Assembly (NCBI GenBank): GCA_964650005.1 | Contig: CAZYPZ010000023.1 | Span: forward strand, 6,288 to 70,287 | Reading direction: 5' to 3' | DNA length: 64,000 nucleotides | Source of the DNA: an uncultured bacterium | Lineage (GTDB): Bacteria; Armatimonadota; HRBIN16 | Shown here: positions 1-64,000 of the stretch, piece after piece | Layout: each line of letters begins with the position of its first letter | Position numbering within the stretch: the stretch's first letter is position 1 | The notes under the pieces: model-generated | What the model was told of the DNA's origin: nothing | The model's database searches: none | The model's input: only the letters and a program-made list of their open reading frames with translations | Made by a program: the position numbers and the translations under genes

Positions 1-289
1 GTAAGGGCCAGGTAAACATTTTCAACGGCACATGCCGGGGCGCGCGTTGCGCGCGAAGCGCCTCGAACCGGGAGTGAATGGCCTGCTTCTGGGCCTCGGT
101 CAATGCGGAGAGGATCGCCACATTGATGCCCGGCCATATGGGCGAGTTCTCTCTGCGTCCGCTTTCGCCGTTTCCATGGGCGCCATGCAAGACGGTATAC
201 GCCGCACCTTCATCCAGAAACATCTGAATAATCTGCTCGGACACGCCGGCGTCGCAGACAACCAACGCCATGAGCATCTTTTCGTTCAT
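1..289 (-). CDS. P-II/GlnB-like small protein, partial (C-terminus runs off the window start)
   Basis: Minus-strand ORF with ATG at 289..287 and a GGAAGGAG Shine-Dalgarno 6 nt upstream. There is no stop before position 1 (96 codons, hand-translated). The GAAYTVLHGAHGNGESG motif resembles the GlnB T-loop region (G-x-T-V-x-x-x-x-G-x-G). It lies 15 bp downstream of the TPR gene's stop. It is not in the ORF track because it is open-ended. Confidence 0.4.
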   Translation of the reverse strand, partial: MNEKMLMALVVCDAGVSEQIIQMFLDEGAAYTVLHGAHGNGESGRRENSPIWPGINVAILSALTEAQKQAIHSRFEALRAQRAPRHVPLKMFTWPL

Positions 290-303
290 TCCCGTCTCCT
301 TCC

Positions 304-1932
304 TCAACGTGTCGGGCCGGCTGCCGGTCCCAGCGTCTTCACCGCCGCGCCAGCCTCACGGACCGCTTCCATCAGCGCCAATTCCGCCTCATCTTTGGCG
401 TTTGTATCATCGGTCTCCAGATAGACCTGCAGCCGAGACACGGCCTGCTCGGCGAGGCGTAGAGCCAGCGCGAGTCCCTCCCGGGCGTCCATCTGCGGCG
501 GCAGTGGCTGCAGCATATCCAATAGGGCGTGCAGCGATGCGACATCGGCCGTACTGTCTTTCAGTGTTCGGAAAAGCGCTTCCCGGGTGATCTGTCCGCG
601 CGCCCGGGAGCCAGTGGCCTCCATGGTGCGTGACCGGATCCGATCGATCGCGCTGACCATGTCCTGAGCGACCGCCCGAAACACGTAGGCTCTTAACGCC
701 TCTTCATCGCGCGGGATCAGTTGCGCCACCACACTCAAGGGCTGCCGGGCGAGATCCGGACGGCCGCGCAACAGCGCCAGGCGAGCCAGGCGCAGCTGCG
801 GTTCATACCGGCCGGGCGCCAGTTCGGCTGCCTTCGCAAAGTACCGTTCCGCGGCGTCCAGTTTGCCGGCGTTCCATTGCAGATCGCCCAGCTTCATCCA
901 GGCGTCGGGATTCTCCGGTTGACTCTCCGCCAGCTTCAAAAACAGCTTTTCGGCCGCATCGAATCGGCCGGATGTGACATACGCCTCCGCCAGCGCGTCA
1001 CTGATGGCGGTGACATCGGTGACCAGCAGAGCGGCGCGTTCCGCCTCGGCTACCGCCTCTTCGTCCATCCCGCGCGCGAGATAGCTCTCCACCAGTTTTC
1101 GCCGAGGTGCCGCACTGAACGGATCCAGGTCGGCGGCGCGCCGGAAGAGATCGATAGCGGTGGCGAAGTCTTTGGCCTGCATGGCGCGCTCGCCGGACTC
1201 GTAGGCCTCTTTCGCCTGTTCGGTCGCGGCGATGGAGACGAGCAGCGCTCCTGTTGTGGAGGGCGCGCCGGTGGTTGACCCGGGGGCGGGTGACGAAGGG
1301 CGTTCCGCAGGCGTGTCATCGGGTTGCATCAGTACCGGCAGACCCGCCAAGGGACCGCTGGTCAGCGCGTTGACCAACTCCGCGGCGGCCGCCCGGATGG
1401 TGCTCGTTGCGTCTACTCGAGGGGAGGCGTTGGCGCCGACTGCCACGGCTACGGGGGCGGTGCGTACGGTCTGCTTCCAAGCGCCCCCTCCGGTCGCTTC
1501 ACGCCATTCGATATCCGCGCGGATGACGTCCTGCGCCACAGCGGCGAGGTCGGTTTTCCGGGCGCCACGCGGTGCTTTGGGGGTGGTGGGCGCGTCGCGT
1601 TCCCATCGGGCCGACACCACACCGATGTAGCGCGCCTGCATCGCCTTGGCGATGGCGGACTGCTGGCGCGGGTTCGGGTTGTCCGGCGCGTCGCCGGATG
1701 CCAGTTGCTTCTCAAGCACCAGCCGCTGGATGGATGGATCGCGGGCGTCGTACACCCAAGCCTGAACGCGTCCTGTCTGGCTGAGCAGAGACGCAAACGC
1801 GGCTGCGATCTCCAACGAGCCGCTCTGCCCGGCGTCCTTCGTGCGAAACACGACCGTCAGCGGCGCCTGCGGCGCGGCCGATGCAGCTCCGGCTAACACC
1901 AGGCCGACGCATAACAGAATGATCGGGATCAT
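304..1932 (-). CDS. TPR-repeat protein with N-terminal signal peptide
   Basis: ORF 304..2085. The start was moved to the ATG at 1932 (MRRMIPIILLCVGLVLAGAASA signal peptide), which overlaps the upstream gene's TGA in an ATGA arrangement. The product is long alpha-helical with TPR-like repeats. Confidence 0.65.
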   Translation of the reverse strand: MIPIILLCVGLVLAGAASAAPQAPLTVVFRTKDAGQSGSLEIAAAFASLLSQTGRVQAWVYDARDPSIQRLVLEKQLASGDAPDNPNPRQQSAIAKAMQARYIGVVSARWERDAPTTPKAPRGARKTDLAAVAQDVIRADIEWREATGGGAWKQTVRTAPVAVAVGANASPRVDATSTIRAAAAELVNALTSGPLAGLPVLMQPDDTPAERPSSPAPGSTTGAPSTTGALLVSIAATEQAKEAYESGERAMQAKDFATAIDLFRRAADLDPFSAAPRRKLVESYLARGMDEEAVAEAERAALLVTDVTAISDALAEAYVTSGRFDAAEKLFLKLAESQPENPDAWMKLGDLQWNAGKLDAAERYFAKAAELAPGRYEPQLRLARLALLRGRPDLARQPLSVVAQLIPRDEEALRAYVFRAVAQDMVSAIDRIRSRTMEATGSRARGQITREALFRTLKDSTADVASLHALLDMLQPLPPQMDAREGLALALRLAEQAVSRLQVYLETDDTNAKDEAELALMEAVREAGAAVKTLGPAAGPTR

Positions 1933-3230
1933 CCGCCGCATGACCGTAACCCCTGCTGGCTGGTCTTGATGTCTTCTTTCGCGCGGGCGTCGTTGGGATT
2001 GGCTTCCAGTTGAGCCTCGGCGGCCTTGATGGCCCGGGAAAACGCCTGTCGGGCGGCCGACATGTCGCCGGAGGCCCGGTAACAAAAACCGATCTGCTGA
2101 TGGATGAACGACTGCTGGGATGCCGGCGCATAGTTCAAGGCCCGATTATACGCCGCAATCGCCGCCTGATAGTTCTGCTTCATCTGTTGATCGCGCGCGG
2201 TGCGCATCAGCACATCCGCGTGCATCGACCCCGGAGGCATCACCGTGCCAGAAGAACCCTGTTGTGCAGACGGCTGGGTGCGGACACGAATCTCATAGAC
2301 CGGCTTGGGCGTGTTATCATCGCCCGCGGACTGATCGCCGTCGTCATTCGCGGGCGGTTCCGGCTTGGTGTTCGACGGGCGCGAGGTGTCACTGCCGGGC
2401 GGCGTACTGACCGGAGGCGCTGAGGATCCCCCGGGTGTGGATGGTGCGGTGGTCAGCGGCGGCAGCGGCGCGACGGGAAGCGGAGGCTGCGAGTCGTTGG
2501 ATGGCCGCTGGATGGGTGGCGTGACCTGCGTATGGTCCGTGTTCGGTGTTGTCGGCGGGGGTGACTGCGTTTGCGGTTCCGGGTTGACCGGTTGAATCGC
2601 CGGTTGCTGCGGGTATTGCGGATACTGCGGGTACTGTGGGTACTGCGCCTGCGGACCCTGGCCCGGCGCGGCGGGAGCGCCTGTTTGAGGCGTATGGGCG
2701 GGCCGCTGGGTGATCAGCAGTCCGGCGATCAGCACCACCGCGAACACGGCGATGCCCACCAGCAAAGGGACCATCTCAGGATTCCATGCCGTCCCGGCGC
2801 GTTGAGGCGCCAGGGTGGTTGGATAGGTTCCCTGGCTTACCCGACGCTGCAGGTCCTGCAGCTTGGCGCGATCGGCGACGCTGTCCGGGTTCAGTTTGAC
2901 GACCTTTTCATACTCGGCAATCGCCCGTTGCAGGTCACCTTTTCTTTCATAGATGAGACCAAGCAGCGAGCGGGCGGAGGTGTTGGCCGGGTCCAAGGTG
3001 AGCACCGCTTCGCAGGCGAGCGTCGCTTCCTGCAGCAGACCTTCATGTTCGTAATGCAGCGCCTCATCCAGCAGCTTGCGGATGTGTTCCGGATCCGGAG
3101 GGGTGGTGTCCATCTCTTCCGCGGTCAGTTGCTTACGGTGCAGAGCCGCCATGGGACGGCCGCAGACGTGACAGAAATGCGCCTCTGTGTTCAGTTTGGC
3201 GCCGCAGTCAGGACAGAACACGGTCGTCAC
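1929..3230 (-). CDS. Zinc-ribbon/TPR bitopic membrane protein with Pro/Gln-rich low-complexity segment
   Basis: N-terminal CPDCG...CHVCG zinc ribbon, TPR repeats, one transmembrane helix, a (YPQ)n and Pro-rich region, and C-terminal TPR repeats. Confidence 0.65.
   Translation of the reverse strand: MTTVFCPDCGAKLNTEAHFCHVCGRPMAALHRKQLTAEEMDTTPPDPEHIRKLLDEALHYEHEGLLQEATLACEAVLTLDPANTSARSLLGLIYERKGDLQRAIAEYEKVVKLNPDSVADRAKLQDLQRRVSQGTYPTTLAPQRAGTAWNPEMVPLLVGIAVFAVVLIAGLLITQRPAHTPQTGAPAAPGQGPQAQYPQYPQYPQYPQQPAIQPVNPEPQTQSPPPTTPNTDHTQVTPPIQRPSNDSQPPLPVAPLPPLTTAPSTPGGSSAPPVSTPPGSDTSRPSNTKPEPPANDDGDQSAGDDNTPKPVYEIRVRTQPSAQQGSSGTVMPPGSMHADVLMRTARDQQMKQNYQAAIAAYNRALNYAPASQQSFIHQQIGFCYRASGDMSAARQAFSRAIKAAEAQLEANPNDARAKEDIKTSQQGLRSCGG
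2602..2646. repeat. 9-bp tandem repeat x5 (GGGTAYTGC-like) encoding the (YPQ)n tract inside the CDS
   Basis: The units ggttgctgc, gggtattgc, ggatactgc, gggtactgt and gggtactgc occur in tandem. Confidence 0.6.
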
Positions 3231-3235
3231 CTCCT

Positions 3236-4291
3236 TTACAGCAGACGGGGTTGGGTCATATCGGCAGGCGGCGTCACGCCCAAGTGCTCGAACGCCAAAC
3301 GCGTAGCGGTACGGCCCCGCGGGGTGCGATTGATCATACCGATCTGGATCAGATAGGGCTCGTAGACATCCTCGATCGTATCGCGTTCCTCATTCGTGGC
3401 CGCCGCCAGCGTGTCCAGACCGACCGGGCCGCCGTCGAACTTGGCCACGATCATGTGCAGGAAACGCCGATCGAACTCATCGAGTCCCAGCGCGTCCACG
3501 TCCAAGCGGTCCAGCGCCTCACGAGCGACAGGGCCTGTGATGGCGCCTGACGCCTCGACCTGGGCGAAGTCACGCACGCGGCGAAGCAGCCGGTTGGCGA
3601 TACGTGGTGTGCCCCGAGAGCGTTTGGCCAGCTCCGCGGCGCCTTCCCGATCGATGGACGCCTGCAGGATGGATGCCGAGCGCCAGATGATCTGTTCCAG
3701 TTCCGCCGGTTCGTAGAACGAAAAATAGAGATTGATGCCGAAGCGGGCGCGTAAGGGAGAGCTGATCAGCCCGGCGCGTGTGGTCGCGCCCACCAGTGTG
3801 AAACGCGGCAGGTCTATCTTGATGGTGCGTGCAGCCGGACCTTTTCCGATGACCAGGTCGAGCTGCGAGTCCTCGAGCGCCGGGTACAGGATCTCTTCCA
3901 CGGGACGGCTGAGCCGGTGGATCTCATCCACGAACAGCACGCTGCCCGGCTCCAGATTAGTCAGAATCGCCGCGAGATCGCCCGGTCGCTCGATCGCGGG
4001 GCCGGAGGTGGATCGGATCACGGCATCCATTTCACACGCGATGATCTGCGCCATGGTGGTTTTGCCGAGGCCGGGAGGTCCGTACAGCAGCACATGATCC
4101 AGCGTCTCGCCGCGTTGACGCGCCGCGTCGATGAACACGCGCAGATTCGCACGCATCTTCTGTTGGCCCACAAACTCGTCCAGTCGCCTGGGGCGCAGCG
4201 CCGGCTCGTCGCGCAGGTCCGACCCGATAATCCCGGGGGCGGTCAATCGCTCGGCGGGGGCTGGGGTTATCTGATCATCCGGGCGTCTCAT
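3236..4291 (-). CDS. ruvB: Holliday junction branch migration ATPase RuvB
   Basis: Walker A motif GPPGLGKTT and the overall AAA+ RuvB pattern. It sits adjacent to ruvA. Confidence 0.95.
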
Positions 4292-4307
4292 CGGGTGTGT
4301 CTGCCTC

Positions 4308-4904
4308 TCAGCCCTTTCGCGTCAGCAGCTGCAACGCGGCGCGGATCAGTTCCGCGGGTTCTGCATCCGGGGAGTCGCGCCGGCATGTCTCCACCGCCCG
4401 AGACGCATCGGCACGGGTGTATCCCAATGCGACCAGTGCAGCCGTCGCGTCTTCGGCAGACAACCGTTCGGTTTCTGCGGCCGCGCCACGATGCATCAGG
4501 TTCAGTTCCGCAGCGCGCTCGCGCAGCTCCAGCACCATCCGTTCAGCGATCCGCATGCCGATACCCGGCGTGGCCGCCAGCGCCCGTGCATCGCCATTGG
4601 CCAGTGCGGAGAGGACCCGGGATGCGGAGAGCGTGCTGACACAACTGAGCGCCAATCGTGGTCCGACTCCGCTGACCGAGGTCAGCAGTTCGAAGACGAC
4701 GCGCTCTTCCGGCGATGCGAATCCGTACAACGCCATATCGTCCTCACGCACCACCTGAACGGTATGCAGAAACACCTGATCTCCCACCTCGGCCATCTGC
4801 GCAGCGGCCTCGGTCACCTGAACACGGTAACCGACGCCATGTACATCGACGACCAGCGCGCAGCCGTGTTTCGCTGTGACGGCGCCGCGCAGATGCGCAA
4901 TCAT
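4308..4904 (-). CDS. ruvA: Holliday junction DNA helicase subunit RuvA
   Basis: Typical RuvA N-terminus MIAHLRG...[10 protein letters not shown], about 198 aa. Confidence 0.9.
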
Positions 4905-4911
4905 ACCGGTA

Positions 4912-5781
4912 TCAATACACCACTTTGCGCAGCGGGTATTCGACGATACCCGATGCGCCGGCGCGCTTCAGGGGTGGGATCAGATCACGCGCCACCTTGA
5001 TGTCCAATATGGTCTCCACGGCAACCCATTCCGGGTCGGACAGTTGCGAGATTGTCGGGTTCTTCAGCGCCGGCAAAACCCCCAGTACCTGTTGCAGATC
5101 GTCCTGCCGAACGTTCATTTTCAACCCCACCAGGTTGTCGGCGTGCAGCGCCGCGGTGAGCAGCATGGCGATATTCTCGGCCTTTTCGCGCTTCCACGGG
5201 TCATTCCAGGCCGTCCGGTTCATGACCAAGCGGGGAGTCGAAACGATCAGCGTGTCGATGATGCGCAAATTGTGCGCCCGCAGGCTGCTTCCCGTCTCGG
5301 TGTTCACCACGATCGCATCCACGAGGTTGGGCACCTTCATCTCACAGGCGCCCCACGAGAACTCCACATCGGCGCTCACGTGGTGCTGCTGGAGGTATCG
5401 TTCGGTCAGCCGTACATATTCGGTGGCGATCCGCTTTCCGTTGAGCTGCTCGACGGACTGGATGGTGCTGTCGTTGTGTACGGCCAAAACCACTCGAACC
5501 GGATTGCGGGTGACTTTGGAGTAGGTGAGATCCGCCAGCTCCACCACATCGACCCCATTGTCCTCGATCCAATCCTGACCGCTCAATCCGCAGTCGAGCA
5601 CCCCCTGCTGCACGTAACGCGGTATCTCCTGCGGGCGAATAAGTCGGGCATCCAGTTCCGGGTCATCTACTGACGGTTCATATGAGCGTGAGGAGACACG
5701 CATGGAAAATCCGGCCTTTTGAAAAAGGTCGAACGTGGCATCTTGCAAGCTGCCTTTAGGCAGACCTATTGTCAATTTCAC
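4912..5781 (-). CDS. hisG: ATP phosphoribosyltransferase (long form)
   Basis: MKLTIGLPKGSLQDATFDLFQKAGF HisG N-terminus; 289 aa with a C-terminal regulatory domain; GTG start. Confidence 0.9.
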   Translation of the reverse strand: MKLTIGLPKGSLQDATFDLFQKAGFSMRVSSRSYEPSVDDPELDARLIRPQEIPRYVQQGVLDCGLSGQDWIEDNGVDVVELADLTYSKVTRNPVRVVLAVHNDSTIQSVEQLNGKRIATEYVRLTERYLQQHHVSADVEFSWGACEMKVPNLVDAIVVNTETGSSLRAHNLRIIDTLIVSTPRLVMNRTAWNDPWKREKAENIAMLLTAALHADNLVGLKMNVRQDDLQQVLGVLPALKNPTISQLSDPEWVAVETILDIKVARDLIPPLKRAGASGIVEYPLRKVVY

Positions 5782-5875
5782 GGGGTTTTCGTTTCCTATA
5801 TGTTGATATCGTTTGTGCCTCTCTTATTATACGGGAGTGTATGCAGGGGTGTGCGGAGTGGTGAGCAAACGGAAA

Positions 5876-5902
5876 GGGACAGCGCACGTTGTGCGCTGTC
5901 CC
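5876..5902 (-). terminator. Intrinsic terminator hairpin (12-bp perfect stem GGGACAGCGCAC / GTGCGCTGTCCC, 3-nt loop)
   Basis: Perfect palindrome directly downstream (minus sense) of the small ORF 5921..6109. It is followed by a T-rich stretch on both strands. Confidence 0.6.
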
Positions 5903-5920
5903 TTTGCAAGGGCGTACGGC

Positions 5921-6109
5921 TTATCGGCCGCTGGGAGGCGGTGGCGCCGGCACCGACTGGCCGGGCGTCAGTTCCAGTGTGTCCATGTACTTTTTATGCT
6001 CGGCCGGGGCGCTGCCCTGACCGGAAAAGTGCCAGATCAGGCCGCCCAGCACAACAACCACCACCACGATGATGGCGACCACGGCCGGCATTGGCAATTC
6101 TTTTTTCAT
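5921..6109 (-). CDS. Small single-TM membrane protein (62 aa)
   Basis: AGGAG Shine-Dalgarno 9 nt upstream of the ATG. Hydrophobic helix VVAIIVVVVVVLGGLIW. Bracketed by two intrinsic terminators. Confidence 0.4.
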   Translation of the reverse strand: MKKELPMPAVVAIIVVVVVVLGGLIWHFSGQGSAPAEHKKYMDTLELTPGQSVPAPPPPSGR

Positions 6110-6165
6110 GACAGGTGCTCCTGCGTCAGCGGTAGTACGATGCGTCTCTGTGCGCCGGGCACAGT

Positions 6166-6192
6166 GAAAACCGGCGGAGTTGCCTCCGCCGG
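6166..6192 (-). terminator. Intrinsic terminator (9-bp stem CCGGCGGAG / CTCCGCCGG, 4-nt loop, U-tract on minus strand)
   Basis: The hairpin is followed on the minus strand by TTTTC. It lies 29 bp downstream of the DUF1559 gene stop. Confidence 0.6.
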
Positions 6193-6220
6193 TGACGCGC
6201 GGTCTGCGACCGCAGGCTGA

Positions 6221-6979
6221 TTAGTAACCGGTTCCGGTGCGGCCGTCGCAGTCCGCGAGGCTCCAGAAGCGGTAGTCGGTGACCATGCTCTCGGTGGTGC
6301 GGAACTTCGCATGACCATCGCAGTAGGCCACATTCATACCGTCGCCGTGACGGGGATAGGCGGCCTCACCCAGCACGCCGATCAGCACCGTCTTGCCGCC
6401 GGTGCGGTCGATGTTGTTCCACCCCGGATCGGGGAACCAGTGGTTCCACCAGCAGTTGCTGTTCTCGATGATCATCGAGGATTGCGTTGGGTACTGCATG
6501 ATCGACTCAGTGACAGGATAGCTGGTCTTGGCCCACTCCCAGCCAGCGACGCCGGCGGTCTGAAGGGTACCCTCGGGCCAGTGCCAACCATGGCACATGT
6601 TCATAGCGTAGCGGGTGCCTTGCAGGCTGCCCGGCCAGTATGTGTTGGGGTCGAGCGGGGTGGTGACGTCAACGCGATTGGGTCCGCCCGGGCACGCGAA
6701 CATGGTGCGGCTCTTGACGTAATTCAGGATCTTGTCGGCCCAGATGATGCGGCCCTTAGGATAGCCGCGGGTGTCATCATAAACCGAAGCGTAGCCGCCG
6801 TCATAATCGTCGGCATACATGGTCATGGCCAGCCCAAGCTGCTTCATATTGGACAGACAGGATGTGGCTTTGGCCTTCTCGCGGGCCTGTGCAAACACAG
6901 GGAACAGGATGGCTGCCAGGATGGCGATAATCGCGATCACTACCAGCAACTCGATGAGCGTAAAGCCGTTGCGTTTCAT
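6221..6979 (-). CDS. Prepilin-type N-terminal cleavage/methylation domain protein with DUF1559 (H-X9-DG) domain
   Basis: N-terminus [36 protein letters not shown] is a class III signal peptide. The C-terminal [13 protein letters not shown] matches the H-X9-DG motif. Confidence 0.85.
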
Positions 6980-7055
6980 CTCGGCTCCTTTCAGGTGATG
7001 CGGTCAATGCGTCCCTTGACGCCGGCGCCTGCTCGAAAGCGCCCAATCTATGCCT

Positions 7056-7124
7056 CAGTATATCGCAGTTCGTTGCGAGTAAACAGTATATCCAGGTCGT
7101 TTTTTTTACGTTTTTTTTCTGATT
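7056..7124. promoter_or_regulatory. Divergent promoter region with 2x CAGTATATC direct repeat (28-bp spacing) and twin T8 tracts
   Basis: CAGTATATC occurs at 7056..7064 and 7084..7092. CGTTTTTTTT occurs twice at 7098..7124. The setting is a roughly 65% GC background. Confidence 0.3.
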
Positions 7125-7212
7125 TGCACAACACTTGGGCCAGAGCACCTTTGGACGAAAGCCTGTGTGTTCCTGGTAAACTGCGTCTATACGTGTGCTG
7201 TGGAGGAGATGC

Positions 7213-8151
7213 ATGATAAGACCGCGGCTGGCGTCATCCAAGCTGTCTGTACATCTCATCGGCGACTATTCCACCGGCGCTCAACGGATCGTTGCTGAGG
7301 GGCCGCGCCTGCTCAAGGCGTTCACCATGGAGACGAAAGGTTTGGTGCGCGACCGCGCCCAAATGCACGCTTTGACGGATTACAAAAGCCGGTGGCCGGA
7401 TGGGGTGACGGTCCTGCGCGTGTATACCACCGGTATCCGCTTCGAAAGAACAGACGATCCGGTACAGGCGGCCCGAACCTACTGGACGGAAGGCATGGGA
7501 CCATTTCTGGCCGGTTGCGGCGCGCGTGAGCGGCGACTGGTGGATTATCTCGAAGGTCCCAACGAAGGCGAGGTCTATCCGGCCTGGGAGTCGGTCGCGA
7601 ACGCACGCTGGTACGCCCGTTTCTGGGTTGAACTGGTAAACCTGATGCACGCCGATGGATGGCGTGCGTGCGTTGGCAGCATCCCGGTTGGCAACCCGCC
7701 GGGCAATGTGCAGGAAATGGGCGACCGCATCGAGGCGTTTGCCCCCGCGTTGCGCTATGCAGCGCGGCGAGGTGGAAGCTGGAGCTATCACAGCTACACA
7801 CTGGATTACACTACCGACGTGGGCGGCGAGATGTGGACTTCGTTACGTTACAGGTTCCTGTTGCGGCGACTGCGCGCGAACTGGCCGGATGTGTGGCGCA
7901 TGCCGTTGTTGCTGACAGAGGCCGGAGTCGACCGCCAGGGCGATCGCGAGCACGATGGCTGGCAGGCGCGTGGCGATGCCAAGCGATTTACGGACTGGCT
8001 GAGTTGGTATGACCAACGACTGCAGGAAGACACGCAGGTGGTGGGCGCCACACTGTTCCAGATCGGAGACAGCTGGTGGTCGTCCTTCAACGTGGAGCCC
8101 ATTGCCGAATGGCTGGCGGAGCATCTGCGCCGTTCACGCCGGACCGATTGA
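7213..8151 (+). CDS. Glycoside hydrolase, clan GH-A (GH5-like) TIM-barrel candidate
   Basis: LEGPNEGE (NEP acid/base-like) and LLLTEAG (nucleophile-like) motifs. The start was moved to the ATG at 7213, which lies behind GGAGGAG; the track start at 7195 is GTG. Confidence 0.5.
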   Translation: MIRPRLASSKLSVHLIGDYSTGAQRIVAEGPRLLKAFTMETKGLVRDRAQMHALTDYKSRWPDGVTVLRVYTTGIRFERTDDPVQAARTYWTEGMGPFLAGCGARERRLVDYLEGPNEGEVYPAWESVANARWYARFWVELVNLMHADGWRACVGSIPVGNPPGNVQEMGDRIEAFAPALRYAARRGGSWSYHSYTLDYTTDVGGEMWTSLRYRFLLRRLRANWPDVWRMPLLLTEAGVDRQGDREHDGWQARGDAKRFTDWLSWYDQRLQEDTQVVGATLFQIGDSWWSSFNVEPIAEWLAEHLRRSRRTD

Positions 8152-8156
8152 CCTGC

Positions 8157-9032
8157 CTAAAGCGCGTGTGATCGGCGTAAGCCGGTGCGGTCGATCGACA
8201 CAATGTGCGTCGCGCCGTGATCCAGCAAGTACTGGCGCGCTTGGTCGATATACAGGCCGACGTGATCGGGATGATGGCTGTCGTCTCCGAAACAGAGCGG
8301 TATGCCCAGCTCGATTGCGCGTGTGACCAAATGCGGAGCGGGGTATGGGTGCCCGAATCCCAGCCGGTATCCGGCCAGGTTGATGTCCAATATCGCCCCG
8401 GCGCGGCGTATCACCTGCAGCGTGTCCTCTGCCGCCTGAAGTATTCTGTCGGAATCGACATCGCCGTGAAGTCGTCCGATCTTGCGGATCAGGTCGAGGT
8501 GTCCCACCACGTCCGGCTTCACCGCCTCCACCACTTCAGACAGTGTGCGATAATACGCCACTGCGAGTGACGTCAATCCGCCGCATCGCCGCACCGCCTC
8601 GTCGAACTCTTCCGGCTCCCCATCGATGCTGACCTCGGCCACATAGTGGGCAGATCCCACCACATAGTCCAGTGGGTACTCTTTCCGATACGCCCGTGCC
8701 GTATCCAGCCAAGAGTCATCGGGCACATTGTCTGTCTCCATACCGGCTAGAAACACCATGCCGCCATCCTGATTCTCTTGAACTTCCCGCGCGGTGCGCA
8801 TGAACCGATCGAAACCGTCGATCAATGTTTGCACGCTCCAGCCCAGCTCGCGCTCCCTGCGGTACAGAAAGCGCGCGTCCATGCGAGGCATATGCTCGGA
8901 ACAGCCATATACGACAAACCCGCGGTCACACGCTATATGTACGCGTTCCGTCAGCGTGCCTTGCGCGTGGTCGCACCAGGGCGCACAGTGCCCGCCATGC
9001 AGCGACACGCGCCACGACTCAGGCATGCTCAT
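8157..9032 (-). CDS. hisK: Histidinol-phosphatase, PHP family
   Basis: PHP-domain metal-binding pattern (HGGHCAPWCDHA...). The ATG overlaps the nadB TGA in an ATGA arrangement. Confidence 0.7.
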   Translation of the reverse strand: MSMPESWRVSLHGGHCAPWCDHAQGTLTERVHIACDRGFVVYGCSEHMPRMDARFLYRRERELGWSVQTLIDGFDRFMRTAREVQENQDGGMVFLAGMETDNVPDDSWLDTARAYRKEYPLDYVVGSAHYVAEVSIDGEPEEFDEAVRRCGGLTSLAVAYYRTLSEVVEAVKPDVVGHLDLIRKIGRLHGDVDSDRILQAAEDTLQVIRRAGAILDINLAGYRLGFGHPYPAPHLVTRAIELGIPLCFGDDSHHPDHVGLYIDQARQYLLDHGATHIVSIDRTGLRRSHAL

Positions 9033-10588
9033 GCTCTTGGGTCCAGCACGGTGTCATGCAGGGAGTTGACATCGTCGCGGTCGGGGTACTCCACCACGGT
9101 GTGCAGCCCGCGGCTTTCTTTACGTTGCAGCGCGCAACGCACCATCAGACTGGCCACCAGCGCCACATTGCGCTCTTCCGCCAGGTCGGGATGGGGCAGC
9201 GATCGCTGCGCTCGCTCAGCCGCTTCCGCATGCAGTTCGTCCAGTTCGCCGGATGCGGCGCTCAGCTCAGGCATCGATCGCACGATGCCCACCCGATGCC
9301 GCATCACTTCATGTACACGCCGGCGGATGCTGCCGTCGGTGAACGGCGGCTCGGCGCCCATCTCCGGCGGTGTGAACGTGGTGGGCATGGGGGATATCGA
9401 CCCCAAAGTGTCCTGTGCGGCGCGGTAAGAGAACACCAGCGCCTCCAGCAGGCTGTTGCTGGCCAGACGGTTGGCGCCGTGTACACCGGTACAGGTCACC
9501 TCTCCAGCGGCGTACAAACCCTCGACAGTGGTGCGACCGAGCAGGTCGACCTGCACGCCGCCGCACATGTAGTGCGCTGCAGGAAGCACCGGGATGCGGT
9601 CTTTGGCCAGGTCGTACCCGACTTCCGACAGCCGGGCGGAGATGCCCGGGAAGCGTCGATGCAGGAACTCGGCAGGTTTGTGCGTGATGTCCAGATAGAC
9701 GTGAGGGATCCCCAGCCGGCGGCACTCCGCATCGATGGCCCGCGCGACGATATCCCGCGGCGCGAGATCCTTCAGCGGGTGATAGCCCTCCATAAACGCG
9801 GTTCCATCGGGCAGACGCAGGATGGCGCCTTCGCCGCGCACCGCCTCGGAGATCAGAAAACTGCGCGCCTTGGGATGGTACAGCGTAGTCGGATGGAACT
9901 GCATGAACTCCAGGTTGGCGACACAGGCGCCGGCTCGCCAGGCCATGGCGATCCCGTCGCCCGTGGCGATCGGAGGGTTGGTGGTGTGCGGGTATATCTG
10001 CCCCACACCGCCGGTGGCGAGCAGTGTGGTGCGCGCCAGGTAGATCTCGAGGACCTGTGCGCGCGCATCCCATGCGGCGGCGCCTACGCATCGTCCGTCG
10101 TTCATCAGAAGGTCCAGGGCGAACAGGTGTTCCAGTACCTCCACATTGGGGTCATCGCGCACCTGCTCCAGCAACACACGCTCGATCTCCCAGCCGGTGC
10201 GGTCAGCATAATGCACGATCCGGTTGCGCGAGTGTCCACCTTCGCGTCCCAGTTCCAACTCCCCGTCGGTATGGTGAATGGTGTCAAAGTGAGCGCCCAT
10301 GCGCATCAGACGTTCGATTTGGGCAGGTCCCTCGCGCACCAGCACATCGACGGCATCCTGATGACACAGTCCCGCTCCAGCAACCAGCGTGTCCTGAATG
10401 TGCAGCTCCACGTCATCGTCCGGGGCGATCACCGCCGCAACCCCGCCCTGCGCATAGTTGGTGTTGGATTCACCTCGCTCTTTCTTGGTGATGACCGTGA
10501 CACGGCCCGCTTTGGATACCAGCGAGGCGTAGGACAGGCCGGCGACGCCGCTGCCAATGACCAGAAAATCCGTGAGATGCACATGCAT
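9029..10588 (-). CDS. nadB: L-aspartate oxidase
   Basis: FAD-binding N-terminus FLVIGSGVAGLSYA, RGEGA, and a roughly 520-aa length. The start was chosen at MHVHLTDFLVIG (10588) rather than the track start at 10630. Confidence 0.85.
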   Translation of the reverse strand: MHVHLTDFLVIGSGVAGLSYASLVSKAGRVTVITKKERGESNTNYAQGGVAAVIAPDDDVELHIQDTLVAGAGLCHQDAVDVLVREGPAQIERLMRMGAHFDTIHHTDGELELGREGGHSRNRIVHYADRTGWEIERVLLEQVRDDPNVEVLEHLFALDLLMNDGRCVGAAAWDARAQVLEIYLARTTLLATGGVGQIYPHTTNPPIATGDGIAMAWRAGACVANLEFMQFHPTTLYHPKARSFLISEAVRGEGAILRLPDGTAFMEGYHPLKDLAPRDIVARAIDAECRRLGIPHVYLDITHKPAEFLHRRFPGISARLSEVGYDLAKDRIPVLPAAHYMCGGVQVDLLGRTTVEGLYAAGEVTCTGVHGANRLASNSLLEALVFSYRAAQDTLGSISPMPTTFTPPEMGAEPPFTDGSIRRRVHEVMRHRVGIVRSMPELSAASGELDELHAEAAERAQRSLPHPDLAEERNVALVASLMVRCALQRKESRGLHTVVEYPDRDDVNSLHDTVLDPRA

Positions 10589-10690
10589 GGTGTACGATCG
10601 CCCCCCAGATGATCTCTGCTGATTACACATTGTAACCCATGGCAGCCTGACGTCGACTGCGGGGCACTGCCTGGCAGTTCAAGCAGGAGT

Positions 10691-10719
10691 CTATCAACGA
10701 TCTGTTGAAACTGTTGAAA
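10691..10719. promoter_or_regulatory. Candidate operator: near-palindrome TCAACGATCTGTTGA followed by tandem CTGTTGAAA x2
   Basis: Located in the 156-bp divergent region between nadB and the 693-aa gene. Confidence 0.3.
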
Positions 10720-10786
10720 CACGAACCATCATGCTTGGCCGTTTTGGTGTGGTGACACTTCAGGACGCCGGAAGGAACACATAACC

Positions 10787-12868
10787 ATGCGTGAACCCGA
10801 TCAGCAACTGGAACGAACCTGTTTTCAGTCTGCGGCTCCGTATGATCCGACGATCCATGTGGTTTCGGATGTGGCGATCGTATACGGGGTGGACGACGGA
10901 CTGCCGGCTCGGATGGCCGGATGGAAGGCCAAGGGATACATCATCCACGTGATGACCGGCGTCTCCTGGGGCAACTATCAGGACTATCTGTATGGGCGGT
11001 TCGATGGCCAGAACCATGAGGACGAGGCTCAGACCGACCGTGACGGCAACCGGATCAGCCATGGCGGCGATGTGTACTACATGTCACCGACGCCTGCGTT
11101 CGGCCGATACCTGGCCTCGCGCATTCGCATCGCCCTCGAGGCGGGGACCGAGGCGATTCATTTGGAGGAACCCGAGTTCTGGATACGGGGCGGATATTCA
11201 CCGGCGTTTCAGCGCGAGTGGCGCAGACGGTACCGCGAAGACTGGCAGCCGCCGCACAGCTCTGCGGACGCCCGATGGCGTTCATCCAAACTGATGTACG
11301 AACTGTACCGCGATGCGCTGCAGACGGTGTTTTCCAGCGTGGTCGAGTACAACAAGCGAACCGGTCGCTCAGTTCGCTGTTACGTGCCGACGCACAGCCT
11401 GCTGAACTATGCCCATTGGCGGATCGTCAGCCCCGAATCCAGTCTGTCCCGCCTGGAGGGGTGCGACGGATATATCGCTCAGGTATGGACCGGCACCGCA
11501 CGCACACCGAATGTATATAAAGGCGTACTGAAAGAACGCACCTTCGAGACGGCGTTTCTAGAGTATGGAGTCATGCAGAACCTGGTGCGCTCCACGGGCC
11601 GACGGGTGTGGTATCTAAACGATCCCGTCGAGGACAATCCGCGTTACGATTGGGAAGACTACCGCGTTAACTGGAGAGGCACGCTGGTCGCCTCGTTGCT
11701 GCAGCCGGAGGTCTGGCGATACGAGACGATGCCATGGCCCGATCGCATATTCCGCGGCAAGTACCCGTCCAAGACAGACCCTTCTGTCAAGGAGCCGATG
11801 CCTGCAGACTACGCCACCGAACTGCAGATTGTGTGTAACGCGTTGAACCACATGAATCAGCGCCCCACCCGATGGGATAGCGGTACCCAGGGCTTCGGTG
11901 TGCTGGTGGCCGACACGCTGATGTTTCAGCGCGACACACCTCATGCAAGCGACCCGCACATGGGGCATGTATACGGCATGGCGATGCCGCTGGTGAAACG
12001 CGGGATGCCCGTCACACCGGTGCAACTGGAAAACGCGCGGCTGCCTGGCTATCTACAGCCCTTCAAGGCGCTGTTCCTGAGTTATGAAGGCCAGAAACCA
12101 CCGGAGCCCGAGCTTCACGCGGCATTGGCCGACTGGGTGCGGAGCGGCGGCGTGCTGGTGGTGTGCGATGATGACACCGATCCATACCTCAACGTGCGTG
12201 AGTGGTGGAACACCGGTTCGATGCATTACGCCACTCCGCGTGAACACCTGTTCGAACAACTGGGTGTCAACAGCTCCCGCGAGGGGTGGACGCATGTCGG
12301 ACGCGGCTATGTCTGCTGGAAGAGTATCTCACCGACAAGTTTCACCCGCAGCGCTGATGGCGATCGGCAGTTTTGCGACCTGGCGCGTGAAGCCGCCGGT
12401 CGTGCCCGTATGTCTTGGCGTGAAACCAACTATCTGATCCTGCGCCGCGGTCGATATGTCGTGGCGGCCGGCGTCGATGAGTCGCCAGCCAACGCATCGA
12501 AGCGCCTGACCGGACGGTTTGTCAACCTGTTTGACCACGCCTTGGCGCTGCAAACACAGTTGACCATCGAGCCGGGAGGACGTTATCTGCTGCTGGACAT
12601 CGACAGGACGCCCTCTCGCGGGGTGAATCTGCTGGCTTCTGCCGGTATCGTGATCCCGATGCGCGCTTCAGCGGGTGCGAAACGCTGGAGGCTGGAGGGA
12701 TGCGCCAATACACTTGGCATCACCCTGTTGAAGGTTGACGCGCGTCCTGTCGTGCTGCTGGACGGTGCGCCGGCAACCGACTGGGATTGGGATGAGCCCA
12801 GCGGGTTGTTGCGGGTGCGCTATCCGAACCGCGCCGAGGGCCATCTGCTAGAGGTTCGCCGTGCTTAG
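10787..12868 (+). CDS. Hypothetical soluble protein (693 aa), possibly glycoside-hydrolase-like TIM barrel
   Basis: Long ORF with good coding periodicity; first gene of a coupled three-gene unit. No motif I can name confidently. Confidence 0.6.
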   Translation: MREPDQQLERTCFQSAAPYDPTIHVVSDVAIVYGVDDGLPARMAGWKAKGYIIHVMTGVSWGNYQDYLYGRFDGQNHEDEAQTDRDGNRISHGGDVYYMSPTPAFGRYLASRIRIALEAGTEAIHLEEPEFWIRGGYSPAFQREWRRRYREDWQPPHSSADARWRSSKLMYELYRDALQTVFSSVVEYNKRTGRSVRCYVPTHSLLNYAHWRIVSPESSLSRLEGCDGYIAQVWTGTARTPNVYKGVLKERTFETAFLEYGVMQNLVRSTGRRVWYLNDPVEDNPRYDWEDYRVNWRGTLVASLLQPEVWRYETMPWPDRIFRGKYPSKTDPSVKEPMPADYATELQIVCNALNHMNQRPTRWDSGTQGFGVLVADTLMFQRDTPHASDPHMGHVYGMAMPLVKRGMPVTPVQLENARLPGYLQPFKALFLSYEGQKPPEPELHAALADWVRSGGVLVVCDDDTDPYLNVREWWNTGSMHYATPREHLFEQLGVNSSREGWTHVGRGYVCWKSISPTSFTRSADGDRQFCDLAREAAGRARMSWRETNYLILRRGRYVVAAGVDESPANASKRLTGRFVNLFDHALALQTQLTIEPGGRYLLLDIDRTPSRGVNLLASAGIVIPMRASAGAKRWRLEGCANTLGITLLKVDARPVVLLDGAPATDWDWDEPSGLLRVRYPNRAEGHLLEVRRA

Positions 12869-14846
12869 CCCGGAAGTGGGAGCCGGATTGCAGGCACCCG
12901 GAGCGCCCCAGCCGGCTGCGCGTCCGCGCTGTCTGGTGTTGGGTGTCTTGGGGTCGTTGATGCTCGTCATCGTCGTCTCGTCGGGAGAACTGATCGCCAA
13001 GAATATCCAGATCGGCATGATGCAGCTTGCTCCGGCAATGGTGGGCATGCTGTTCGCGCTGGTGCTGATGAACGAATCGCTGGGACGGCTGCGGCCGTCC
13101 TGGCGGTTCACACCCACCGAACTGACCTTGGCCTGGCTGCTGATGATGCCCGCACCATACATCGCCTCCCGAGGCCTGATGGAGAAGTGGCTGCCGCTGC
13201 TGGTGGGAGTGAAGTATTTTGGCCCGGCGAATCGGTTCGATCAGCTCTTCTGGCCCTATATCAACGGCATGCTGGTTCCATGGGACCCGTCGGATGCCTC
13301 CGAGTCGATGGTGGTGCGCTGGTTTTATGAAGGCCTGCCCGGCAGGATGGGGGTGCCCTGGCTGGCCTGGCTGACTCCCATCGCTGTCTGGTTGATCCTG
13401 ATCCTGGCGATGCTCTTCGCCTATCTATGCATTGTGGTCATTCTGCGGCGTCACTGGGTGGAGAACGAGAAGCTGCCGTTTCCGTTGGTTCAGCTGCCGT
13501 TGGAACTGCTATTGGAGCCCCGCTCGTTTTTACGCAACCCGGTCATGTGGGGCGGGTTCATCGTCGCATTCGGGCTGTTTACGCTGAACGGATTGTCTCA
13601 ATGGTTCCCTTCGGTTCCTCAAATCCCGGTGCAGTTTCCGCTGAACTCACTGTTCACCACGCGCCCGTATAACGCCATGACCTACTTCGCGGCGTACATC
13701 TCTCCGGCGGCCATCGGGTTCTTCTACCTGATGCCCACCGATCTGCTGCTGAGTTTCTGGCTGTTTTATTTGCTGGCCAAAGGGCAAGAGGTGCTGGCCG
13801 CGATGTACGGCGAAAACGAGGGAGCCGCGCATGCGGCGATGGGCATCCATGTCACGTATCAGGGGCTGGGGGCGTTCGTGGTGATCGCCGTGATGCTGCT
13901 GTACGGGGCGAGGAAACACCTGTCGTTTGTGATGGCGCGTGCGGTGGGGCGCGCCAAGCCTGATGCTGGCGAGGCGCGTGAGATGTTTGGCTATCCGCTG
14001 GCTGTGTGGGGACTGGTGGGAGCGCTTGTGATTGTATACACCTGGTGCGTCAGCTTCGGGATGTCTCCCGGTGTGGTGGTTTGGCAGTTCGGGTTGTTTC
14101 TGTTCGTGCAGGCGTTGGTGCAGATGCGCAACACCGCCGAGGGCGGCATGCTGATTACCGAGGGGTGTGGCACGCCCAGCGATCTGGTCACGCTTGGAGA
14201 CCGGTCGGGGCTGGGCGCCCGCAATCTGACGATGCTGGCGTTCATGGACGGGTTGTATGCCAGAGACACGCGCGGACTGATGCTCACCGGCTATATGGAC
14301 GCTCAAAAAGCGACTGAACAGGCGCGGCTGAACGCCCGTCGCGTGCTGGCCATTCTGGCGGGCGGCACGTTGCTGGCCATCGGTGTGGCGCTGATCGTGC
14401 AGTTGTGGCTGCCGTATCACTATGGCGCCAACAATCTCTATCCTTATGTATATAGCCATGCGAGCATCCAGTTCTTTCGGGAAAACGCCGGTGCGATCAA
14501 TGCGGCAGGAGGCGCTCAGCGATTTGACTCCGGATGGCTCTATATGGCGGCAGGTGCGGTGGTGTGCGGGCTGCTGAGCTATCTGCGCCTCAATCTTCCC
14601 GGGTTTCCTCTGCATCCATTGGGCTATGCGATGTGCGCCACTTGGGGTGTGGTGGTGTTCTGGGCATCGATGTTGATCGCCTGGCTGATCAAGGTGCCTT
14701 TGGTCCATTACGGCGGCATGAAGACGTTCCGTCTGCTGCGCCCGTTCTTTTTGGGGCTGGTGTTCGGTGAGTTTCTCAGTGCGTGTTGCTGGTCATTGAT
14801 CGCCTGGTTCCTGAAGGCGCCGACCCCCACCTTCCCGTGGCCATGA
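12861..14846 (+). CDS. Large polytopic integral membrane protein (661 aa), function unknown
   Basis: At least 12 predicted TM helices, Trp/Phe rich. The GTG start overlaps the upstream stop (GTGCTTAG). Confidence 0.7.
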   Translation: MLSPEVGAGLQAPGAPQPAARPRCLVLGVLGSLMLVIVVSSGELIAKNIQIGMMQLAPAMVGMLFALVLMNESLGRLRPSWRFTPTELTLAWLLMMPAPYIASRGLMEKWLPLLVGVKYFGPANRFDQLFWPYINGMLVPWDPSDASESMVVRWFYEGLPGRMGVPWLAWLTPIAVWLILILAMLFAYLCIVVILRRHWVENEKLPFPLVQLPLELLLEPRSFLRNPVMWGGFIVAFGLFTLNGLSQWFPSVPQIPVQFPLNSLFTTRPYNAMTYFAAYISPAAIGFFYLMPTDLLLSFWLFYLLAKGQEVLAAMYGENEGAAHAAMGIHVTYQGLGAFVVIAVMLLYGARKHLSFVMARAVGRAKPDAGEAREMFGYPLAVWGLVGALVIVYTWCVSFGMSPGVVVWQFGLFLFVQALVQMRNTAEGGMLITEGCGTPSDLVTLGDRSGLGARNLTMLAFMDGLYARDTRGLMLTGYMDAQKATEQARLNARRVLAILAGGTLLAIGVALIVQLWLPYHYGANNLYPYVYSHASIQFFRENAGAINAAGGAQRFDSGWLYMAAGAVVCGLLSYLRLNLPGFPLHPLGYAMCATWGVVVFWASMLIAWLIKVPLVHYGGMKTFRLLRPFFLGLVFGEFLSACCWSLIAWFLKAPTPTFPWP

Positions 14847-14850
14847 TCCG

Positions 14851-16917
14851 TTGCAGGAGGACTCGTTGATACATAAAACCGGTCCACGTTTGATCTCTGT
14901 CTGGCGTTCCGATGGGTTCTGGTGCGCGCTGCTGGGAGTGGCGGCCACTGGGATCTACTGGCACCATGCCGCGCCGGGACTGATGTTTCACGACAGCGGC
15001 GAGTTCGCTCTGCTGGCTGCCTGCGGAGGTGTGGGCCACCCGCCGGGAGCGCCGACCTATGCATTGCTGGCCTGGGCTTGGCGTCATCTGCTGTTCTGGT
15101 TGGACCCGGTGTATACGGCCAATCTCTTTTCAGGACTGTTTGGCGGCGTCACTGTCGCGTTGGGTGCATTGCTGAGTACGCGATGGTGCCGACACGTTGT
15201 CTCGGATCCGCCGCTGTGGCAGGTGCGGTTGGCAGCGGGCGTGGCAGCCATTGCAATACTGGGTGTCCGGGCTCAGTGCGAAGTTGCCGGGTATGCGGAG
15301 CAATATACGTTGATGACCGCTGGGTGGTTGGCTGTGCTACTGTTGTGTCCGTGGCAAACGGTGGACAGCCCGTTCAGGCGATGTCTTTTGGCGGGGCTGG
15401 TGTTGGGGCTTGCCGCAGGCAATCATCCCAGCCAGATCGTGTTGATCCCAGCATTGTTGCTGGCGGGCTGGTGGGCTGCGGAGTCCTGGAGATCCCGCCT
15501 CCAAGCCTGGGGCGGGGGCCTGTTGGGCACACTGATCGGTGTTCAAGTCTACTGGTGGGTGTATTTTAGAGCTCAACAGCAGCCGGCGCTAAACTGGTGG
15601 AATGCCAGTACGCCGGAGCGTTTCCTCAGTGCGCTTATGCGTAAGCAGTGGGCGACGCGTCCGATGTCCGAAGCGCCGGGCGATATGATCAGGCTATGGT
15701 TTGAGAGTTATGATTGGGTGAACCAGGTAGGAATCGTGGTATTGGTACTCGGTTTGACCGGCCTGATGATTGGACTGATGCGCCGCTGCAGGCCAGCTCT
15801 GTTACTGACGCTGACCGCGGTTCCATATTCCATGGGGATGTTGTATGGGCATCTCGTGCAGGCAACACTGGGCAACATCACAATCGTCAGTTACGGGGTA
15901 GGTGATTGGCATACCATCCCGTTCCTGACGCTAGCGGTGGCCGCTCCCGTCGCAGTGTCGCTGACGTTCACTTCGCGCTGGAGACGTCAAGCCATGTTCC
16001 TTGCTGTCGTCTGCATAGGCACGATCACTTTGCGGAGTTTCATCGTTGTCGGACAAGAGTCAATGCGTGGTAACAAGGACTACGATCAGATGCGCAGCCG
16101 GTTCTCCTTGAGCGGGCAACCGACGATGCGGTTGTTACTCATCGACAGCTTTGTCATGGGTGAAGGGTATGTGGCATGGCGGCCCGGCGGCTCGCGGGAT
16201 GCCGTCAATCTTGTCATGTCGATCAGCGACCATGTGCGACGAACGAAAAGCAGGCGCATGACTCTTTCGGATCTGTTGAGCGAGCAGGCGAAGAGCGATG
16301 AACTGATGTATCCCAACGCGCGATCGGTATTGCGGCAAGCGCATGGCACGGTACATACCGACGCGTCCGTCTCTTGGGACGATCACCTATATATGGAACC
16401 GGTGGGCGTGATGTTTCGTATTCGCGAGACTCCGCTCACACGAACGGAAATCCGGGATCATGCGGATCAGTGGATGCAGGTGACGCAACGCGCCCTTATG
16501 ACGCGTCCCGACCATCCCGTTCATCGCATGACTGCGGAGTGTTGGTCCAAAGTGTGGTCAGCGCATGGAGCCTACTATACGCGGTTGAACCTGTGTCCGC
16601 AGGCCGCACGCTGTTTTGAGGAAGCGATCCGATGGCAGCCCAATGTCGATATCTACTGGCGGCAATTGGGAGGGGTGTTGATGCAAGGCGGCCGATTACA
16701 ATCCGCTCGTAAGGCGTTGATGCAGGCACTTCAGTTGACGCCGCGCACAACGGGTGTGAGGCGCCAGCTGATGCTGCTGGCCATGAAAGAGGGGCGGCCG
16801 GATGAAGCCCGTGTTTGGATGAATGAAGAACTCGCCTTGACACCCAAGGGTCAACGAACCGCGGCACGCAGAGAGATGGAACGGATCCTGGCTGACGCTG
16901 CGTCGGGACCCAAATAG
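14851..16917 (+). CDS. DUF2723/TMEM260-like GT-C-fold membrane glycosyltransferase with C-terminal TPR repeats
   Basis: N-terminal HDSGEF motif within a polytopic membrane region. The C-terminal roughly 150 aa are TPR-like. TTG start; an alternative TTG at 14866 sits behind GCAGGAGGA. Confidence 0.65.
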   Translation: MQEDSLIHKTGPRLISVWRSDGFWCALLGVAATGIYWHHAAPGLMFHDSGEFALLAACGGVGHPPGAPTYALLAWAWRHLLFWLDPVYTANLFSGLFGGVTVALGALLSTRWCRHVVSDPPLWQVRLAAGVAAIAILGVRAQCEVAGYAEQYTLMTAGWLAVLLLCPWQTVDSPFRRCLLAGLVLGLAAGNHPSQIVLIPALLLAGWWAAESWRSRLQAWGGGLLGTLIGVQVYWWVYFRAQQQPALNWWNASTPERFLSALMRKQWATRPMSEAPGDMIRLWFESYDWVNQVGIVVLVLGLTGLMIGLMRRCRPALLLTLTAVPYSMGMLYGHLVQATLGNITIVSYGVGDWHTIPFLTLAVAAPVAVSLTFTSRWRRQAMFLAVVCIGTITLRSFIVVGQESMRGNKDYDQMRSRFSLSGQPTMRLLLIDSFVMGEGYVAWRPGGSRDAVNLVMSISDHVRRTKSRRMTLSDLLSEQAKSDELMYPNARSVLRQAHGTVHTDASVSWDDHLYMEPVGVMFRIRETPLTRTEIRDHADQWMQVTQRALMTRPDHPVHRMTAECWSKVWSAHGAYYTRLNLCPQAARCFEEAIRWQPNVDIYWRQLGGVLMQGGRLQSARKALMQALQLTPRTTGVRRQLMLLAMKEGRPDEARVWMNEELALTPKGQRTAARREMERILADAASGPK

Positions 16918-16945
16918 TCGGTGGCGTCTGATCCGCCATCCGACT
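16916..16945. terminator. Hairpin between convergent genes (11-bp stem with 1-nt bulge)
   Basis: agtcggtggcg-tctgatc-cgccatccgact, between the DUF2723 gene (+) and mutS (-). Confidence 0.35.
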
Positions 16946-17009
16946 GCGGGCCTACGTATCCGTCAGGTTGACATAAGAATTACTTCCCGGTATTCGTCAA
17001 CGGGCGGGG

Positions 17010-19616
17010 TTACAGCTGGCGTTTCCATTCCGCCAGTTTGAGCAGCGCCTCCACCGGACTGAGCGTATCGATATCCAGTTGTTCCAGCTCGTCCAGTATG
17101 GGGTGACGTTCCAGGTCGAACAGCGTGAGCTGGACGGTTTTTCGCGAGACTTTCACATCGGATCGCGGTTCCGTCTCCGTACGTCCCAACGCACCTCGCT
17201 GTCCGGATTTCTCCAGATCCCGCAGCACTTCTGCGGCGCGAGCAACCATTTCAGGGGGCGCTCCCGCCATGCGGGCCACCTGGATGCCGTAACTGCGGTC
17301 GGTACCGCCGGGCAGGATCTTGTGCAGCCAGATAATCCGGTCACCCTGCTCGCGCACCGTCACCCGGTAGTTGCGTACGGTGGGCGCCTGACTCGCCAGT
17401 TCGTTCAGATAGTGATAGTGTGTGGCGAACAGCGTCTTGCAGCCCACGGCGTTCAGATACTCGGCAACAGACCAGGCGATCGCCAGACCGTCGTAGGTGC
17501 TGGTGCCGCGCCCGATTTCGTCCAGAATCACCAGGCTGCGTTCGGTGGCATGATTGAGGATCTCCGCGGTCTCGGTCATCTCCACCATGAACGTCGATTG
17601 ACCGGTGGCCAACTCGTCATGAGCGCCGACGCGCGTGAAGATGCGGTCCACCAACGGGATGTCCGCGCGCGTGGCGGGTACGAAGCTGCCGATGTGCGCC
17701 ATCAACACGATCAGCGCAGTCTGACGCAGGTAGGTACTCTTGCCGGCCATGTTGGGGCCGGTCAGGATGATCATGCGCTGCGACTCATCCAGCACCACGT
17801 CATTGGGTACGAACGGTGTGGAACTCAGCCGTTCGATGACGGGATGGCGGCCTGCGTCGATCCGCAGCGCATACCCTTCATGCACCTTGGGTCGCACCCA
17901 TCCATAACGTGCAGCGCACTCCGCGAAAGCGCAGATTACGTCGACCTCGGCTAACGCGCGTGCGGCGGCTGTGATCGGATCGGCGTATGTGGTCAACTGC
18001 GAACGCAACTGTTGGAACAGGTCCTGCTCCAACACCGCCGCGCGCTCCTCCGCGCCGGAGATCCGCGCCTCCATCTCTTTCAGTTCCGGAGTGATATAGC
18101 GCTCCGCGTTCGCTGTGGTCTGTTTGCGGATGTAATGATCCGGCACCCGACTCAGGTGTGTCTTGGTGACCTCCAGGTAGTAGCCGAATACGGCGTTGTA
18201 CCCGACTTTGAGTGAGGGAATGCCGGTGGCCTCCCGCTGTTCGGCCTCGAGCGCGGCTATCCATTGGCGCCCCTCGCGCTGGGCGCGTCGAATCTCGTCC
18301 AATTCGGGATGGTAGCCATCGCGGATGATCCCCGGGTCGCGAATGGTGGCGGGTGGTTCATCCGCCAAAGCGCGCGACAGCAGCGCCTCGGGTTCCGGGG
18401 TGATCTGGAGCGCAGCGCACAGACGGGCGATCGGTCCGTTCCCGAAGGCTGTCAGCTCTTGGACGAACTGAGGCAACTCGCGCAGCGAGTCCCGCAATGC
18501 GGCCAGATCGCGCGGTGTGGCGACACCCGTTGCCACCCGGCTGAACAGCCGCTCGATGTCCCCCAGGCGCGACAGCCGCTGACGCGCCGCATCGCGTGCG
18601 ATGGCGTCTCCCAGCGCCTGGGCAACCCCGTCCAGCCGTTCATCGATCGCGTCGACCTCCTGAAGCGGCTCCAGCAACCGGCGACGGAGCAGCCGGGCGC
18701 CCATCGGCGAGCGGGTCAGGTCCAGTACGTCCGCCAGCGTGCCCCGCCGCGAGCCATCGCTCAGCGATCGGGTCAACTCGAGGTTGCGCCGGGCGGTGTT
18801 GTCGAGATTCATAAACCGGTCCACCGAGTAGGTGGACAGCGTGCGGATATGATCCAGCGCCGTGACATGGCTGCGGCGCAGATAACGCAGTACCGTTGCG
18901 GCCGCATCCAGTCCGGCGCTGAACTCCTCACAGCCGTACCCCCGCAGCGAAGCCACGCCGAAGTGCGTCAGCAGATCCTGGCGGCTGGTCGCACCACGGG
19001 GCAGTTCGTCGCGCGGGATCGGGGTGATGGTCGCGCTGGTCGCCTCTTCCAGCGCACGCAGCAGCTCTTCCGCGTCATCGGGAACCAGGCATTCGGCCGG
19101 GCTGAGACGCTGAATCTCCTGAACCAGCCTGAGCAGAGATGTCTGACCGGGGATCTCCGTGGTGAGAAACTCACCGGTGGTGACATCCACTACACCCAAT
19201 CCGGCCAGATCGGTACCGGCAATGGCCGCCACCAGGTAGTTGTTGGCGGAGCTGTCCAGCATGGAGTCTTCCAGCACGGTGCCGGGGGTCAGTACGCGGG
19301 TCACGCGCCGCTTCACCAGCCCCTTCGCCTGTCGCGGATCCTCCACCTGATCGCACAACGCCACCTTGAAGCCCTTAGCCAGCAGCCTTGCGGCATAGCG
19401 CTCGATGGCATGGAACGGCACGCCGGCCATCGGAATGCGGCCGTTCGGTCCATCCTCACGCCCGGTGAGGGTGATCTCCAGTTCGCAGGCGGCGGTCTCC
19501 GCGTCTTCTCCATACAGTTCGAAGAAGTCACCCACGCGCATGAAAAGCAATACTCCCGGATTCTCTTCACGGGTTCGGAAATACTGCTGAAGCATGGGTG
19601 TATGGGCTTTGAACAC
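17010..19616 (-). CDS. mutS: DNA mismatch repair protein MutS
   Basis: N-terminus TPMLQQYFRTREENPGVLLFMRVGDFFELYGEDAE, a Walker A motif and an 868-aa length. Confidence 0.95.
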   Translation of the reverse strand: MFKAHTPMLQQYFRTREENPGVLLFMRVGDFFELYGEDAETAACELEITLTGREDGPNGRIPMAGVPFHAIERYAARLLAKGFKVALCDQVEDPRQAKGLVKRRVTRVLTPGTVLEDSMLDSSANNYLVAAIAGTDLAGLGVVDVTTGEFLTTEIPGQTSLLRLVQEIQRLSPAECLVPDDAEELLRALEEATSATITPIPRDELPRGATSRQDLLTHFGVASLRGYGCEEFSAGLDAAATVLRYLRRSHVTALDHIRTLSTYSVDRFMNLDNTARRNLELTRSLSDGSRRGTLADVLDLTRSPMGARLLRRRLLEPLQEVDAIDERLDGVAQALGDAIARDAARQRLSRLGDIERLFSRVATGVATPRDLAALRDSLRELPQFVQELTAFGNGPIARLCAALQITPEPEALLSRALADEPPATIRDPGIIRDGYHPELDEIRRAQREGRQWIAALEAEQREATGIPSLKVGYNAVFGYYLEVTKTHLSRVPDHYIRKQTTANAERYITPELKEMEARISGAEERAAVLEQDLFQQLRSQLTTYADPITAAARALAEVDVICAFAECAARYGWVRPKVHEGYALRIDAGRHPVIERLSSTPFVPNDVVLDESQRMIILTGPNMAGKSTYLRQTALIVLMAHIGSFVPATRADIPLVDRIFTRVGAHDELATGQSTFMVEMTETAEILNHATERSLVILDEIGRGTSTYDGLAIAWSVAEYLNAVGCKTLFATHYHYLNELASQAPTVRNYRVTVREQGDRIIWLHKILPGGTDRSYGIQVARMAGAPPEMVARAAEVLRDLEKSGQRGALGRTETEPRSDVKVSRKTVQLTLFDLERHPILDELEQLDIDTLSPVEALLKLAEWKRQL

Positions 19617-20080
19617 GCGTCATCCCCCCTCCGGTGTGGTCCTATACCAGTTTACATAAGCCTTCCGGATCACCGCCGATGATGGCGTTGTCGACTCCTG
19701 GCGAGGCCGCGCATGGGGTGTTGATTCGGAACGACAGCAGTACGGATTCGTTAATCTGGATCGAGCGCCTGTGTGCGGGAGGGGCGTCGTCTGGCACACT
19801 AATTGATTTCAAATATGCGGCAGGTCAGAGCGCACCATTGATGTACAACGGCATTAAATCGATGTGCCGTGGCTTACAGGAAAATCCGGCCAAAATGTTG
19901 GCAAATCGCCGGTTCTTCAAGGCCGTGACCCTTGACAAACGGTGCGTTCCCTGTTCCATAGTATAGGTGAGGTCAGAAGGACGTCACTCACGGATCGGGA
20001 TGTCCAGGGTGCCCAGTGGTCACCAGTCCGGTCTGGCCCATCCGTCCTTACCAACATCAAGGATAGAGGAGGCTACACAC

Positions 20081-20437
20081 ATGTCACGCACAATGCGTCT
20101 CTCGATCCGCGCGTTCACGCTGGTCGAAATCATGATCGTCGTGCTGGTGATCGGCATCCTGCTGGCGATCGCGATCCCCAACTTCAACAAGGCCCGCGAG
20201 AATTCGCAGACCAAAGCCTGTATCGCCAACCTGAAGCAGATCGCTTCGGCCAAGGAGCAGTGGGCGATCGACAACAAGAAGGGCGCTACCGATACTCCCA
20301 CCGCGGATGACCTTTACGGCAGTGGTAAGTACATTCAGAACACTCCGCAGTGTCCAACCAGTGGAACCTATACGATTGGGAACATGAGCACCGCGCCCAC
20401 CTGTTCGGCCGCCGGGCACTCGCTCGCTACGCCCTAG
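20081..20437 (+). CDS. Type IV pilin / GspG-like pseudopilin (118 aa)
   Basis: GGAGG RBS then ATG at 20081. AFTLVEIMIVVLVIGILLAIAIPNF class III signal peptide. Four Cys residues. Start corrected from the track's 19967. Confidence 0.85.
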   Translation: MSRTMRLSIRAFTLVEIMIVVLVIGILLAIAIPNFNKARENSQTKACIANLKQIASAKEQWAIDNKKGATDTPTADDLYGSGKYIQNTPQCPTSGTYTIGNMSTAPTCSAAGHSLATP

Positions 20438-20529
20438 CGCAGTACCATTTACGATCTTTGTACTTTGTGCAGAGCGGCCTGATTTCAGGCCGCTCTCATC
20501 GCCTTCAATCTGAACACGGAGGCACGCCG

Positions 20530-20964
20530 ATGAACGGCAGAGGGTTTACGGTCGCTGAATTGATGCTGACCGTCGGTCTGCTGGGCGTGCTGGTGTTGGC
20601 TTACGCGGCCCTGATGCCGGCAGGAATCCGCACCGGCGCTCATGCCAGCCGGCGGCAAGTCGCCACCGAGATCGCGCAGAGCGTGCTGGAACGCACCCGG
20701 CTGGCCGGGTACAACAACATGACGTACGAGGGACTACGGCAATACGGTCTGATCGCCGATGTTCCGCAAACATCTCCCTTCACCCTGTCCACCGCCGGTC
20801 CTGCCACGCTTAACCCTTCGTTAGTGCTTCCTCAGGGGTCGGGAACCATCCAAGTCGAGGATGTCAGTTTCGATGTTCGCCGTGTCACCGTGACCATCCG
20901 CTGGCGGGACCCGAACAGCCCGGCGCGGTCGGTGGTGATGGCGACGTTGGTGACGAACGAATGA
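20530..20964 (+). CDS. Prepilin-type N-terminal cleavage/methylation domain protein (minor pilin, 144 aa)
   Basis: GGAGG RBS, then MNGRGFTVAELMLTVGLLGVL. Start corrected to 20530. Confidence 0.8.
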   Translation: MNGRGFTVAELMLTVGLLGVLVLAYAALMPAGIRTGAHASRRQVATEIAQSVLERTRLAGYNNMTYEGLRQYGLIADVPQTSPFTLSTAGPATLNPSLVLPQGSGTIQVEDVSFDVRRVTVTIRWRDPNSPARSVVMATLVTNE

Positions 20965-21530
20965 ACGCCGTACGCTCTCTACATATCCGACGCAGACGGC
21001 TGGGGTTGACCATGGTGGAGCTGCTGATCGCCGTGGGGATCACCATCGGGATCGCGTTTGGCGCTATGACTCTGTTCAGCAGCGCCTCGCAGTTGCTGGT
21101 GCGCGGTTCCACCGATGTGGACAACGACACCGCACTGGCGCTGGCGATGGCGCGCATCTCCACAGAGATCCGATCCGCGATCCTGATTCAGGTCAACGAC
21201 ACGGGCACAACGCTCACCTATTGGGTGCCGGTGCTGGATTCGAACGGTGTGCCGGTGATCCCGATGCAGATGTCGCCTACCGCACGCAGTTTTCAGGTGA
21301 GCAATGGACGGTTGATCTGGTCACAGCGACCGAACACACCGCTGCTGACCGGGCTGGTATCGACCGATCCTGAGACGGGACAGACCGTGAGGCCTTTTGT
21401 GAATCCATTTGGTGACGCCGCGATGCGCTGTGTGGACGTCAACCTGGTGATGCGGGTGGTTCCTGCCGTGGGCCCGGCGCGGGTTGCCCGGCTGCATGGC
21501 TCGTACATGCCCAGAAACCAGGCGGACTGA
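20961..21530 (+). CDS. Prepilin-type minor pilin (189 aa)
   Basis: LGLTMVELLIAVGITIGIAF hydrophobic N-terminus with the conserved Glu. ATGA overlap with the upstream gene. Confidence 0.7.
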   Translation: MNAVRSLHIRRRRLGLTMVELLIAVGITIGIAFGAMTLFSSASQLLVRGSTDVDNDTALALAMARISTEIRSAILIQVNDTGTTLTYWVPVLDSNGVPVIPMQMSPTARSFQVSNGRLIWSQRPNTPLLTGLVSTDPETGQTVRPFVNPFGDAAMRCVDVNLVMRVVPAVGPARVARLHGSYMPRNQAD

Positions 21531-21544
21531 GAGGAGGCTGCGCC

Positions 21545-23416
21545 ATGCGCCACAGGGGATCCTCATTGATCGTCGTCCTGATCTTTCTGTTTCTGCTGTT
21601 CTCCTTGGGGGTTGTGCTGGTCAACTATTCCACAACGAGTTTGCGGCGCGTGTATCGGCATGAACAGGAGCTGCAGGCGCTGTTCGCCGCAGAGGGCGGA
21701 CTGCGTATCCAGCGGCTGGCGCTATGGAGACCGTTCCGCATCAGCCAGGATTTGGGGGCCGTCGATCAGGCTTTCAGCGGCGCCAGCGAGAGTTCGCCCG
21801 CCAATCCGCTCACCGATGCGGTGTCACCCAAGGTGCGCTATGCGTCCGGGGTGATTTCGTATCAAAGTACCGATCAGTTCATGCGGCGTATTACCATTCG
21901 TTCGGTCGGGTGGGTGGATCTGAACGACAACCAGGTGCTCGATGCCGGCGAGATCCGGGTGGTGCTCGATGATACGTTGGACATGGGGCTGCCACGCTCC
22001 CGTGTATTCGATTACGCCTATTTTGCCAACAACTACGGCTGGTTTTACGGGTTGACAGACACCACACTGGTGGTTGCCGGGGATGTGCGCGCCAACGGAG
22101 ACATGGAGATCCGGCCATCGGGAACCGGATCGGGTGGACGGTTCAACGGCAGCCTGGTGGCGGCCGCGAACAACAAGCTGGATCCGCCCGCAAGCGGCAC
22201 CGTGACGGGTGTGGCGAGTTTTGCCACGACTTCATCATATGTAACCACAACCAACTCCGAACCGCGATGGCGTCCCGGATACACCAGCAAAGTGTTCGGG
22301 ACCAAGGGCGCCGAAACATGGGAAGCTTGGCGTGATGTGATCTACGATGCGGACGCCGCGTTGATCAACGGTCGGATCACCGGTGCGACACTGTATGACA
22401 CCTATGGCACGCGGAAGCGGGACAACACGATGCTGGATCCGCGCCCGTCGCGCGAAGAGTTGATGCCGGATCTGTCTGACATATCCTACTACGAGCAGCT
22501 GTCGCGTGCTTACGTGGATAACAAGACGACCTGGAAAGACGGCACGCCCAACCCGAACAGCGCTCTGCCGGCGTACATCGATGTGTGGAACTCAACTACC
22601 AACGGCTGGGATCGTTTGACCAGCGCCGGGGTGGCCAACAGCTCACTGGTGCTGATCGGTACAGACACCAAACCGATCCGGGTGCACGGCCCGGTCACCG
22701 TCAAAGGCGATGTGATCATCAAAGGCGTGGTCGAAGGGCAGGGCACGATCTACACGGAGCGAAACGTACATATCGTGGGCGACATCATCTACAAGAACCC
22801 CCCGGACTTCCGCCAAAACAGCCCGGTGTCACTCGATGCGACCAATGAGAACCGCACCATTCTGGGTTTGGCCGCCCGAGGCAGCATCATCATGGGAAGC
22901 ACCAAAGAGATGCTTTCCAAAGCGGGGCAGTATATGAAGCCGCCCTTCACCAAACGGCGGAAGAACTACGACGGCACGTGGATCCCGGCGTATGACGGCA
23001 CACAAACCGATTCCTGGGGATTTAAACGGTATCAGACGATCTACAAGCCACCGGGATTTACCGGGACCACGGACGACTATATCGATTCACTGATGGCGAT
23101 CTATGACAGCAAAGGGAACGTCACTGACTTGGAGCGCCCGGCGCAGATCGATGCGATCCTGTACACGAACAATCTGATCGGCGGCTATGTGGGCCGGAAG
23201 AGCGGCTCCACCACCGTGTTCACCGTGAACGGCACGTATATCTGTAAAGATGAGGCGACTGTACCCGTCTCAGGGACACGCACCCGGTTCATATGGGACA
23301 TGCGGATCCGGGATCGCGGACCCAACCGTCCGCCGATCATCGACTTGGATTTGCCACGGGCGCCGTCTCTTCAAAAGCAGCCATGGCGCGTGCAGTATAC
23401 GGGTACCGGATCATGA
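21545..23416 (+). CDS. Large PilX/GspK-like pilus tip/minor pilin-associated protein (623 aa)
   Basis: GAGGAGG RBS. N-terminus RGSSLIVVLIFLFLLFSLGVV is GspK/PilX-like. The rest is a large Gly/Thr/Asn-rich beta-like extracellular region. Confidence 0.6.
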   Translation: MRHRGSSLIVVLIFLFLLFSLGVVLVNYSTTSLRRVYRHEQELQALFAAEGGLRIQRLALWRPFRISQDLGAVDQAFSGASESSPANPLTDAVSPKVRYASGVISYQSTDQFMRRITIRSVGWVDLNDNQVLDAGEIRVVLDDTLDMGLPRSRVFDYAYFANNYGWFYGLTDTTLVVAGDVRANGDMEIRPSGTGSGGRFNGSLVAAANNKLDPPASGTVTGVASFATTSSYVTTTNSEPRWRPGYTSKVFGTKGAETWEAWRDVIYDADAALINGRITGATLYDTYGTRKRDNTMLDPRPSREELMPDLSDISYYEQLSRAYVDNKTTWKDGTPNPNSALPAYIDVWNSTTNGWDRLTSAGVANSSLVLIGTDTKPIRVHGPVTVKGDVIIKGVVEGQGTIYTERNVHIVGDIIYKNPPDFRQNSPVSLDATNENRTILGLAARGSIIMGSTKEMLSKAGQYMKPPFTKRRKNYDGTWIPAYDGTQTDSWGFKRYQTIYKPPGFTGTTDDYIDSLMAIYDSKGNVTDLERPAQIDAILYTNNLIGGYVGRKSGSTTVFTVNGTYICKDEATVPVSGTRTRFIWDMRIRDRGPNRPPIIDLDLPRAPSLQKQPWRVQYTGTGS

Positions 23417-23904
23417 CGGGTTATCGCCATTTGTTCACATCCGCCGCGTTGTGCATGTTGCTCGCTGCCTCCGGCCTGGCGTTGATCCCCGAGCCGCGCG
23501 ACAGTGTGGAGCGCAGCGAGGCGATGCGTCTGTACCAAGAGCGCGCCAGTCAACCCGACGACGAACGGATACCACCGGCGCCTCCGGCCAATCGGGCCGG
23601 CGGCGCCACGACAGCACGTGATGCGCTGGCGCAGGTGAACAACGCCGCACGCGGTGACCAGCAGCGCGCCGAAGCGGCGCTGATCACCGCCACGCGGCAA
23701 ATGAAACCGCAGCCGGTCTGGCGCCGTTGGTTGACTCCGGTGCTGGGCTTTCTGGTGATTGCCGCACTGGCAGCAGGAGCTGTTTGGGCGTTCTGGCGAC
23801 GTCAGACACAACTGACTCGCGCCATGTTGAGCGAACGTTTGGAGCAGGGGAGACGCGAGGCGCAGTCTCTGAAGGCCGCCAGGCGCAACCCGCCGGAGCG
23901 CTAG
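23413..23904 (+). CDS. Bitopic membrane protein of unknown function in the T4P cluster (164 aa)
   Basis: The ATG at 23413 overlaps the upstream TGA. It has an N-terminal signal/anchor and a C-terminal TM helix. Confidence 0.5.
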   Translation: MTGYRHLFTSAALCMLLAASGLALIPEPRDSVERSEAMRLYQERASQPDDERIPPAPPANRAGGATTARDALAQVNNAARGDQQRAEAALITATRQMKPQPVWRRWLTPVLGFLVIAALAAGAVWAFWRRQTQLTRAMLSERLEQGRREAQSLKAARRNPPER

Positions 23905-24004
23905 TGGCGCTTCGGTTTTGGGTATGGCGTCATTACGCCCTCACACCGTACAATGTCACCGGGACGCGGTCGCCTGATCCGCGTCAGACGGGAGTGATGG
24001 CGCG

Positions 24005-25189
24005 ATGAGAATACCGGCGACAGTCGGCGTGGACATCGGCAGCGCACTCATCAAAGTCGCCTGTCTGGAGGCGTTGCGAGGCGGGTGGAGGCTTGTCGGT
24101 ATCGGTCGGTGTCCCACCCCCCCGGACAGCGTACGCGATGGGGTTGTCATCAACATCGATGAGGTTTCCCGGGCGTTGCGTCAGCTGCTGCAACGCGAGG
24201 GGCTTCGTCTCTCCGCGGGGGTTGCCGCTGTGGCAGCACCCCAAATGGTTGTGCGTCAAATCACGGTTCCCCGAATGCCCGAGGCTACCCTTCGCCGCTC
24301 GATGCCCCTGGAGTGCGGCAAATACGTGTCTCTGCCCGTAGATGAGGTCGTGCTCGGTTGGGAGGAGATAACCAACCCGGATCGGACCATCCCGGAAGAT
24401 CAGACCAACATGGAGCTCATCCTTACCGCTGCGCCGAAAGATCTGGTGAACTCTCACGCTCAGACGCTGCGCAACGCGGGTTTGGACCCTCTGGCTGTCG
24501 ATACGCAGCCGTTCGCACTGCATCGCGCCTTGTTTGAACTGACTGACGTGGACCGGAGCGATGATGAGCCGCGGGCCATCCTGGATATAGGCCGCTGCCT
24601 ATCCACCTTGATGATTTACTGCACGGGAGCGCCCATTGTGGTGCGCACCGTGAATATCGCCCAAGAGTCATTCGAGGCCGCGGCTATCGGTGTTTTGGGT
24701 AAGGATCCCGCGGCGCTGGACCGATTCCTGAAATCGGCTGATCTGGGAACGCTGTTGCAACGCCGAAGTTCCGGCGAGGCATTGTCACCGCTGCAGCCGG
24801 ACGAGGCGGACACTGCCGGTCTGACCGAAACGGATGAGCAGCTGGCGGTGCGTGCGTTGCACGCGTACCGCCAAGGGATCGATGAACTGTTGCGGGAGGT
24901 GAGGCGATCACTGCAGTTCTATCAGTCCCAGCTTCCTGACGGCTCAGGTCCGCAGGTGACCACATTGTGGATCGCTGGTGGAGGCTGCAGTCTGCCCGGT
25001 TTCGACGCATACGCCGGGGCGCGGCTGGGCATCGAAGTTCAACGGGCGCGTGTTCTAGATCAATCGGCGCTGGACTCCGGCGGATTGGGCGCTGTGGATA
25101 GAGAACAATACAACTCTCTGGTCGGAGTCGCCCTGGGATGCGCCATGCACACCACTGTCAGCGCATCACGCGCCGGCGGGAGCGCCTGA
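24005..25189 (+). CDS. pilM: Type IV pilus assembly protein PilM
   Basis: VGVDIGSALIKVACLE actin-like ATPase fold N-terminus, 394 aa. Confidence 0.9.
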   Translation: MRIPATVGVDIGSALIKVACLEALRGGWRLVGIGRCPTPPDSVRDGVVINIDEVSRALRQLLQREGLRLSAGVAAVAAPQMVVRQITVPRMPEATLRRSMPLECGKYVSLPVDEVVLGWEEITNPDRTIPEDQTNMELILTAAPKDLVNSHAQTLRNAGLDPLAVDTQPFALHRALFELTDVDRSDDEPRAILDIGRCLSTLMIYCTGAPIVVRTVNIAQESFEAAAIGVLGKDPAALDRFLKSADLGTLLQRRSSGEALSPLQPDEADTAGLTETDEQLAVRALHAYRQGIDELLREVRRSLQFYQSQLPDGSGPQVTTLWIAGGGCSLPGFDAYAGARLGIEVQRARVLDQSALDSGGLGAVDREQYNSLVGVALGCAMHTTVSASRAGGSA

Positions 25190-25190
25190 C

Positions 25191-25763
25191 ATGCCGCTTG
25201 TCAACCTGATCGCCGAAGAGCGCCGCAGACGGGTCCAGCAGGAGCGCGTCAAACGGGTGTTGTTTGTGGTGCTGCTGATCGAGATGGCCGCCGTGGTCCT
25301 AGCGATCACCTCGGTGCTGATTGCGAATGTGGTGCTTCAGGGGGATATCGCAGCGGGCCAGGCGCAAATACGGGAGTTGGAGCCGCGGCTTCAGGAGGTC
25401 AAACAGGCCGAACGCCAACTGGCGCAACTGGCGCCGCGTCTGGACACGTTGAAAACCGCTCGGGAGCGCACGTTGCGCTGGGTGGGGCTCTTGGGCGCAG
25501 TCGCCCGCGCCACTCCCGATGAACTCTGGCTGACCGGCCTGCAGGCGGAAGCGCCGGACAAGGATGGCAACCAGCGATTGGTCATTACTGGGACTGCGTC
25601 GGAGCAGCGTGTGATCGGTGATTTCATGCTGGCGCTGAACCCACGCTTTCAAAAGGTCGATCTGCAGTACACCCAGAAGCGCATGGTGCGCGACAAGGAC
25701 GCGGTGGACTTTGAACTGTACGCCCAGATCGAGCCGACCAAGAAACCTGAGGCGCCGAAATGA
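25191..25763 (+). CDS. pilN: Type IV pilus assembly protein PilN
   Basis: NLIAEERRRR followed by a single TM helix; 2 bp after pilM. Confidence 0.8.
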   Translation: MPLVNLIAEERRRRVQQERVKRVLFVVLLIEMAAVVLAITSVLIANVVLQGDIAAGQAQIRELEPRLQEVKQAERQLAQLAPRLDTLKTARERTLRWVGLLGAVARATPDELWLTGLQAEAPDKDGNQRLVITGTASEQRVIGDFMLALNPRFQKVDLQYTQKRMVRDKDAVDFELYAQIEPTKKPEAPK

Positions 25764-26377
25764 AGCGGCTTGCCGGTCTGTTCAATCCCCGGATGGAGCA
25801 GCGCGTGTTGGCGTTGCTTGTTGCCCTGATTGCATTGGGCGGCGCGGGGATTCTGTATGCGCAGATCATGCATCGAAACGCACTGATGGAACGGATGACC
25901 GAGATCGACAAGAAACTGGAGAGCTACCGCAGTGCGTCGGTGCAGTTGAAACACGCGCAGGACGAACTGCGTAACGCCCAAGACGAATTGCGTTTCTTGG
26001 AAAAATCGGTCAGTGAAAAGGCGTTTGTGCCCACGTTGCTAAAGCAGCTGGAAGACGCCGCCCGCAGGCACCAGTTGACGGTACAGTCCGTACGGCTCCA
26101 AACGCCGCCTGCACAGACCACGGCCGCACAATCCACCGAGGGAGATAAGACAGAGCAGAAGGAGTACGACGAACAGCCGATCGAGATATCGGTCAGTGGG
26201 CGGTACACGAACATCATGCAATTTCTGGACGGACTCAGCCGGTTTCCCAAGATCGTGGCCGTGGACCGCGTGCAGCTGCGTCCCAAGCCGCGTGATTACC
26301 GATATGACCCTGTTCAGTTGGATTTCACCATCAGTGTCACGGCGTTCATTTTCCGTAACCAGGGAGGCTCCCGGTGA
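25760..26377 (+). CDS. pilO: Type IV pilus assembly protein PilO
   Basis: N-terminal TM helix, coiled coil, and genomic position. Confidence 0.7.
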   Translation: MKRLAGLFNPRMEQRVLALLVALIALGGAGILYAQIMHRNALMERMTEIDKKLESYRSASVQLKHAQDELRNAQDELRFLEKSVSEKAFVPTLLKQLEDAARRHQLTVQSVRLQTPPAQTTAAQSTEGDKTEQKEYDEQPIEISVSGRYTNIMQFLDGLSRFPKIVAVDRVQLRPKPRDYRYDPVQLDFTISVTAFIFRNQGGSR

Positions 26378-26967
26378 ACGGCGACCCGAAACAACAGAAA
26401 CAGGTGCTTATTCTTTTGCTGCTGTTCGTTGCTTTGGGCGCGGTTGTCTACTTCAATATGTTCGCCGGTTCAGGTGGCCCGGAACCGGGAGTGAAGCCGA
26501 TTGCTCAGGTCGGCGCGACTCAGGATACCAATACGCCCGATGGACGGGTGATCACTCAAACAGGGCGCGGCCGGCGTGACCCGTTTCAGCCGCCAATGGC
26601 GTATGATGAGGTGGAACGCGAACGGCCTGTCGAGCCTCCGATCAGCCGCCCAAACCGGCCTGGACCCCGCAAGCATGTGTCGGTGAATAACATCGCACCG
26701 GCGCCCGGGTTGCCGGTATTGCCCCCGGCAACTGTGGTTCAGGCTGAGCCGTCCGAACCGCCTGCACTGCGTATTACGGGGGTGGTGCTGGGAGATCGTC
26801 CTCTGGCAATCGTTGCCTCGCCGGAAGGGGACAATCTGGTGGAGAAGGGACAGACGCTGGCCGGCGGATATCGGCTGGCCGAAATCCATGCCGATCGTGT
26901 TGTTGTGGTACGTGGAGGCCGGCGCTACGCCATACCTGTAGGAGGTCCTGACACCGATGACCGTTAA
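26374..26967 (+). CDS. pilP: Type IV pilus assembly protein PilP-like
   Basis: Pro-rich linker plus a C-terminal beta domain; lies between pilO and pilQ. Confidence 0.6.
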   Translation: MNGDPKQQKQVLILLLLFVALGAVVYFNMFAGSGGPEPGVKPIAQVGATQDTNTPDGRVITQTGRGRRDPFQPPMAYDEVERERPVEPPISRPNRPGPRKHVSVNNIAPAPGLPVLPPATVVQAEPSEPPALRITGVVLGDRPLAIVASPEGDNLVEKGQTLAGGYRLAEIHADRVVVVRGGRRYAIPVGGPDTDDR

Positions 26968-29323
26968 CGTGACTATGTGGCGCGTCGGTTGCCTGATGAC
27001 TTTGCTTATGCTGACGCACGGCGCCCGAGCCGTCGAACCCAGTTTGGCGGTTCGTTTCCAGCAGCGGCCGGGTGCGTTTGTTGTGGAGGTGACGGGCAAT
27101 GCGGTGATCCGCCCGGATCTGCGCACGTATGGCAAGAACGGTTCTTTGGTCGTGGACATCCCCGGCACTCCACGGAGCGGAGCGCAGCGGATCTCCGTTC
27201 GTAAACACGGCGTTCAATGGGCCTGGATGGGGTGGTATCAGGCCAAACCGCCGATTACGCGTTTGCGCGTCCTGCTGTCCGAGCCGACCCCGAAGGCGTA
27301 TCGCCTGTCCGCTGATCAGCGGGTCTTGCGCATAGCCGTGGGACGTGACAGCGCTGTGCTGGCAGAGCAATGGGATCTTGAAATCGCACGCGATACCGCG
27401 GCGATGGCTTCTGTCGCCCCGTTGTCAAAATCGGGAGCCGCGTCGGACACAGACAAACCTGTTTTGAATCCTGTGGAGCCGCAGTCGGGAACGGCTCCGT
27501 CCTCCGTCGCGCCGGACAACACAGGCGCGAATGCTGACGTGCCGACAGAGCGAGCCAGGCCGGCGCCGATGGAACGATCGCCGCGGGTCCAGACAGGTTC
27601 TGCAATCCGCGAGGACAGTCCGCGTAAAGTCAATCCAGCTCCAGCGGTGTCTGACGAACCACCCGGAAATCCGGGCAACGTGGTGTCCGCCACGTCGCTC
27701 GGCTCCGCCAGCTGGATCCGTGGCAATCGGGTTTCGGTGAATCTGGCGAATACCGAGCTGTCCAGCGTGTTACGGGCCTTGGCGATGCAATCCGGTATGA
27801 ACATCGTGGCTGCTCCGGAGGTGAAGGGACAGATCACCATCAATGTCAACAATGTCACCGTGGAAGAGGCGCTGGATCTGGTGGCCCATATATCCGGTTT
27901 CCAGGTGCAGCGTTTTGGGCAGACCTGGGTGGTGGGCGGCCCGGAGACGATGGCGCGCCTGCTGAGCAGCACCACGCCGCAGCCCGGATCGATCATGGAG
28001 ACCCATTCGGTTGGGGCGGCAGACACCACCCAGTTGGAGCAGGTCATCAAGAAAATGGTCCCGGCGGTGGGCATCTCCTGGACGCAGCCCGTCGAGGGAA
28101 AAGGCTCGGTGGCCGTACTTATGGGTACGCCTGAAGACGTCAACAAGGCCAAATCTCTGTTGACGCAGCTGTCAGCAGGTGCGACCATCGCAACACCTGC
28201 CGAAAAGGTTGTAGATACCTACCGCGTAAAACACGCCAAAGTGTCGGACCTGGTGAACTTGTGCAAGTCGCTGTTCCCCTCTGTGACGGTGATGGCGGGA
28301 CCGGAGGCCGGATTCAACAAGCAGGCTCCCGCGGCGATACAGATCAGCAAGGTTGGCGGGGAATCAACGCTGGAATCTGGCGGCGAGGAGACGAAAACTG
28401 CCGGCGACGCGGCTCAGGTGTTGGTTCTGACCGGTGAGCAAACCGAAATTGACCGGGTGAAGACGTTCCTGTCACATGTGGACATCGGTTCGCCCCAGGT
28501 GTTGATCGAGGCGCGCGTGCTGGACGTCAACACCAACTGGGAACGCACGTTGGGACTGGGGATCGATTTCACCAATGCTGTACTCAACAGCACATTCGAT
28601 GTGGCCAATGGCGTATTCCGAATAGGCCGCGTGGTGACCGATGCGACGACTCGGACCAACACAAGCGGCAACTCCAGCGGGAGTGCCGTGAAAGTGGAAG
28701 TAAAAGACGGTGTACCCACCACTAACAGCACCGTCGACACCAGTTCGACATCTAGCAGTTCGACAACCCGAAACCGGACAGACACGTTGATGCCCATGGG
28801 CATCGAGGGGCGCTTGAAGGCGCTGATCGACAACAACGATGCCCGATTGCTGGCCAAGCCGTCCATTCTGGTCTTGGAAAATCGTCCGGCGCGTATCTTC
28901 ATTGGCGATGAAGTGAAATATGTGATCAGCATTCAACAGACACCCCAGGGTGCGAATGTGCAGACAGAGACCGCACAGGTGGGCATCCAGTTGAATGTGA
29001 TCGCCCGGATCAACAACAACGGTGAGATTACGCTCAGCATCCATCCCGAGGTCAGCACCATTCGCGAGTGGATCACCATCGCCGCCACCGGTCTGGCATT
29101 ACCGAACATCTCACGTCGGTTCGCCGACAGCACCATCCGCATGAAGAGCGGCGACACGGTGGTTATCGGCGGACTGATCAGCGATCAGGATGTGAAGCGG
29201 GTGTCCAAAGTCCCATTGCTCGGAGACCTTCCTGTCTTCGGGTATCTTTTCAAACAGGACGCGAAACAGCGCAGGAACTCCGAGGTTGTGGTGTTTCTGA
29301 AAGCAACCGTACTCTCCGACTAG
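26957..29323 (+). CDS. pilQ: Type IV pilus secretin PilQ (with N-terminal AMIN-like domain)
   Basis: C-terminal secretin signature ending VVVFLKATVLSD; 788 aa. Confidence 0.9.
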   Translation: MTVNVTMWRVGCLMTLLMLTHGARAVEPSLAVRFQQRPGAFVVEVTGNAVIRPDLRTYGKNGSLVVDIPGTPRSGAQRISVRKHGVQWAWMGWYQAKPPITRLRVLLSEPTPKAYRLSADQRVLRIAVGRDSAVLAEQWDLEIARDTAAMASVAPLSKSGAASDTDKPVLNPVEPQSGTAPSSVAPDNTGANADVPTERARPAPMERSPRVQTGSAIREDSPRKVNPAPAVSDEPPGNPGNVVSATSLGSASWIRGNRVSVNLANTELSSVLRALAMQSGMNIVAAPEVKGQITINVNNVTVEEALDLVAHISGFQVQRFGQTWVVGGPETMARLLSSTTPQPGSIMETHSVGAADTTQLEQVIKKMVPAVGISWTQPVEGKGSVAVLMGTPEDVNKAKSLLTQLSAGATIATPAEKVVDTYRVKHAKVSDLVNLCKSLFPSVTVMAGPEAGFNKQAPAAIQISKVGGESTLESGGEETKTAGDAAQVLVLTGEQTEIDRVKTFLSHVDIGSPQVLIEARVLDVNTNWERTLGLGIDFTNAVLNSTFDVANGVFRIGRVVTDATTRTNTSGNSSGSAVKVEVKDGVPTTNSTVDTSSTSSSSTTRNRTDTLMPMGIEGRLKALIDNNDARLLAKPSILVLENRPARIFIGDEVKYVISIQQTPQGANVQTETAQVGIQLNVIARINNNGEITLSIHPEVSTIREWITIAATGLALPNISRRFADSTIRMKSGDTVVIGGLISDQDVKRVSKVPLLGDLPVFGYLFKQDAKQRRNSEVVVFLKATVLSD

Positions 29324-29332
29324 CAGGTTTAC

Positions 29333-31093
29333 ATGGCGATACCGAAAGCACCTGGCACAAAACCCGGGATGATCTTTGTCACAGCAGGGCTGATTGACGA
29401 AGAACAGCTCGACATGGCAATCAACAAGCAGAAACAGATGCCCGGACAGACCGATCTGGGCAAGTTGCTGGTTGACATGGGGCTGATCTCGGACCGGCAG
29501 CGTGTGCAATGCCAGGCGGATATGTGGGGTATCCCCTATCTGGATCTGAGCAAAGCGCCGCCCGATGCGGAGATCGCCCGGCTGCTCTCGCAAAGTGTGG
29601 CGAGGCAGTACAAAGCGATCCCGGTTGCGCTGGAAGGTCGACGGATCACGGTGGCCATGGTCAACCCGTTGGATATCTACGCCACCGATGAGATCCGACT
29701 GATTACCGGCAAGGATGTGGAACCGGTTTTCGCCACCGAGGAAGACATCCTGAACGCCATCAGTGCGACGTACCGTGACGAGGTGCAGATGAGCGATGTG
29801 CTGACGGCGGTTGTGGCCGATCTGGGCGACGCCACCGTCAGTGTGGAGGATGTGCTCAAGCCGGAAGAAGAAGAAGGCCTCAGTCTGGAGCAACTGCGGG
29901 AGATGGGCGAAGTGGCGCCCGTCGTCCGGTTGTCCAACATGATGATCGCCGATGCCATACGCGAAAAGGCATCGGACATTCACGTGGAGCCGGGTAAGGA
30001 TGCGGTCAAGGTGCGCTACCGGATAGACGGCGTGCTGCGCGACATGATGGCGGTGCCCAAACAGGTTCAGGCCTCTTTGACCAGCCGGTTGAAGATCATG
30101 GCCAGCATGGATATCGCCGAAAAGCGGGTGCCGCAGGATGGCCGCATCAGTATTTCGGTGGACGGGCGGCACTACGATCTGCGGGTAAATACTTTGCCCT
30201 CTATCTATGGCGAAAAGATCGTACTGCGGATCCTGGATCGAGCCGCGATCAGCGTGGATTTTCACAAACTGGGAATGCTGCAATACACGCTGGACCTTTT
30301 TGAGCAGATCATCAGTCGCCCGTATGGCATTATTCTGGTGACGGGGCCCACCGGTTCGGGTAAGTCCACGACGCTCTATTCCGTGTTGTCCCGGTTGAAC
30401 ACCGGCGACCGTAACATTCTGACGATCGAAGATCCGGTGGAGTACGAACTCACCGGATTGACCCAAGTAAACGTGAACCTGCGCGCGGAGATGACATTTG
30501 CCGCGGGATTGCGCGCGATGATGCGCCAGGATCCGGACATCATCATGGTGGGGGAGATCCGCGACAGAGTCACGGCGACCATCGCGGTAGAGGCCGCATT
30601 GACAGGACACCTGGTTCTATCGACATTGCACACCAACGACGCGCCGGGGGCGGTGGCGCGTCTGATCGAAATGGGGGTGGAGCCGTTCCTGATTGCATCC
30701 TCGCTGATCGGCGTCATGGCCCAACGTCTGGTCCGCACCATCTGCCCCAAATGCAAAGTCCAGTATGAGCCGGACCGGGAGGCGCTGTATCGAGTCGGGT
30801 TTACCCGGGAGATGCTGGAAGGGCAGAACGGAGACGCGCCGCCTGTGTTCTATCGCGGCGAAGGGTGTGACTTCTGCAAACGCAGCGGATACAAAGGCCG
30901 CGTCGGTATCTATGAACTGATGCCGGTTCCGGAAGAGATGCGTGAAATGATACTGCGCCGCGAGCCCACCGACGCTATCCGGGCGACCGCGGTCAAGGCC
31001 GGTATGTATACTCTCAAACATGACATGATGCAAAAGATCCTGCTGGGCATCACTACGCTGGAGGAGTCGATCCGGGTGATCTACTCGGGATGA
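29333..31093 (+). CDS. pilB: Type IV pilus assembly ATPase PilB (GspE family)
   Basis: T2SSE N-terminal domain, Walker A LVTGPTGSGKSTT and a tetracysteine motif. Confidence 0.9.
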   Translation: MAIPKAPGTKPGMIFVTAGLIDEEQLDMAINKQKQMPGQTDLGKLLVDMGLISDRQRVQCQADMWGIPYLDLSKAPPDAEIARLLSQSVARQYKAIPVALEGRRITVAMVNPLDIYATDEIRLITGKDVEPVFATEEDILNAISATYRDEVQMSDVLTAVVADLGDATVSVEDVLKPEEEEGLSLEQLREMGEVAPVVRLSNMMIADAIREKASDIHVEPGKDAVKVRYRIDGVLRDMMAVPKQVQASLTSRLKIMASMDIAEKRVPQDGRISISVDGRHYDLRVNTLPSIYGEKIVLRILDRAAISVDFHKLGMLQYTLDLFEQIISRPYGIILVTGPTGSGKSTTLYSVLSRLNTGDRNILTIEDPVEYELTGLTQVNVNLRAEMTFAAGLRAMMRQDPDIIMVGEIRDRVTATIAVEAALTGHLVLSTLHTNDAPGAVARLIEMGVEPFLIASSLIGVMAQRLVRTICPKCKVQYEPDREALYRVGFTREMLEGQNGDAPPVFYRGEGCDFCKRSGYKGRVGIYELMPVPEEMREMILRREPTDAIRATAVKAGMYTLKHDMMQKILLGITTLEESIRVIYSG

Positions 31094-31144
31094 GAACCGC
31101 CCGCACGGGAACATTACCGTTACACCGAATGGGAGTCCGTCGCC

Positions 31145-32359
31145 ATGTCTGATTTCGATCTGCTCGAACCGCTGTTCGACGAACCGGTTCCGTCGCGTAA
31201 GGCGACCCCTCAAAAGGGGCTGTCCGGCGATGACCTGTCGACAGTATCCGGGCTGACGTCCCACCACATCGATATGGCTTCGGTTCCTTTCAACCTCGAT
31301 GACTTGGACATTCATCAACTGCTTGGGCTTGTCCGCCAGTTTGGCGCGAGCGATATGCATCTGACTGCCGACTTGCCTCCGGTAATGCGTATCGATGGCG
31401 AGTTACATACCTTGCCATGCGATCTTTTGGACAGCAATCAGATCCAGCGGCTGGTTTACGAGGTGCTGACAGACGAGCAGATCTCTCAGTTCGAGCGTAA
31501 GAAGGAGTTGGACTTTTCGTTTGGAACGGCCGAACTGGGGCGCTTTCGGTTCAACCTCTACAAACAGCGCGGCGCTATCGGTGCGGCCATCCGGGCCATA
31601 CCGGCCAAGATCCCCACGTTCGAACAGTTGAACCTGCCTCCCGTGCTCAAAGAGCTGACCCGGCTTCAGAGCGGTCTGGTGCTGGTCACCGGTCCCACCG
31701 GTTCGGGCAAGTCCACCACGATAGCGGTGATGATCGACACGATCAACTCACTCTATTACAAGCACATCATGACGATCGAGGATCCGATCGAGTATGTGCA
31801 TAAGCATAAACGCGCCATGGTGAACCAGCGGGAGATCGGCAGCGACAGCGACAGCTTTCACGACTCCATTCGGGCGGTACTGCGGGAAGATCCCGATGTG
31901 ATCCTGCTGGGGGAGATGCGCGATCTGGAGACCATCCAGGCGGCGCTGACGCTGGCCGAAACCGGCCACCTGGTGTTTGGTACGCTTCACACACGCAGCG
32001 CCGCACAAACGGTGGACCGGATTATCGATGTGTTCTCGCCCGAGCAGCAGGAACAGATCCGGGTGCTGCTGGCCAACACGTTGCAGGCGATCATCACCCA
32101 GCAGCTGATGCCGGCCGTGGGGGGCGGCCGGGTGGGGGCGCTCGAAATCCTGCTGGTGACATCCGCCACGCGTAACTTGATCCGGGAAGGCAAGACGCAT
32201 CAGATCCCGACGGTCATCGAAACGGGCGGGAACCTCGGCATGCAATCCATGGATAAGGCGCTGGTCGAGCTTGTCCGCCAGGGACGGATCACACTGGATA
32301 TGGCCATGGAACGGGCGGCAGACAGGGACAATATTGTGCGTATCATGACCGCCATCTGA
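31145..32359 (+). CDS. pilT: Twitching motility retraction ATPase PilT with roughly 55-aa N-terminal extension
   Basis: LVLVTGPTGSGKSTT and GRVGALEIL motifs; 404 aa versus roughly 345 for a typical PilT. Confidence 0.85.
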   Translation: MSDFDLLEPLFDEPVPSRKATPQKGLSGDDLSTVSGLTSHHIDMASVPFNLDDLDIHQLLGLVRQFGASDMHLTADLPPVMRIDGELHTLPCDLLDSNQIQRLVYEVLTDEQISQFERKKELDFSFGTAELGRFRFNLYKQRGAIGAAIRAIPAKIPTFEQLNLPPVLKELTRLQSGLVLVTGPTGSGKSTTIAVMIDTINSLYYKHIMTIEDPIEYVHKHKRAMVNQREIGSDSDSFHDSIRAVLREDPDVILLGEMRDLETIQAALTLAETGHLVFGTLHTRSAAQTVDRIIDVFSPEQQEQIRVLLANTLQAIITQQLMPAVGGGRVGALEILLVTSATRNLIREGKTHQIPTVIETGGNLGMQSMDKALVELVRQGRITLDMAMERAADRDNIVRIMTAI

Positions 32360-32375
32360 CAGGAGCTGATATCCC

Positions 32376-33587
32376 GTGGCCAAGTATCCCTATCAGGCCG
32401 TTGACGGAAACGGACGCAACGTGCGCGGTGTGATCGAGGCGGAGACCCGCCTGGAGGCGCTGCAGGCGCTTCAGCAACAGCGCCTGTATGTGGTGAATCT
32501 GGGCGCGGCGCGTACCGGATCGTCATTGTTTTCGGTTGGCGGTGGAGGCGGGCGCATACGTCACGAGGATGTGCTGGCGTTTACGTGGCAATTCGCCACG
32601 ATGGTGGGTGCAGGTATTCCCTTGCTGAAGTGCCTGGACATCCTGAAAGGTCAAGCCAAAAATCAACGGTTCAAGGAAGCCATCGGCGCGATCAATCAGG
32701 ATGTGCAAAATGGAGCCACGCTGGCCGACTCGCTCGCACGCCACCCGGCCATCTTCAACCGATTGTACGTGAACATGGTGCGGGCGGCTGAAGTGGGCGG
32801 ATTGCTCGATCAGGTGCTGATCCGGATCGCGCAGTTCCTGGAAAACGATATGGAGATCCGGCAGAAGATCAAATCGGCCATGATGTATCCCATCCTGGTG
32901 CTCTGCTTTGCGGTGATCATGATGGCGGCGATGTTCAATGTTGTGCTGCCCCAGTTCAAGAGCATCTTCACGGGCATGAACATCGAGATGCCGACATTGA
33001 CGAAGATCATCTTCGCGGTCAGTGATCTTTCGGCGCAGTATTGGTATGTCCCGCCGGCCATTGTCATTGGGGTGGTGTTTACGCTGCGTGCGTTGGTGCG
33101 CACACCCAGCGGTCGCGTGCAGTATGACGCGATCAAACTCCGTGTTCCCATTGTGGGTGAGCTGGTGCTCAAGATGGCTGTCTCCCGTTTTTCCAGAACG
33201 CTGGGTGTATTGGTGGCGAGCGGAGTGCCCTTGGTGCGCTGTCTTGAAATCGTCGGTGAGACATCGGGGAATGCGATCATCGCCAATGCCTTGGACAAGG
33301 TTCGCGCCGGTGTGCTGGACGGGCAGCGGTTATCCATGCCGATGGCCGCCACCGGATTGTTTCCCAGCATGGTCGTGCATATGGTGGATGTCGGCGAAGA
33401 GAGCGGACAGCTCAGCGAAATGCTTGTCAAGGTGTCTGATTTCTTCGACAAAGAGGTCGACGCAGCAGTGAAAGGTCTGACCTCGATGATCGAGCCGGCG
33501 CTGATCATTCTGATGGGTGTGCTGGTCGGTATCATCGCGGTATCGATTATGGGGCCCATCTTCACATTGGCGGGCAGCATCAACTGA
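32376..33587 (+). CDS. pilC: Type IV pilus platform protein PilC (GspF family)
   Basis: Two GspF repeats with TM helices; GTG start behind AGGAG. Confidence 0.9.
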   Translation: MAKYPYQAVDGNGRNVRGVIEAETRLEALQALQQQRLYVVNLGAARTGSSLFSVGGGGGRIRHEDVLAFTWQFATMVGAGIPLLKCLDILKGQAKNQRFKEAIGAINQDVQNGATLADSLARHPAIFNRLYVNMVRAAEVGGLLDQVLIRIAQFLENDMEIRQKIKSAMMYPILVLCFAVIMMAAMFNVVLPQFKSIFTGMNIEMPTLTKIIFAVSDLSAQYWYVPPAIVIGVVFTLRALVRTPSGRVQYDAIKLRVPIVGELVLKMAVSRFSRTLGVLVASGVPLVRCLEIVGETSGNAIIANALDKVRAGVLDGQRLSMPMAATGLFPSMVVHMVDVGEESGQLSEMLVKVSDFFDKEVDAAVKGLTSMIEPALIILMGVLVGIIAVSIMGPIFTLAGSIN

Positions 33588-33666
33588 TTGTGCTCGCCGA
33601 TGGTATGGTCATCGGATCGACAGGCTGTCAGGATGCATCTGTTTTGAGTCTGCCGGGTGACCAAAA

Positions 33667-33713
33667 GCTGACATTCTGTCAGCGCATCGCTTTCGATTGC
33701 ATGTTAGTATAAT
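33667..33713 (+). promoter_or_regulatory. Perfect 17-bp palindrome GCTGACATTCTGTCAGC (candidate TetR operator) overlapping a promoter with TATAAT -10
   Basis: Palindrome at 33667..33683 and TATAAT at 33708..33713, 38 bp before the tetR ATG. The region is AT-rich. Confidence 0.45.
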
Positions 33714-33750
33714 GACTGGATGAGTTCAGAGAGGCGAAGGGAGGTCAACA

Positions 33751-34401
33751 ATGGACGACGCACATTATATGCCTGAAGAGCCGAAGTCACCGCCGCCGAG
33801 TACTCGGCCCAGCGCGCGCGAACGCATACTGCGGGCGGCTGAAGCCTTATTTGCCGAGCGTGGATTCGATCAGTCATCTGTCGGCGAAATCGCCTATCGC
33901 GCCGGCGTAAACCGTGCGCTGTTGTACTACTATTTTCGTCAAAAGGACGATATCTACCGGCAGATCATGATCGAGGGAATGAGCCTGTTGAGGCAGGTCA
34001 CCAGCAATGTGCTGGAGCCGGGAATGACTGTGCGCGAGGCGGTGGGGGCGTTCATCGACGCGTATCTGGATATGGCAAAAACACACCCCGGGCTGGTGCG
34101 GATTGTTTACAGAGAGATCGTAGGCGCCCAACATCAGGACAGCGAGTCCCGTGCATTTGTCGACGAGTTTGTCGGCACCATCTGGATGTTGCGCGCGGTG
34201 CTGGAGCGCGGTATTCAGGCGGGCGAGCTGGCGCCACATGACCCGATCAAGGGGGTCATCAGCCTGTTCGGATTGACCAATGTGTTCATAACCGTCGATT
34301 ATCTCGACGGCGCGAGCTTCTCCCGAGAAGAGGTACGCGACCACATCCTGCGTGTGTTTTTCGAGGGACTGGGAACGGCCAGGGACGGAGCCGGTTCATG
34401 A
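33751..34401 (+). CDS. TetR/AcrR family transcriptional regulator
   Basis: HTH region RERILRAAEALFAERGFDQSSVGEIAYRAGVNRALLYYYF. Confidence 0.85.
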   Translation: MDDAHYMPEEPKSPPPSTRPSARERILRAAEALFAERGFDQSSVGEIAYRAGVNRALLYYYFRQKDDIYRQIMIEGMSLLRQVTSNVLEPGMTVREAVGAFIDAYLDMAKTHPGLVRIVYREIVGAQHQDSESRAFVDEFVGTIWMLRAVLERGIQAGELAPHDPIKGVISLFGLTNVFITVDYLDGASFSREEVRDHILRVFFEGLGTARDGAGS

Positions 34402-35420
34402 AACCGGATTACACCCAGTTCGTACGCGTGCTGCAGCGAACCCGGCGTCCTGATCACCTGCCTCTTTATGAGCACATCGCCAGTCCCGGGTTCATCGCGC
34501 GGGCCACTCAGTCGGATTTCGATCGGCGGCCGCAAGACGAGACCTATTGGCGCATCTATGTTCAGTTTTGGATGGACATGGGGTTCGATGTCGTTCCGCT
34601 GGAGGTTCCCTTGAACCTGCCTGCGCCGGCTGCGCAGGCGGGAGAAAGCTTCGAGAGCGAGGCGTTTGTGGTCATTCGCAGCGCTGACGACTTCGACACG
34701 TATCCCTGGCCCGAGGAAGACAACGCACTGGATTTCAGCGTATTCGAGCGCGTGGCGAACCTGTTGCCCGATGGCGCCAAACTGGTTGCCGGGGTGTGCA
34801 TGGGCCCCTACGAACACGTCTCGCGCATGCTGGGAACGATCGGTTTGTCCTACTTGCTGGCGGATGATCCCGATCTGGTTCAAGCCATGTTTGACCGTAT
34901 CGGTCGGTTGATTGTCTCGGTGGATAAACGCCTGGCGGCGATGGATGCGGTGTGCGCCGTGCGGCAGGGCGACGATCTGGGCTTCAAGACCGCCACGTTC
35001 CTGTCGCCGGCTCAGTTGCGGCGATATGTGTTTCCGATATACGCTCGGCAGGTGCAGGCGGCCCACGATCAGGGTAAACCCTTCGTACTGCATTCCTGTG
35101 GTCAACTCAGCGCGGTGTATGACGATCTGATCGACTTCTGCAAGATCGATGCCAAGCACTCGTTCGAAGACCAGATCATGCCGCCTTATGAGTTCAAACG
35201 GCTATACGGCGACCGGGTGACGGCGTTGGGTGGTCTGGATGTGGACACGATCTGCCGTTCGGATGAGGTCCATCTGAGGGCTTATACGCGCCGAATGATC
35301 GAAGCGTGCTTTGCCGATGGCTGGTGGGCGCTGGGCACCGGCAACTCGTTGACAGATTACATGCCGGTTGAAAACTATCGGATTGTGCTTGACGAAGCGC
35401 AACGCGTGCTGAACGGTTAA
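34398..35420 (+). CDS. Uroporphyrinogen decarboxylase (URO-D) family protein, MtaA/CmuA-like methyltransferase candidate
   Basis: LSPAQLRRYVFPIY and HSCG motifs typical of URO-D-fold proteins. Overlaps the tetR stop (ATGA). Confidence 0.6.
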   Translation: MKPDYTQFVRVLQRTRRPDHLPLYEHIASPGFIARATQSDFDRRPQDETYWRIYVQFWMDMGFDVVPLEVPLNLPAPAAQAGESFESEAFVVIRSADDFDTYPWPEEDNALDFSVFERVANLLPDGAKLVAGVCMGPYEHVSRMLGTIGLSYLLADDPDLVQAMFDRIGRLIVSVDKRLAAMDAVCAVRQGDDLGFKTATFLSPAQLRRYVFPIYARQVQAAHDQGKPFVLHSCGQLSAVYDDLIDFCKIDAKHSFEDQIMPPYEFKRLYGDRVTALGGLDVDTICRSDEVHLRAYTRRMIEACFADGWWALGTGNSLTDYMPVENYRIVLDEAQRVLNG

Positions 35421-35528
35421 GCCTTCAACTGCCGGCGCGTGTGCGCCGGCAGACCGGGTCCCCCATACGCATCTCCGCGTGTATCAGGTACAGTTGGGCA
35501 GGAAACTCACTGTGAAAGGACACCACAG

Positions 35529-36110
35529 ATGCATAGATGGATATCCGGACTGGTCATGACAGCTGCGGCTGTGTTTGGGGCGTTAGCACCGCTCGGGGCG
35601 CAACAGGCGGCCCTCAAACCGGTGTGGAAGCACACTATGACAAGCATCGACGGTAAATCGGTGCCGCTGAGCCGATATCGCGGTAAAGTGCTGCTGATCG
35701 TCAATACCGCCTCGCAGTGTGGACTGACACCCCAATATGCCGGTCTGCAGGCACTTTACAACAAGTACCGTAAGCAGGGTTTGGAGATCCTGGCGTTCCC
35801 AGCGAATGACTTTGGCGCCCAAGAGCCGGGAACCGATCAGCAGATCAAGGTGTTCTGCACCACCAAGTACAACGTGACCTTCCCGCTGTTCTCCAAGATA
35901 TCGGTCAAAGGGGACACCATGCATCCGTTGTACCGGTATCTGACGGCTCAGCAGACGGCTCCGCGTCCGGCCGGCGAGATCGAGTGGAACTTTGCCAAGT
36001 TCCTGATCAGCCGTAAAGGAGAGGTCGTGGCCCGGTTCGCATCCCGGGAGGATCCGCAGTCACCGGAGATCGTCGCCGCCATCGAGCGGGAGTTGAAAGC
36101 GGCGAAATAG
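35529..36110 (+). CDS. Glutathione peroxidase (with signal peptide)
   Basis: LLIVNTASQCGLTPQY...FPANDFGAQEPG GPx signature. Start moved to MHRWISGL. Confidence 0.85.
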   Translation: MHRWISGLVMTAAAVFGALAPLGAQQAALKPVWKHTMTSIDGKSVPLSRYRGKVLLIVNTASQCGLTPQYAGLQALYNKYRKQGLEILAFPANDFGAQEPGTDQQIKVFCTTKYNVTFPLFSKISVKGDTMHPLYRYLTAQQTAPRPAGEIEWNFAKFLISRKGEVVARFASREDPQSPEIVAAIERELKAAK

Positions 36111-36181
36111 CAGCAGCGCTGCACCCTGCTACTGCGACAGGCTCACCGGCGGCGGGCCGTCAGCCAAAATATCCAGCAAGA

Positions 36182-36207
36182 CAGGAGCGCCTTCGGTGGC
36201 GCTCCTG
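36182..36207 (+). terminator. Intrinsic terminator (10-bp perfect stem CAGGAGCGCC / GGCGCTCCTG, 6-nt loop) followed by ATTATCTATT
   Basis: Located 72 bp after the gpx stop. Confidence 0.6.
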
Positions 36208-36227
36208 ATTATCTATTGCAGACCGAT

Positions 36228-36360
36228 TATCCCCGGTACATTGACGTCAACAGTGGCAGAATGCCCTGTGGTTTCATCGTAGTGGCAGGTCACGACATCA
36301 CTATCGCGGTGCGTCCGGATGGTTCTCTGGCGGCATGGGGATGTGACGTCAACGGGTAGT
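36228..36360 (+). pseudogene. Remnant of an RCC1-like beta-propeller repeat gene (about 44 codons, no start)
   Basis: The plus-frame translation ...VAGHDITIAVRPDGSLAAWGCDVNG* matches the RCC1 repeat consensus G-H-x-A-x-x-DG-x-x-x-WG-x-N-x-G. No intact ORF surrounds it. Confidence 0.25.
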
Positions 36361-36681
36361 CTCGACCGCCCGCCGGCTGGGGCTGCAGTGTATCCGAAGT
36401 CGCGCCGCATCCCGGTCATCAGGCGGATGCACCGCTCTCGGATAGGGTTCAGCCATGACAGGAGCACAGGGGCGAGTTTATCCTGTTCTGCATGACGCCC
36501 TACAACGTCCGCATCTAGTCGGGGAGGTATCTGCCTTTGAGGGTGCCGGATGTCCGGGGTGAACAACCGCTGGATCGGCGCTTCGTGAACCGATAAGCCG
36601 ACGGCGACAACAGCACATTACGCTGTTTGGCAACCCGGATGTAGACCGCCAATTTGGCGCGATCAGAAACGGAATGCAACA

Positions 36682-36710
36682 GGGGCGCACGGTTGGCCGC
36701 CGTGCGCCCC
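36682..36710 (-). terminator. Intrinsic terminator (11-bp stem GGGGCGCACGG / CCGTGCGCCCC)
   Basis: Located 23 bp downstream of the M48 peptidase stop. It is followed on the minus strand by TGTTGCATTCCGTTTC. Confidence 0.5.
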
Positions 36711-36732
36711 CAGTGGGATGGATCGAGCCTAG

Positions 36733-37518
36733 TTACTTGGGCGCTTTGTTGATATCCACCTCGACCGATGACGCGGAACCGGTGACGGTCTTGATCTCCT
36801 GACGCGCCCGGATGATCCGGTTGCGGGTCAACGGGTGGGTGCGCAGGTTCGCGCTGACCAGGTCGGCGCTCTCCTTGTTGTCTTTCATATTCAGCAACTT
36901 ATCGAAGAACTCGATCAGCCCTTCGGGGTTGTAGCCGGCAGCGTGTGTGTAACGGATCGATTTGGCGTCCGCCTCATATTCATCGTCCCGGCTGTATTTG
37001 AGCATCACCAGCTCGCTGGCGATCATCGCGATGTCCTGTGTGGACCCTTTGGTGAACGCGGCGATCAACGTGCCGACTGCCATCTGGCTGGACATCTGTT
37101 TCACACCGTGCCGGGCTACGACATGTCCCATCTCATGCGCCAGTACGCCGGCGAGCATGTCTTCGTTGCCCTTGGCCTCGGCCATCAGCCCCTCGAATAC
37201 GTACACCGGACCTCCCGGCAGTGCGAACGCGTTGACATCCTTGGACTTGAGCAGTTTGAACGTGAATGGATAGTCCGGCGCCTTTTTACCCTCGGCCTTT
37301 TTCATGCCGGCTACCAACCGATTGCCGATCCGCTCGATCAGGCGCGCTTCATCGGTATCCGTAATCACTTTGTATTTCTTCTCGTACTCGGCCGCTACGT
37401 CCTTGCCAATCTGGATCTCTTCACTGGGGGAGATCATGCTGAAGTTTCGGCATCCCGTGGTGGTCAGCGTCAGTGCGGCCAGCAGAACACCTGCCGCGAT
37501 GTATGCATATCGGTTCAT
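36733..37518 (-). CDS. M48 family zinc metallopeptidase (lipoprotein)
   Basis: HEMGHVVARH zinc-binding motif and an LTLTTTGC lipobox. Confidence 0.8.
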   Translation of the reverse strand: MNRYAYIAAGVLLAALTLTTTGCRNFSMISPSEEIQIGKDVAAEYEKKYKVITDTDEARLIERIGNRLVAGMKKAEGKKAPDYPFTFKLLKSKDVNAFALPGGPVYVFEGLMAEAKGNEDMLAGVLAHEMGHVVARHGVKQMSSQMAVGTLIAAFTKGSTQDIAMIASELVMLKYSRDDEYEADAKSIRYTHAAGYNPEGLIEFFDKLLNMKDNKESADLVSANLRTHPLTRNRIIRARQEIKTVTGSASSVEVDINKAPK

Positions 37519-37922
37519 GGTTTCCCTCCCTGGCGCGCCGGCGCTGCGCCGCTGTTCTGGTTGATCAGGCCATCGATGGTGTCGCGAAGCTGCTTCAGCA
37601 CCCCGCTGCCCGTGCGCGTGGCTTCAGCGCCGACATCCCGCGCGGTTTCACTTAGAGCGCGTTTCGCGCCGTCGATGTCGCCGCGCTTCAGCATCTCGAG
37701 CGCTTTCGACGCCGCGTCGAGCGAGCCGGTGGAGGACTTACCCGTGTTCACCGGCTTGCCGGCGCGCAACGCCTGCACCTGTGCCTCCAATGTTTGGACG
37801 CGGGCGCTCAATGTGTCGATACGCGTCTGCATCGCCGATACGCGTTGCGCTGTGGACCAGGCGTACCATCCGAGCGCGAGAACCAGTATAAGCAGAAGCA
37901 GTCTACTCATGTCCTTCCCCAT
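37515..37922 (-). CDS. Membrane-anchored coiled-coil protein (135 aa)
   Basis: N-terminal TM helix and a coiled-coil region. ATGA overlap with the downstream peptidase gene. Confidence 0.5.
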   Translation of the reverse strand: MGKDMSRLLLLILVLALGWYAWSTAQRVSAMQTRIDTLSARVQTLEAQVQALRAGKPVNTGKSSTGSLDAASKALEMLKRGDIDGAKRALSETARDVGAEATRTGSGVLKQLRDTIDGLINQNSGAAPARQGGKP

Positions 37923-38967
37923 GTGCGAGCCGTTGAAAGGTGCGGCTGATGTGACACTCTGAGTGTACCTTGAGTCTCCAGACCGGACTGAGCCAGATCG
38001 GATGGGCGGACGCTAACCGAACGTGCATGCGTGATCGGGCATTCCAACGGTACTTGTAGGGCTCTGCGCCACGCAGGAAGTCAAACAACGCGCACCCCTC
38101 GGTGATCGCTACCCGGATGGCCTCACCGGTCAGCACGGTTCCCAGGCCGTACCGGCTTAACTGCGTATCGAATCCGCTGAGATAGTAGTGGGCGTCTCCG
38201 CCTGTATGGAACACATACAGCACGGCTTTGATCTCCTCTGAGACCCACAGCAGATGCAGCCGCAGCCATCCGGCCGTTAACGCGTGTGCAGCCCATTCAC
38301 GATGAAAGTTGCGCACCTGGGGCGACGCGAAGCCGCCGGGCATCCAGCGCTGGCGCCAGCGGGTGTTATGCAGATGAAAAAGCGCCTCCATACCCGCTGG
38401 GAGTGACTCGTGCGTCGCCAATTCCAGCCGAACCGAACCGAAATCTCTTTCCAACAGACGTTTGCCGTATCCGATGTTGTACCGCAGTTTCTTACCTATC
38501 GAGGCGGTAAACGCCGTCCATTCGGCGGGCAACACCGTGAAGGGACAGACATCCTGATCTACGCTGATCATCCCGCCCGACCGGGCGGCGGTGGCGAGCG
38601 GCGAGTCGGCAAGAACCTGGTGCAAATCGAGCGAGTACCGCTCTGTCAGCGTAAGGAACGTGTCCGCTGCGTCTTTCGCGACGGCGGAATGCGCAATCCA
38701 GCCGGGCCGATCGGCCATTCCGGTGCTCATCCAGCGGAGGCAGGACCCGAACGGTGTGATCGCCCGGTACAGTGGAGCGATAGCACAGATCTCTCCATCC
38801 TGTTCGATCGAACACACCATGGCGCGGCGTCTGCCGCCGAAGTGTCGCCACCAGGTGGTGTTCCATTCCCATGTCTGAAATGGAGAAACTCCCGGCATCT
38901 GCTGGAGGCGTCTCCAGGACGCCTCCAGTGAGTCTGCCCAATCCTGACCGTGGAGTACCAGTTTCAC
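37903..38967 (-). CDS. FemAB/CelD-like GNAT-fold acetyltransferase family protein (BioF2-like)
   Basis: MPGVSPFQTWEWNTTWWRHFG N-terminal signature of the CelD/BioF2-like Acetyltransf_6 family. GTGA overlap with hflX. Confidence 0.6.
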   Translation of the reverse strand: MKLVLHGQDWADSLEASWRRLQQMPGVSPFQTWEWNTTWWRHFGGRRRAMVCSIEQDGEICAIAPLYRAITPFGSCLRWMSTGMADRPGWIAHSAVAKDAADTFLTLTERYSLDLHQVLADSPLATAARSGGMISVDQDVCPFTVLPAEWTAFTASIGKKLRYNIGYGKRLLERDFGSVRLELATHESLPAGMEALFHLHNTRWRQRWMPGGFASPQVRNFHREWAAHALTAGWLRLHLLWVSEEIKAVLYVFHTGGDAHYYLSGFDTQLSRYGLGTVLTGEAIRVAITEGCALFDFLRGAEPYKYRWNARSRMHVRLASAHPIWLSPVWRLKVHSECHISRTFQRLAHGEGHE

Positions 38968-40283
38968 GTCAGGCCGTTCTGAACGGTGGCGCCGTAACGC
39001 GCCTGCAGCATACCGGCCAGATCGGGTGTCACATCCGCAGAAAGAAGGATCCCGTCTGCACGATATTCCATCTCGTGTACGCGTCCCTGCTCATGACACT
39101 GGTTGAGAACAGCGCCGCTGTCGTAGGGCAGCAAGACTTCGACCCGTCGCAACATACCGTGCAACAGGTGTACAATCCGATCGATCAGGTCGTCCAGCCC
39201 TTCGCCAGTCTGGGCCGAAATCGCCACCGTGTCGGGTGTGTCCGCTACCAGCCGGGTCAACAGTGGCCGGTCATGGACGCGGTCGATCTTGTTGTATGCG
39301 GTTATCACCGGTTTCGAGCCTGCCTGGAGCTGTTCCAGCACTTCGAGCACCGCGTCATGCTGGATCTCGAACTCCGGATTCGACACATCGACCACATGGA
39401 TCAGAAAATCGGCGTCGGTGACCTCCTCCAGCGTGGCATGGAACGCCGCCACCAGGTGATGGGGCAGATTGCGAATGAATCCAACCGTATCGCTCAGCAG
39501 TATGCCCCAGCCGTCAGGAAGCGCAACTTTGCGGGTGGTGGGGTCAAGTGTGGCAAACAGCATGGGGTCCGCCAGGACGTTGCTGCCGGTCAGCCGGTTC
39601 AGCAGGGTGCTTTTCCCTGCGCTGGTATATCCCACGAGCGAGCCCATCGGCCACGGCAGCCGTTTACGCCCGGCGCGCTGCAGCGCCCGTTGTTTGCGTA
39701 CCTCTTCGATCTCGCGCCGGAGATCATTGATGCGGTCGCGGACTTTACGCCGATCCGCCTCGATCTTGGTCTCGCCGGCTCCACCGCGCACGCCGATCCC
39801 GCCCTGTTGTTGCTCGAACTGGGTGTAGACCGACATCAGGCGGGGCATGGAGTAACTGAGCTGAGCCAGCTCCACCTGCAGTTTACCTTCGCGGGTGCGC
39901 GCGCGTTGGGCGAAGATATCCAGGATGAGCTGCGTGCGGTCCATGACCCGCCGCTCCCACATCTTTTCCAGATTGCGTTGCTGGATCGCGCTGAGCTCGT
40001 CATCGAAGATGACCACCTGTGCGCCGGCATCGAGTATCTGAGGCAACAGCTCTTCCGCCTTTCCGCTGCCGATACAAGTGGCGGTGTCATAGCGACCTTT
40101 TCGCCGCTGTCGGGCCATGCCTGACGGCACGTACCCTGCGGTCTGACACAGTTCGGCCAGTTCGGCCTCTACATAATCGTCCAAGGCGTCGTCATCGTTC
40201 AGAAACACCAGGAACGCGTGAACATCCTGTTGAACCGGTCTGGGGCGCGCCAAGATCTCCCCGATATCAGGGGTGCGTGACAT
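38964..40283 (-). CDS. hflX: GTPase HflX
   Basis: HflX N-terminal domain plus G domain VGYTSAGKSTLLNRLTG. GGAAGGAG RBS. Confidence 0.9.
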   Translation of the reverse strand: MSRTPDIGEILARPRPVQQDVHAFLVFLNDDDALDDYVEAELAELCQTAGYVPSGMARQRRKGRYDTATCIGSGKAEELLPQILDAGAQVVIFDDELSAIQQRNLEKMWERRVMDRTQLILDIFAQRARTREGKLQVELAQLSYSMPRLMSVYTQFEQQQGGIGVRGGAGETKIEADRRKVRDRINDLRREIEEVRKQRALQRAGRKRLPWPMGSLVGYTSAGKSTLLNRLTGSNVLADPMLFATLDPTTRKVALPDGWGILLSDTVGFIRNLPHHLVAAFHATLEEVTDADFLIHVVDVSNPEFEIQHDAVLEVLEQLQAGSKPVITAYNKIDRVHDRPLLTRLVADTPDTVAISAQTGEGLDDLIDRIVHLLHGMLRRVEVLLPYDSGAVLNQCHEQGRVHEMEYRADGILLSADVTPDLAGMLQARYGATVQNGLT

Positions 40284-40374
40284 GCGTGACTCCTTCCAAA
40301 CACGTGGAGCGAACCGGTACGGCTCGCCCCAAGTCCTTCTGCTTTGTGTATGGCCGCGCGTTCCGCGCGGGGTG

Positions 40375-41544
40375 TCAGCTGAAGTGCATCCGCATGCGTT
40401 CCACCGCCTCGGCGACTCGTTCGCCGTTCTGATCGCCTGCCACTGTTACCGAGAAGCGAACATACCCGTCTCCGTGCTGTCCATAACCGATGCCGGGAAT
40501 AGCCAGGATGCCGGCATCCATCAATCGGCTGGCGAAGGTGATGCTGTCCATTCCTTGCGGAGTGGGGCACCAGACATAGAACGTCGCCTGGGGCGTGGCC
40601 ACGTCGAAGCCCAGTGATCGCAGGCCGTTGCACAGGATGTTCAGACGCTTCTCGTACAACGCAAATGTGGCTGAGTTGTCAGCGTGAGACAGCGCCCAGG
40701 CCGCCGTGCGCGACAGTGCGGCAAACTGTTTGCTGTCCACGAAGCTTTTCATCTTATTGAGATTGGCTATCGCATCCGCAGCGCCGGCGGCGAATCCCAC
40801 GCGCCATCCGGTCATGTTGAACATCTTGGACAGCGAGTTGAATTCGATGGTCCGCTCGCGGGCGCCTTCAATCTGAAGCAGGCTGGGATGCCTGTAGCCG
40901 CCATAACAGACTTGAGAGTAGGCTGCATCGTTCACGATCAGCAGATCATACTGGCGGGCGAACGCCACCGCGTCCTGATAGAACGCTTCGGTGGCCACGG
41001 CGCCCGTCGGGTTGTTCGGATAGTTCAGCCACAACAGTTTGGCGCGCGCGGCGATATCGCTGGGGATCGCGCTCAGATCGGGTAAGAAACCGTTTTCTTT
41101 CAGCAACGGCATGCGGTAGACATCGCCGCCCGCCATGCGCGTGTTGATCTCGTATACGGTGTAAGCGGGATCCGGCACCAGCGACAGGTCACCCTCTTCT
41201 ATGTAGGCCCATGCCAGATGGGCCAATCCCTCTTTGGAGCCGATCAAAAGCAGCGCTTCGCTGGCAGGATCGATCGTGACACCATAGAGGCGCTGATACC
41301 ACTCCGCCACCGCCTGCATCAGCGCAGGGTCTCCCTGCGGCGTCTCGTCATAACGGTGTGTGTCGGGTTGCTGTGCGAAACGCGCCAACGCATCGATGAT
41401 CGGCTGGGGTGTCGGCTGATCCGGGTCGCCAATGCCGAAATCGATCAGGTCACGTCCCTGGGCCAGTGCGGCGGCTTTCTGTTTTGCAATCTCGCCAAAC
41501 AGATAGGGAGGTGTCTTGTCCAGTCGTGCGGCTCGATTCGGCAT
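40375..41544 (-). CDS. dapL: LL-diaminopimelate aminotransferase-like class I aminotransferase
   Basis: LIDFGIGDPDQPTP motif and PLP-lysine region SKMFNMTGWRVG. Start moved to MPNRAARLD behind AGGAG. dapF is nearby. Confidence 0.7.
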   Translation of the reverse strand: MPNRAARLDKTPPYLFGEIAKQKAAALAQGRDLIDFGIGDPDQPTPQPIIDALARFAQQPDTHRYDETPQGDPALMQAVAEWYQRLYGVTIDPASEALLLIGSKEGLAHLAWAYIEEGDLSLVPDPAYTVYEINTRMAGGDVYRMPLLKENGFLPDLSAIPSDIAARAKLLWLNYPNNPTGAVATEAFYQDAVAFARQYDLLIVNDAAYSQVCYGGYRHPSLLQIEGARERTIEFNSLSKMFNMTGWRVGFAAGAADAIANLNKMKSFVDSKQFAALSRTAAWALSHADNSATFALYEKRLNILCNGLRSLGFDVATPQATFYVWCPTPQGMDSITFASRLMDAGILAIPGIGYGQHGDGYVRFSVTVAGDQNGERVAEAVERMRMHFS

Positions 41545-41581
41545 GCTCAGGCTCCTGCGTCGATGATCTGTGTGTCCAAGT

Positions 41582-43579
41582 TTATAGTGTAACAAATGTT
41601 GGGGCTGTTTCGTCGGTGTGTGTCGGCACGGACTGCTGACTCTCGACGATCATCTGGCTCATATGGCCGATGCCCACGCCGCGCGGCAGACGAATGCACT
41701 GGATGCCTTCCTGTTCGCAATAGCCGGGTATCGCTTTGGACCAATGGGTGCGACAGCCTCGGACATCCACAACCACCAGGTCGTGCCCGGCCACCAGTTG
41801 CTTGATATCTGTGGAGTTGTCATGGGAGTCCAGATCAGGCCAGTCCACTTCCGCAAATCCCAAGCGCTCCTTCAGGCGGTCCGGGCGCTCATGGTTGCGA
41901 TGAAATGAGATAACGAGCATCCGTTTCCCTTCGCACAGAGTTTTCGCTCTGGACTCATAAACCGATTTGGGCAGTGGGCGATGTCCATTGTGGAACTGAC
42001 GTCTCGCCTCGTCTTGAATGGCCTTGATAATGTCACAGATGTATTTGCGCACATTCGCTTCCGTCAGGTTCATGCCTTCGCACCACTCTGGAGCCACTTT
42101 GGGATTGGTGAGTTGGGTGGCGCAATCGGCGAGTATTTCTCGGAGCTCCTTGTGGGTGCTCGGGATGTTCAGCGCTTTGCATCGGATCAGGGCCTTGATG
42201 AGATTCTCTGTGGCGTCAGGCACTTGATATTCCAAATCGATCGCGTACTGTGCGACCGTATCCAGCGCATGGTCCACTTTTTCCGCCTTGTTGGACTCGC
42301 TCAACAAGAGTTTGCATTCTGCGTGGAGACGCTCTTCCACATCTCTGACCTCGGGCGAGCGCACTTCTCGATGCATCGCGGGCGCTTTGACCGCCCGGCT
42401 GATCTCTTCCCAAACCGCAATCCAATCGCTCAACGCCGGGTAAGGTATCTGCTGGTCCAGCGGCACAATCGCATTCAGAAGCACCTGCACGTAAGCGGTC
42501 AGGCGCTTCATCGACGCTGTATCCACCGTCCCCGCCCGGTAGGCGTTGATCCACTGATCGAGTTGTTTTCTGTGCGCCAGCAGCGTCATTGTTGCCCTGC
42601 GGGCATGTTCCGCGTCCACGCCATGGGGGATAGTTGGCATGTCCGGCAGGCCGTTAGCGAGCGTCACGTGGGTGTACTTCTCGAGCAGCGATGTGTCCAG
42701 ATGCTCTTGCCGGTGTGCACGCGTCAACAGCGCTTTACGGAAGTGCAACCCGAATCCGACGGAAAGCACGCTCAATGCCCAATCGATCGGTTCCATTTCG
42801 TGGGATTCAATGTAATCCCATTCCTTCCACAATTTGTCGTACAGCTGTTTCGCCGCCTGACAGTCACGCTTTTGGGATTCATTGGTCAATCCGTTACAGT
42901 CTTGATCCTTGTGCGGCCCCACCTGCCTTGACGTTGTATTGCTGCCGTCAAATGGATCCTTTATCTTTGATGTCTCTGGTTGTTGTTCGATGGCCGGTGG
43001 AGATTTTGTTTCGGTTGTTTTTTGCCCTGAAGAGATAGTTGTTGTATCGGATACCTGTGAGCTGTCATCTGGTTCTGACGATTCGACTCCAAGTTTATCC
43101 CACGAAGGCGCAACGGTTGATGAGGTGGCGTCTTCGGTTATCGACTGGACATCCGTCTGCGGTTCCTGTGTTTGCGTCGCTTTCGTATCGGACGTTTCGT
43201 AAGGGGCCTTGGTATTAGGCCGCTTGCGCAGCGGATACCATCCGTCGGCGATGTGCTGGGACACGCGTGCGAGTGCTGCATGCCAGACGCCGTTGGCGGA
43301 TGACGAGAGCGGTTCCGCGTGAGACAGCAAGCGATCGAGGTCCTCGAGCCGTCTGTTGGCCGAGAAGAGAAAGGGTGCGCTGTCATCGGGACGGTCGCTG
43401 AGCTGGCTGAGAGCGAGAGTGATCGGTTCCAATGCCAGGTAGAAGCAACACGTGGTATCAATGTCGTTGCAGTGTGTGAGTAATGAGATGAGACGGGACT
43501 GGATAGACTCTAAGCGGTTGACCAAATCATCCGGTGTTTCATTGGTTAGAGATACGGTCACGATGGTCCTCCGGCACAA
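41582..43579 (-). CDS. Hypothetical protein (665 aa) with acidic Ser/Thr-rich disordered middle and conserved C-terminal domain; compositionally atypical (low GC)
   Basis: Long ORF. The central region 42900..43200 is roughly 48-50% GC against a roughly 65% background. The C-terminal ...VVVDVRGCRTHWSKAIPGYCEQEGIQCIRLP... is a DUF-like domain. Confidence 0.6.
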   Translation of the reverse strand: MCRRTIVTVSLTNETPDDLVNRLESIQSRLISLLTHCNDIDTTCCFYLALEPITLALSQLSDRPDDSAPFLFSANRRLEDLDRLLSHAEPLSSSANGVWHAALARVSQHIADGWYPLRKRPNTKAPYETSDTKATQTQEPQTDVQSITEDATSSTVAPSWDKLGVESSEPDDSSQVSDTTTISSGQKTTETKSPPAIEQQPETSKIKDPFDGSNTTSRQVGPHKDQDCNGLTNESQKRDCQAAKQLYDKLWKEWDYIESHEMEPIDWALSVLSVGFGLHFRKALLTRAHRQEHLDTSLLEKYTHVTLANGLPDMPTIPHGVDAEHARRATMTLLAHRKQLDQWINAYRAGTVDTASMKRLTAYVQVLLNAIVPLDQQIPYPALSDWIAVWEEISRAVKAPAMHREVRSPEVRDVEERLHAECKLLLSESNKAEKVDHALDTVAQYAIDLEYQVPDATENLIKALIRCKALNIPSTHKELREILADCATQLTNPKVAPEWCEGMNLTEANVRKYICDIIKAIQDEARRQFHNGHRPLPKSVYESRAKTLCEGKRMLVISFHRNHERPDRLKERLGFAEVDWPDLDSHDNSTDIKQLVAGHDLVVVDVRGCRTHWSKAIPGYCEQEGIQCIRLPRGVGIGHMSQMIVESQQSVPTHTDETAPTFVTL

Positions 43580-43683
43580 TCAGAATTGACAGAATTATAC
43601 CCTGAATGAACAACGGGCATGACGCCTGAGCGGCTGTCATGCCCGAAAACTGAGGCGTTTTGTGTTTCTACGATACCTGACGG

Positions 43684-44508
43684 TCAGTCGGGCCAGTCTC
43701 CCTGAAACACGGTGACCGCCGGACCGGTCATCAGCACGGGGCCGTCAACGCTCCAATCCAGCTGCAGATCGCCGCCGGGCAGATGCGCCAATACCGACCG
43801 ATCGCAACGTCCGTTGAGGTGGCACGCCACCGCGCTGGCACACGCTCCGGTGCCGCACGCCAGTGTAATACCGGCGCCGCGCTCCCATGTGCGCATGCGG
43901 ATCTCGTTGGGGCCAATTACCTGAACCACGTGCACGTTGGTTTTTCGCGGGAACACCGGATGGGTCTCCACCGCGGGACCTATAGTCTCCAGGTTGACCA
44001 AAGTGACATCGTCAACCAAGATGACCGCGTGCGGATTACCCATCGACACGCAGGTGATCGCCAGCGAACTGTTACCCAATGGAAGCTCCTGGCTGATGAC
44101 CGGCCCGTCTCCGGGAAGTGTGCAGGGGATGTCCGCCCGATCGAGTATCGGGGCGCCCATATTCACCTGAACATTCGGCCCCACAAACCGGATGTACTTG
44201 ATGCCGGCGGCGGTCTCCACGCGCATCTCGTCTCCATGAAACAGGCCGGTATCGACGGCATACCGGGCGAAACAGCGGATGCCGTTGCCGCACATCTCAG
44301 CCTCTGACCCGTCCGGGTTATACATGCGCATCCGTAAGTCTGCTGACTCCGAGGGCAGCACCTGAACGATACCATCCGCCCCGACTCCGAAGCGTCTGTC
44401 ACACATCGCCTGAGCCAGGGCCGGGAGTGCGTCCTCGTTCACAGGATGCTGTATCCCGTTCAGTATGATGAAGTCATTTCTTATACCGTGCATTTTGGTG
44501 AATTGCAT
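43684..44508 (-). CDS. dapF: Diaminopimelate epimerase
   Basis: MQFTKMHGIRNDFIILNG N-terminus and catalytic Cys motifs. Start at the ATG 44508 behind AAGGAGA; the track start is GTG. Confidence 0.9.
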   Translation of the reverse strand: MQFTKMHGIRNDFIILNGIQHPVNEDALPALAQAMCDRRFGVGADGIVQVLPSESADLRMRMYNPDGSEAEMCGNGIRCFARYAVDTGLFHGDEMRVETAAGIKYIRFVGPNVQVNMGAPILDRADIPCTLPGDGPVISQELPLGNSSLAITCVSMGNPHAVILVDDVTLVNLETIGPAVETHPVFPRKTNVHVVQVIGPNEIRMRTWERGAGITLACGTGACASAVACHLNGRCDRSVLAHLPGGDLQLDWSVDGPVLMTGPAVTVFQGDWPD

Positions 44509-44534
44509 CGATCTCTCCTTATGACAGGCCACTG

Positions 44535-45473
44535 TCAGACCGTACGCTTGAGCATTGCCTCGATGGAGGCGGCGGTGTCTGCCGGGTCAGGCTGTGCTTC
44601 GATCCACACCACGGCAGGGTCGGCGCGAAACCAGGTCAACTGGCGCTTGGCGAAGCGGCGCGTTTGTTGCTGTATGCGTGCGATGGCTTCGTCCAACGAC
44701 AAACCGCCCTTTAGCACCTGGGCGATTTCGCGGTAACCCAGCGAGCGCATGCCGGGCGCTGTTTCATTGTAGCCTGATGCCAGCAGACGTTCCACCTCCT
44801 CCAGCCATCCGGCTTCGATCATCTGACAGACCCGGCGATCGATGCGCGCATACAGCGCTTCACGTTCGACGTGCAGGCCAATGCGCAGGGAGGGCGTCAC
44901 GTCCGGATGAGGCGACGCTTTACGCGCCTGGGCGCAGGTCTGGCCGGTCAGCAGACAGATCTCCAGAGCGCGCAGGATGCGCACCGAGTCATTCGGGTGG
45001 GTGCGTGCGGCCTGTTCCGGATCCCGTCGCGCCAGCTCCGCGTGGAGAGCGGCTGCTCCCTCCCGACGCAGCCGCATGCGCAAGCTCTGACGCAGGGCGC
45101 CGCTTGGGTCTGTCGGCGGGATGATGAAACCGTCCAACAGCGCCCGGACATACAGCCCCGTACCGCCCACGATGAGCGGCTGACGTGAACGTGCCCGTAT
45201 CGACTGGATGCACGTCAGCGCGTGTTGTTGGAAATCGGCGACGGTGAACTGCTCGTCCGGGTTGACCATGTCGATGAGATGGACGGGTATTCCGCCTGCT
45301 TCCGCAACTGTGGGCTTGGCGGTGCCAATATTCATCCCCCGATATATCGCCATGGCGTCCGCCGATATCACTTCTCCATCGAGTCTGTGGGCCAGCGCGA
45401 ACCCGACAGCGCTCTTGCCGGACGCCGTCGCACCGCAGATACAGATGACCGGTTCTGCATGTCTCATAGCCAA
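44535..45473 (-). CDS. miaA: tRNA dimethylallyltransferase
   Basis: ICGATASGKSAVGFALA...VISADAMAIYRGMNIGTAKP. Confidence 0.9.
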   Translation of the reverse strand: MAMRHAEPVICICGATASGKSAVGFALAHRLDGEVISADAMAIYRGMNIGTAKPTVAEAGGIPVHLIDMVNPDEQFTVADFQQHALTCIQSIRARSRQPLIVGGTGLYVRALLDGFIIPPTDPSGALRQSLRMRLRREGAAALHAELARRDPEQAARTHPNDSVRILRALEICLLTGQTCAQARKASPHPDVTPSLRIGLHVEREALYARIDRRVCQMIEAGWLEEVERLLASGYNETAPGMRSLGYREIAQVLKGGLSLDEAIARIQQQTRRFAKRQLTWFRADPAVVWIEAQPDPADTAASIEAMLKRTV

Positions 45474-45513
45474 CAGGAGTGTACCGAAACAACCGCTGTG
45501 CGGTGCGACCTAC

Positions 45514-46815
45514 CTATCTGGCATGTGTCATCGATTCCAGCGGCGTACCGCGACGCAGCGTCCGGTAAAAACCCGGCAGCTCGGTTGCTCGACAGGCAGC
45601 GCACAGTGAAGCGGCCTGTTCACCGGTAAGCGGCAGTGGACCGGGCGCATTCTGCAGGTGTTGGTGAACGGTGAACGCAAAACAGGCAGGTTTGGGCAGG
45701 CCGATCATCCTGTTCATCGCGCTCCAGAGTTGCGATATATCTTCCTGCAGTACGTTCCCAAAGGCCATTGGAACGAAATCGCACGGGTAAAGGTCGCCAT
45801 TGCAGGCGATGTAACTGTGTTGAGTGCCGGCACCGCATCCGTACTGCTGCGGTGATTCGGTCCATGCGAATGAGGTGACCCTTGGCATATCGGTCTGTCG
45901 GTTTGCCTGATGCTGGAACGCGATCAGGCGCTGGCGATCTTCGGGGGTTAGGAAGCTCGATTCGGCATGGGCTGCACGCAATGCGCCGCTGGGGATTGGC
46001 TCCAACAGGCGCACTTCGCGCGCCCCGTGATCACGCGCCAGCCGACAGATAGCCTCCAGGCGTGTCTCATCGAGGTCACCGGGCATCACCACGCATTGAG
46101 CCATGACATGCAGACCGGCGCGTGCGGCGTGTTCCATGGCCTGCAGGGCACATGCATGCGAGCCGGGTGCGCCTCGGCGGGCATCGTGTTCTTCGGCTGT
46201 CGGCGAGTCAAGGCTGACTCCCAAACCGAACAGCCCGGAATCGGCCAATGATCGGGCCCGCTCGCCGGTCACGTGACGCCCATTGGTAAACACATAACTG
46301 ACAGACCGGTCATCAATGGCTTGTATGATCCGCTCCAGATCGTCGCGCAACAGCGGTTCGCCGCCGGTCAATCCAAATATGGAGACGCCCATCTGCTGCA
46401 GTTTGGCGATGATATGCGTCCATGCCTGCAGAGATAGCTCACCCTGTGAACGCCGATCGCGTGCGCTGCAGTGGACGCAGGAGCAGTCGCACCGGCCGGT
46501 GACCTCCAGAAACATCGAGATGGGCGCAGAACGTTGTGCTTTCAACTGCTGGGTAAACCGCTGGTCCGGTTGCGGGGTAGCCGCCAGATGCTGTAAAAAG
46601 GCGCGCGATGGCACGGGCGGAAGAAACGAGCTGACCAGATACCCGCCGCGCACTCTCAGAATGCGTTCCTGGCGTCCGAGTCGCCAGGAGGCCAGCATCA
46701 GGCGGATGGGATTGTAACAGCGATCATTGCGGTACAAACGGTGGACCTGCCAAGCGAACCGCCAGCAGGCCGGGTCCAGCGCCATCTGTAAACGGGTCAA
46801 CCAATCGGTCCGCAT
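45514..46815 (-). CDS. Radical SAM protein with SPASM domain and roughly 100-aa N-terminal extension
   Basis: CDCSCVHC (CxxxCxxC), a GGEP-like LTGGEPLL motif, and a C-terminal Cys cluster CGAGTQHSYIACNGDLYPCDF. Confidence 0.8.
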   Translation of the reverse strand: MRTDWLTRLQMALDPACWRFAWQVHRLYRNDRCYNPIRLMLASWRLGRQERILRVRGGYLVSSFLPPVPSRAFLQHLAATPQPDQRFTQQLKAQRSAPISMFLEVTGRCDCSCVHCSARDRRSQGELSLQAWTHIIAKLQQMGVSIFGLTGGEPLLRDDLERIIQAIDDRSVSYVFTNGRHVTGERARSLADSGLFGLGVSLDSPTAEEHDARRGAPGSHACALQAMEHAARAGLHVMAQCVVMPGDLDETRLEAICRLARDHGAREVRLLEPIPSGALRAAHAESSFLTPEDRQRLIAFQHQANRQTDMPRVTSFAWTESPQQYGCGAGTQHSYIACNGDLYPCDFVPMAFGNVLQEDISQLWSAMNRMIGLPKPACFAFTVHQHLQNAPGPLPLTGEQAASLCAACRATELPGFYRTLRRGTPLESMTHAR

Positions 46816-47708
46816 GGGTCACCGAGCGCTTTGCGTTTGAAGACTCCGTATACATAGGCGTGCTGTACCGCATATCCGTGTTCGCATCTCAGGCGTTTTG
46901 CCAGAGCGGTGAACAGTGCGTCCTGTACGGCGTGGATATCTTTGAACACGAACTGAGCGCCCGCCAGTGCGCCGCTGTTCATCAGCCATCGCCACATCTC
47001 CTCGATACTGCCTGTTTCGACAATCTGTTTGCCTTCACCGGCGTGGCAGATATCAAAACCTTGTCGGGTGAACCAGGATGTAAACGTCTCGAGCCCTGAT
47101 GGCATGTTGAACCGGATATCCATCACGCGTTGGATTTGAGATGGATGGCTGGTCATGACTTCGATAAACGCCTCTTCCACTCCCGCCAGCGTTCCCTTCC
47201 GATTCATGATTATCCCCGTGAGGCCTTCCGGGCGGAGTGCGCGGTGGATCTCGTTCACGACTTGAGCTGCCGGGAGATAGACCATCCCCCATCCGCAGTA
47301 CACCGCGTCGAGATGTCCATCCGGCAGATTCCGGAGAAATGGCAGGGCGTCCGCCGCCACGAAACGCGCACGCTTGTCGGTTACGCTGTGTTGGCATATT
47401 TCGATCATCTTCGGAGACAGGTCCACTCCGATGATCTCGAGCGGATGCGCCGGCAACAGCTGCAGCAGTCTTCGGGTGATGTGCGCCGTGCCACATGCCA
47501 GATCGACGACACGGCATGTATCGGTTTCCGAACGCGTCTCGGGGAGCGGCTCGAGTATCCGTTCGGTATGCCGGTGCATACGCTGTTGCCAAATGTCATA
47601 TGTATACGCTACCGAGTCGTAAGCGTTTTGAATGTGATTTTGGTTGACCCGATAGCCACGCAGCCAACGCTCCGCGATACGCAAATACCCATACCATGCC
47701 ATTGTCAT
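46797..47708 (-). CDS. Class I SAM-dependent methyltransferase
   Basis: VVDLACGTAHITRRL motif I. Start moved to MTMAWYG, whose ATG overlaps the upstream TGA in an ATGA arrangement. The track N-terminus reads through the neighbouring gene. Confidence 0.7.
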   Translation of the reverse strand: MTMAWYGYLRIAERWLRGYRVNQNHIQNAYDSVAYTYDIWQQRMHRHTERILEPLPETRSETDTCRVVDLACGTAHITRRLLQLLPAHPLEIIGVDLSPKMIEICQHSVTDKRARFVAADALPFLRNLPDGHLDAVYCGWGMVYLPAAQVVNEIHRALRPEGLTGIIMNRKGTLAGVEEAFIEVMTSHPSQIQRVMDIRFNMPSGLETFTSWFTRQGFDICHAGEGKQIVETGSIEEMWRWLMNSGALAGAQFVFKDIHAVQDALFTALAKRLRCEHGYAVQHAYVYGVFKRKALGDPCGPIG

Positions 47709-48292
47709 GAAGCAGAGAACCGGATGACGTAGAACCAGCCGCGACGGGTGACCCGGTCCGGTGTGAAACCGGCCTCCCGGCACTTCATCAGCAGCTCTTT
47801 GACAGTGAAGTATTGTACAGGCTCGAGCAGCAGGCGTTCCATCAGGCAAAGCGTCCAGGTGACCGGATGCCTGCGCTCGAAATCGTGCACTACCAGTATA
47901 CCGCCCGGACGTAACAGCCTTCGGGCTTCCTGCAACGCCTCGAGCGGCGCTGACAGATGGTGGAGTACATCTGAAAGCAATGCCCCGTGGAACTGCTGGT
48001 CGGGAAGCGGCGTGCTGGAGATGTCTGCCGCAACTGTTCGAATGCGGGGATGAGCCGGAACCCGCTGAAGCATGGCCTGGCTCACATCCACAACCGTAAC
48101 CGAGCGGCACTTTTGAACCAGGTGCATGGCATGGTGGCCAATGCCTCCGCCCAAATCCACCAGATCGTGTTCTGGGGTGAGCGCCAGATGAGCATCGATC
48201 AGTTCGGTGTGGTACAAACGCCAGAACCGCATGAAGCGGTCATAGTGCGGGGCGACAGTATCAAAGACGGGCATGACAGAGCGGGTGGGCAC
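47705..48292 (-). CDS. Class I SAM-dependent methyltransferase (195 aa)
   Basis: LVDLGGGIGHHAMHL motif I. Confidence 0.7.
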   Translation of the reverse strand: MPTRSVMPVFDTVAPHYDRFMRFWRLYHTELIDAHLALTPEHDLVDLGGGIGHHAMHLVQKCRSVTVVDVSQAMLQRVPAHPRIRTVAADISSTPLPDQQFHGALLSDVLHHLSAPLEALQEARRLLRPGGILVVHDFERRHPVTWTLCLMERLLLEPVQYFTVKELLMKCREAGFTPDRVTRRGWFYVIRFSAS

Positions 48293-48320
48293 CGTTGATG
48301 CCCACCCGATATACCTCCGA

Positions 48321-48851
48321 CTATTTGCGCGGAGCTCGTTTCGATGATGAGGGTGTGTTTGCGCGCGGTTTGGGTTTGCTGGATGACGGCGCGTTCACAG
48401 CGGGTTTTGAGGGCTTGACGTCTGCAGTCAACTGCTGCAACGAACGCTTCAGCGGTTGTACTCCGCTGTAACCGGACATGGTCAGCTTAGGCTGCACTTC
48501 GCCTTTGGCGTTGATGAACACCATATGAGGTATTCCCTCCACCTTATGCTGCTCTGCCAGTTTGCGCCCGTCCGCATCGGGTTCGCCCGTCAGGTCCACT
48601 TTCAGGAATACGGTCTTGCCAAGCAGATCGAGTACCGACTTGTCGGTCAGCGCCTCCTTTTTCAAAGAGCGGCAGGGTGGACACCAATCGGCCGTGAACA
48701 GCAGTACCACGGGCTTCTGCTGGGCCTTGGCGTCTTCGATGGCTTTCAACGTGGCGTTAGGTATCTCCGGGCCCTCTGCACGGGCGATCAGAGATGCGCC
48801 AAATAGCAGCGCCCCGACGAGGGCCATGACAGGCAGATGAATGGGTCTCAA
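48321..48851 (-). CDS. Secreted thioredoxin-family protein (TlpA/DsbE-like)
   Basis: Signal peptide, then WCPPC. TTG start behind GGAGGAG. Confidence 0.7.
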   Translation of the reverse strand: MRPIHLPVMALVGALLFGASLIARAEGPEIPNATLKAIEDAKAQQKPVVLLFTADWCPPCRSLKKEALTDKSVLDLLGKTVFLKVDLTGEPDADGRKLAEQHKVEGIPHMVFINAKGEVQPKLTMSGYSGVQPLKRSLQQLTADVKPSKPAVNAPSSSKPKPRANTPSSSKRAPRK

Positions 48852-49017
48852 ACTAATCTCCTCCTTTGTCCCGAAGGACAGGATGCGTATGGTGGTTTGC
48901 TATGTTGTTAGAGTACCCGACGGCCGGTCGGGTTACAGGCAGGCATTACCCTGCAACACGGCGAATATACCAACCGTGTGATGACCGCCAATCCGTGGAT
49001 AGCCCAGGAGTGATCCG

Positions 49018-51108
49018 ATGCATGACGAACTGATACAGCGTGCTGAAGCGCTGGCCAATCAGATGACCTCTGAGGAGTTGAGCTCACAGATGATCCATGA
49101 AGCGCCGGCGATACCGCGCCTGCGTGTTCCGACGTATAACTGGTGGAACGAGTGCCTTCATGGCGTCGGCCGTGCAGGTATCGCCACCGTGTTTCCTCAG
49201 GCGATCGGCCTGTCCGCCATGTGGGATACTGCGCGCATGTTCCAGATCGCCACGGTGATATCCGATGAAGCCCGGGCCAAGCATCATGAAGCGGTCCGGC
49301 AAGGGGACCGGGGATGGTACCGTGGCTTGACGTTCTGGAGCCCCAATATCAACATCTTTCGGGACCCGAGGTGGGGACGCGGTCAGGAGACCTATGGAGA
49401 GGATCCGTGGCTTACCGCGCGGATGGGGGTGGCTTTTGTCAAAGGTCTGCAAGGCGAGCATCCCAAATGGCTGAAACTTGTGGCCACACCGAAGCACTAT
49501 GCTGTGCACAGCGGACCGGAAGGGCTGCGTCACGCATTCGATGCGCGTGTCTCTCCACAGGATCTGTGGGCCACCTATCTGCCGGCCTTTGAGGCCTGTG
49601 TGCGCGAAGCCCGAGCCGCTTCGGTGATGGGGGCGTACAATCGGACCAATGGAGAAGCCTGTTGCGCCAGTCCCACGTTGCTGCAGCGCATCCTGCGGGA
49701 GACTTGGGGATTTGACGGATACGTGGTGTCGGACTGCGGCGCTATTGCCGACATCCATGCACATCATCGCCTGGCTCCGGATGCCGCTGCTGCCTCGGCG
49801 ATGGCCGTCCGTGCAGGATGCGACCTGGAATGCGGCTGTGAGTACGCCTGGTTGAAACAGGCGCTATCCGAAGGACTTTTGACCGAGGCAGACATGCGCC
49901 GATCGGTGACCCGGTTGATGCATGCCCGGTTGCGTTTAGGAATGCTGGAGCCGGAGGATCCCACGCCCTGGGGAAAGATCCCGTACGAAGTGGTCGGATG
50001 TGCAGATCACCGGTATGCGGCCCGGGAGGCCGCGCGAGCGTCGATCGTATTGTTGCGAAACGGAAATCCGGGCCTGCCGCTGCCTGAGGATGTGCGCGTG
50101 GCGGTGATCGGTCCGAACGCGCACAGGCCGGAGTCGCTGGTGGGCAACTACAACGGCACACCCTGTCTGCCTGTCACTCCCTTGGAGGGCATTGTGCGCA
50201 GGCTGGGAGGCAGCCGTGTGCGATACGCCGAGGGATGTGCGCCCGCATCCGAAGATCGGCATGGTTTTTCCGAGGCGGTTTCCGCAGCGATGCGCGCGGA
50301 TGTGACCGTGTTGTGTCTGGGACTCACCCCACAACTGGAAGGCGAGGAGGGCGACGCATACAACGCGGATGCATCGGGTGACCGGTTGCGACTGGGACTG
50401 CCGGGCGCCCAAGAGGCGCTGTTGCAGACGCTGCTGGACTGCAACACCCCGGTGGTCTTGGTGCTGCTGAATGGCGGCCCCATCACGTTACCGGCGGCCG
50501 CGGAGCGATGCGCCGCGGTGGTTGAACTGTGGTATCCGGGTGAGGAGGGCGGCAATGCTCTGGCCGACGTGCTGTTCGGCACAGTCAATCCGGCGGGCAG
50601 GATGCCTGTGACCACTGTGGCTGCGTTGGATCACTTGCCGGCGTTTGAGGACTACTCCATGGACGGGCGGACCTACCGGTACGCCAGGCACACCCCGCAA
50701 ACTCCGTTTGGGTTTGGGCTGTCCTATACCTCATTTGCGTACCGCAATCTAAAAGCTCCGGATCGCCTGGCCTGCGGTGATCCGTTGGCTTTGGGGTTTC
50801 AGGTGCATAACAGCGGTGCCTACGACGGAGAAGAGGTCATCCAAGTCTACGCATCGCGCTCGGTACCGGGTGTGCGGCTGCCCATCCGGGAACTGGTCAG
50901 CTTCCTGCGCGTCACTGTGCCGGCAGGCGGGGTACGCGACGTGGCGGTCGTGCTGGAGCCTCAACAGCTTGGCTATGTGGATCCATCCGGTGAAAGGGTC
51001 ACACCGCCGGGTGAGGTTACGCTGTCCATCGGCGGCAGTCAGGGTGATGCACGCAGTCTGGCTTTGGGGGCGGCGCCCGTACTCAAGCATCGTCTCTTGC
51101 TGCAGTAG
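49018..51108 (+). CDS. bglX: Glycoside hydrolase family 3 beta-glucosidase/beta-xylosidase
   Basis: GH3 N- and C-terminal domains, a GYVVSDCGAI motif (nucleophile Asp) and a fibronectin-like C-terminus. Confidence 0.85.
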   Translation: MHDELIQRAEALANQMTSEELSSQMIHEAPAIPRLRVPTYNWWNECLHGVGRAGIATVFPQAIGLSAMWDTARMFQIATVISDEARAKHHEAVRQGDRGWYRGLTFWSPNINIFRDPRWGRGQETYGEDPWLTARMGVAFVKGLQGEHPKWLKLVATPKHYAVHSGPEGLRHAFDARVSPQDLWATYLPAFEACVREARAASVMGAYNRTNGEACCASPTLLQRILRETWGFDGYVVSDCGAIADIHAHHRLAPDAAAASAMAVRAGCDLECGCEYAWLKQALSEGLLTEADMRRSVTRLMHARLRLGMLEPEDPTPWGKIPYEVVGCADHRYAAREAARASIVLLRNGNPGLPLPEDVRVAVIGPNAHRPESLVGNYNGTPCLPVTPLEGIVRRLGGSRVRYAEGCAPASEDRHGFSEAVSAAMRADVTVLCLGLTPQLEGEEGDAYNADASGDRLRLGLPGAQEALLQTLLDCNTPVVLVLLNGGPITLPAAAERCAAVVELWYPGEEGGNALADVLFGTVNPAGRMPVTTVAALDHLPAFEDYSMDGRTYRYARHTPQTPFGFGLSYTSFAYRNLKAPDRLACGDPLALGFQVHNSGAYDGEEVIQVYASRSVPGVRLPIRELVSFLRVTVPAGGVRDVAVVLEPQQLGYVDPSGERVTPPGEVTLSIGGSQGDARSLALGAAPVLKHRLLLQ

Positions 51109-51121
51109 GCTTTTGTCGACC

Positions 51122-51151
51122 GGTGCGGACAGAGGCCGAGCTGTCCGCACC
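51122..51151. terminator. Bidirectional hairpin between convergent genes (11-bp perfect stem GGTGCGGACAG / CTGTCCGCACC, 8-nt loop)
   Basis: Lies between the GH3 gene (+) stop and the thioredoxin-like gene (-) stop. There is no clear U-tract. Confidence 0.45.
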
Positions 51152-51156
51152 ACGGA

Positions 51157-51618
51157 TCACCGGTTGAGTTTCAAACCGCGCAGAACCTCGCTGAATGCGG
51201 AGCCGTCGAGATAGCTGTCCACAACCCCGCCGGGTATGTCCTTGCCGGAGCTGTCCTTGAACACCAGGGTGGGGAATCCGGTCACCCGGTACCGGTCCAC
51301 CAATTGCTGTTTATCCGGTGGCAACGGCTTATCGGTACAGTCGACCATCAGGATATCCGTATTCTGCAGCAACGAGACCACTCGTTTATCTGTCAACGTA
51401 TCCGACAGCATCATTTTGCAGTAACCGCACCATTCCGCGGTGAAGAACAGCATGACAGAGCGGTTGTTACGCACCGCCTGCTTTTCCCGTTCCGGAGTCC
51501 AGGTTTGTGGGGTCAGCGCATCGGTGCGCGTTTGCCAGTTGAGCATCAGAGCCAGCGCAACGCCGACCAACGTAAGCACCGCCAGCAGCGGCAGACTGGA
51601 TCGTTGATGTGGCCTCAT
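51157..51618 (-). CDS. Thioredoxin-like fold protein (membrane-anchored)
   Basis: WCGYC motif. Start chosen at MRPHQRSSLPLLAVLTLVGVALA. Confidence 0.6.
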   Translation of the reverse strand: MRPHQRSSLPLLAVLTLVGVALALMLNWQTRTDALTPQTWTPEREKQAVRNNRSVMLFFTAEWCGYCKMMLSDTLTDKRVVSLLQNTDILMVDCTDKPLPPDKQQLVDRYRVTGFPTLVFKDSSGKDIPGGVVDSYLDGSAFSEVLRGLKLNR

Positions 51619-51737
51619 GGTGATCCTCCCGCAAACGTGTCTCTGTGTCATGATATCCGACGAGCACGGCGCCTACCACAAGATAACCCGTTGCTGATGG
51701 GGTACCATGGGTTTATCGTCGCCATCAGGAGTACGCC

Positions 51738-51998
51738 ATGGCGCCCCGACAATGTCCCGGTCAGGATAGCCGATATTGGAAACCTGAAGACATCTACGAC
51801 GTGCCCTGTACCAACTGCGGCTTACCGATGGAGTTCTTCAAGACCGACCTGCGGCGAGCGTGCCCGCAGTGTGGCTCGCTCAATGTAAACCCCCGTAACG
51901 ATATGTCCTGCGCAGCGTGGTGCAAGTCGGCACCGGAGTGTCTGGCCCAACTGGGTATCGTGCTGACAGACGGTTCGGATCAGCAGTCATCCGGATAA
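51738..51998 (+). CDS. Small Cys-rich zinc-ribbon protein (86 aa)
   Basis: AGGAG RBS 6 nt upstream. CTNCG...CPQCG plus a C-terminal CAAWCKSAPEC cluster. Lies immediately upstream of the CODH/ACS cluster. Confidence 0.5.
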   Translation: MAPRQCPGQDSRYWKPEDIYDVPCTNCGLPMEFFKTDLRRACPQCGSLNVNPRNDMSCAAWCKSAPECLAQLGIVLTDGSDQQSSG

Positions 51999-52014
51999 TC
52001 GAACAGGCTATTTG

Positions 52015-52098
52015 TACCAGATGCCCTTACTCAAGTCATTCATCTACCAAATGTTGCGTAAACCATGTCGCTAAATGGTCGAATATTACCAAATGCCC
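52015..52098. promoter_or_regulatory. Three direct repeats TACCA(A/G)ATG(CCC) in an AT-rich region upstream of cooC
   Basis: TACCAGATGCCC at 52015..52026, TACCAAATG at 52045..52053 and TACCAAATGCCC at 52087..52098. The spacings of 30 and 42 bp keep the sites on the same helical face. Confidence 0.4.
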
Positions 52099-52217
52099 GC
52101 ACGAAATTACTAAGTCGATGCCGACGCGCTGGTCTGACAATATAGTGACATGCCGAGCGCTGCTTCCCGACAGCCGAGAAACATGCGCCCTCACGTCAGA
52201 TCGGCAAAGGATCGTGT

Positions 52218-53027
52218 ATGTCGCTCAAACTGGCTATCTCAGGCAAAGGCGGAGTCGGAAAGTCGACCGTCTGTGGAGTGCTCGCCCGCCTGTATGCAGC
52301 ATCCGGTCGACCTGTTCTGGCTATCGATGCCGACCCGGACGCTAACCTCGCCTCCGCGTTGGGCATGCCCGCAGAATTGCAGGCTTCCGTCCGCACCATC
52401 TCCGAACAGCGCCGCTTGGTCGAAGAGCGCACGGGCGCCAAGGCCAACCAGTACGGCCAAGTGTTCACCATCAACCCCGATGTGTCCGGTATTGCCGAAC
52501 AGTACGCAGTACGCCATGCCGGTGTGGATTTGCTGGTGCTGGGGGGGATCCCCAGTGCGGGCGGAGGGTGCAACTGTCCGGAGAGCGTGCTGCTGAAGTC
52601 GCTGGTACGGGAACTGGTACTGAAGCGCGATGACGTGGTGCTGCTGGACATGGAGGCGGGCATCGAGCACTTGGGGCGCGGCACGGCGATGGGAGTGGAT
52701 TTAATGCTGGCGGTTGTGGAACCCGGGCGACGCAGCGTGGATACCGCCGCACGCGTCCATCAGCTGTCTGCAGGCATCGGTATCCGTCAATTTGCCATTG
52801 TCGTCAACAAGGCCACCGATCCGGATGCTGACCGTCAATGGGTGTCAGACATGTATGGTGACGCGCCTATCTTGGGTGTCATACCGTATGATGCCCGCAT
52901 CGGAGAGGCTGACCGTACCGGCCGGTCGGTGGTGGATCTCAACGAACCGCCCCTGATCCAGCCATTTCAACAGATCTTGGAAGTCATCACCGAGCGTTAC
53001 GAGCGACACGATAGGAAACATTCATAA
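52218..53027 (+). CDS. cooC: CODH/ACS nickel-insertion accessory ATPase CooC (MinD family)
   Basis: LAISGKGGVGKST deviant Walker A and a CxC motif GGCNCPE; 269 aa. Confidence 0.85.
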   Translation: MSLKLAISGKGGVGKSTVCGVLARLYAASGRPVLAIDADPDANLASALGMPAELQASVRTISEQRRLVEERTGAKANQYGQVFTINPDVSGIAEQYAVRHAGVDLLVLGGIPSAGGGCNCPESVLLKSLVRELVLKRDDVVLLDMEAGIEHLGRGTAMGVDLMLAVVEPGRRSVDTAARVHQLSAGIGIRQFAIVVNKATDPDADRQWVSDMYGDAPILGVIPYDARIGEADRTGRSVVDLNEPPLIQPFQQILEVITERYERHDRKHS

Positions 53028-53052
53028 TATCGCCAATTCTGGAGGAGTGATC

Positions 53053-54102
53053 ATGGGTTTTGCACCGAAATGTCTGGCGACAGCCATAGGAAGTCTGCCC
53101 CACGCCGCTGCGGAGGATGCTGTCAATGTCGTTCTGGCCAGCATACCGTCTGCACCGATCTGGCCGCAGCTTCCAGCCAATGGAATGAACGAGCAGATGG
53201 AGATCCAGTATTCCGAAGGCATGCCTCGCGTGGTGATCGATCGTGAGAAGGAGCGCATGTACTTCGATACCTCCGGCGACTATTCCATGGATCTGGCTAC
53301 GTTCTATGAGAACTACATTGTGGAGAATTTCGATTATTTTCAGATCACGCCGGAGTTTTCCAAGGGTATCTACGCGCTCGAGTCGGTTTTACAGGCACAG
53401 GGCGGCAAAAGGCCGTTCGTGAAAGTGCAGACCACGGGACCGATGAGTTTCGGGTTGACCATCGTCGATGAAAACAAACGGGCGATCTTCTATAACCCGG
53501 AGTTTATCGATGTGGTGGTCAAGGCCCTGGCGATGAAGTGCCGCTGGCAGATCCGCAAGTTCCAGCCATATGCTGAACAGATCATCTGTTTCATCGACGA
53601 ACCGATCCTTTCCGCATTTGGCTCATCCACGTACGTCAGCGTCAGCCGTGATGATGTGGTGGCGAAGTTGAACGAAGTGGTCGAGGCGGTGCATGCCGAC
53701 GGCGCTCTGGCCGGAGTGCACTGCTGCGGCAATACCGAGTGGTCCATCTTGATAGACGCCGGCGTCGACATCGTCAACTTCGATGCGTTTGATTTCGGCG
53801 ATACCATCGCGTTGTACCCACAGGCGGTGAAGGCGCATCTGGAGGCCGGAAAGGTGCTGGCGTGGGGTGTGGTGCCCACCAACAGCGCCAAGATCCAGCA
53901 GCAGACTGTGGAGACGTTGATCGCCAAGTTCGATGAAGGCGTGGACAATCTGGCCAAGGCTGCCGGTATCAGCCGAGATCTGATCATCCAGCAGGCGATC
54001 ATCACGCCGTCCTGTGGTACAGGCTCGCTGCCGGTGCCCGATGCGGAACGGGTGTTCGATCTGCTGGGCCAGTTGAGTGCTGTTTTGCAGCAGAGACTGT
54101 AG
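53053..54102 (+). CDS. Single-domain MetE-like methyltransferase (core-MetE-like; cobalamin-independent methionine synthase catalytic-domain family)
   Basis: Strong GGAGGAG RBS. ICFIDEP (IQIDE-like) motif, VHCCG (H-x-C zinc ligands) and ITPSCGTG (SPDCGL-like Cys ligand). About 350 aa with no N-terminal MetE barrel. Confidence 0.6.
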   Translation: MGFAPKCLATAIGSLPHAAAEDAVNVVLASIPSAPIWPQLPANGMNEQMEIQYSEGMPRVVIDREKERMYFDTSGDYSMDLATFYENYIVENFDYFQITPEFSKGIYALESVLQAQGGKRPFVKVQTTGPMSFGLTIVDENKRAIFYNPEFIDVVVKALAMKCRWQIRKFQPYAEQIICFIDEPILSAFGSSTYVSVSRDDVVAKLNEVVEAVHADGALAGVHCCGNTEWSILIDAGVDIVNFDAFDFGDTIALYPQAVKAHLEAGKVLAWGVVPTNSAKIQQQTVETLIAKFDEGVDNLAKAAGISRDLIIQQAIITPSCGTGSLPVPDAERVFDLLGQLSAVLQQRL

Positions 54103-54115
54103 CCGAGGCGGATCG

Positions 54116-54907
54116 GTGCCGAAGTACACCATCGCATTGACGGGCAAAGGCGGAGTCGGCAAGACCACGCTGGCCTCACTGATCATCCGATGGCTGGTGT
54201 CTCAGGGAGAGACCCCTGTGCTGGCTGTCGATGCCGACTCCAATGCCAATCTGGACGAAGCGTTGGGCGTATCGTACACGGCCACCGTGGGAGGCATACG
54301 TGAGGACGCCCTGCGCATCGCCAAGGAGTTGACGGGTATCTCCAAACAGGAGTTTTTGGACCTGCGTGTTCAGGAGGCTCTGGTGGAATGCGAAGGGTTC
54401 GACCTGATCGTCATGGGGCGACCGGAAGGTCCCGGCTGTTACTGCTTCGCGAACAATGTGCTCCGTGACGTTATCCGCAAACTGTCGGATAACTACCGGC
54501 ACGTGGTGGTGGATAGCGAAGCGGGGCTGGAACACCTTTCGCGGCGGACGCTTCTGAAAGTGGATCTGCTGTGCATCGTGTCTGACTGCAGCGTGCGGGG
54601 TGTGCGAACCGCTGCGCGCATCGCACAATTGACCGATGACATGGGCACTCCGGTGGCCCATAAAGGGCTGATCATCAACCGTGCACCCGGCGGGGAGCTC
54701 ACGCAGCGGTTGCGCGATGAAGCGCAGGCAACGGGGCTCCCCCTGCTGGCCGTCATCCCGATGGATGACCAGATTGCTGCGATCGATGCCGATGGCAGCG
54801 CCATCAGTCAACTGGCCGGCGACTCACCGGCCAGTGAAACGCTGGGCGACATGCTCAGACGGTTTATGGAGTCCGCGATGCAGCCGGTCGAACCGGCGCA
54901 TCCGTAG
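54116..54907 (+). CDS. cooC: Second CooC/AcsF-type nickel-insertion ATPase
   Basis: IALTGKGGVGKTT Walker A and a CxC motif GPGCYC. GTG start; an alternative GTG at 54077 is possible. Confidence 0.8.
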   Translation: MPKYTIALTGKGGVGKTTLASLIIRWLVSQGETPVLAVDADSNANLDEALGVSYTATVGGIREDALRIAKELTGISKQEFLDLRVQEALVECEGFDLIVMGRPEGPGCYCFANNVLRDVIRKLSDNYRHVVVDSEAGLEHLSRRTLLKVDLLCIVSDCSVRGVRTAARIAQLTDDMGTPVAHKGLIINRAPGGELTQRLRDEAQATGLPLLAVIPMDDQIAAIDADGSAISQLAGDSPASETLGDMLRRFMESAMQPVEPAHP

Positions 54908-54973
54908 TACCGAAACACCCGCTGGCGCACCGTTCATGACGCCAGGCGACGACACATAAGGAGCCGACACGTA

Positions 54974-56926
54974 ATGCCGAACGAAACCAACAGACCGAAC
55001 CAGGCGTCTGTATCGCACGACCCCGCGATCAATACCCTGGTGGAGTTCGCGCAGGGAGAGGGAATCAATACCGTCTGGGATCGCTACCGGACACAGCAGC
55101 CGCAGTGCAAGTTCGGCGCCACCGGGGTGTGCTGTCGTCTGTGTCACATGGGCCCCTGTAGGATAACCCCCAAAGCGCCCAAAGGTATCTGCGGAGCGGA
55201 TGCCGACACCATTACCGCCCGGAATCTGCTGCGCGAGATCGCCGCTGGCACCGCCGCCCACTCCGACCATGGTCGCATGCTGGTGCGCACCCTGATGGGC
55301 GTGGCGCGTGGAGAGGGCGGGCCTTACAAGATCACCGATGCGCGCCGGTTGCGTGAGATGGCCGCGTTTTTCGATATCGAGACGGAAGGCCGTGACGACC
55401 TGGCGATTGCAGGCGACTTGGCCCAGTTCTGCATGGATCAGTTCGCGTGGTCGGAAGAGCCGAACAAAACGCTCAAACTGGCCCCGGAAAAACGGCAGGA
55501 GTTGTGGCGCAAGATGGAACTGGAGCCGCACGGCGTCGACTCCGCGGTAGTCGAGTTGATGCATCGCACGCACATGGGCGTGGATCACGACTATCGGCAC
55601 CTGATCAGCGGCGGGCTGCGTTGCAGTCTGGCGGACGGCTGGGTTGGCTCGATGATCGCCACCATGGTGTCCGATATCCTGTTCGGAACACCCAAACCGA
55701 TCCGCAGCCGGGTCAACCTGGGTGTGCTGGCCGAAGACAAGGTCAACATCATCGTCCATGGCCATGAACCGACGCTCTCCGAGATGCTGGCCACGGCTTC
55801 GATCGATGAGGAACTGCTGGCGTATGCACGCTCGAAGGGCGCCGCGGGCATCAATATCGCGGGTATCTGCTGTACCGCCAATGAGGTGCTGATGCGCCAT
55901 GGATTGCCCGTTGCAGGCAACTTCCTGCAGCAGGAACTGGCGATTATCACCGGCGCGGTCGAAATGATGATCGTGGATGTGCAGTGTGTGATGCCCTCTC
56001 TGCCCGAAGTGATGAAATGCTTCCACACCAAGCTGATCAGCACATCCGAAATCGCCCAGACGTTCAACGCCGAACAGATAACATTCGATGTGCAGGAGGG
56101 ATATGCCCATGCCTGCCGGCTGATCCGCATGGCGATCGACAACTTTGAGAACCGGGAAAGCAGCCGTGTGCGGATCCCGAACCAGTCGATGGAGCTGATC
56201 GCCGGATTCTCGAACGAGACCATCTTTCATATGTTGGGTGGCCGGTTCCGCAGCACGTTCCGCCCCTTGAACGATGCAATCATCGACGGACGCATCCGGG
56301 GGGTGGTGGGCATCGTGGGATGCAGCAACCCCAAAGTCCGCACGGATGACTCACACATCGCTTTGACTCGCGAACTGATCAAGAACAACGTGCTGGTGCT
56401 GCAGACCGGCTGCTCGGCGATCGCCTGCGCCAAAGAGGGGCTGCTGGTGCCGGAGGCGGCCCTGGAATGCGCCGGTGAGACGTTGCGGGAGGTATGCGAA
56501 GCGGTGGGTATTCCCCCGGTGCTGCACATGGGATCGTGTGTCGACAACAGCCGCATCCTGATGGCCGCCACCAACGTCATACGCGAAGGCGGACTGGGTG
56601 AGGATCTGTCAGATCTGCCGGCCGCAGGCGCCGCACCGGAATGGATGAGCGAGAAGGCGGTGGCGATTGGTCATTACTTCGTGGCCAGCGGTCTGTATGT
56701 CGTTTTGGGCCATCCGCTGTACGTGGAAGGCAGCGAAAACGTGACTCGGTTGCTGTGCGAGGAGATGACGGACATCACCGGCGGTCGTTTCGAGTGGGAG
56801 CCGGATCCGGTGGCCGCCGCGGGAAAGATCTTGGCGCACATCGAGGCAAAACGCGATGCGCTGGGTATTAACACCCGCAAGGAACGCAAGCTATATGACA
56901 TGAAGGAGCGGAGGGAACTGGCATGA
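54974..56926 (+). CDS. cooS: Anaerobic carbon-monoxide dehydrogenase catalytic subunit (CooS/AcsA)
   Basis: N-terminal CKFGATGVCCRLCHMGPCRI B/D-cluster motif and 650 aa. The TGA overlaps the acsB ATG in an ATGA arrangement. Confidence 0.9.
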   Translation: MPNETNRPNQASVSHDPAINTLVEFAQGEGINTVWDRYRTQQPQCKFGATGVCCRLCHMGPCRITPKAPKGICGADADTITARNLLREIAAGTAAHSDHGRMLVRTLMGVARGEGGPYKITDARRLREMAAFFDIETEGRDDLAIAGDLAQFCMDQFAWSEEPNKTLKLAPEKRQELWRKMELEPHGVDSAVVELMHRTHMGVDHDYRHLISGGLRCSLADGWVGSMIATMVSDILFGTPKPIRSRVNLGVLAEDKVNIIVHGHEPTLSEMLATASIDEELLAYARSKGAAGINIAGICCTANEVLMRHGLPVAGNFLQQELAIITGAVEMMIVDVQCVMPSLPEVMKCFHTKLISTSEIAQTFNAEQITFDVQEGYAHACRLIRMAIDNFENRESSRVRIPNQSMELIAGFSNETIFHMLGGRFRSTFRPLNDAIIDGRIRGVVGIVGCSNPKVRTDDSHIALTRELIKNNVLVLQTGCSAIACAKEGLLVPEAALECAGETLREVCEAVGIPPVLHMGSCVDNSRILMAATNVIREGGLGEDLSDLPAAGAAPEWMSEKAVAIGHYFVASGLYVVLGHPLYVEGSENVTRLLCEEMTDITGGRFEWEPDPVAAAGKILAHIEAKRDALGINTRKERKLYDMKERRELA

Positions 56927-59900
56927 GTAAAGTCATCGCTGCATCGGCGATCCGCGGAGCGCATCGGGTGGTCGCCGACGCCGAGGCCATGGTGTCAAAG
57001 GCGTTGGAAGCGCATGGCGAAGACTGCCCGGTCGGTTTCCCCGATACCGCATACGCGTTGCCGGTCATCAACTCCCTGCTGGGTATCGAGGTCAAAAAAC
57101 TGGGCGATATGCGCCCGGTGCTGGACGAGTGCCGCAGTCTGCTCACCACCGCGCCTGAAGACGATGTCTGGCTGCCGTACTTGGGTGCGACACTGGACGC
57201 CGGCATGGCCACATTGTTCGCCTTCGAGCTGATCGAAGCGATCAAGTATCTGGATGGGCCGCATCCCGTGAACGGCATATGGCTCGGCGCCGCCAGCGAT
57301 GTGATCATCCGGGAGCGCGGCATCGAGTTCGTGGACGGCTCCGCACCGGGATTCGCGGCGATTGTCGGCGCAGCTCCGGACAACGAGACCGCGGTGAAAA
57401 TCGCCCGGGAACTGCAGGAAAAGAACCTGTATGTGTTCATCGCCGGGGAGACCAATGGCGTATCGTTTGCCGAGCAGCTGGCTGAAGCCGGAGTGGAACT
57501 GGGCTGGGACACCCGGCTGGTGCCGTTCGGGAAAGACATCTCCGCGGTGATTTATGCGCTGGGGTTCGCCAACCGGGCGGCGCTGTCATTCGGCGGCGTC
57601 AAGCCGGGCGATTACTCACGCAATTTGAAATACAACAAGAACCGTATCTTCGCGTTCGTAATCGCGTTAGGCGAAGTCGACGAGGTGAAGTACGCCGCAG
57701 CCGCGGGTGCGATCTCGTACGGCTTTCCGACCATAGCAGATACGGCGATACCGCAGATTTTGCCGACGGGCATCTGTACTTACGAACATGTGGTCTCTTC
57801 GGTGCCGCATGACCGCATTGTGGAGAAGGCTCTCGAGGTCCGCGGTTGCAAGATCAAGATCACTAAGGTGCCCATTCCCGTGTCGTATGGCGCGGCGTTC
57901 GAAGGGGAACGGATTCGTAAAGAACAGACCTACGTGGAGTTCGGCGGGAACCGTACGCATGCGTTCGAGTATGTGTGCACGCGGGAAATATCCGAAGTGG
58001 AAGATGGCAAGATCACGGTCATCGGTCCCGAGATCGACGATGTGGAGGTCGGTTCATCACTGCCGTTGGCCATCTGGGTGGAAGTGGCCGGGCGCAAAAT
58101 GCAGCCCGATTTTGAGCCGATCCTGGAGCGCCAGATACATCACCTGATCAACGGCGCCGAGGGCGTATGGCACATGGGGCAGCGCGATATCATCTGGGTG
58201 CGCATCAGTAAAGGCGCGCAGGCCAAGGGGTTCAAGATACGTCACTTGGGTGAGATCATACGCGCCAAACTGTTGAGTGACTATCCCGCGATTGTCGACA
58301 AGGTGCAAGTGACGCTGTTCACAGACGCCGCCGAGGTGGAAACACGGCTGGCCGAAGCGCGGCGTGTGTACCGAGAGCGCAACCTGCGCGTGGAGTCTCT
58401 CACCGACGACAGTGTCGATACCTTTTACTCCTGTCTGCTGTGCCAAAGCTTTGCACCGAACCACGTATGCGTCATCACACCTGAACGACTGGGTTTATGT
58501 GGCGCGTATAACTGGCTGGACGGAAAAGCCGCGTACGAGATCGATCCGACAGGACCTAACCAGCCGCTGGTCAAGGGTGAATGCCTCGATCCGATCCGGG
58601 GGCAGTGGAAGAACATCAACGATTATGTCTATGTCAACTCCAAACAGACCATCAAGGCGTTCAATGCCTATTCGATGCTGAAGGATCCCATGACCAGCTG
58701 CGGCTGTTTCGAGGCGATTGTCGCGATGCTGCCGGAGTGCAACGGTGTGGCGATCGTCAACCGGGAGTACGGCGGCGACACGCCCATGGGCATGAAGTTT
58801 TCCACGCTGGCAGGGATTACGGGCGGCGGTCAGCAGACCCCCGGATTTATCGGTGTCGGCAAAGCGTATATCTCCAGCCGTAAGTTCATCTCGGCGGAGG
58901 GGGGCCACAAGCGGATCGTCTGGATGCCGGCGGAGTTGAAGCAGACGCTTCGGGAAGAGCTGATGCACATCGGTGAGCAGCTGGGGATACCCAACTACAT
59001 CGACATGATTGCGGATGAGCAGAACGCCGGCACCGATACGGCCTCGGTCATCGCGCACATGCAGAAGATGGGACATCCCGCTCTGGAGATGTGGGATATC
59101 ACGCAGTCGTCGCCGGAGCTGGCGGCATTTGACGCTCAGCGGGGTGTCGCCTTGGAAGAGTCCGCAGCTGCCAGCGCTCAGCCGGCGCCCGCGCCGAAGC
59201 CTGCTCAAGCGTCCGTACCGGAACCTGTCGCGGAAACGCCTGCGCCGACTGCGGCAGTCTCCTCCGAGCCGACTTCAGCCGTCAGTGAGTCTGCGCCGGC
59301 AAGTGTTGTCACCAACGCTCCTAGCGCTCCGGTCGCTCCGTTGCAGACACAGGGCATCGACTATGTGATGTCGGTACTGGACCGGATGCGCAGTCAGGGA
59401 TTGCCGACTGCCGGTCCGGATGCGTCCCCCGAACAGCAGCTGGCGGCGTTACAGGCATCCACCGCACTGAACCTGTTGACCGCGGGCGCGAACATGCTGT
59501 TGATGTACAGCGGATTGCTGGGCGCCATACCCGCGACGCCCGTAACCCCTGTGTCCACCCCTGCCTCTGCGCCGCCGGAACCCGCCGCGCCGGCCGAGCC
59601 TGTGACGCAGTCAGTGCAGGCTCCAGCTCCTCCGGCAGTCGAGGCGCCGCCTCCGGTACGTCCGGTGACTTCTGCGCTGATCGTCACGCCGACCACGGTC
59701 CCCACCTACAGTGACGCTTCCGCCATGGCGGTGCGCACGGTGACATTGGGAGGGAGCGGCACGCGCACCTCTGCGGTCACCATCGGCGGTGCCGAGGTAA
59801 TGCCGTTCCGCCACTATGAGGGGAACGCGGGACATCGCCCGGTGATCGCCATGGAGGTGTTCGACCAGCTGCCCAGAAACTATCCGGACAGCCTGAGAGA

Positions 59901-60651
59901 CGCGTATGGACAGCTGTTGGACGATCCCGCGGCCATGGCCAAGTACTGCGTGGAGCAGCTCAAAGCGGAAGTCATCAGCGTGCGGCTGGAAAGCGCTCAT
60001 CCGGACCAAGGGGATGCATCGCCTGCGGCCTGTGTGGACTTCATCCGCCAGATCATGCAGGCGGTGGGGGTGCCCATTATCGTCACCGGCCCGGCGCATT
60101 ACGAGAAATGCAACGCGGTGATGAAGGAGGTGGCCAGCCAGTTCGCCGGTGAGAACCTGTTGCTGAACTGGGTGGAGACCGACAACTACAAAACAATTGT
60201 CGCCGCCGCCATGGCGTATAATCACTGCGTCGTCACACAGACTCCGATCGACGTGAATATGGCCAAGCAGCTCAACATCCTGTGTACCAACATGGGGCTG
60301 GCGCCGGACAAGATCGTGATCGATGCGTTGACCGGGGCCTTGGGATATGGTCTGGAGTATACCTACTCGGTGATGGAGCGCATCCGTTCTTCTGTGTTCA
60401 CCGGTGATGCGATGCTGGCCATGCCAATGCTGGTGACGCCGGGGTATGAGGTGGCGAAGATCAAGGAGAGCAAAGCGCCGGCAAGTGCTTTCCCGCTGTG
60501 GGGGCCTGAGTCCGAGCGCGGCGCACTGCTGGAAATCGCCACTGCAATGAGTCTGCTGAATGCCGGTGCGGATCTGCTGGTGATGTACCACCCGACGGCG
60601 GCGCGTACGGTGGGACAGAAGATCGCCGATATGACCCGGGTAGCTGGGTGA
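56923..60651 (+). CDS. acsB: Acetyl-CoA synthase beta subunit (AcsB/CdhC) fused via an Ala/Pro-rich linker to the corrinoid Fe-S protein small subunit (AcsD/CdhD)
   Basis: GFPDTAYALPVI (matches AcsB GYPDTAYYLPVI). A-cluster ligands CLLCQSF...C...C and SCGCFE. Residues roughly 745-905 are Ala/Pro-rich. The C-terminal roughly 330 aa match AcsD (LGGSGTRTSAVTIGGAEVMPFRHYEG, AGENLLLNWVETDNYK, SVMERIR). Confidence 0.85.
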   Translation: MSKVIAASAIRGAHRVVADAEAMVSKALEAHGEDCPVGFPDTAYALPVINSLLGIEVKKLGDMRPVLDECRSLLTTAPEDDVWLPYLGATLDAGMATLFAFELIEAIKYLDGPHPVNGIWLGAASDVIIRERGIEFVDGSAPGFAAIVGAAPDNETAVKIARELQEKNLYVFIAGETNGVSFAEQLAEAGVELGWDTRLVPFGKDISAVIYALGFANRAALSFGGVKPGDYSRNLKYNKNRIFAFVIALGEVDEVKYAAAAGAISYGFPTIADTAIPQILPTGICTYEHVVSSVPHDRIVEKALEVRGCKIKITKVPIPVSYGAAFEGERIRKEQTYVEFGGNRTHAFEYVCTREISEVEDGKITVIGPEIDDVEVGSSLPLAIWVEVAGRKMQPDFEPILERQIHHLINGAEGVWHMGQRDIIWVRISKGAQAKGFKIRHLGEIIRAKLLSDYPAIVDKVQVTLFTDAAEVETRLAEARRVYRERNLRVESLTDDSVDTFYSCLLCQSFAPNHVCVITPERLGLCGAYNWLDGKAAYEIDPTGPNQPLVKGECLDPIRGQWKNINDYVYVNSKQTIKAFNAYSMLKDPMTSCGCFEAIVAMLPECNGVAIVNREYGGDTPMGMKFSTLAGITGGGQQTPGFIGVGKAYISSRKFISAEGGHKRIVWMPAELKQTLREELMHIGEQLGIPNYIDMIADEQNAGTDTASVIAHMQKMGHPALEMWDITQSSPELAAFDAQRGVALEESAAASAQPAPAPKPAQASVPEPVAETPAPTAAVSSEPTSAVSESAPASVVTNAPSAPVAPLQTQGIDYVMSVLDRMRSQGLPTAGPDASPEQQLAALQASTALNLLTAGANMLLMYSGLLGAIPATPVTPVSTPASAPPEPAAPAEPVTQSVQAPAPPAVEAPPPVRPVTSALIVTPTTVPTYSDASAMAVRTVTLGGSGTRTSAVTIGGAEVMPFRHYEGNAGHRPVIAMEVFDQLPRNYPDSLRDAYGQLLDDPAAMAKYCVEQLKAEVISVRLESAHPDQGDASPAACVDFIRQIMQAVGVPIIVTGPAHYEKCNAVMKEVASQFAGENLLLNWVETDNYKTIVAAAMAYNHCVVTQTPIDVNMAKQLNILCTNMGLAPDKIVIDALTGALGYGLEYTYSVMERIRSSVFTGDAMLAMPMLVTPGYEVAKIKESKAPASAFPLWGPESERGALLEIATAMSLLNAGADLLVMYHPTAARTVGQKIADMTRVAG

Positions 60652-60664
60652 AGGGAGAATAACG

Positions 60665-62011
60665 ATGGCTCTTTCCGGACTGGATATCTTCAAACTGCTG
60701 CCCAAGACCAACTGCGGTGAGTGCGGGGTGCCCACGTGCATGGCGTTCGCCATGAAACTTGCCTCCAAGAACGCGGAACTGGCCGCCTGTCCATACGCCT
60801 CCGAGGAAGCAATCGCCAAGATAGGCGCCGCCAGCAAGCCGCCGATCCGGTTGGTGAAAATCGGGCCGGCCGAGAGCGAAGTCGCGGTGGGAAACGAAAC
60901 CGTGATGTTCCGCCATGAGAAGACGTTCGTTCACCAGACCGCGTTCGCTGTCGCGTTCTCGGACGCGCAATCGAGCACGGAGTTGGCCCATTTGACCGCA
61001 GACTTGCGCGAGTACTGCCTCGAACGTGTCGGCGAGCAGCTTCGGCTGGATCTGGCGCTGGTGGACAACACCACCGGCGATGTGGAGCCGTTCGTGGCCG
61101 CGGTCAAAGCGGTCGCCGGCGGTACGGGACGCGGTGTGATCTTGAAGAGCGGCAATCTGGACGCCCTGGATGCGGCGTTGAATGTCCTGCCGGGGCAGCG
61201 TCCGTTGATCCATGCCGCCACTTCTGAAAACGCAGACGCCGTTGCGGCGCTGGCGTTGAAACATAAAGCGCCGGTTGTGGCAACGGCGACCGGCTTGGAT
61301 GAACTGGCGGCCTTGACCCAGCGCCTTCAGGGCTTGGGCGTAACGGACATCGTACTCGAGATCCCGTCGGATAATCCGGCCGCAGTGCTGCAGTTCAACA
61401 CGATCATGCGCAAAGCCGCTCTCAAGGGGCCGTATGAACCGATGGGGTATCCGATACTCAACATGGTCGTCGGTCAAGATATGGCATCGATGGTTGCCGA
61501 TGCGTCCACATTCATCTGCAAATACGCGTCGATACTGGTGATCGATTCGCTGGCCTATCAGGCGCTGCTTCCGTTGATGATGTTGCGGCAGAACATCTAT
61601 ACCGATCCGCAGAAGCCGATTCAGGTGGAGCCGAAAGTGTATGCGATCGGCGAAGCGCATGAAAACTCCCCGGTATTCGTGACCACAAACTTCTCGTTGA
61701 CCTATTTCATCGTCAGCGGGGAACTGGAAAACTCCGGCGTGCCGGCACACCTGGCGGTGGTGGAGTGCGAAGGCATGAGTGTGTTGACTGCCTGGGCGGC
61801 GGGTAAGTTCTCGGGAGAGAAGATCGCCGCTTTCATCAAGTCCTCCGGTCTGGAGAATCAGGTGAAGACACGCAAACTGGTCATACCGGGCTACGTGTCG
61901 CAGATCAGCGGTGAGCTGGAAGATGCGTTGCCGGGCTGGGAGGTAGTCGTCGGGCCGCAGGAGGCGTCGGACATCACTGCGTTTATGAAAATCTACGCGG
62001 CGGCAGGCTGA
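60665..62011 (+). CDS. acsC: Corrinoid iron-sulfur protein large subunit (AcsC/CdhE)
   Basis: N-terminal LPKTNCGECGVPTCMAFAMKLA [4Fe-4S] motif, a TIM barrel and a C-terminal B12-binding domain; 448 aa. Confidence 0.85.
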   Translation: MALSGLDIFKLLPKTNCGECGVPTCMAFAMKLASKNAELAACPYASEEAIAKIGAASKPPIRLVKIGPAESEVAVGNETVMFRHEKTFVHQTAFAVAFSDAQSSTELAHLTADLREYCLERVGEQLRLDLALVDNTTGDVEPFVAAVKAVAGGTGRGVILKSGNLDALDAALNVLPGQRPLIHAATSENADAVAALALKHKAPVVATATGLDELAALTQRLQGLGVTDIVLEIPSDNPAAVLQFNTIMRKAALKGPYEPMGYPILNMVVGQDMASMVADASTFICKYASILVIDSLAYQALLPLMMLRQNIYTDPQKPIQVEPKVYAIGEAHENSPVFVTTNFSLTYFIVSGELENSGVPAHLAVVECEGMSVLTAWAAGKFSGEKIAAFIKSSGLENQVKTRKLVIPGYVSQISGELEDALPGWEVVVGPQEASDITAFMKIYAAAG

Positions 62012-62069
62012 CGGAATGCCTGCCGGTACATACAAAACATCCGATATGAGCCGGGGGCGCAGATAGCAG

Positions 62070-63989
62070 ATGCCCGTCGTACGGTTTCTGCCTGCCGATA
62101 TCGCCGTTGAGGTCGAGCCGGGTGTGATGATCCATGAAGTGGCCATCAAGGCGGGACTCGAGGATCTTCACCTGCCATGCGGAGGCAAGGGCACATGCGG
62201 TCGGTGTCAGGTCGAGGTGGTTCAGGGCGACTTTCAACCGAGCAGCACGCGGTTGGAGTCCGCCTTGGCCACCCGGGGGCTGGTACTGGCCTGCCGCACG
62301 CGGGTCAACGGAGATATGACGATCCGATTGCGCCAGCGTCAGGAAACCGGCATCAAAGCGATGGGGGACAGTCAGTTCCTGATCAGCGACGAGTACCTGC
62401 CGGATCCCAACTCCCTGACACCGTTGTACACCGCCCATCAGGTCACCGTTCCTCCTGCGTCTGTCGAGGAGCATTACAGCGACTGGCAGCGCTTGGTGCG
62501 CGCCTTGACCCGTGATACCGGCGCGATCACCGTCACCGCCGATGCCGCCGTGCTCCGCGGGCTCGCTGAAACGGTGCGTGCCGAGGATGGACGTGTAACC
62601 GCGATCGTTCAGGAAGACGATGGAATGCTGCAGGTGCTTGACGTTTGGCCAGGACATCGGCCGACGCGGGCTTTAGGGCTGGCCATCGATGTGGGGACGA
62701 CCACTGTGGCGGTGCAACTGGTCAATATGCTGGATGGATCGGTTATAGCCAGCCGAACGGCGTACAATACACAGATCAGCCGTGGTGCGGATATCATCAC
62801 GCGTATTGACTACGCCAGAACGCCGGAACGGCTTCGGGAACTCACCAATATGGTGCTGGCGACCATCAACAGCCTGGTCGAAGAGCTGGCGGATGAGTCA
62901 CAGATTGAAGCCGACAACATTCATGCGGCGTTTATTGCGGGTAACACCACGATGATCCATCTGTTGCTGGGGTTGCCGCCGCGTTATATCCGCGAGGCCC
63001 CGTACGTCCCCACCGTAAATGCGGTTCCCGCGCTGCTGGCTGTCGAAGTCGGGCTTGCCATCCATCCGAAGGCGGTGGTCGCGTTCGCTCCGGGAGTAGG
63101 CAGCTATGTCGGCGGAGATATCACCGCCGGTTTGCTCTGTACGGAGTTTCTGTCGAACAGCGAAGAGGTGTTCCTGTTTCTCGATATCGGCACGAATGGG
63201 GAGATCGTGTTGGGTAACGCCGACTGGATGGTCACGTGCGCCTGCTCGGCGGGACCGGCGTTCGAAGGGTCGGGCATCAAATGCGGGATGCGCGCTTCGG
63301 AAGGAGCCGTCGAGTATGTGTCGATCACCCCGGGTGGCGAAACCGTCCGTTGCGATGTAATCGGTGACGGCAAGCCGGCCGGTATATGCGGCTCCGGGCT
63401 GATCTCACTGCTGGGCGAGCTGCTGCTCAGCGGTGTGATCGACCAATCGGGGCGTTTCAACACCGACCTGCCTACAGGTCGGTGGGTAGAGTGCGGTGGT
63501 ACGACCGCCTATGTGATTGCCCGGGCCGAGGAGACGCTGTCCGGTGAGAACCTGGTGATTACCGAGGCGGACATCGAAAACCTTATGCGTACCAAGGCGG
63601 CCATTTACGCAGCCTGCGCGTTGATCTTGAACAACGTGGGGCTTGAATGGAGCGCCATATCCCGGATATTCATCGCCGGCGGTTTTGGACGGTATATCGA
63701 CATCCAGGACGCCATACTGATCGGGCTGCTTCCCGATCTGCCGGCTGACCGCTTCCGCTACATTGGCAACTCTGCGCTGACCGGCGCCTATATCGCGTTG
63801 CTGTCGCGCGAACATCGGCAGCGGTTGATGCAGATCGCCTCGGCGATGACGTATATAGACTTGAGCAGCGATCATCGGTATATGGATAGTTATCTCGGGG
63901 CGCTGTTTTTGCCCCACACCGATCTGTCACAGTTTCCATCGGTCAGCGGCCGGTTGGCCGCGCTGAAAGAAGCCGTGTCAGGCGCCTGA
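62070..63989 (+). CDS. Reductive activator of corrinoid protein (RACo-like; N-terminal [2Fe-2S] ferredoxin domain plus ASKHA ATPase)
   Basis: LHLPCGGKGTCGRCQV plant-type ferredoxin Cys motif, followed by a roughly 500-aa actin-like ATPase; 639 aa. Confidence 0.75.
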   Translation: MPVVRFLPADIAVEVEPGVMIHEVAIKAGLEDLHLPCGGKGTCGRCQVEVVQGDFQPSSTRLESALATRGLVLACRTRVNGDMTIRLRQRQETGIKAMGDSQFLISDEYLPDPNSLTPLYTAHQVTVPPASVEEHYSDWQRLVRALTRDTGAITVTADAAVLRGLAETVRAEDGRVTAIVQEDDGMLQVLDVWPGHRPTRALGLAIDVGTTTVAVQLVNMLDGSVIASRTAYNTQISRGADIITRIDYARTPERLRELTNMVLATINSLVEELADESQIEADNIHAAFIAGNTTMIHLLLGLPPRYIREAPYVPTVNAVPALLAVEVGLAIHPKAVVAFAPGVGSYVGGDITAGLLCTEFLSNSEEVFLFLDIGTNGEIVLGNADWMVTCACSAGPAFEGSGIKCGMRASEGAVEYVSITPGGETVRCDVIGDGKPAGICGSGLISLLGELLLSGVIDQSGRFNTDLPTGRWVECGGTTAYVIARAEETLSGENLVITEADIENLMRTKAAIYAACALILNNVGLEWSAISRIFIAGGFGRYIDIQDAILIGLLPDLPADRFRYIGNSALTGAYIALLSREHRQRLMQIASAMTYIDLSSDHRYMDSYLGALFLPHTDLSQFPSVSGRLAALKEAVSGA

Positions 63990-64000
63990 CTCCTGCCGGA

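What the first reader, a model, noticed from the sequence alone, without database searches (positions are those of the whole stretch)
10787..16917. Uncharacterised three-gene membrane module: soluble TIM-barrel-like protein, 661-aa polytopic membrane protein, DUF2723/GT-C-TPR protein
Three large genes (693, 661 and 688 aa) are translationally coupled: a GTGCTTAG overlap, then a 4-nt gap. They are divergently transcribed from nadB, with a repeat-bearing control region.

The last protein has the HDSGEF-type motif of TMEM260/DUF2723 GT-C-fold glycosyltransferases plus C-terminal TPR repeats. That architecture is used by protein O-mannosyltransferase-like enzymes. The middle protein is a Trp-rich polytopic membrane protein of unknown family. 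The first is a soluble protein with a possible GH-like barrel.

Together this looks like a dedicated glycan or protein-glycosylation assembly system with no characterised homolog I can name.
Basis: partly seen in the sequence, partly recalled or inferred. Interest (0 to 1): 0.55.

Follow-up and report, generated by a model that had tools for sequence, protein, structure and literature searches.

The report
Lineage-specific glycosidase–transporter–glycosyltransferase operon
Three tightly packed genes encode a sugar-cleaving enzyme of an unclassified family, a membrane transporter and a membrane sugar-transferase; these genes sit together only in this organism, so this is a local operon and not a conserved glycosylation machine.

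Summary
The three ORFs, their coupling and the divergent nadB are real. The proposed "dedicated glycosylation assembly system" fails its own refutation test, because the genes are not co-conserved.

- **Gene A (693 aa):** it matches no Pfam or NCBIfam family. Its model has the three-domain fold of GH42 β-galactosidases and the GH164 β-mannosidase. It belongs to a very large, highly conserved, mostly verrucomicrobial family whose other members carry a signal peptide and stand alone. The window copy has no signal peptide.
- **Gene B (661 aa):** it is not family-less. It is DUF6785+DUF6784, and its only significant structural match is barley Yellow Stripe 1, a proton-coupled transporter of the OPT family.
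- **Gene C (683 aa, start TTG 14866):** it is a divergent TMEM260/DUF2723-type GT-C enzyme with the donor-site Asp and His and a C-terminal TPR.

Co-occurrence was checked in three sets. Of 85 loci with B relatives, one has A within 10 kb and none has C. None of 85 loci with A relatives has B or C. None of 3 loci with C relatives has A or B.

Best reading: a lineage-specific operon in which B imports a glycoside that cytoplasmic A hydrolyses, while C glycosylates envelope proteins independently. Interest is modest. A may represent an unclassified glycoside hydrolase family.

The parts
10631..10786 (+). nadB-A intergenic region. It holds the tandem CTGTTGAAA x2 (10702-10719), a promoter-like site (10705-10732), a GGAAGGA Shine-Dalgarno (10770-10776) and a 17-codon upstream ORF (10731-10784).
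   Evidence: Sequence read. Repeats. The promoter-like site is no more frequent than in shuffles. No Rfam family matched. All regulatory roles are inferred only.
10787..12868 (+). Gene A: a 693-aa soluble protein without a signal peptide. The model has a TIM barrel (about aa 20-355) with a helical insert after strand 4, an alpha/beta 'trimerisation-type' domain (about aa 360-540) and a beta-sandwich (about aa 548-693). This is the GH42/GH164 architecture.
   Evidence: ORF. No Pfam or NCBIfam family matched, apart from a weak DUF4350 hit at aa 402-464. AlphaFold model has pLDDT 78 and pTM 0.84. Top Foldseek PDB hits are GH42 4uzs (E 1e-10) and GH164 6t7g (E 2e-8). More than 7,498 homologs were found, the best at about 60% identity. 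An in-frame stop lies at 10715 with no start codon before 10787, and there is no hydrophobic segment.
11165..11176 (+). Codons for E127-E128-P129-E130 (motif HLEEPEFW) at the C-terminal end of predicted barrel strand 4. This is the candidate acid/base site of A.
   Evidence: The residues are invariant in 35 homologs. The strand position comes from the model. The motif was also conserved enough to serve as a search pattern. Assignment as the catalytic residue is inferred by analogy with clan GH-A (PMC7105311).
12861..14846 (+). Gene B: a 661-aa polytopic membrane protein, DUF6785 + DUF6784, with an OPT/Yellow-Stripe-like transporter fold. Its GTG start overlaps the stop of A by 8 nt.
   Evidence: Pfam DUF6785 1e-134 and DUF6784 6e-29. 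Model has pLDDT 88 and pTM 0.89. The only significant PDB fold matches are 7wsr and 7wst, HvYS1 (E 4e-9, TM 0.64/0.70). The overlap and Shine-Dalgarno were read.
14855..14861 (+). Shine-Dalgarno GCAGGAGGAC (core AGGAGG) serving the TTG start of C at 14866.
   Evidence: Sequence read. The public gene call uses the same start (P0245, 683 aa, 100% coverage).
14866..16917 (+). Gene C: a 683-aa TMEM260/DUF2723-type GT-C glycosyltransferase. It has a membrane core (about aa 1-400), a soluble middle domain (about aa 405-555, with invariant D427) and C-terminal TPRs (about aa 556-665).
   Evidence: PF11028 1.8e-14 plus TPR families. phmmer aligns it to human TMEM260 9rql, with D43=D52 and H58=H67. The nearest relatives are only 31-37% identical.

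Best explanation
This is a lineage-specific operon assembled from three genes that are inherited and used independently elsewhere.

**A** is a cytoplasmic glycosidase, probably trimeric and retaining, of an unclassified family with the GH42/GH164 three-domain fold. **B** is a secondary transporter with the OPT/Yellow-Stripe fold (DUF6785/DUF6784), probably proton-coupled. **C** is a polyprenyl-phosphate-sugar-dependent GT-C glycosyltransferase of the TMEM260/DUF2723 type. Its periplasmic TPR domain would recruit an acceptor, most likely an envelope protein.

Proposed working: B imports a glycoside or short oligosaccharide. A has lost the signal peptide that its relatives carry, so it cleaves that substrate inside the cell. 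C acts separately on the outer face of the inner membrane and shares only the transcript with A and B.

Shown: the folds, family assignments, motif conservation, gene coupling and lack of co-conservation. Inferred: enzymatic activity of A, transport direction and substrate of B, the A-B functional link, and the donor and acceptor of C.
For: **Gene coupling**
- A and B overlap by 8 nt, and a 19-nt B-C gap carries a strong Shine-Dalgarno.
- A second assembly shows the same junctions.

**A**
- The full-length model matches GH42 and GH164 enzymes.
- It has the helical insert after strand 4 described for both families (PMC7105311).
- The acidic residues HLEEPE are invariant at the end of strand 4, and D279/E282/D283 are invariant after the strand assigned as 7.
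- Immediate neighbours of A relatives have no recurrent partner. Carbohydrate-active enzymes are the most frequent (3keto-disac_hyd, SASA, GH127, GH43).

**Signal peptide**
- Nearly all of the 34 listed and 80 metagenomic homologs show a hydrophobic signal-like N-terminus before the conserved DPxQxLERTCFQ.
- The window protein starts MREPDQQLERTCFQ, with an in-frame stop upstream.

**A-B link**
- The only other signal-peptide-less A relative seen (L079, Capsulimonadaceae) lies within 8 kb of a B relative. That locus also has a GH92 mannosidase and a LacI-family regulator directly after B.

**B**
- Its only significant fold match is HvYS1, a proton-driven symporter (PMC9691689).

**C**
- It matches PF11028 and aligns to TMEM260 with both donor-site residues conserved. 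It shares the GT-C + soluble domain + TPR order.

**Independence of the three genes:**
Against: - The A-B functional link rests on adjacency in one lineage plus one loosely linked locus that was found through B, so there is ascertainment bias.
- 84 of 85 loci with B relatives have no A nearby.
- Characterised OPT-family transporters carry peptides, glutathione or metal chelates, not sugars (my own knowledge).
- No sequence-level link ties A to any glycoside hydrolase family, or B to Pfam OPT.
- The catalytic residues of A were placed from predicted secondary structure only. The strongly conserved segment aa 59-97 is modelled with low confidence.
- C could be functionally tied to A and B in this organism in a way that comparative genomics cannot show.
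Confidence: 0.5

Rival explanations
1. One reading: the three proteins cooperate as a dedicated glycan or protein-glycosylation system. C would transfer sugar to proteins or glycans in the periplasm. B would move a lipid-linked or soluble precursor across the membrane. A would trim or remodel the glycan.
For: The genes are tightly coupled on one strand. All three have a plausible carbohydrate connection. There is a loose 'mannose' theme: the fold of A matches a GH164 beta-mannosidase, a GH92 mannosidase sits in the L079 locus, and the characterised relative of C is an O-mannosyltransferase.
Against: There is no co-conservation in 85 + 85 + 3 loci. A is cytoplasmic here, while C acts in the periplasm. 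Relatives of A are secreted, stand-alone and sit among catabolic enzymes. B has the fold of an importer and symporter. C has no relative above about 37% identity, whereas A and B have many at about 60%, so their histories differ.
Confidence: 0.1
2. Purely positional operon: the three genes share a transcript and have no functional relation. B transports peptides or metal chelates like characterised OPT/YSL proteins. A is a cytoplasmic hydrolase, or an inactive relic that lost its export signal. C is a housekeeping envelope glycosyltransferase.
For: Every gene occurs alone in other genomes with highly variable neighbours: 101 Pfam families among 48 neighbours of B, and 145 among 103 neighbours of A. 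Characterised members of the OPT fold do not carry sugars (my own knowledge; PMC9691689). The operon sits between housekeeping genes nadB and mutS.
Against: The A-B start/stop overlap suggests co-translation. Loss of the signal peptide coincides with arrival next to a transporter, and with B nearby in L079. The window's A keeps the positions that are invariant across the 35-sequence family alignment, so it is unlikely to be a relic.
Confidence: 0.3
3. A is not a hydrolase. It would be a carbohydrate-binding or scaffolding protein, or a transglycosylase or phosphorylase, that merely keeps the GH42-like fold.
For: No glycoside hydrolase HMM or PDB sequence matches. The usual clan GH-A Asn-Glu pair is Glu-Glu here. 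The Foldseek TM-score is only about 0.45 over the full length.
Against: Conservation of acidic and aromatic residues in the barrel is very strong, with about 200 invariant columns among 35 sequences. Relatives of A are secreted and sit among carbohydrate-degrading genes. All top structural matches are hydrolases.
Confidence: 0.1

Closest known systems
GH42 beta-galactosidases (e.g. PDB 4uzs, 4oif, 3tts) and the GH164 beta-mannosidase Bs164 (PDB 6t7g, 6t5o), clan GH-A
   Same: Similar length of about 650-700 aa. The same three-domain order: (beta/alpha)8 barrel with a helical insert after strand 4, an alpha/beta trimerisation-type domain, and a C-terminal beta-sandwich (PMC7105311). Invariant glutamates sit at the end of strand 4.
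   Different: There is no detectable sequence similarity: no Pfam GH42 models and no PDB hit with either the sequence or the profile. An E-E pair replaces the N-E of clan GH-A. The window copy lacks a signal peptide. Activity and substrate are unknown.
Barley Yellow Stripe 1 (HvYS1, PDB 7wsr/7wst), OPT (oligopeptide transporter) superfamily
   Same: The overall fold of the whole polytopic protein matches (Foldseek E 4e-9, TM 0.64/0.70 over about 690 columns), and it is the only significant PDB match. HvYS1 is a proton-driven symporter.
   Different: Identity is 14-17%. The Pfam OPT model and PDB profile searches give no hit. B belongs to the Pfam families DUF6785/DUF6784, found mainly in Armatimonadota and Poribacteria. 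Its substrate is unknown.
Human TMEM260 protein O-mannosyltransferase (PDB 9rql) / Pfam PF11028 (DUF2723)
   Same: C matches PF11028. In the alignment, C's D43 and H58 correspond to the donor-site residues D52 and H67. The domain order is the same: GT-C membrane core, soluble domain, then C-terminal TPR.
   Different: Only about 75 residues align at the sequence level (E 7e-4). C is bacterial, so the donor would be a bacterial polyprenyl-phosphate sugar, not dolichol-P-mannose. The acceptor is unknown. The equivalence of invariant D427 to the catalytic base D441 is only positional. The nearest relative anywhere is 33-37% identical.
Transporter plus cytoplasmic glycosidase pairs such as lacY-lacZ (established knowledge, my own)
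   Same: A secondary transporter gene sits next to a gene for a signal-peptide-less glycosidase-fold protein, co-transcribed.
   Different: The transporter fold is OPT-like, not MFS. The gene order is enzyme first. No regulator is adjacent in the window. The pairing is not conserved in other genomes.

Membership tests
   Of 85 loci with B relatives, one has A within 10 kb and none has C. None of 85 loci with A relatives has B or C. None of 3 loci with C relatives has A or B.
GH42 (Pfam Glyco_hydro_42, 42M, 42C) | Sequence match to the family models | tested here: not met
   hmmscan of A and of 34 homologs at E up to 1 returns no GH42 model.
GH42 / GH164 architecture | Barrel + trimerisation-type alpha/beta domain + beta-sandwich, with a helical insert after strand 4 | tested here: met
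   Model secondary structure. Foldseek full-length matches have probability 1.00 and E 1e-10 to 1e-7. The family architecture is described in PMC7105311.
GH164 | Sequence similarity to Bs164 and its relatives | tested here: not met
   phmmer and a profile hmmsearch against all PDB sequences, which include Bs164, give no hit.
Clan GH-A | Acid/base Glu on strand 4 and nucleophile Glu on strand 7 | tested here: inconclusive
   Invariant E127/E128 follow predicted strand 4. Invariant D279/E282 follow the strand assigned as 7. No coordinates were available to check the geometry.
CAZy families without Pfam models (e.g. GH165 and later) | Match to dbCAN/CAZy family models | not testable with these tools
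   No CAZy or dbCAN library is available. The literature search for GH165 gave no usable sequence.
DUF6785 / DUF6784 (Pfam PF20581, PF20580) | Match above the gathering score to both models, in order | tested here: met
   450 bits (cut-off 25) and 100.5 bits (cut-off 26.4). All 36 aligned homologs match both models.
OPT superfamily (Pfam OPT; TC 2.A.67) | Sequence match to the OPT model | tested here: not met
   No OPT hit at E up to 10 in any of 36 members. The profile search against PDB sequences found nothing.
OPT superfamily (Pfam OPT; TC 2.A.67) | Shared fold with a solved member | tested here: met
   7wsr/7wst give E 4e-9 and TM 0.64/0.70. The next hit has E 0.08.
TMEM260-like / DUF2723 GT-C glycosyltransferases (PF11028) | Match to PF11028 above the gathering score | tested here: met
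   54.4 bits against a cut-off of 24.2.
TMEM260-like / DUF2723 GT-C glycosyltransferases (PF11028) | Donor-site Asp and His of the first extracytoplasmic loop (human D52, H67) | tested here: met
   In the alignment to 9rql, D43 and H58 sit in register. Both are invariant in 13 subfamily members. Their roles are taken from 10.64898/2026.03.17.711096.
TMEM260-like / DUF2723 GT-C glycosyltransferases (PF11028) | Catalytic base in the soluble Rossmann-like domain (human D441) | tested here: inconclusive
   D427 is invariant at a similar position.
TMEM260-like / DUF2723 GT-C glycosyltransferases (PF11028) | C-terminal TPR acceptor-binding domain | tested here: met
   TPR_2 at 1.4e-8 and further TPR families at aa 576-660.
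Protein O-mannosyltransferase activity | Transfer of mannose from polyprenyl-P-mannose to Ser/Thr | not testable with these tools
   This needs biochemistry or glycoproteomics.

The most novel reading that the evidence does not exclude
Gene A represents a large glycoside hydrolase family that is so far unclassified. It has more than 7,000 detected homologs, is very strongly conserved and has the GH42/GH164 fold. DUF6785/DUF6784 proteins would be the first OPT-fold transporters that import a glycoside and not a peptide or metal chelate. In this lineage the two would have been joined into a new uptake-and-hydrolysis pair after A lost its export signal.
Probability: 0.2. Interest if true: 0.5.

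Novelty: new member of a known kind. Interest (0 to 1): 0.3.

Why it matters
As a claimed new glycosylation machine it does not hold up, which removes a false lead. What remains useful is annotation.

- **A:** this very abundant, highly conserved, mostly verrucomicrobial protein family has no Pfam or NCBIfam model. It can now be described as GH42/GH164-like and is a reasonable candidate for enzymatic characterisation, and possibly for a new CAZy family.
- **B:** DUF6785/DUF6784 can be annotated as OPT/Yellow-Stripe-fold transporters.
- **C:** it adds a divergent bacterial member to the TMEM260 family, whose bacterial functions are untested.

The loss of the signal peptide from A, coinciding with a transporter next door, is a small but testable example of how an extracellular enzyme may be converted to a cytoplasmic pathway.

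Tried and rejected
- Sequence-level assignment of A failed with Pfam, NCBIfam, phmmer against the PDB, and a profile hmmsearch against the PDB. Only a weak DUF4350 hit and marginal hits to the middle domain of archaeal GH35-type enzymes appeared.
- A sequence-level link of B to OPT was not found.
- The literature holds no paper mentioning DUF6785 or DUF6784.
- I looked for a recurrent operon partner of B (48 close same-strand neighbours) and of A (103 flanking neighbours). None emerged.
- No riboswitch or RNA leader lies upstream of A. No intrinsic terminator lies after C.
- The organism could not be named. Cluster look-ups carry no names, and comparison of window proteins with the fetched loci was uninformative. 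The closest relatives of B are Armatimonadota (Chthonomonadia-like, 63%). The best-scoring relatives of A that carry a name are Verrucomicrobiota (about 60%).
- I considered that the contig might be chimeric, since the relatives of A and B come from different phyla. I rejected this because a second assembly spans both junctions and GC content is uniform.

Full report
**Observation.** The window carries three long same-strand ORFs at 10787-12868 (A, 693 aa), 12861-14846 (B, 661 aa) and 14851-16917 (C).
- The stop of A and the GTG start of B overlap in GTGCTTAG, with AGAGG 6 nt upstream.
- For C, the ORF opens at TTG 14851. However, a perfect AGGAGG lies at 14856-14861, followed 5 nt later by TTG 14866. 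The public gene call gives exactly that 683-aa product. The B-C gap is therefore 19 nt.
- The flanks are housekeeping genes. nadB (9029-10630) and a PHP-domain gene lie on the minus strand upstream, and mutS (17010-19616) is convergent downstream.
- The upstream 'repeat-bearing control region' reduces to CTGTTGAAA twice in tandem plus one imperfect 9-nt inverted repeat.
- Promoter-like matches are no more frequent than in shuffles. No Rfam family matches.
- A contig from an independent assembly of a sequencing run (Logan, SRR12976788) is 100% identical to window 11601-15282 and spans both junctions. It may come from the same sample as the window's contig. GC content is flat at about 0.60. The arrangement is therefore real.

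**Gene A.**
- *No sequence-level family.* No Pfam or NCBIfam model matches. The only signal is a sub-threshold DUF4350 hit at aa 402-464, which recurs weakly in 20 of 35 homologs. Sequence and profile searches of the PDB give nothing significant.
- *A very large, conserved family.* 7,498 of the 8,000 scored candidates are homologs. The best 120 are all about 58-62% identical and about 720-730 aa long. The few that carry names are mostly Verrucomicrobiota. A 35-sequence alignment has about 200 invariant columns.
[quoted passage not shown] Foldseek against the PDB returns GH42 beta-galactosidases (4uzs, E 1e-10) and the GH164 beta-mannosidase Bs164 (6t7g) over the full length. It then returns a GH42 exo-carrageenase, and nothing comparable after that. 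This is the architecture described for GH42 and GH164, including the insert after strand 4 and the trimerisation domain (PMC7105311).
- *Candidate catalytic residues.* The invariant motif HLEEPEFW sits at the end of predicted strand 4, and invariant D279/E282/D283 follow the strand I assign as 7. I infer E128 as acid/base and E282 as nucleophile. This rests on predicted secondary structure only.
- *Unexplained.* The usual clan GH-A Asn-Glu pair is Glu-Glu here.

**Signal peptide of A.** Nearly all of the 34 aligned homologs and the 80 metagenomic homologs have a hydrophobic, signal-like N-terminus just before the conserved DPxQxLERTCFQ. The window protein begins MREPDQQLERTCFQ. An in-frame stop lies at 10715 with no start codon in between, and there is no hydrophobic segment. 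It is therefore cytoplasmic, unlike its relatives.

**Gene B.** It is not family-less. It matches Pfam DUF6785 (1e-134) and DUF6784 (6e-29).
- Relatives are mainly in Armatimonadota and Poribacteria. The closest are 61-63% identical, in Chthonomonadia-like genomes.
- The model is confident (pLDDT 88, pTM 0.89).
- Its only significant PDB matches are the two structures of barley Yellow Stripe 1 (7wsr and 7wst, E 4e-9, TM 0.64/0.70). The next hit has E 0.08.
- HvYS1 is an OPT-family proton-driven symporter (PMC9691689).
- No sequence-level link to OPT was detectable, and no paper mentions these DUFs.

**Gene C.** It matches PF11028 (TMEM260-like, formerly DUF2723) and several TPR families.
- phmmer aligns aa 25-99 to human TMEM260 (9rql), placing D43 and H58 on D52 and H67. 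A 2026 preprint shows those two residues to be essential for donor binding. It also describes the architecture as a GT-C core, a luminal Rossmann-like domain and an acceptor-binding TPR (10.64898/2026.03.17.711096).
- C has the same order of parts: hydrophobic to about aa 400, then soluble, then TPR at aa 556-665.
- Within its subfamily, D43, H58, EQYTL, NHPSQ, R259, R265, DWH and D427 are invariant. D427 is a positional candidate for the catalytic base D441 of TMEM260, but this is not demonstrated.
- C is divergent. An exhaustive search of 1.84 billion representatives finds nothing above 37% identity, with 64 representatives at E<=1e-30.

| Starting gene | Loci examined | Result |
|---|---|---|
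| B | 5 neighbourhoods of close homologs + 80 species-representative genome loci, 10-kb flanks | No C relative; one A relative (L079, 8 kb away, opposite strand) |
| A | 5 neighbourhoods + 80 metagenome loci | No B, no C |
| C | 3 neighbourhoods | No A, no B |

Neighbour content gives the same picture.
- The 48 close same-strand neighbours of B fall into 101 Pfam families with no recurrent partner.
- The 103 immediate neighbours of A fall into 145 families. Carbohydrate-active enzymes are the most frequent, but none recurs more than four times.

The three genes are therefore independent units elsewhere, and the operon is specific to this lineage.

**Mechanism proposed.** The parts suggest uptake plus breakdown, not assembly. 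There is a symporter-fold membrane protein translationally coupled to a hydrolase-fold enzyme that has lost its export signal.

The single other signal-peptide-less A relative I saw (L079, Capsulimonadaceae) is also the only one near a B relative. That locus carries a GH92 mannosidase with a malectin domain, and a LacI-family regulator directly after B.

This support is suggestive and weak. L079 was found through B, and both cases lie in the phylum where B occurs.

C most likely works on its own as a polyprenyl-phosphate-sugar-dependent glycosyltransferase acting on periplasmic or envelope proteins, by analogy with TMEM260. I put about 0.5 on this overall picture, 0.3 on a purely positional operon, and 0.1 on the cooperative glycosylation system.

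**Comparison with known systems and novelty.**
- A works like GH42/GH164 enzymes in fold but fails every sequence-membership test available here. Whether CAZy already lists it could not be tested.
- B is a member of DUF6785/DUF6784 and resembles OPT transporters in fold only.
- C is a member of the TMEM260-like family.
- None of this is categorically new. The finding is a new, lineage-specific combination of members of known or recognisable kinds.
- Two annotation gains are worth recording: the fold assignment of a very large unannotated family (A), and that of two DUFs (B).

**Organism.** It could not be named. Look-ups returned no names. The closest relatives of B are Armatimonadota and those of A are Verrucomicrobiota. 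A secretin-containing type IV pilus cluster at 19.6-33.6 kb shows a diderm envelope.

Noticed in passing
window 19634-33587: A complete type IV pilus gene cluster: a PilX_N minor pilin-like gene (21545-23416), PilM, PilN, PilO, a T2SSC-like gene, a secretin (26957-29323), two T2SSE ATPases and a PilC/T2SSF gene. It starts 2.7 kb after gene C, separated by mutS. Pilins are classic O-glycosylation targets, so they are candidate acceptors for C. This is pure speculation.
   Followed up: partly
window 10961-11077 (A residues 59-97): This segment of A (TGVSWGNYQDYLYGRFDG.NHEDEAQTD...HGGDVYYM) is among the most conserved parts of the family, with many invariant columns. Yet it is modelled with pLDDT below 50. 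It may be an active-site or inter-subunit loop that orders only in an oligomer or with a ligand or metal.
   Followed up: no
window 10731-10784: A 17-codon upstream ORF (MLGRFGVVTLQDAGRNT) ends 2 nt before the ATG of A, in another frame. It is read from the sequence. It could be chance or a leader peptide.
   Followed up: no
L079 48-13189 (Capsulimonadaceae MAG, OZ252240.1): A sugar-utilisation-like locus. It holds a signal-peptide-less A relative (48-2276, minus strand), a BSP-peptidase-like protein, a GH92 alpha-mannosidase with a malectin domain, an unannotated 416-aa gene, a B relative (9758-11962) and a LacI-family regulator (12122-13189).
   Followed up: partly
L006, L009, L011, L013 (Armatimonadota / Chthonomonadia): The closest B relatives (61-63% identity) share a syntenic setting. 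In L006 and L009 a GDE-type (glycogen-debranching-like) glycosidase gene lies divergently upstream and a 170-aa unannotated gene convergently downstream. L011 and L013 show ORFs of matching size and orientation, which were not annotated.
   Followed up: partly
L091 5767-10019: Two TMEM260-like paralogs (691 and 672 aa) lie in tandem in a metagenome contig. This shows that the subfamily duplicates locally.
   Followed up: no
L004/L005 10001-13517: In one verrucomicrobial lineage, a signal-peptide-bearing A relative is followed on the same strand by an MFS transporter gene and then by a 1,356-aa WbsX/GH99-like + GDSL protein.
   Followed up: no
window 6311-8151: Two consecutive plus-strand ORFs (301 and 318 aa) upstream of the PHP-nadB pair have no Pfam match.
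   Followed up: no

Follow-up and report, generated by a model that had tools for sequence, protein, structure and literature searches.

Direct repeats upstream of cooC most likely belong to a conserved set of protein-binding sites in front of a CODH/ACS operon

What do three short direct repeats do in front of the CODH/ACS genes of an uncultured bacterium? The repeats lie in a 219-nt spacer within a 64-kb stretch of DNA (hereafter, the window), and an earlier note, made from the letters of that stretch, took the spacer for an AT-rich region in which a transcription factor binds at several sites. The operon context is confirmed: the array of repeats before cooC lies downstream of a Zn-ribbon ORF, and the spacer is followed by cooC, a 351-aa ORF, a second cooC/acsF-like ATPase gene and the genes for CODH, an ACS–CdhD fusion, the CFeSP large subunit and RACo. 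The features from which the question starts are these:

51738–51998, + strand: Zn-ribbon gene (86 aa, 8 Cys), upstream of the array.
52015–52026, + strand: repeat 1, TACCAGATGCCC; its TACCAGA is the 3′ box alone of the clade unit defined below.
52045–52053, + strand: repeat 2, TACCAAATG followed by ttg; a copy of the 3′ box only.
52087–52098, + strand: repeat 3, TACCAAATGCCC, within a block that is invariant in four lineages.
52218–53027, + strand: cooC (Ni-insertion ATPase), with a Pfam CbiA/ParA-type P-loop domain; first gene of the CODH/ACS cluster.

All three claimed copies of TACCARATG are present, at 52015, 52045 and 52087 on the + strand, and their start-to-start spacings of 30 and 42 nt are borne out by the sequence. 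Over both strands of the 64 kb the 9-mer matches exactly three times, all within 81 nt; from shuffles, 0.47 matches would be expected over the full 64 kb, and three were reached in a single shuffle of 100. As a look-elsewhere control, we allowed any 9-mer and counted triplets on the same strand with at most one mismatch in each pairwise comparison. Such a triplet was held by 7 of 2,000 dinucleotide shuffles of the 219-nt spacer, making a chance origin unlikely (~0.4%), although this figure alone is not overwhelming. The longer 12-mer, with up to two mismatches, is not enriched across the window (10 found, 7.65 expected). The AT-richness is real but modest, with a GC fraction of 0.493 for 51999–52217 and 0.436 for 52000–52100, compared with 0.604 for the window and 0.50–0.61 for its other intergenic stretches. 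The proposed phasing of all sites on one face of the helix fared less well: 42 bp corresponds to 4.0 turns but 30 bp to 2.86, so the phasing is approximate only, and the spacing is not conserved in relatives, in which the units follow one another in steps of 18, 21 or 22 nt.

Related loci (designated L082, L085 and so on) define the element to which the repeats belong. Useful relatives came from a protein search and contig look-ups, with cooC 55–80% identical and several of them labelled Armatimonadota; CooC searches of genome and metagenome contigs returned mostly relatives of at most 65% identity (Acidobacteriota and others) without the motif. The source records name the cooC homologues ‘CO dehydrogenase maturation factor’, and gene order is syntenic in L082, L085, L087, L088, L090, L092, L175 and L176. 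A motif family recurs ahead of the orthologous operon in nine or more lineages (ten groups of loci with the window's own); its unit is non-palindromic, asymmetric and 14–17 nt long, reading CGCAC(G/C)A-N-ATTACCA(R)A in the syntenic relatives and also GCAC(S)ANATTACCA. Its ungapped footprint over five lineages, GCAC.A.AtT.CcA, comprises 14 contiguous conserved positions without dyad symmetry, and the centres of the GCAC and TACCA boxes lie ~9.5–10 nt apart, about one helical turn. The binding motif proposed earlier, TACCARATG(CCC), contains the real 3′ box of this unit, but the unit itself is longer and the trailing TG(CCC) is unconserved.

To the three repeats the following sites are added, with scores from a matrix built from nine units of three relatives (L092, L175 and L176), the window being excluded:

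52098–52114, + strand: full canonical unit, CGCACGAAATTACTAAG, adjoining repeat 3, with its GCAC box at 52099–52102 and its TAC-A box at 52108–52112; the strongest predicted regulator site of the window.
52075–52093, + strand: ATGGTC-N6-TACCAAA, a partial unit overlapping repeat 3 (7.0 bits), with its TAC-A box at 52087–52091.
51674–51707, + strand: weak TACCA copies at 51674 (CTACCACAAG) and 51703 (GTACCATGG), upstream of the Zn-ribbon gene.

First, the full unit is specific to these promoter regions. At 21.6 bits it is the single strong match of the window, the runner-up in the 64 kb reaching 13.9 bits, and it is identical in L082. GCACSANATTRCYA has its sole window match at the same place and, among 178 loci, occurs only upstream of cooC. 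Across 1.63 Mb of retrieved loci, scores of at least 18 bits are found only upstream of this clade's cooC or Zn-ribbon genes, L108 included, a lineage of ~70% GC whose cooC is only 55% identical. The list of sites in the earlier note, right in its three repeats, had passed over this best copy and the invariant ATGGTC at 52075–52080.

Second, the partial unit is invariant where its surroundings are not. Read as a 17-mer (52077–52093), it matches the clade unit at positions 7–17 (A.ATTACCAAA), with GGTC replacing the GCAC box. ATGGTC-N6-TACCA (52075–52091) is kept unchanged and at the same spacing in the window, L082, L085/L086 and L087, window-clade lineages in which cooC is 75–89% identical to the window's and the sequence surrounding the invariant blocks varies. 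The segment also contains TGGT-N8-ACCA (52076–52091), the window's only inverted repeat of this kind. We do not favour it as a true palindromic operator: it has 4 + 4 bp, its count is at chance level, and the palindromic reading is disfavoured because the left arm falls where the direct unit has its GCAC box.

Third, the TACCA box has a strand preference. In the window's two regulatory spacers TACCA occurs five times on the + strand and not once on the − strand, with 0.14 expected per strand, and the copies at 51674 and 51703 count as weak sites only tentatively, since their matrix scores do not exceed 4.6 bits. The regulatory spacers of 11 loci together hold 22 on the + strand versus 5 on the − strand, with 2.4 expected per strand, counts that are not independent events because the lineages are related.

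The three repeats themselves fare unequally in this comparison. Repeat 1 scores 6.3 bits with the matrix, in another register, and as a 17-mer (52005–52021) would be centred ~−140 from the putative transcription start; in L082, whose cooC is 89% identical, it is degraded to TACTAGTTCCGT with the ATTTGTAC flank retained. Repeat 2 scores less than 3 bits with the clade matrix, and CTACCAAATGYTGCGT, which is repeat 2 with its flank, forms an island kept between the window and L082 whose surroundings have diverged. Neither repeat was found in the aligned spacers of L085 or L087. The contribution of repeats 1 and 2 is uncertain, given their low clade-matrix scores and conservation at most in the nearest relative. 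It is conceivable, though unlikely, that repeats 1–3 are functionless products of chance or decayed duplication and that only 52098–52114 and ATGGTC...TACCA matter. Those low scores, the losses in relatives and the 7 of 2,000 shuffles that yield some 9-mer triplet would agree with such an origin, as would a likeness, read by eye, between 52015–52039 and 52087–52111 (17 of 25 positions), which points to an old duplication. It fits poorly with the conserved island around repeat 2, with the position of repeat 3 inside a block invariant across four lineages, with the extra upstream units that relatives have at similar places (for example in L085 at 3647, 13.9 bits) and with the strong over-representation of TACCA on one strand in all these spacers.

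The units stand in a regular relation to a candidate promoter and ribosome-binding site:

52141–52146, + strand: TATAGT, the putative −10 hexamer, invariant in all four close lineages.
52206–52211, + strand: AAAGGA, the likely cooC ribosome-binding site; AAGG-T is kept 7–8 nt before the ATG in four aligned lineages.

TATAGT lies exactly 66 nt downstream of the start of ATGGTC in all four close lineages. We infer from it a cooC transcription start near 52153 and a 5′ leader of ~65 nt; every position relative to +1 given here derives from −10-like hexamers. No −35 match stands 17 nt upstream of TATAGT, where the sequence is ATGCCG, and a promoter scanner requiring both hexamers found no promoter in the cooC spacer. 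On this numbering the full unit of the window clade would be centred near −47 and the partial unit near −68, both forward. The − strand at 52133–52149, which covers TATAGT, scores 9.1 bits. That TATAGT is part of an inverted unit is a minor possibility, the L085 equivalent having no match of at least 3 bits and the L087 equivalent none of at least 8 bits.

A fixed geometry also marks the five lineages L092, L175, L176, L088 and L090 (cooC 67–80% identical to each other), which keep the copies at fixed positions with diverged inter-unit spacers. Unit offsets are 0/18/61 nt (the steps in L090 being 19/42), L092 has a weak extra unit at ~39, and overall there are 3–4 direct copies at 0/18/~39/61. 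In all five, a TAnnAT-type −10-like hexamer follows 19–20 nt after the last unit, with no −35 match. Starts placed from these hexamers would centre the units near −101/−83/(−63)/−40, the last unit being forward at −40/−41 in each lineage. L173 and L174 have two units on the opposite strand, centred at ~−78/−61, and these precede a full TTGATA-17-TAGAAT sigma-70-type promoter, which the scanner also detects in L173. The array does not always stand next to cooC. The Zn-ribbon gene is the first operon gene in some relatives, with the unit array upstream of it: L088 and L090 have it directly against cooC, with the 0/18/61 array ahead of the Zn-ribbon gene, and a single strong unit precedes that gene in L085 (20.0 bits) and in L087 (19.2 bits).

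Such arrangements bear on whether the repeats might act in RNA. Read-through from a Zn-ribbon promoter would yield transcripts whose UACCA repeats are recognized by an RNA-binding protein or make up a leader that governs translation of cooC or transcript processing. In favour of it, most lineages have every copy in the coding orientation (22 versus 5), a terminator-like site is missing after the Zn-ribbon gene, and L088 and L090, where cooC stands next to that gene and surely shares its transcript, make read-through across the window spacer plausible. We nevertheless consider an RNA role very unlikely, and rejected it on Rfam, folding and unit orientation. The Rfam search gave nothing relevant, its only hit being a chance microRNA match inside cooC (E = 0.13), and shuffled sequences fold better than the repeat region (z = +1.04; other fold z-scores, −0.17 and −1.59). 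In L088 and L090 the array stands before the first operon gene, 19 nt from the −10-like hexamer and 45 nt from the start codon, and in L176 it begins ~20 nt past the G+C-rich hairpin that ends the upstream gene, too close for a promoter to fit in between. Finally, the units of L173 and L174 are on the other strand, and reversal within one subclade argues for an element that works at the level of DNA.

Pfam hits (CbiA, ParA, AAA_31) place CooC in the ParA/MinD P-loop superfamily, and partition loci carry direct-repeat arrays beside parA. Even so, there is next to no likelihood that the repeats form a centromere-like or iteron site for the neighbouring ParA/MinD-type ATPase, or are left over from a mobile element. 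The neighbouring gene encodes an orthologue of CooC and sits within a full CODH/ACS cluster of syntenic order, ParB-like genes are missing, and the array keeps a fixed distance to the −10-like hexamer and the start codon. With no copies elsewhere in the 64 kb, the array is not a dispersed repeat.

The comparative evidence, with the unit upstream of the orthologous operon across these lineages, thus supports the suggestion of a multi-site transcription-factor array controlling the operon, whose unit, best site and phasing had been misjudged. Judged from the sequences compared, the repeats most likely belong to a conserved protein-binding set that would switch on the CODH/ACS genes.

Which protein might bind there? 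No regulator gene of any family lies beside the operon in the window or in any relative locus retrieved. One RACo relative on a 3.9-kb contig is followed by a homocysteine-S-methyltransferase-domain gene and no regulator. The sole regulator gene of the 64-kb window encodes a TetR protein, 18 kb from the operon (33751–34401); it has its own, unrelated palindrome, GCTGACAttcTGTCAGC, with no TACCA nearby, and was set aside. The Zn-ribbon protein was also rejected as the DNA binder: it is acidic (pI 4.81) with 8 Cys and no family or structure match, its gene stands beside cooC in phyla that have no motif, and it is absent beside the array in L175 and L108.

Several known kinds of site were compared with the unit. 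In Acidobacteriota, a dedicated GntR/FadR (FCD) regulator gene lies directly upstream of the orthologous cooC (~64% identical), in the place held here by the Zn-ribbon gene, but the upstream motif of those GntR/FCD–cooC loci is TCATATGATATGA, with no GCAC...TACCA units, and we rejected a GntR regulator for the window. The GntR/FadR operator is TGGT-N3-ACCA; the window has a spacing of N8, not N3, and no GntR gene, and this operator was likewise discarded. Sigma-54 promoters have a single copy of TGGCAC-N5-TTGC (GG-N10-GC) with invariant doublets. The units, CGCAC...TTACCA, lack the GG, have TTAC for TTGC, are off by one in spacing and come in 3–4 tandem copies, so that a sigma-54 promoter was dismissed. 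CooA and CRP sites are two-fold symmetric, as in TGTCA-N6-CGACA of Rhodospirillum rubrum. As with CooA, a Ni-CODH operon would be controlled from a site that precedes a weak promoter, but the unit here is asymmetric and arranged head to tail, and no symmetric site of ~16 bp (5-6-5) was found. The only inverted repeat is TGGT-N8-ACCA, with its 4-bp arms and chance frequency.

The earlier note had argued from the absence of a CooA- or RcoM-type palindrome to a regulator that may be of a different type. RcoM-type operators are not palindromes but sets of three direct repeats that recur every ~20–21 bp (PMC11347149), so a missing palindrome does not exclude the RcoM class; the motif and spacing of RcoM/CoxC sites are nonetheless unmatched here. 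In that class, repeats of 8–9 bp with the LytTR motif TTCNNGCA/TTNNNGCN are separated by non-conserved spacers of 12–13 bp and lie upstream of the −35 box in RcoM1 but overlap it in CoxC (PMC11347149). RcoM1 and CoxC resemble the present case in having direct-repeat triplets of ~20-bp period at the −35 region of a CO dehydrogenase operon and in what would be a single dedicated local regulator, and differ in that theirs is the aerobic Mo–Cu CODH (cox), whereas here it is the anaerobic Ni-CODH/ACS.

The array might thus be the operator of a LytTR-domain, CO-responsive protein of the RcoM/CoxC type, either an activator (RcoM-like) or a repressor relieved by CO (CoxC-like). We regard this as quite unlikely. 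The 3–4 direct repeats in 18/21/22-nt steps, the last at the −35 region in five relatives and all before a CO dehydrogenase operon, would suit such a protein, and the 5′ box read on the opposite strand, T-S-GTGCG, is a loose fit to TTNNNGCN. However, 14 contiguous positions are conserved in the unit and the first two units are merely 4 nt apart. The initial T of TTNNNGCN coincides with the unit's one variable position, TTCNNGCA is absent on the + strand, and the − strand shares only T...GC, ~3 fixed bases, which puts the match near chance. No LytTR gene was present in any locus examined, and the inverted copies at ~−61/−78 before a complete promoter (L173/L174) fit AraC class I better.

AraC/XylS proteins read non-palindromic sites with a dual helix–turn–helix, as in the marbox consensus gcactaattgctaaa (PMC5684230). 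For MarA, SoxS and Rob, class II promoters have a forward site near −41 and no −35 element, and class I promoters have a reverse site at −53 to −73 and a good −35 element (PMC10268841). The clade unit is similar in being non-palindromic and in its length of ~15 bp, with one helical turn between its two boxes, and it shares its entire 5′ half, GCACnAAnT, with gcactaattgctaaa. Its 3′ box, TTACCA, differs from the GCTAAA or TGCTAAA of the marbox, so the clade unit is not a marbox but at most the site of another family member. Placement in the relatives would also follow the MarA pattern, with starts taken from the hexamers: forward at ~−40 without a −35 element, and reverse at ~−61 with a good one. 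The window clade departs from it, −47 and −68 being both forward and neither an exact class position. A further difference is that the units here form arrays of 3–4 copies in fixed 18/21/22-nt steps. MarA-type monomers usually bind one site, and multi-site arrays are more like those of the dimeric AraC, XylS and MelR. The phylum and the controlled operon (Wood–Ljungdahl) are other ones as well, and no gene of the AraC family or with a dual AraC helix–turn–helix was found in the 64-kb window or the retrieved flanks.

On balance, we think it probable that the spacer is an operator array for one dedicated activator of the CODH/ACS (Wood–Ljungdahl) operon, with AraC/XylS-like site logic. The factor would bind the full unit at 52098–52114 with high affinity, and the partial units (52077–52093 and repeats 1 and 2) cooperatively or more weakly, and would recruit RNA polymerase to a promoter without a −35 element. 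Given a promoter that is poor by itself and such recruitment of polymerase, the factor would act as an activator. It would belong to the AraC/XylS family, of MarA type, reading an asymmetric two-box site whose position and orientation relative to the promoter would follow the class I/class II pattern. The factor may instead be a repressor, since 3–4 direct repeats in ~20-bp steps up to the −35 region resemble LytTR operators, including that of the repressor CoxC. The signal may be CO, redox state, nickel or a C1 substrate. We give little credence to a further reading, in which the operator serves an undescribed CO-, redox- or nickel-sensing regulator that is neither AraC- nor LytTR-like, a lineage-specific master switch of the Wood–Ljungdahl pathway in anaerobic Armatimonadota-like bacteria that perhaps works with the 8-Cys Zn-ribbon protein.

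To our knowledge, very little is known about the regulation of CODH/ACS operons beyond a few Firmicutes, Proteobacteria and archaea, and a literature search found nothing on it in Armatimonadota. The array represents a useful but ordinary class of regulatory element and no new mechanism. Within one clade, the promoter has been remodelled, with the unit forward over the −35 region in some lineages, reversed before a full promoter in others and in a third arrangement in the window lineage. The comparison yields a precise conserved operator, with a 14–17-nt unit, the positions of its copies and a putative promoter. This unit offers a concrete handle for finding the regulator and a marker that may predict when uncultured anaerobes switch the pathway on.

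The 219-nt spacer before cooC contains three TACCARATG repeats on the same strand, with starts 30 and 42 nt apart:

51738–51998, + strand: 86-aa, 8-Cys Zn-ribbon ORF, 5′ of the spacer
52015, + strand: repeat 1, TACCAGATGCCC, from sequence reading
52045, + strand: repeat 2, TACCAAATG, from sequence reading
52087, + strand: repeat 3, TACCAAATGCCC, from sequence reading
52218–53027, + strand: cooC, first gene 3′ of the spacer

These are the only matches on either strand of the 64-kb window, against 0.47 expected, and they lie, as an earlier note had described, in an AT-rich spacer, with a GC content of 49.3% (43.6% over the first 100 nt) versus 60.4% for the window and 50–61% for other intergenic stretches. 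A comparable 9-mer triplet, with any word allowed, arose in 7 of 2000 shuffles of the spacer; by itself, the triplet is suggestive rather than compelling.

Three distant relatives (L092, L175 and L176; cooC 65–67% identical to that of the window and 78–80% among themselves) each carry, 5′ of cooC, three copies of a longer unit, CGCAC(G/C)A-N-ATTACCA, at offsets of exactly 0, 18 and 61 nt, with a fourth, weak unit at around 39 in L092. In L088 and L090, the Zn-ribbon gene abuts cooC and an array of weaker units in the same layout (steps of 19 and 42 nt in L090) precedes the Zn-ribbon gene, and so the operon's first gene. Compared without gaps, the five arrays show GCAC.A.AtT.CcA in three successive blocks, with unconserved sequence between them. 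On the coding strand of the regulatory spacers of 11 loci, TACCA occurs 22 times versus 2.4 expected, and 5 times on the other strand.

A 17-nt matrix built from the nine units of L092, L175 and L176, with the window left out, has a single strong match in the 64 kb: CGCACGAAATTACTAAG at 52098–52114 (21.6 bits; runner-up 13.9 bits), directly 3′ of repeat 3. In the fetched loci, 1.63 Mb in all, no score of 18 bits or more falls outside the regions 5′ of cooC or the Zn-ribbon gene in this clade; L108, from a ~70% GC lineage, is also among these loci, and L085 and L087 have one strong unit each 5′ of the Zn-ribbon gene (20.0 and 19.2 bits). The exact degenerate pattern has no occurrence elsewhere in the window or fetched loci. 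Repeat 3 sits within a partial unit (52077–52093) that matches unit positions 7–17, with GGTC replacing GCAC; repeats 1 and 2 have only TACCA(R)A in common with the unit in the matrix comparison. The earlier proposal of a regulator-binding array before the operon was right in kind, but the element is bigger than then described and needs another definition, and the full unit at 52098–52114, the best site, had been missed; the helical phasing attributed to the repeats is not a conserved feature.

A protein search returned CooC homologues of 89, 80 and 76% identity and, below these, many of 65–69%, several labelled Armatimonadota. Close-relative contigs share the order Zn-ribbon gene, spacer, cooC, 350-aa ORF, ATPase, CODH and ACS fusion. 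In the spacer alignment, two blocks are invariant in all four lineages: ATGGTC-N6-TACCA (52075–52091, including repeat 3) and TATAGT (52141–52146), the latter exactly 66 nt 3′ of the ATGGTC start and ~77 nt 5′ of the cooC ATG. Between the window and its nearest relative, L082, the stretch that begins with the AAATGGTC block at 52072 and runs up to the cooC ATG is ~90% identical, repeat 2 and its flank form a conserved island amid diverged sequence, and repeat 1 is partly lost (TACTAGTTCCGT in L082). The inferred cooC 5′ leader (52148–52217) is ~93% identical to that of L082 and is not conserved in L085 and L087.

Each of the five array lineages has a TAnnAT-type hexamer (TATTAT, TAGGAT, TAAACT, TACAAT or TAAGAT) 19–20 nt 3′ of the last unit, with no TTGACA-like −35 element 17 nt 5′ of it; judged from the hexamer, unit centres would fall at about −101, −83, (−63) and −40. 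In another subclade (L173, L174), the conserved block consists of two minus-strand units centred at about −78 and −61, preceding a complete predicted promoter: TTGATA-17-TAGAAT in L173, also called by a promoter scanner, and TTGCCC-17-TACAAT in L174. Taking TATAGT as the −10 element of the window clade would place the full unit at about −47, the partial unit at about −68, and repeats 2 and 1 at about −110 and −140; the putative window promoter has no −35 element, with ATGCCG at that position.

An Rfam search found nothing relevant, and shuffled sequence folds better than the repeat region (z = +1.04). Together with the placement of the arrays (5′ of the first gene in L088 and L090, and beginning ~20 nt past a G+C-rich hairpin in L176) and their inversion in L173 and L174, this favours a predicted protein-binding element acting at the DNA level; the Rfam result, the fold and the inversion led us to reject an RNA element. 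The fold of the inferred leader is likewise ordinary (z = −0.17). With no terminator found, transcription may read through from the Zn-ribbon gene over the window spacer.

The ~15-bp unit lacks symmetry, and its two boxes are one helical turn from each other, a shape characteristic of proteins that contact DNA through two helix-turn-helix motifs in a single chain. It has GCACnAAnT in common with the marbox consensus, gcactaattgctaaa (PMC5684230), whereas the 3′ box differs, and on that box the marbox sequence test of an AraC/XylS-like assignment fails. By the published rules for MarA/SoxS/Rob (PMC10268841), a class II site points forward near −41 on a promoter that has lost its −35 element, and a class I site is reversed, lies at −53 to −73 and goes with a good −35 element; with the starts assumed here, unit placement in the relatives would mirror both rules, whereas the window clade follows neither. 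From unit shape, the marbox-like 5′ part and this placement, the most likely binder would be an AraC/XylS-like activator, proposed by analogy rather than as a claim of membership; no AraC/XylS-type gene was seen in the window or fetched loci, and no regulator gene lies beside the CODH/ACS operon in the window. An RcoM/CoxC-type LytTR regulator is the chief alternative: operators of that class are likewise direct-repeat triplets near a −35 element (PMC11347149), but their 8-bp motif with free 12–13-bp spacers has no match in the array. Other candidates were rejected: CooA, for which a two-fold symmetric site is expected and the units are asymmetric direct repeats; GntR, given TGGT-N8-ACCA rather than N3 spacing and no GntR gene in the window; sigma-54, given no GG doublet, TTAC rather than TTGC, and 3–4 tandem copies; and a partition site, as cooC is an orthologue in a syntenic CODH/ACS cluster with no ParB-like gene. 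In six Acidobacteriota relatives (L003, L007, L009, L010, L013 and L037), a GntR/FadR-type (FCD) gene at ~7100–8000 runs up to, or into, the start of cooC, which is another way of regulating the same operon; L009, L010 and L013 have a TCATATGATATGA-like sequence just 5′ of this regulator gene.

Downstream of cooC lie a 351-aa ORF, a second CooC/AcsF-type ATPase, CODH, a 1242-aa ACS–CdhD fusion, the CFeSP large subunit and RACo; on a 3.9-kb contig, a homocysteine-S-methyltransferase-domain gene comes after RACo. The fusion (56923–60651, +) joins CODH_A_N, CdhC, the ACS C-terminal domain and CdhD, a small CFeSP subunit-like domain, and is found in every syntenic relative (1193–1233 aa). The 351-aa ORF (53047–54102, +), between the two CooC-type ATPases and conserved in every relative, has no Pfam match and only a faint methionine synthase likeness (NCBIfam PRK00957, E = 1e-6), and possibly encodes a methyltransferase that replaces AcsE. 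The Zn-ribbon protein is acidic (pI 4.81), 75–95 aa long, with eight conserved Cys (CPGQD...PC..CG...DDLRR.CP.CG...NP.ND..CAAWCK...ECL), and is encoded directly 5′ of cooC in the window and in L014, L019, L024, L062, L114, L122 and L139; the pairing occurs in several phyla (Armatimonadota-like, Lentisphaerae, Aminicenantes and others). Neither Pfam nor NCBIfam has a family for the protein, PDB offers no relative, and its public names are inconsistent guesses; it may serve CODH/ACS maturation as an accessory or metal-handling factor not yet recognised. An inverted repeat, GGGGTACCATGG / CCATGGCGCCCC, surrounds the start of the Zn-ribbon gene in the window (51699–51747) and contains the palindrome TACCATGG, 35 nt 5′ of the ATG; L092 has TTACCATGGTAA ~40 nt 5′ of cooC. 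In L014 (7501–7620 and 7880–8000) and L024 (7690–7760), tandem repeats of the GAACCAAGAAC type and their inverse occur in runs flanking the Zn-ribbon gene, just 5′ of cooC. Thioredoxin-like (DsbH/Thioredoxin_7) paralogues (48321–48851, −; 51157–51651, −) lie either side of a GH3 glycosidase gene; the second of them and the Zn-ribbon gene are divergently oriented.

The window otherwise holds housekeeping genes, a complete type IV pilus/type II secretion-like cluster (19967–33587, +; pseudopilins, PilM/N/O, secretin, two ATPases and PilC) and a single TetR regulator gene. This TetR-family gene and the URO-D/MtaA-like methyltransferase gene 3′ of it (together 33751–35420, +) are preceded by a perfect palindrome of their own, GCTGACAttcTGTCAGC (33668–33684), and a TATAAT hexamer, apparently forming a small regulatory unit apart from the array. 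In L092, too, a URO-D gene adjoins the CODH/ACS operon.

The array belongs to a known kind of regulatory system; what is new here is a conserved, predicted operator for the Wood–Ljungdahl operon of an uncultured clade.

Follow-up and report, generated by a model that had tools for sequence, protein, structure and literature searches.

Which methyl transfer is served by a MetE-like gene that lies between two cooC paralogues, ahead of the genes for CODH, ACS, CFeSP and RACo, when no gene for AcsE accompanies them? This question is raised by one end of the 64-kb window analysed here (the whole stretch of DNA, 64,000 nucleotides, probably belonging to an Armatimonadota MAG), and in the following the MetE-like gene and its product are called X.

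Gene content and organization of the module

The gene order given in a preliminary description of this DNA, i.e. cooC, MetE-like X, cooC, cooS, acsB::acsD, acsC and RACo, holds throughout, as do the coordinates (Table 1). The translational coupling claimed there for several pairs was somewhat overstated: the ATGA overlap of cooS and acsB is real, but at the remaining junctions the genes do not overlap and are separated by short stretches of 13-66 nt. X possesses a GGAGGA ribosome-binding site 8 nt upstream of its ATG. CooC1, a CbiA/ParA-type ATPase, is kept beside X in related loci, and CooC2 (33% identity to CooC1) may have an AcsF-like role. The fusion of acsB and acsD was found in 47 related loci.

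The cluster is headed by a small Cys-rich ORF, for which Pfam and NCBIfam searches gave no match. It also adjoins the module in the loci L001 (67% identity), L017, L023, L028, L034, L125 and L168 and might encode an accessory protein or a regulator. A scan for promoters and terminators performed no better than on shuffled sequence, and no Rfam family was detected in the window.

Table 1. Positions and assignment of the features of the CODH/ACS module.
Feature	Position in the window	Strand	Assignment
Small Cys-rich ORF	51738..51998	+	86 aa
cooC1	52218..53027	+	CooC-type Ni-insertion ATPase, paralogue 1; PF01656 CbiA E 7e-18; P-loop and CxC motif
X	53053..54102	+	349 aa single-barrel Zn-type MetE-like (MesB/core-MetE-like) methyltransferase
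cooC2	54116 (or 54077)..54907	+	CooC-type Ni-insertion ATPase, paralogue 2; PF01656 E 7.6e-16; start ambiguous, GTG 54116 (GAGG site 7 nt upstream) or GTG 54077 (overlaps X)
cooS	54974..56926	+	CooS/AcsA Ni-CODH catalytic subunit; TIGR01702 696.8 bits (cutoff 478); PF03063 E 4.5e-172
acsB::acsD	56923..60651	+	1242 aa fusion; CODH_A_N, CdhC, ACS_CODH_B_C and CdhD domains
acsB::acsD, ACS part	~56923-59100		NF040764 1062 bits, residues 10-726
acsB::acsD, linker	~59101-59718		Ala/Pro-rich, ~residues 727-932
acsB::acsD, AcsD part	~59719-60651		CFeSP small subunit; NF003376 (delta subunit) 362 bits, residues 933-1238
acsC	60665..62011	+	corrinoid-binding large CFeSP subunit; PRK04165 549 bits; PF04060 FeS and PF03599
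RACo/AcsV	62070..63989	+	ATP-dependent reductive corrinoid activator; Fer2, RACo_linker, Raco_middle and RACo_C_ter all present; NF040756 618 bits

Fold and active site of X

X had been described as a protein that carries the zinc-ligand motifs of the MetE catalytic barrel and lacks the N-terminal barrel, and both points were borne out. X contains the motifs FIDEP (180-184), HCC (223-225) and SCG (320-322), which do not vary among close homologues, and the 349 residues form one barrel, the second barrel of full-length MetE (Meth_synt_1, which helps to bind folate polyglutamate) being absent. The Pfam comparison proposed at the same time assigned X to neither Meth_synt_2 nor URO-D, even at E <= 10; X matched no Pfam family, PF01208 (MtaA/URO-D) and the pterin-binding domain PF00809 included, and at this threshold neither X nor three homologues gave a hit to PF01717 (Meth_synt_2). 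Among 57 diverse members of the X family, five showed weak matches to PF01717 (best E 3e-4) and two matched PF01208 weakly. Sequence searches of the PDB with X and with the family profile returned nothing.

The structure model of X is a (beta/alpha)8 barrel, with MetE catalytic barrels as nearest structures and MtaA and URO-D ranking behind them. On this ranking, an enzyme of the MtaA/URO-D type was rejected. With the methylcobamide:thiol methyltransferases MtaA, MtbA and MtsA of the URO-D family, X nevertheless has the superfamily in common and would share zinc activation of a thiol and a corrinoid protein as partner.

The alignment of the zinc ligands and of the IDEP aspartate with MetE was confirmed by hhalign. 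H223, C225, D244 and C321 of X correspond to His641, Cys643, Glu665 and Cys726, with Asp replacing Glu665, and are kept in 131-133 of 134 representatives; D182 aligns to the homocysteine-binding Asp599. S14 aligns to Ser433 only within a very weak HMM segment, and the equivalent of Glu484, either Q39 or E47, was assigned by eye only. Compared to the catalytic barrel of MetE, X exhibits only 10-17% identity besides the unmatched Pfam model, its third zinc ligand is Asp and not Glu, and its last Cys is located at +98 instead of +85. The putative homocysteine and zinc residues are common to the whole family, including stand-alone presumed methionine synthases.

As judged from published residues and descriptions, and not from the DET0516/cbdbA481 sequence itself, X resembles the MesB/core-MetE enzyme of D. 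mccartyi (DET0516 = cbdbA481). Both are single barrels of ~340-350 aa without the folate-binding barrel, and in the His/Cys/Asp/Cys zinc site of both, Asp stands where MetE has Glu665 and the spacing is near-identical (+2, +21 and +98 in X, compared to H215, C217, D236 and C312 published for the D. mccartyi core-MetE). Position 126 of X (Q or H) followed by G129 corresponds to the published core-MetE motif HxxG. AcsC and AcsD are encoded in the genomes of both, in the case of X in the same operon. Unlike MesB, X forms a tight subclade (at least about 52% identity across phyla) embedded in a CODH/ACS operon, where a homocysteine-domain protein of the MetH type goes with it; CODH, absent from D. 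mccartyi, is part of the module, and the missing Meth_synt_2 match of X was counted as a further difference. Price 2021 sets the limit for MesB at a phmmer score of 130 bits or more against DET0516. Core-MetE uses methylcobalamin as donor and not methyl-THF, and CFeSP has been proposed as its methyl source (PMC7005905); in some methanogens mesB clusters with acsCD (PMC7857596). The idea that core-MetE draws on CFeSP, including the clustering of its gene with acsCD, has thus already been published.

More distant relatives of X (33-47% identity) are mostly encoded by stand-alone genes of a housekeeping type. Some of them carry the NCBI name 'methionine synthase', and one shares an operon with the homocysteine-biosynthesis genes HcyBio and NIL-ferredoxin. 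A cluster look-up of ten distant representatives yielded metagenomic names only.

Conservation and spread of the module

Of the 66 loci that could be evaluated, from more than 15 phyla, 59 have the same CODH/ACS genes beside X (53-79% identical). The link of X to CODH/ACS, CFeSP and RACo, to which the preliminary description had attached its functional proposal, is therefore conserved and not incidental. The divergence of X tracks that of AcsB (rho 0.73), CooS (0.65) and RACo (0.66), and X is the second most conserved protein of the module, ahead of the CFeSP subunits. That X might be an unrelated biosynthetic gene placed by chance within an ordinary Wood-Ljungdahl operon is contradicted by the shared neighbourhood and by this divergence in step, and we regard it as hardly credible.

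The hosts belong to Armatimonadota, Acidobacteriota, Planctomycetota, Verrucomicrobiota, Victivallales, Bacteroidales, Spirochaetes, Christensenellaceae, Oscillospiraceae, Aminicenantes and others; fermenters of peat, sediments, digesters and guts predominate. Complete genomes that bear the module include OW818647.1, OY787460.1 and CP070825.1. The region is best explained as a copy of a CODH/ACS module that stands on its own and has spread horizontally.

Absence of AcsE

None of the genes acsE, metF, folD, fhs, metH and metE was found anywhere in the 64-kb window. A phmmer search with the folate domain of E. coli MetH detected no AcsE/PF00809-like ORF in the window or within +/-10 kb in 87 loci, and no PF00809-like gene follows the module downstream in L090 or L175. 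AcsE, already noted as missing, is accordingly adjacent neither here nor in any related locus. The canonical acs operon of Moorella and Acetobacterium (acsA, acsB, acsC, acsD, acsE, cooC, acsF and acsV) has CODH, ACS, both CFeSP subunits, two CooC-type maturases and RACo/AcsV in common with the module. The module differs in lacking acsE and any methyl-branch gene, in the fusion of acsB and acsD, in the addition of two Zn thiol methyltransferases and, often, in a Ni/Co ECF transporter with NikR nearby. Its AcsD part fits NCBIfam NF003376 and not WLP_AcsD (255 bits compared to a cutoff of 430).

The lack of AcsE would be accounted for if X were a non-orthologous replacement that transfers the methyl group from methyl-tetrahydrofolate to CFeSP, as the preliminary description had considered in a related form, with a non-folate methyl donor or acceptor. 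The catalytic barrel of full-length MetE contributes to folate binding, which lends this some support. X, however, shows no similarity to pterin-binding barrels, lacks the N-terminal barrel and keeps a zinc site for thiol activation, for which methyl transfer from folate would have no use, together with the homocysteine residues of its family. Since, in addition, methyl-THF is not used by the core-MetE that has been characterised (PMC7005905), a folate-dependent replacement of AcsE by X is very improbable, and an AcsE-like folate enzyme was rejected on account of the zinc-thiol site and the missing pterin barrel.

Proposed methyl transfer to homocysteine

As the module has no folate methyltransferase, a direct exchange of methyl groups between its corrinoid protein and homocysteine and methionine is probable. 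X is predicted to transfer methyl groups between a methyl-corrinoid (CFeSP) and homocysteine. The explanation we prefer, with moderate confidence, is that of a MesB/core-MetE-like methyltransferase acting between corrinoid protein and homocysteine on methyl groups placed on CFeSP by ACS. Gene content, fold, conservation of the active-site residues and of the synteny, and the lack of AcsE nearby are established, whereas what X acts on, its pairing with CFeSP and which way the methyl group moves are inferred. The module comprises two CooC-type Ni insertases, CooS, the fusion of ACS with the small CFeSP subunit, AcsC, RACo and the two Zn-type thiol methyltransferases. ACS would generate the methyl group on CFeSP, most plausibly by cleavage of acetyl-CoA since AcsE is absent, and CooS would oxidise the CO. 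In X, the zinc bound by H223, C225, D244 and C321 would activate the thiol of homocysteine, positioned by S14, Q39 and/or E47, and D182. The thiolate would then take the methyl group from CH3-Co(III)-CFeSP, yielding methionine and Co(I), and RACo would rescue cobalt oxidised to Co(II).

In an Rfam search, no SAM, T-box or cobalamin riboswitch was found upstream of eight Bacillota copies of the module. The missing Met/SAM riboswitch is unusual for methionine-biosynthesis genes of Bacillota and counts against the preferred explanation. Across 14 module loci, the only Rfam matches were PYLIS elements in the MttB genes of L006.

A second methyltransferase

The MetH-type homocysteine-domain protein (PF02574), here called SMT, is as constant a member of the module as X. 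In close relatives its gene follows RACo, i.e. just past the end of the window, and it is apparently present on the window's own contig. SMT shows 31% identity to residues 16-328 of E. coli MetH and has kept all three Zn cysteines. Its constancy also counts against the preferred explanation, as one of the two methyltransferases may do something else. The proposal that X taps the pathway for methionine, made with SMT out of view, therefore stands as one reading among others.

Alternatively, SMT could be the methionine synthase of the module, performing a MetH-like half-reaction on CFeSP or on a small B12 protein, with X serving another thiol or another corrinoid partner. The similarity to MetH and the kept cysteines fit this role, two enzymes for the same reaction would be redundant in one conserved operon, and in the variant L124 the order SMT, B12-binding protein, RamA-like activator resembles a split MetH. 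Split MetH systems reportedly consist of a stand-alone PF02574 homocysteine domain, a B12 protein and a RamA-like activator. The module likewise contains a stand-alone homocysteine domain with the MetH zinc cysteines, a RACo/RamA-type activator and, in some variants, a small B12-binding protein, but it lacks the pterin-binding (PF00809) component, and in most copies the corrinoid carrier would be CFeSP. Against this division of labour, the putative homocysteine and zinc residues of X are those found family-wide, also in the stand-alone presumed methionine synthases, and no neighbouring gene points to an alternative thiol for X. We consider it unlikely.

Direction of methyl flow

Several copies of the module adjoin methylotrophy genes, namely those for MttB and a betaine-binding protein, small B12-binding proteins, RamA-like activators and a URO-D-type methyltransferase, and these neighbours hint at methyl input rather than output. 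X and/or SMT might then demethylate thiomethyl or sulfonium compounds such as methionine, S-methylmethionine, methanethiol, DMS or methylmercaptopropionate and pass the methyl groups to Co(I)-CFeSP, standing in for AcsE with a donor other than folate, and ACS would carbonylate these groups with CO2-derived CO to acetyl-CoA. For fermenters, as most hosts are, this would constitute an electron sink and a source of ATP free of folate and of the methyl branch. MtsA shows that enzymes of the MtaA/MtbA/MtsA type can run both ways. Methyl loading would be in accordance with the lack of AcsE in or near any copy, with the presence of two methyltransferases as in MT1/MT2 corrinoid systems, and with the Bacillota copies devoid of a Met/SAM riboswitch. 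It is opposed by the energetics known from MetH and Mtr, where moving the methyl group of a thioether to Co(I) is strongly unfavourable, so that a sulfonium donor or a pull by ACS would be needed. Furthermore, X keeps the residues for the amino-acid part of homocysteine, which disfavours small thiols such as methanethiol, and its stand-alone relatives look biosynthetic. A Christensenellaceae cell bearing the module (L072) transcribes CODH and ACS, and methyl-branch genes were not found in its genome, which is 21% complete (PMC10266427); this, too, agrees with loading. Taken together, we regard methyl loading as rather unlikely.

Implications

The lack of AcsE and of any methyl-branch gene means that the module may serve something other than reductive acetogenesis or autotrophy, either supplying the methyl group of methionine from acetyl-CoA or using methyl donors free of folate. 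In the literature searched, including studies on the genomic context of CODH, we found no description of an AcsE-less module with two methyltransferases. We tentatively propose a folate-independent form of CODH/ACS, spread by horizontal gene transfer through more than 15 phyla including many non-acetogens, in which AcsE is replaced by two zinc methyltransferases of the homocysteine type, one a MesB-like barrel and the other a homocysteine domain as in MetH, and the methyl group of acetyl-CoA is exchanged with the methionine/thiomethyl pool and not with methyl-tetrahydrofolate.

The module provides bacterial gene-neighbourhood support for the proposal that core methionine synthases draw methyl groups from CFeSP and, with ~8-9 genes, a compact system for reconstituting it. 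It also raises the question why two different homocysteine-type methyltransferases accompany one corrinoid protein. In metagenomes, acsB and other CODH/ACS genes are routinely taken as markers of reductive acetogenesis or autotrophy; if the proposed form of CODH/ACS exists, acsB in organisms bearing the module would not indicate Wood-Ljungdahl acetogenesis.

Organisation of the cluster

The gene order proposed for the CODH/ACS cluster in the preliminary description, with the single-barrel MetE-like protein X (349 aa) encoded between two cooC genes, was borne out on the + strand by an ORF listing and by Pfam and NCBIfam scans of the window (see table). The same description had assumed translational coupling of several gene pairs. 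This applies for cooS and acsB, where the cooS stop codon overlaps the acsB start in an ATGA sequence; at the remaining junctions the genes are separated by 13-66 nt, and most of these intervals contain Shine-Dalgarno-like sequences. The CooC paralogues are 33% identical to each other and both contain a CxC motif. In the AcsB::AcsD fusion, residues 10-726 correspond to NF040764 (1062 bits) and residues 933-1238 to NF003376 (362 bits), with about 200 residues of Ala/Pro-rich linker between them. The Cys-rich 86-aa ORF has homologues (40-67% identity) in or beside the module in seven related loci (L001, L017, L023, L028, L034, L125, L168) and is therefore probably a real accessory gene.

The remainder of the window contains unrelated genes, among them type IV pilus genes, mutS, ruvB, hisG and genes for a GH3 glycosidase and thioredoxin-like proteins. 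The nearest homologues of X and of the methyltransferase encoded downstream carry Armatimonadota MAG labels. Elsewhere in the window, a TetR regulator gene is translationally coupled to a gene for a 340-aa URO-D-family protein, followed by a glutathione peroxidase gene. With just 61.8 bits on PF01208, a low score for a genuine HemE, the URO-D-family protein is possibly an MtaA-like methyltransferase. A 661-aa protein with DUF6785 and DUF6784 domains is flanked by a 693-aa ORF without Pfam match and a TMEM260-like/TPR protein.

Features of the window and of related loci bearing X homologues (L numbers)
Feature	Sequence	Position	Strand	Remarks
Protein with DUF6785 and DUF6784	window	12861-14846	+	661 aa
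TetR regulator and URO-D-family protein	window	33751-35420	+	
Cys-rich 86-aa ORF	window	51738-51998	+	upstream of cooC1; no Pfam or NCBIfam match
cooC1	window	52218-53027	+	ORF listing, Pfam/NCBIfam scans
X	window	53053-54102	+	ORF listing, Pfam/NCBIfam scans
cooC2	window	54116 or 54077 to 54907	+	two candidate starts
cooS	window	54974-56926	+	TIGR01702, 697 bits
acsB::acsD fusion	window	56923-60651	+	1242 aa; NF040764 and NF003376
acsC	window	60665-62011	+	Pfam/NCBIfam scans
RACo/AcsV	window	62070-63989	+	Pfam/NCBIfam scans
SMT in relatives	L002; L175; L090	20126-21013; 10001-10885; 10001-10888		PF02574; beyond window end
Ni/Co ECF-type transporter (CbiM, PDGLE, CbiQ, ABC ATPase)	L090; L175	11297-15259; 16760-19524		adjoins or near module
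Called CooS	L002	11927-13219		430 aa
Conserved ORF of about 210 aa	L018; L019; L044, L059, L070, L074	20687-21064; 20576-21064; 		3' of RACo or flanking module
MttB-family genes upstream of module	L006	1-8100		NC10 MAG
B12-headed variant module	L068, L082; metagenome loci L124, L137, L148, L155, L160, L168, L173			

Relation of X to methionine synthases

No Pfam family matched X even at E <= 10, and PDB sequences were matched neither by X nor by its family profile. The sole NCBIfam match was PRK00957 'methionine synthase', and its 28 bits are far below the cutoff of 258. An AlphaFold2 model based on 43 homologues exhibits a (beta/alpha)8 barrel (pLDDT 81.8, pTM 0.86), and the best 12 Foldseek matches of this model are all MetE. 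By this ranking the proposed kinship with MetE holds, and a clustering of X with MtaA or URO-D was rejected.

In a profile alignment, H223, C225, D244 and C321 of X fall on the zinc ligands H641, C643, E665 and C726 of E. coli MetE, and D182 of the FIDEP motif falls on D599. Among 134 representatives with identities as low as 33%, 125-133 retain these putative zinc- and homocysteine-site residues. The family HMM at maximum sensitivity aligned with MetE in three weak, collinear segments, one of which sets IGS14 on IGS433; the assignments of S14 and Q39/E47 in X have weak alignments beneath them. The zinc ligands of the Dehalococcoides mccartyi core-MetE (MesB) are H215, C217, D236 and C312 (PMC7005905). 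Judged by these published positions, X shares this set of ligands, including Asp in third place, at almost equal spacing, and the 'HxxG' motif of core-MetE (PMC7005905) has its counterpart in Q/H126-x-x-G129 of X. It was also suggested that X might replace the missing AcsE with a non-folate methyl donor or acceptor. A folate-using replacement is unlikely, because X has a zinc-thiol site and core-MetE was reported not to use methyl-THF (PMC7005905).

Loops 44-48 (window about 53182-53196) and 187-195 (about 53611-53637) of X show pLDDT values below 50, yet carry the invariant residues E47, M49 and S187-Y194. Going by the model, both loops are candidates for mobile active-site lids.

Distribution and conservation of the module

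The X family comprises 2026 clusters (50% identity) at E < 1e-3. A scan with one genome per species revealed a tight X subclade of 80 loci at 53-79% identity, nearly all from MAGs. These belong to Acidobacteriota, NC10, Planctomycetota, Verrucomicrobiota, Lentisphaerae/Victivallales, Hydrogenedentota, Bacteroidales, Spirochaetes, Bacillota, Aminicenantes, Syntrophales, Sumerlaeota, Latescibacterota, Ignavibacteriae and others. Window proteins were compared with ORFs of the fetched loci called by a simple longest-ORF procedure. X adjoins CooC, CooS, AcsB(::AcsD), AcsC and RACo in 59 of the 66 evaluable loci, and the AcsB::AcsD fusion was seen in 47 loci. The divergence of X tracks that of AcsB (Spearman 0.73), RACo (0.66) and CooS (0.65). 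In conservation X ranks second among the module proteins, its median identity of 64% lying between those of AcsB (69%) and CooS (60%); AcsC has 51% and RACo 46%. Around the module no recurring gene families other than its own were found in the compared loci, so that it acts as a self-contained unit, and its distribution is patchy, as with transferred genes. The CooS called in L002 is shorter than that of the window (650 aa) and may be truncated or frameshifted.

Several X relatives at 33-47% identity carry the NCBI name 'methionine synthase'. Six relatives in this identity range were examined and lie in scattered housekeeping loci, one of them directly 3' of the homocysteine-biosynthesis genes HcyBio and NIL-ferredoxin. 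Among intermediate members detected in a metagenome scan, CODH/ACS genes are nearby in about 30 of 80 loci; among these are almost all loci with an identity of at least 52%, and a separate subclade at 39-47%. As both stand-alone relatives and ACS-linked subclades are seen, the family has the appearance of core methionine synthases, of which several subclades contain members that became linked to ACS operons.

The module includes a constant MetH-type partner, SMT, which in close relatives lies past the point where the window ends and hence was beyond the reach of the preliminary description. On the two long contigs most similar to the window, RACo is followed by a gene for this PF02574 protein (about 295 aa); in most other phyla the SMT gene directly precedes X. 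Of the 80 loci, 43 showed SMT, 34 of them immediately upstream of X; for the remaining 37, the sequence fetched stops at RACo or earlier. SMT shows 31% identity to residues 16-328 of E. coli MetH with the zinc cysteines C247, C310 and C311 all kept, and 79% identity to the homologue P0427. P0427 is encoded on an NCBI contig of 72,015 nt, equal in length to the contig that bears a 100% match to X; the genome of the window therefore almost certainly has SMT just past position 64000. The conserved ORF of about 210 aa found after RACo was judged by eye to be DUF3786-like.

Absence of AcsE and possible function of the module

Neither acsE, metF, folD, fhs, metH nor metE was found within the 64-kb window. 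In relatives, SMT is followed by NikR and a CbiMNQO-type Ni/Co transporter, or by unrelated genes; NikR precedes the transporter in L090. Downstream of SMT in L090 and L175 acsE, metF, folD and fhs were not found. In a phmmer search with the MetH folate domain, a single-sequence probe that a divergent AcsE could escape, neither the window nor any of 87 loci yielded a pterin-binding ORF; the same run picked up small B12-binding proteins in four loci. AcsE, MetH or MetE may be encoded elsewhere in the genomes.

On the evidence, X is best read as a predicted MesB-like zinc-dependent homocysteine methyltransferase having the corrinoid Fe-S protein (CFeSP) of the module as corrinoid partner. Since the module is without a folate methyltransferase, the methyl group on CFeSP would most simply originate from the cleavage of acetyl-CoA by ACS. 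X would move it from methyl-CFeSP to homocysteine, while CooS would oxidise the CO released, and repair of the corrinoid would fall to RACo. Energetically, the step from methyl-corrinoid to homocysteine is strongly downhill, favouring the methionine-forming direction. As a whole, this scheme would follow the logic of Dehalococcoides plus a CODH (PMC7005905; PMC7857596).

This reading is not secure in view of three observations. Two homocysteine-type enzymes, X and SMT, are conserved together in the module; no SAM or T-box riboswitch was found at eight Bacillota module copies; and several copies adjoin methylotrophy genes. In L006, two MttB-family genes, each with an Rfam PYLIS_3 match, lie directly upstream of the module beside a gene for a glycine-betaine-type binding protein (OpuAC). 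L009 has a URO-D-type methyltransferase, a B12 protein, DUF1638 and a RamA-like activator as neighbours. In the Aminicenantes-type variant a small B12-binding protein similar to the MetH B12 domain heads the operon; L124 has the order SMT, B12 protein, RamA-like activator. These observations are also consistent with two rival models: loading of CFeSP by thiomethyl or sulfonium donors for acetyl-CoA synthesis, or methionine synthesis by SMT, with a different thiol or partner for X.

AcsB and AcsD are unfused in the variants L068 and L082, with the second CooC between them. The MttB-family genes of L006 are accompanied by a 427-aa ORF that shares its cluster with an AraC-type regulator, judged by eye to be PocR/AraC-like.

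A core MetE tapping CFeSP has already been proposed (PMC7005905; PMC7857596), and the clustering of mesB with acsCD in methanogens has been published (PMC7857596). The tight X subclade inside an AcsE-less CODH/ACS operon, the fused AcsB::AcsD of the module and the constant partner SMT appear to be undescribed; full-text literature searches, papers on CODH genomic context included, yielded no description of the module. A Christensenellaceae single-cell genome, only 21% complete, transcribes CODH and ACS with no methyl-branch genes found, which was left unexplained (PMC10266427); this genome is the source of locus L072. The module bears on the reading of acsB in metagenomes, and its compactness makes it suitable for tests of CFeSP-dependent methionine synthesis.
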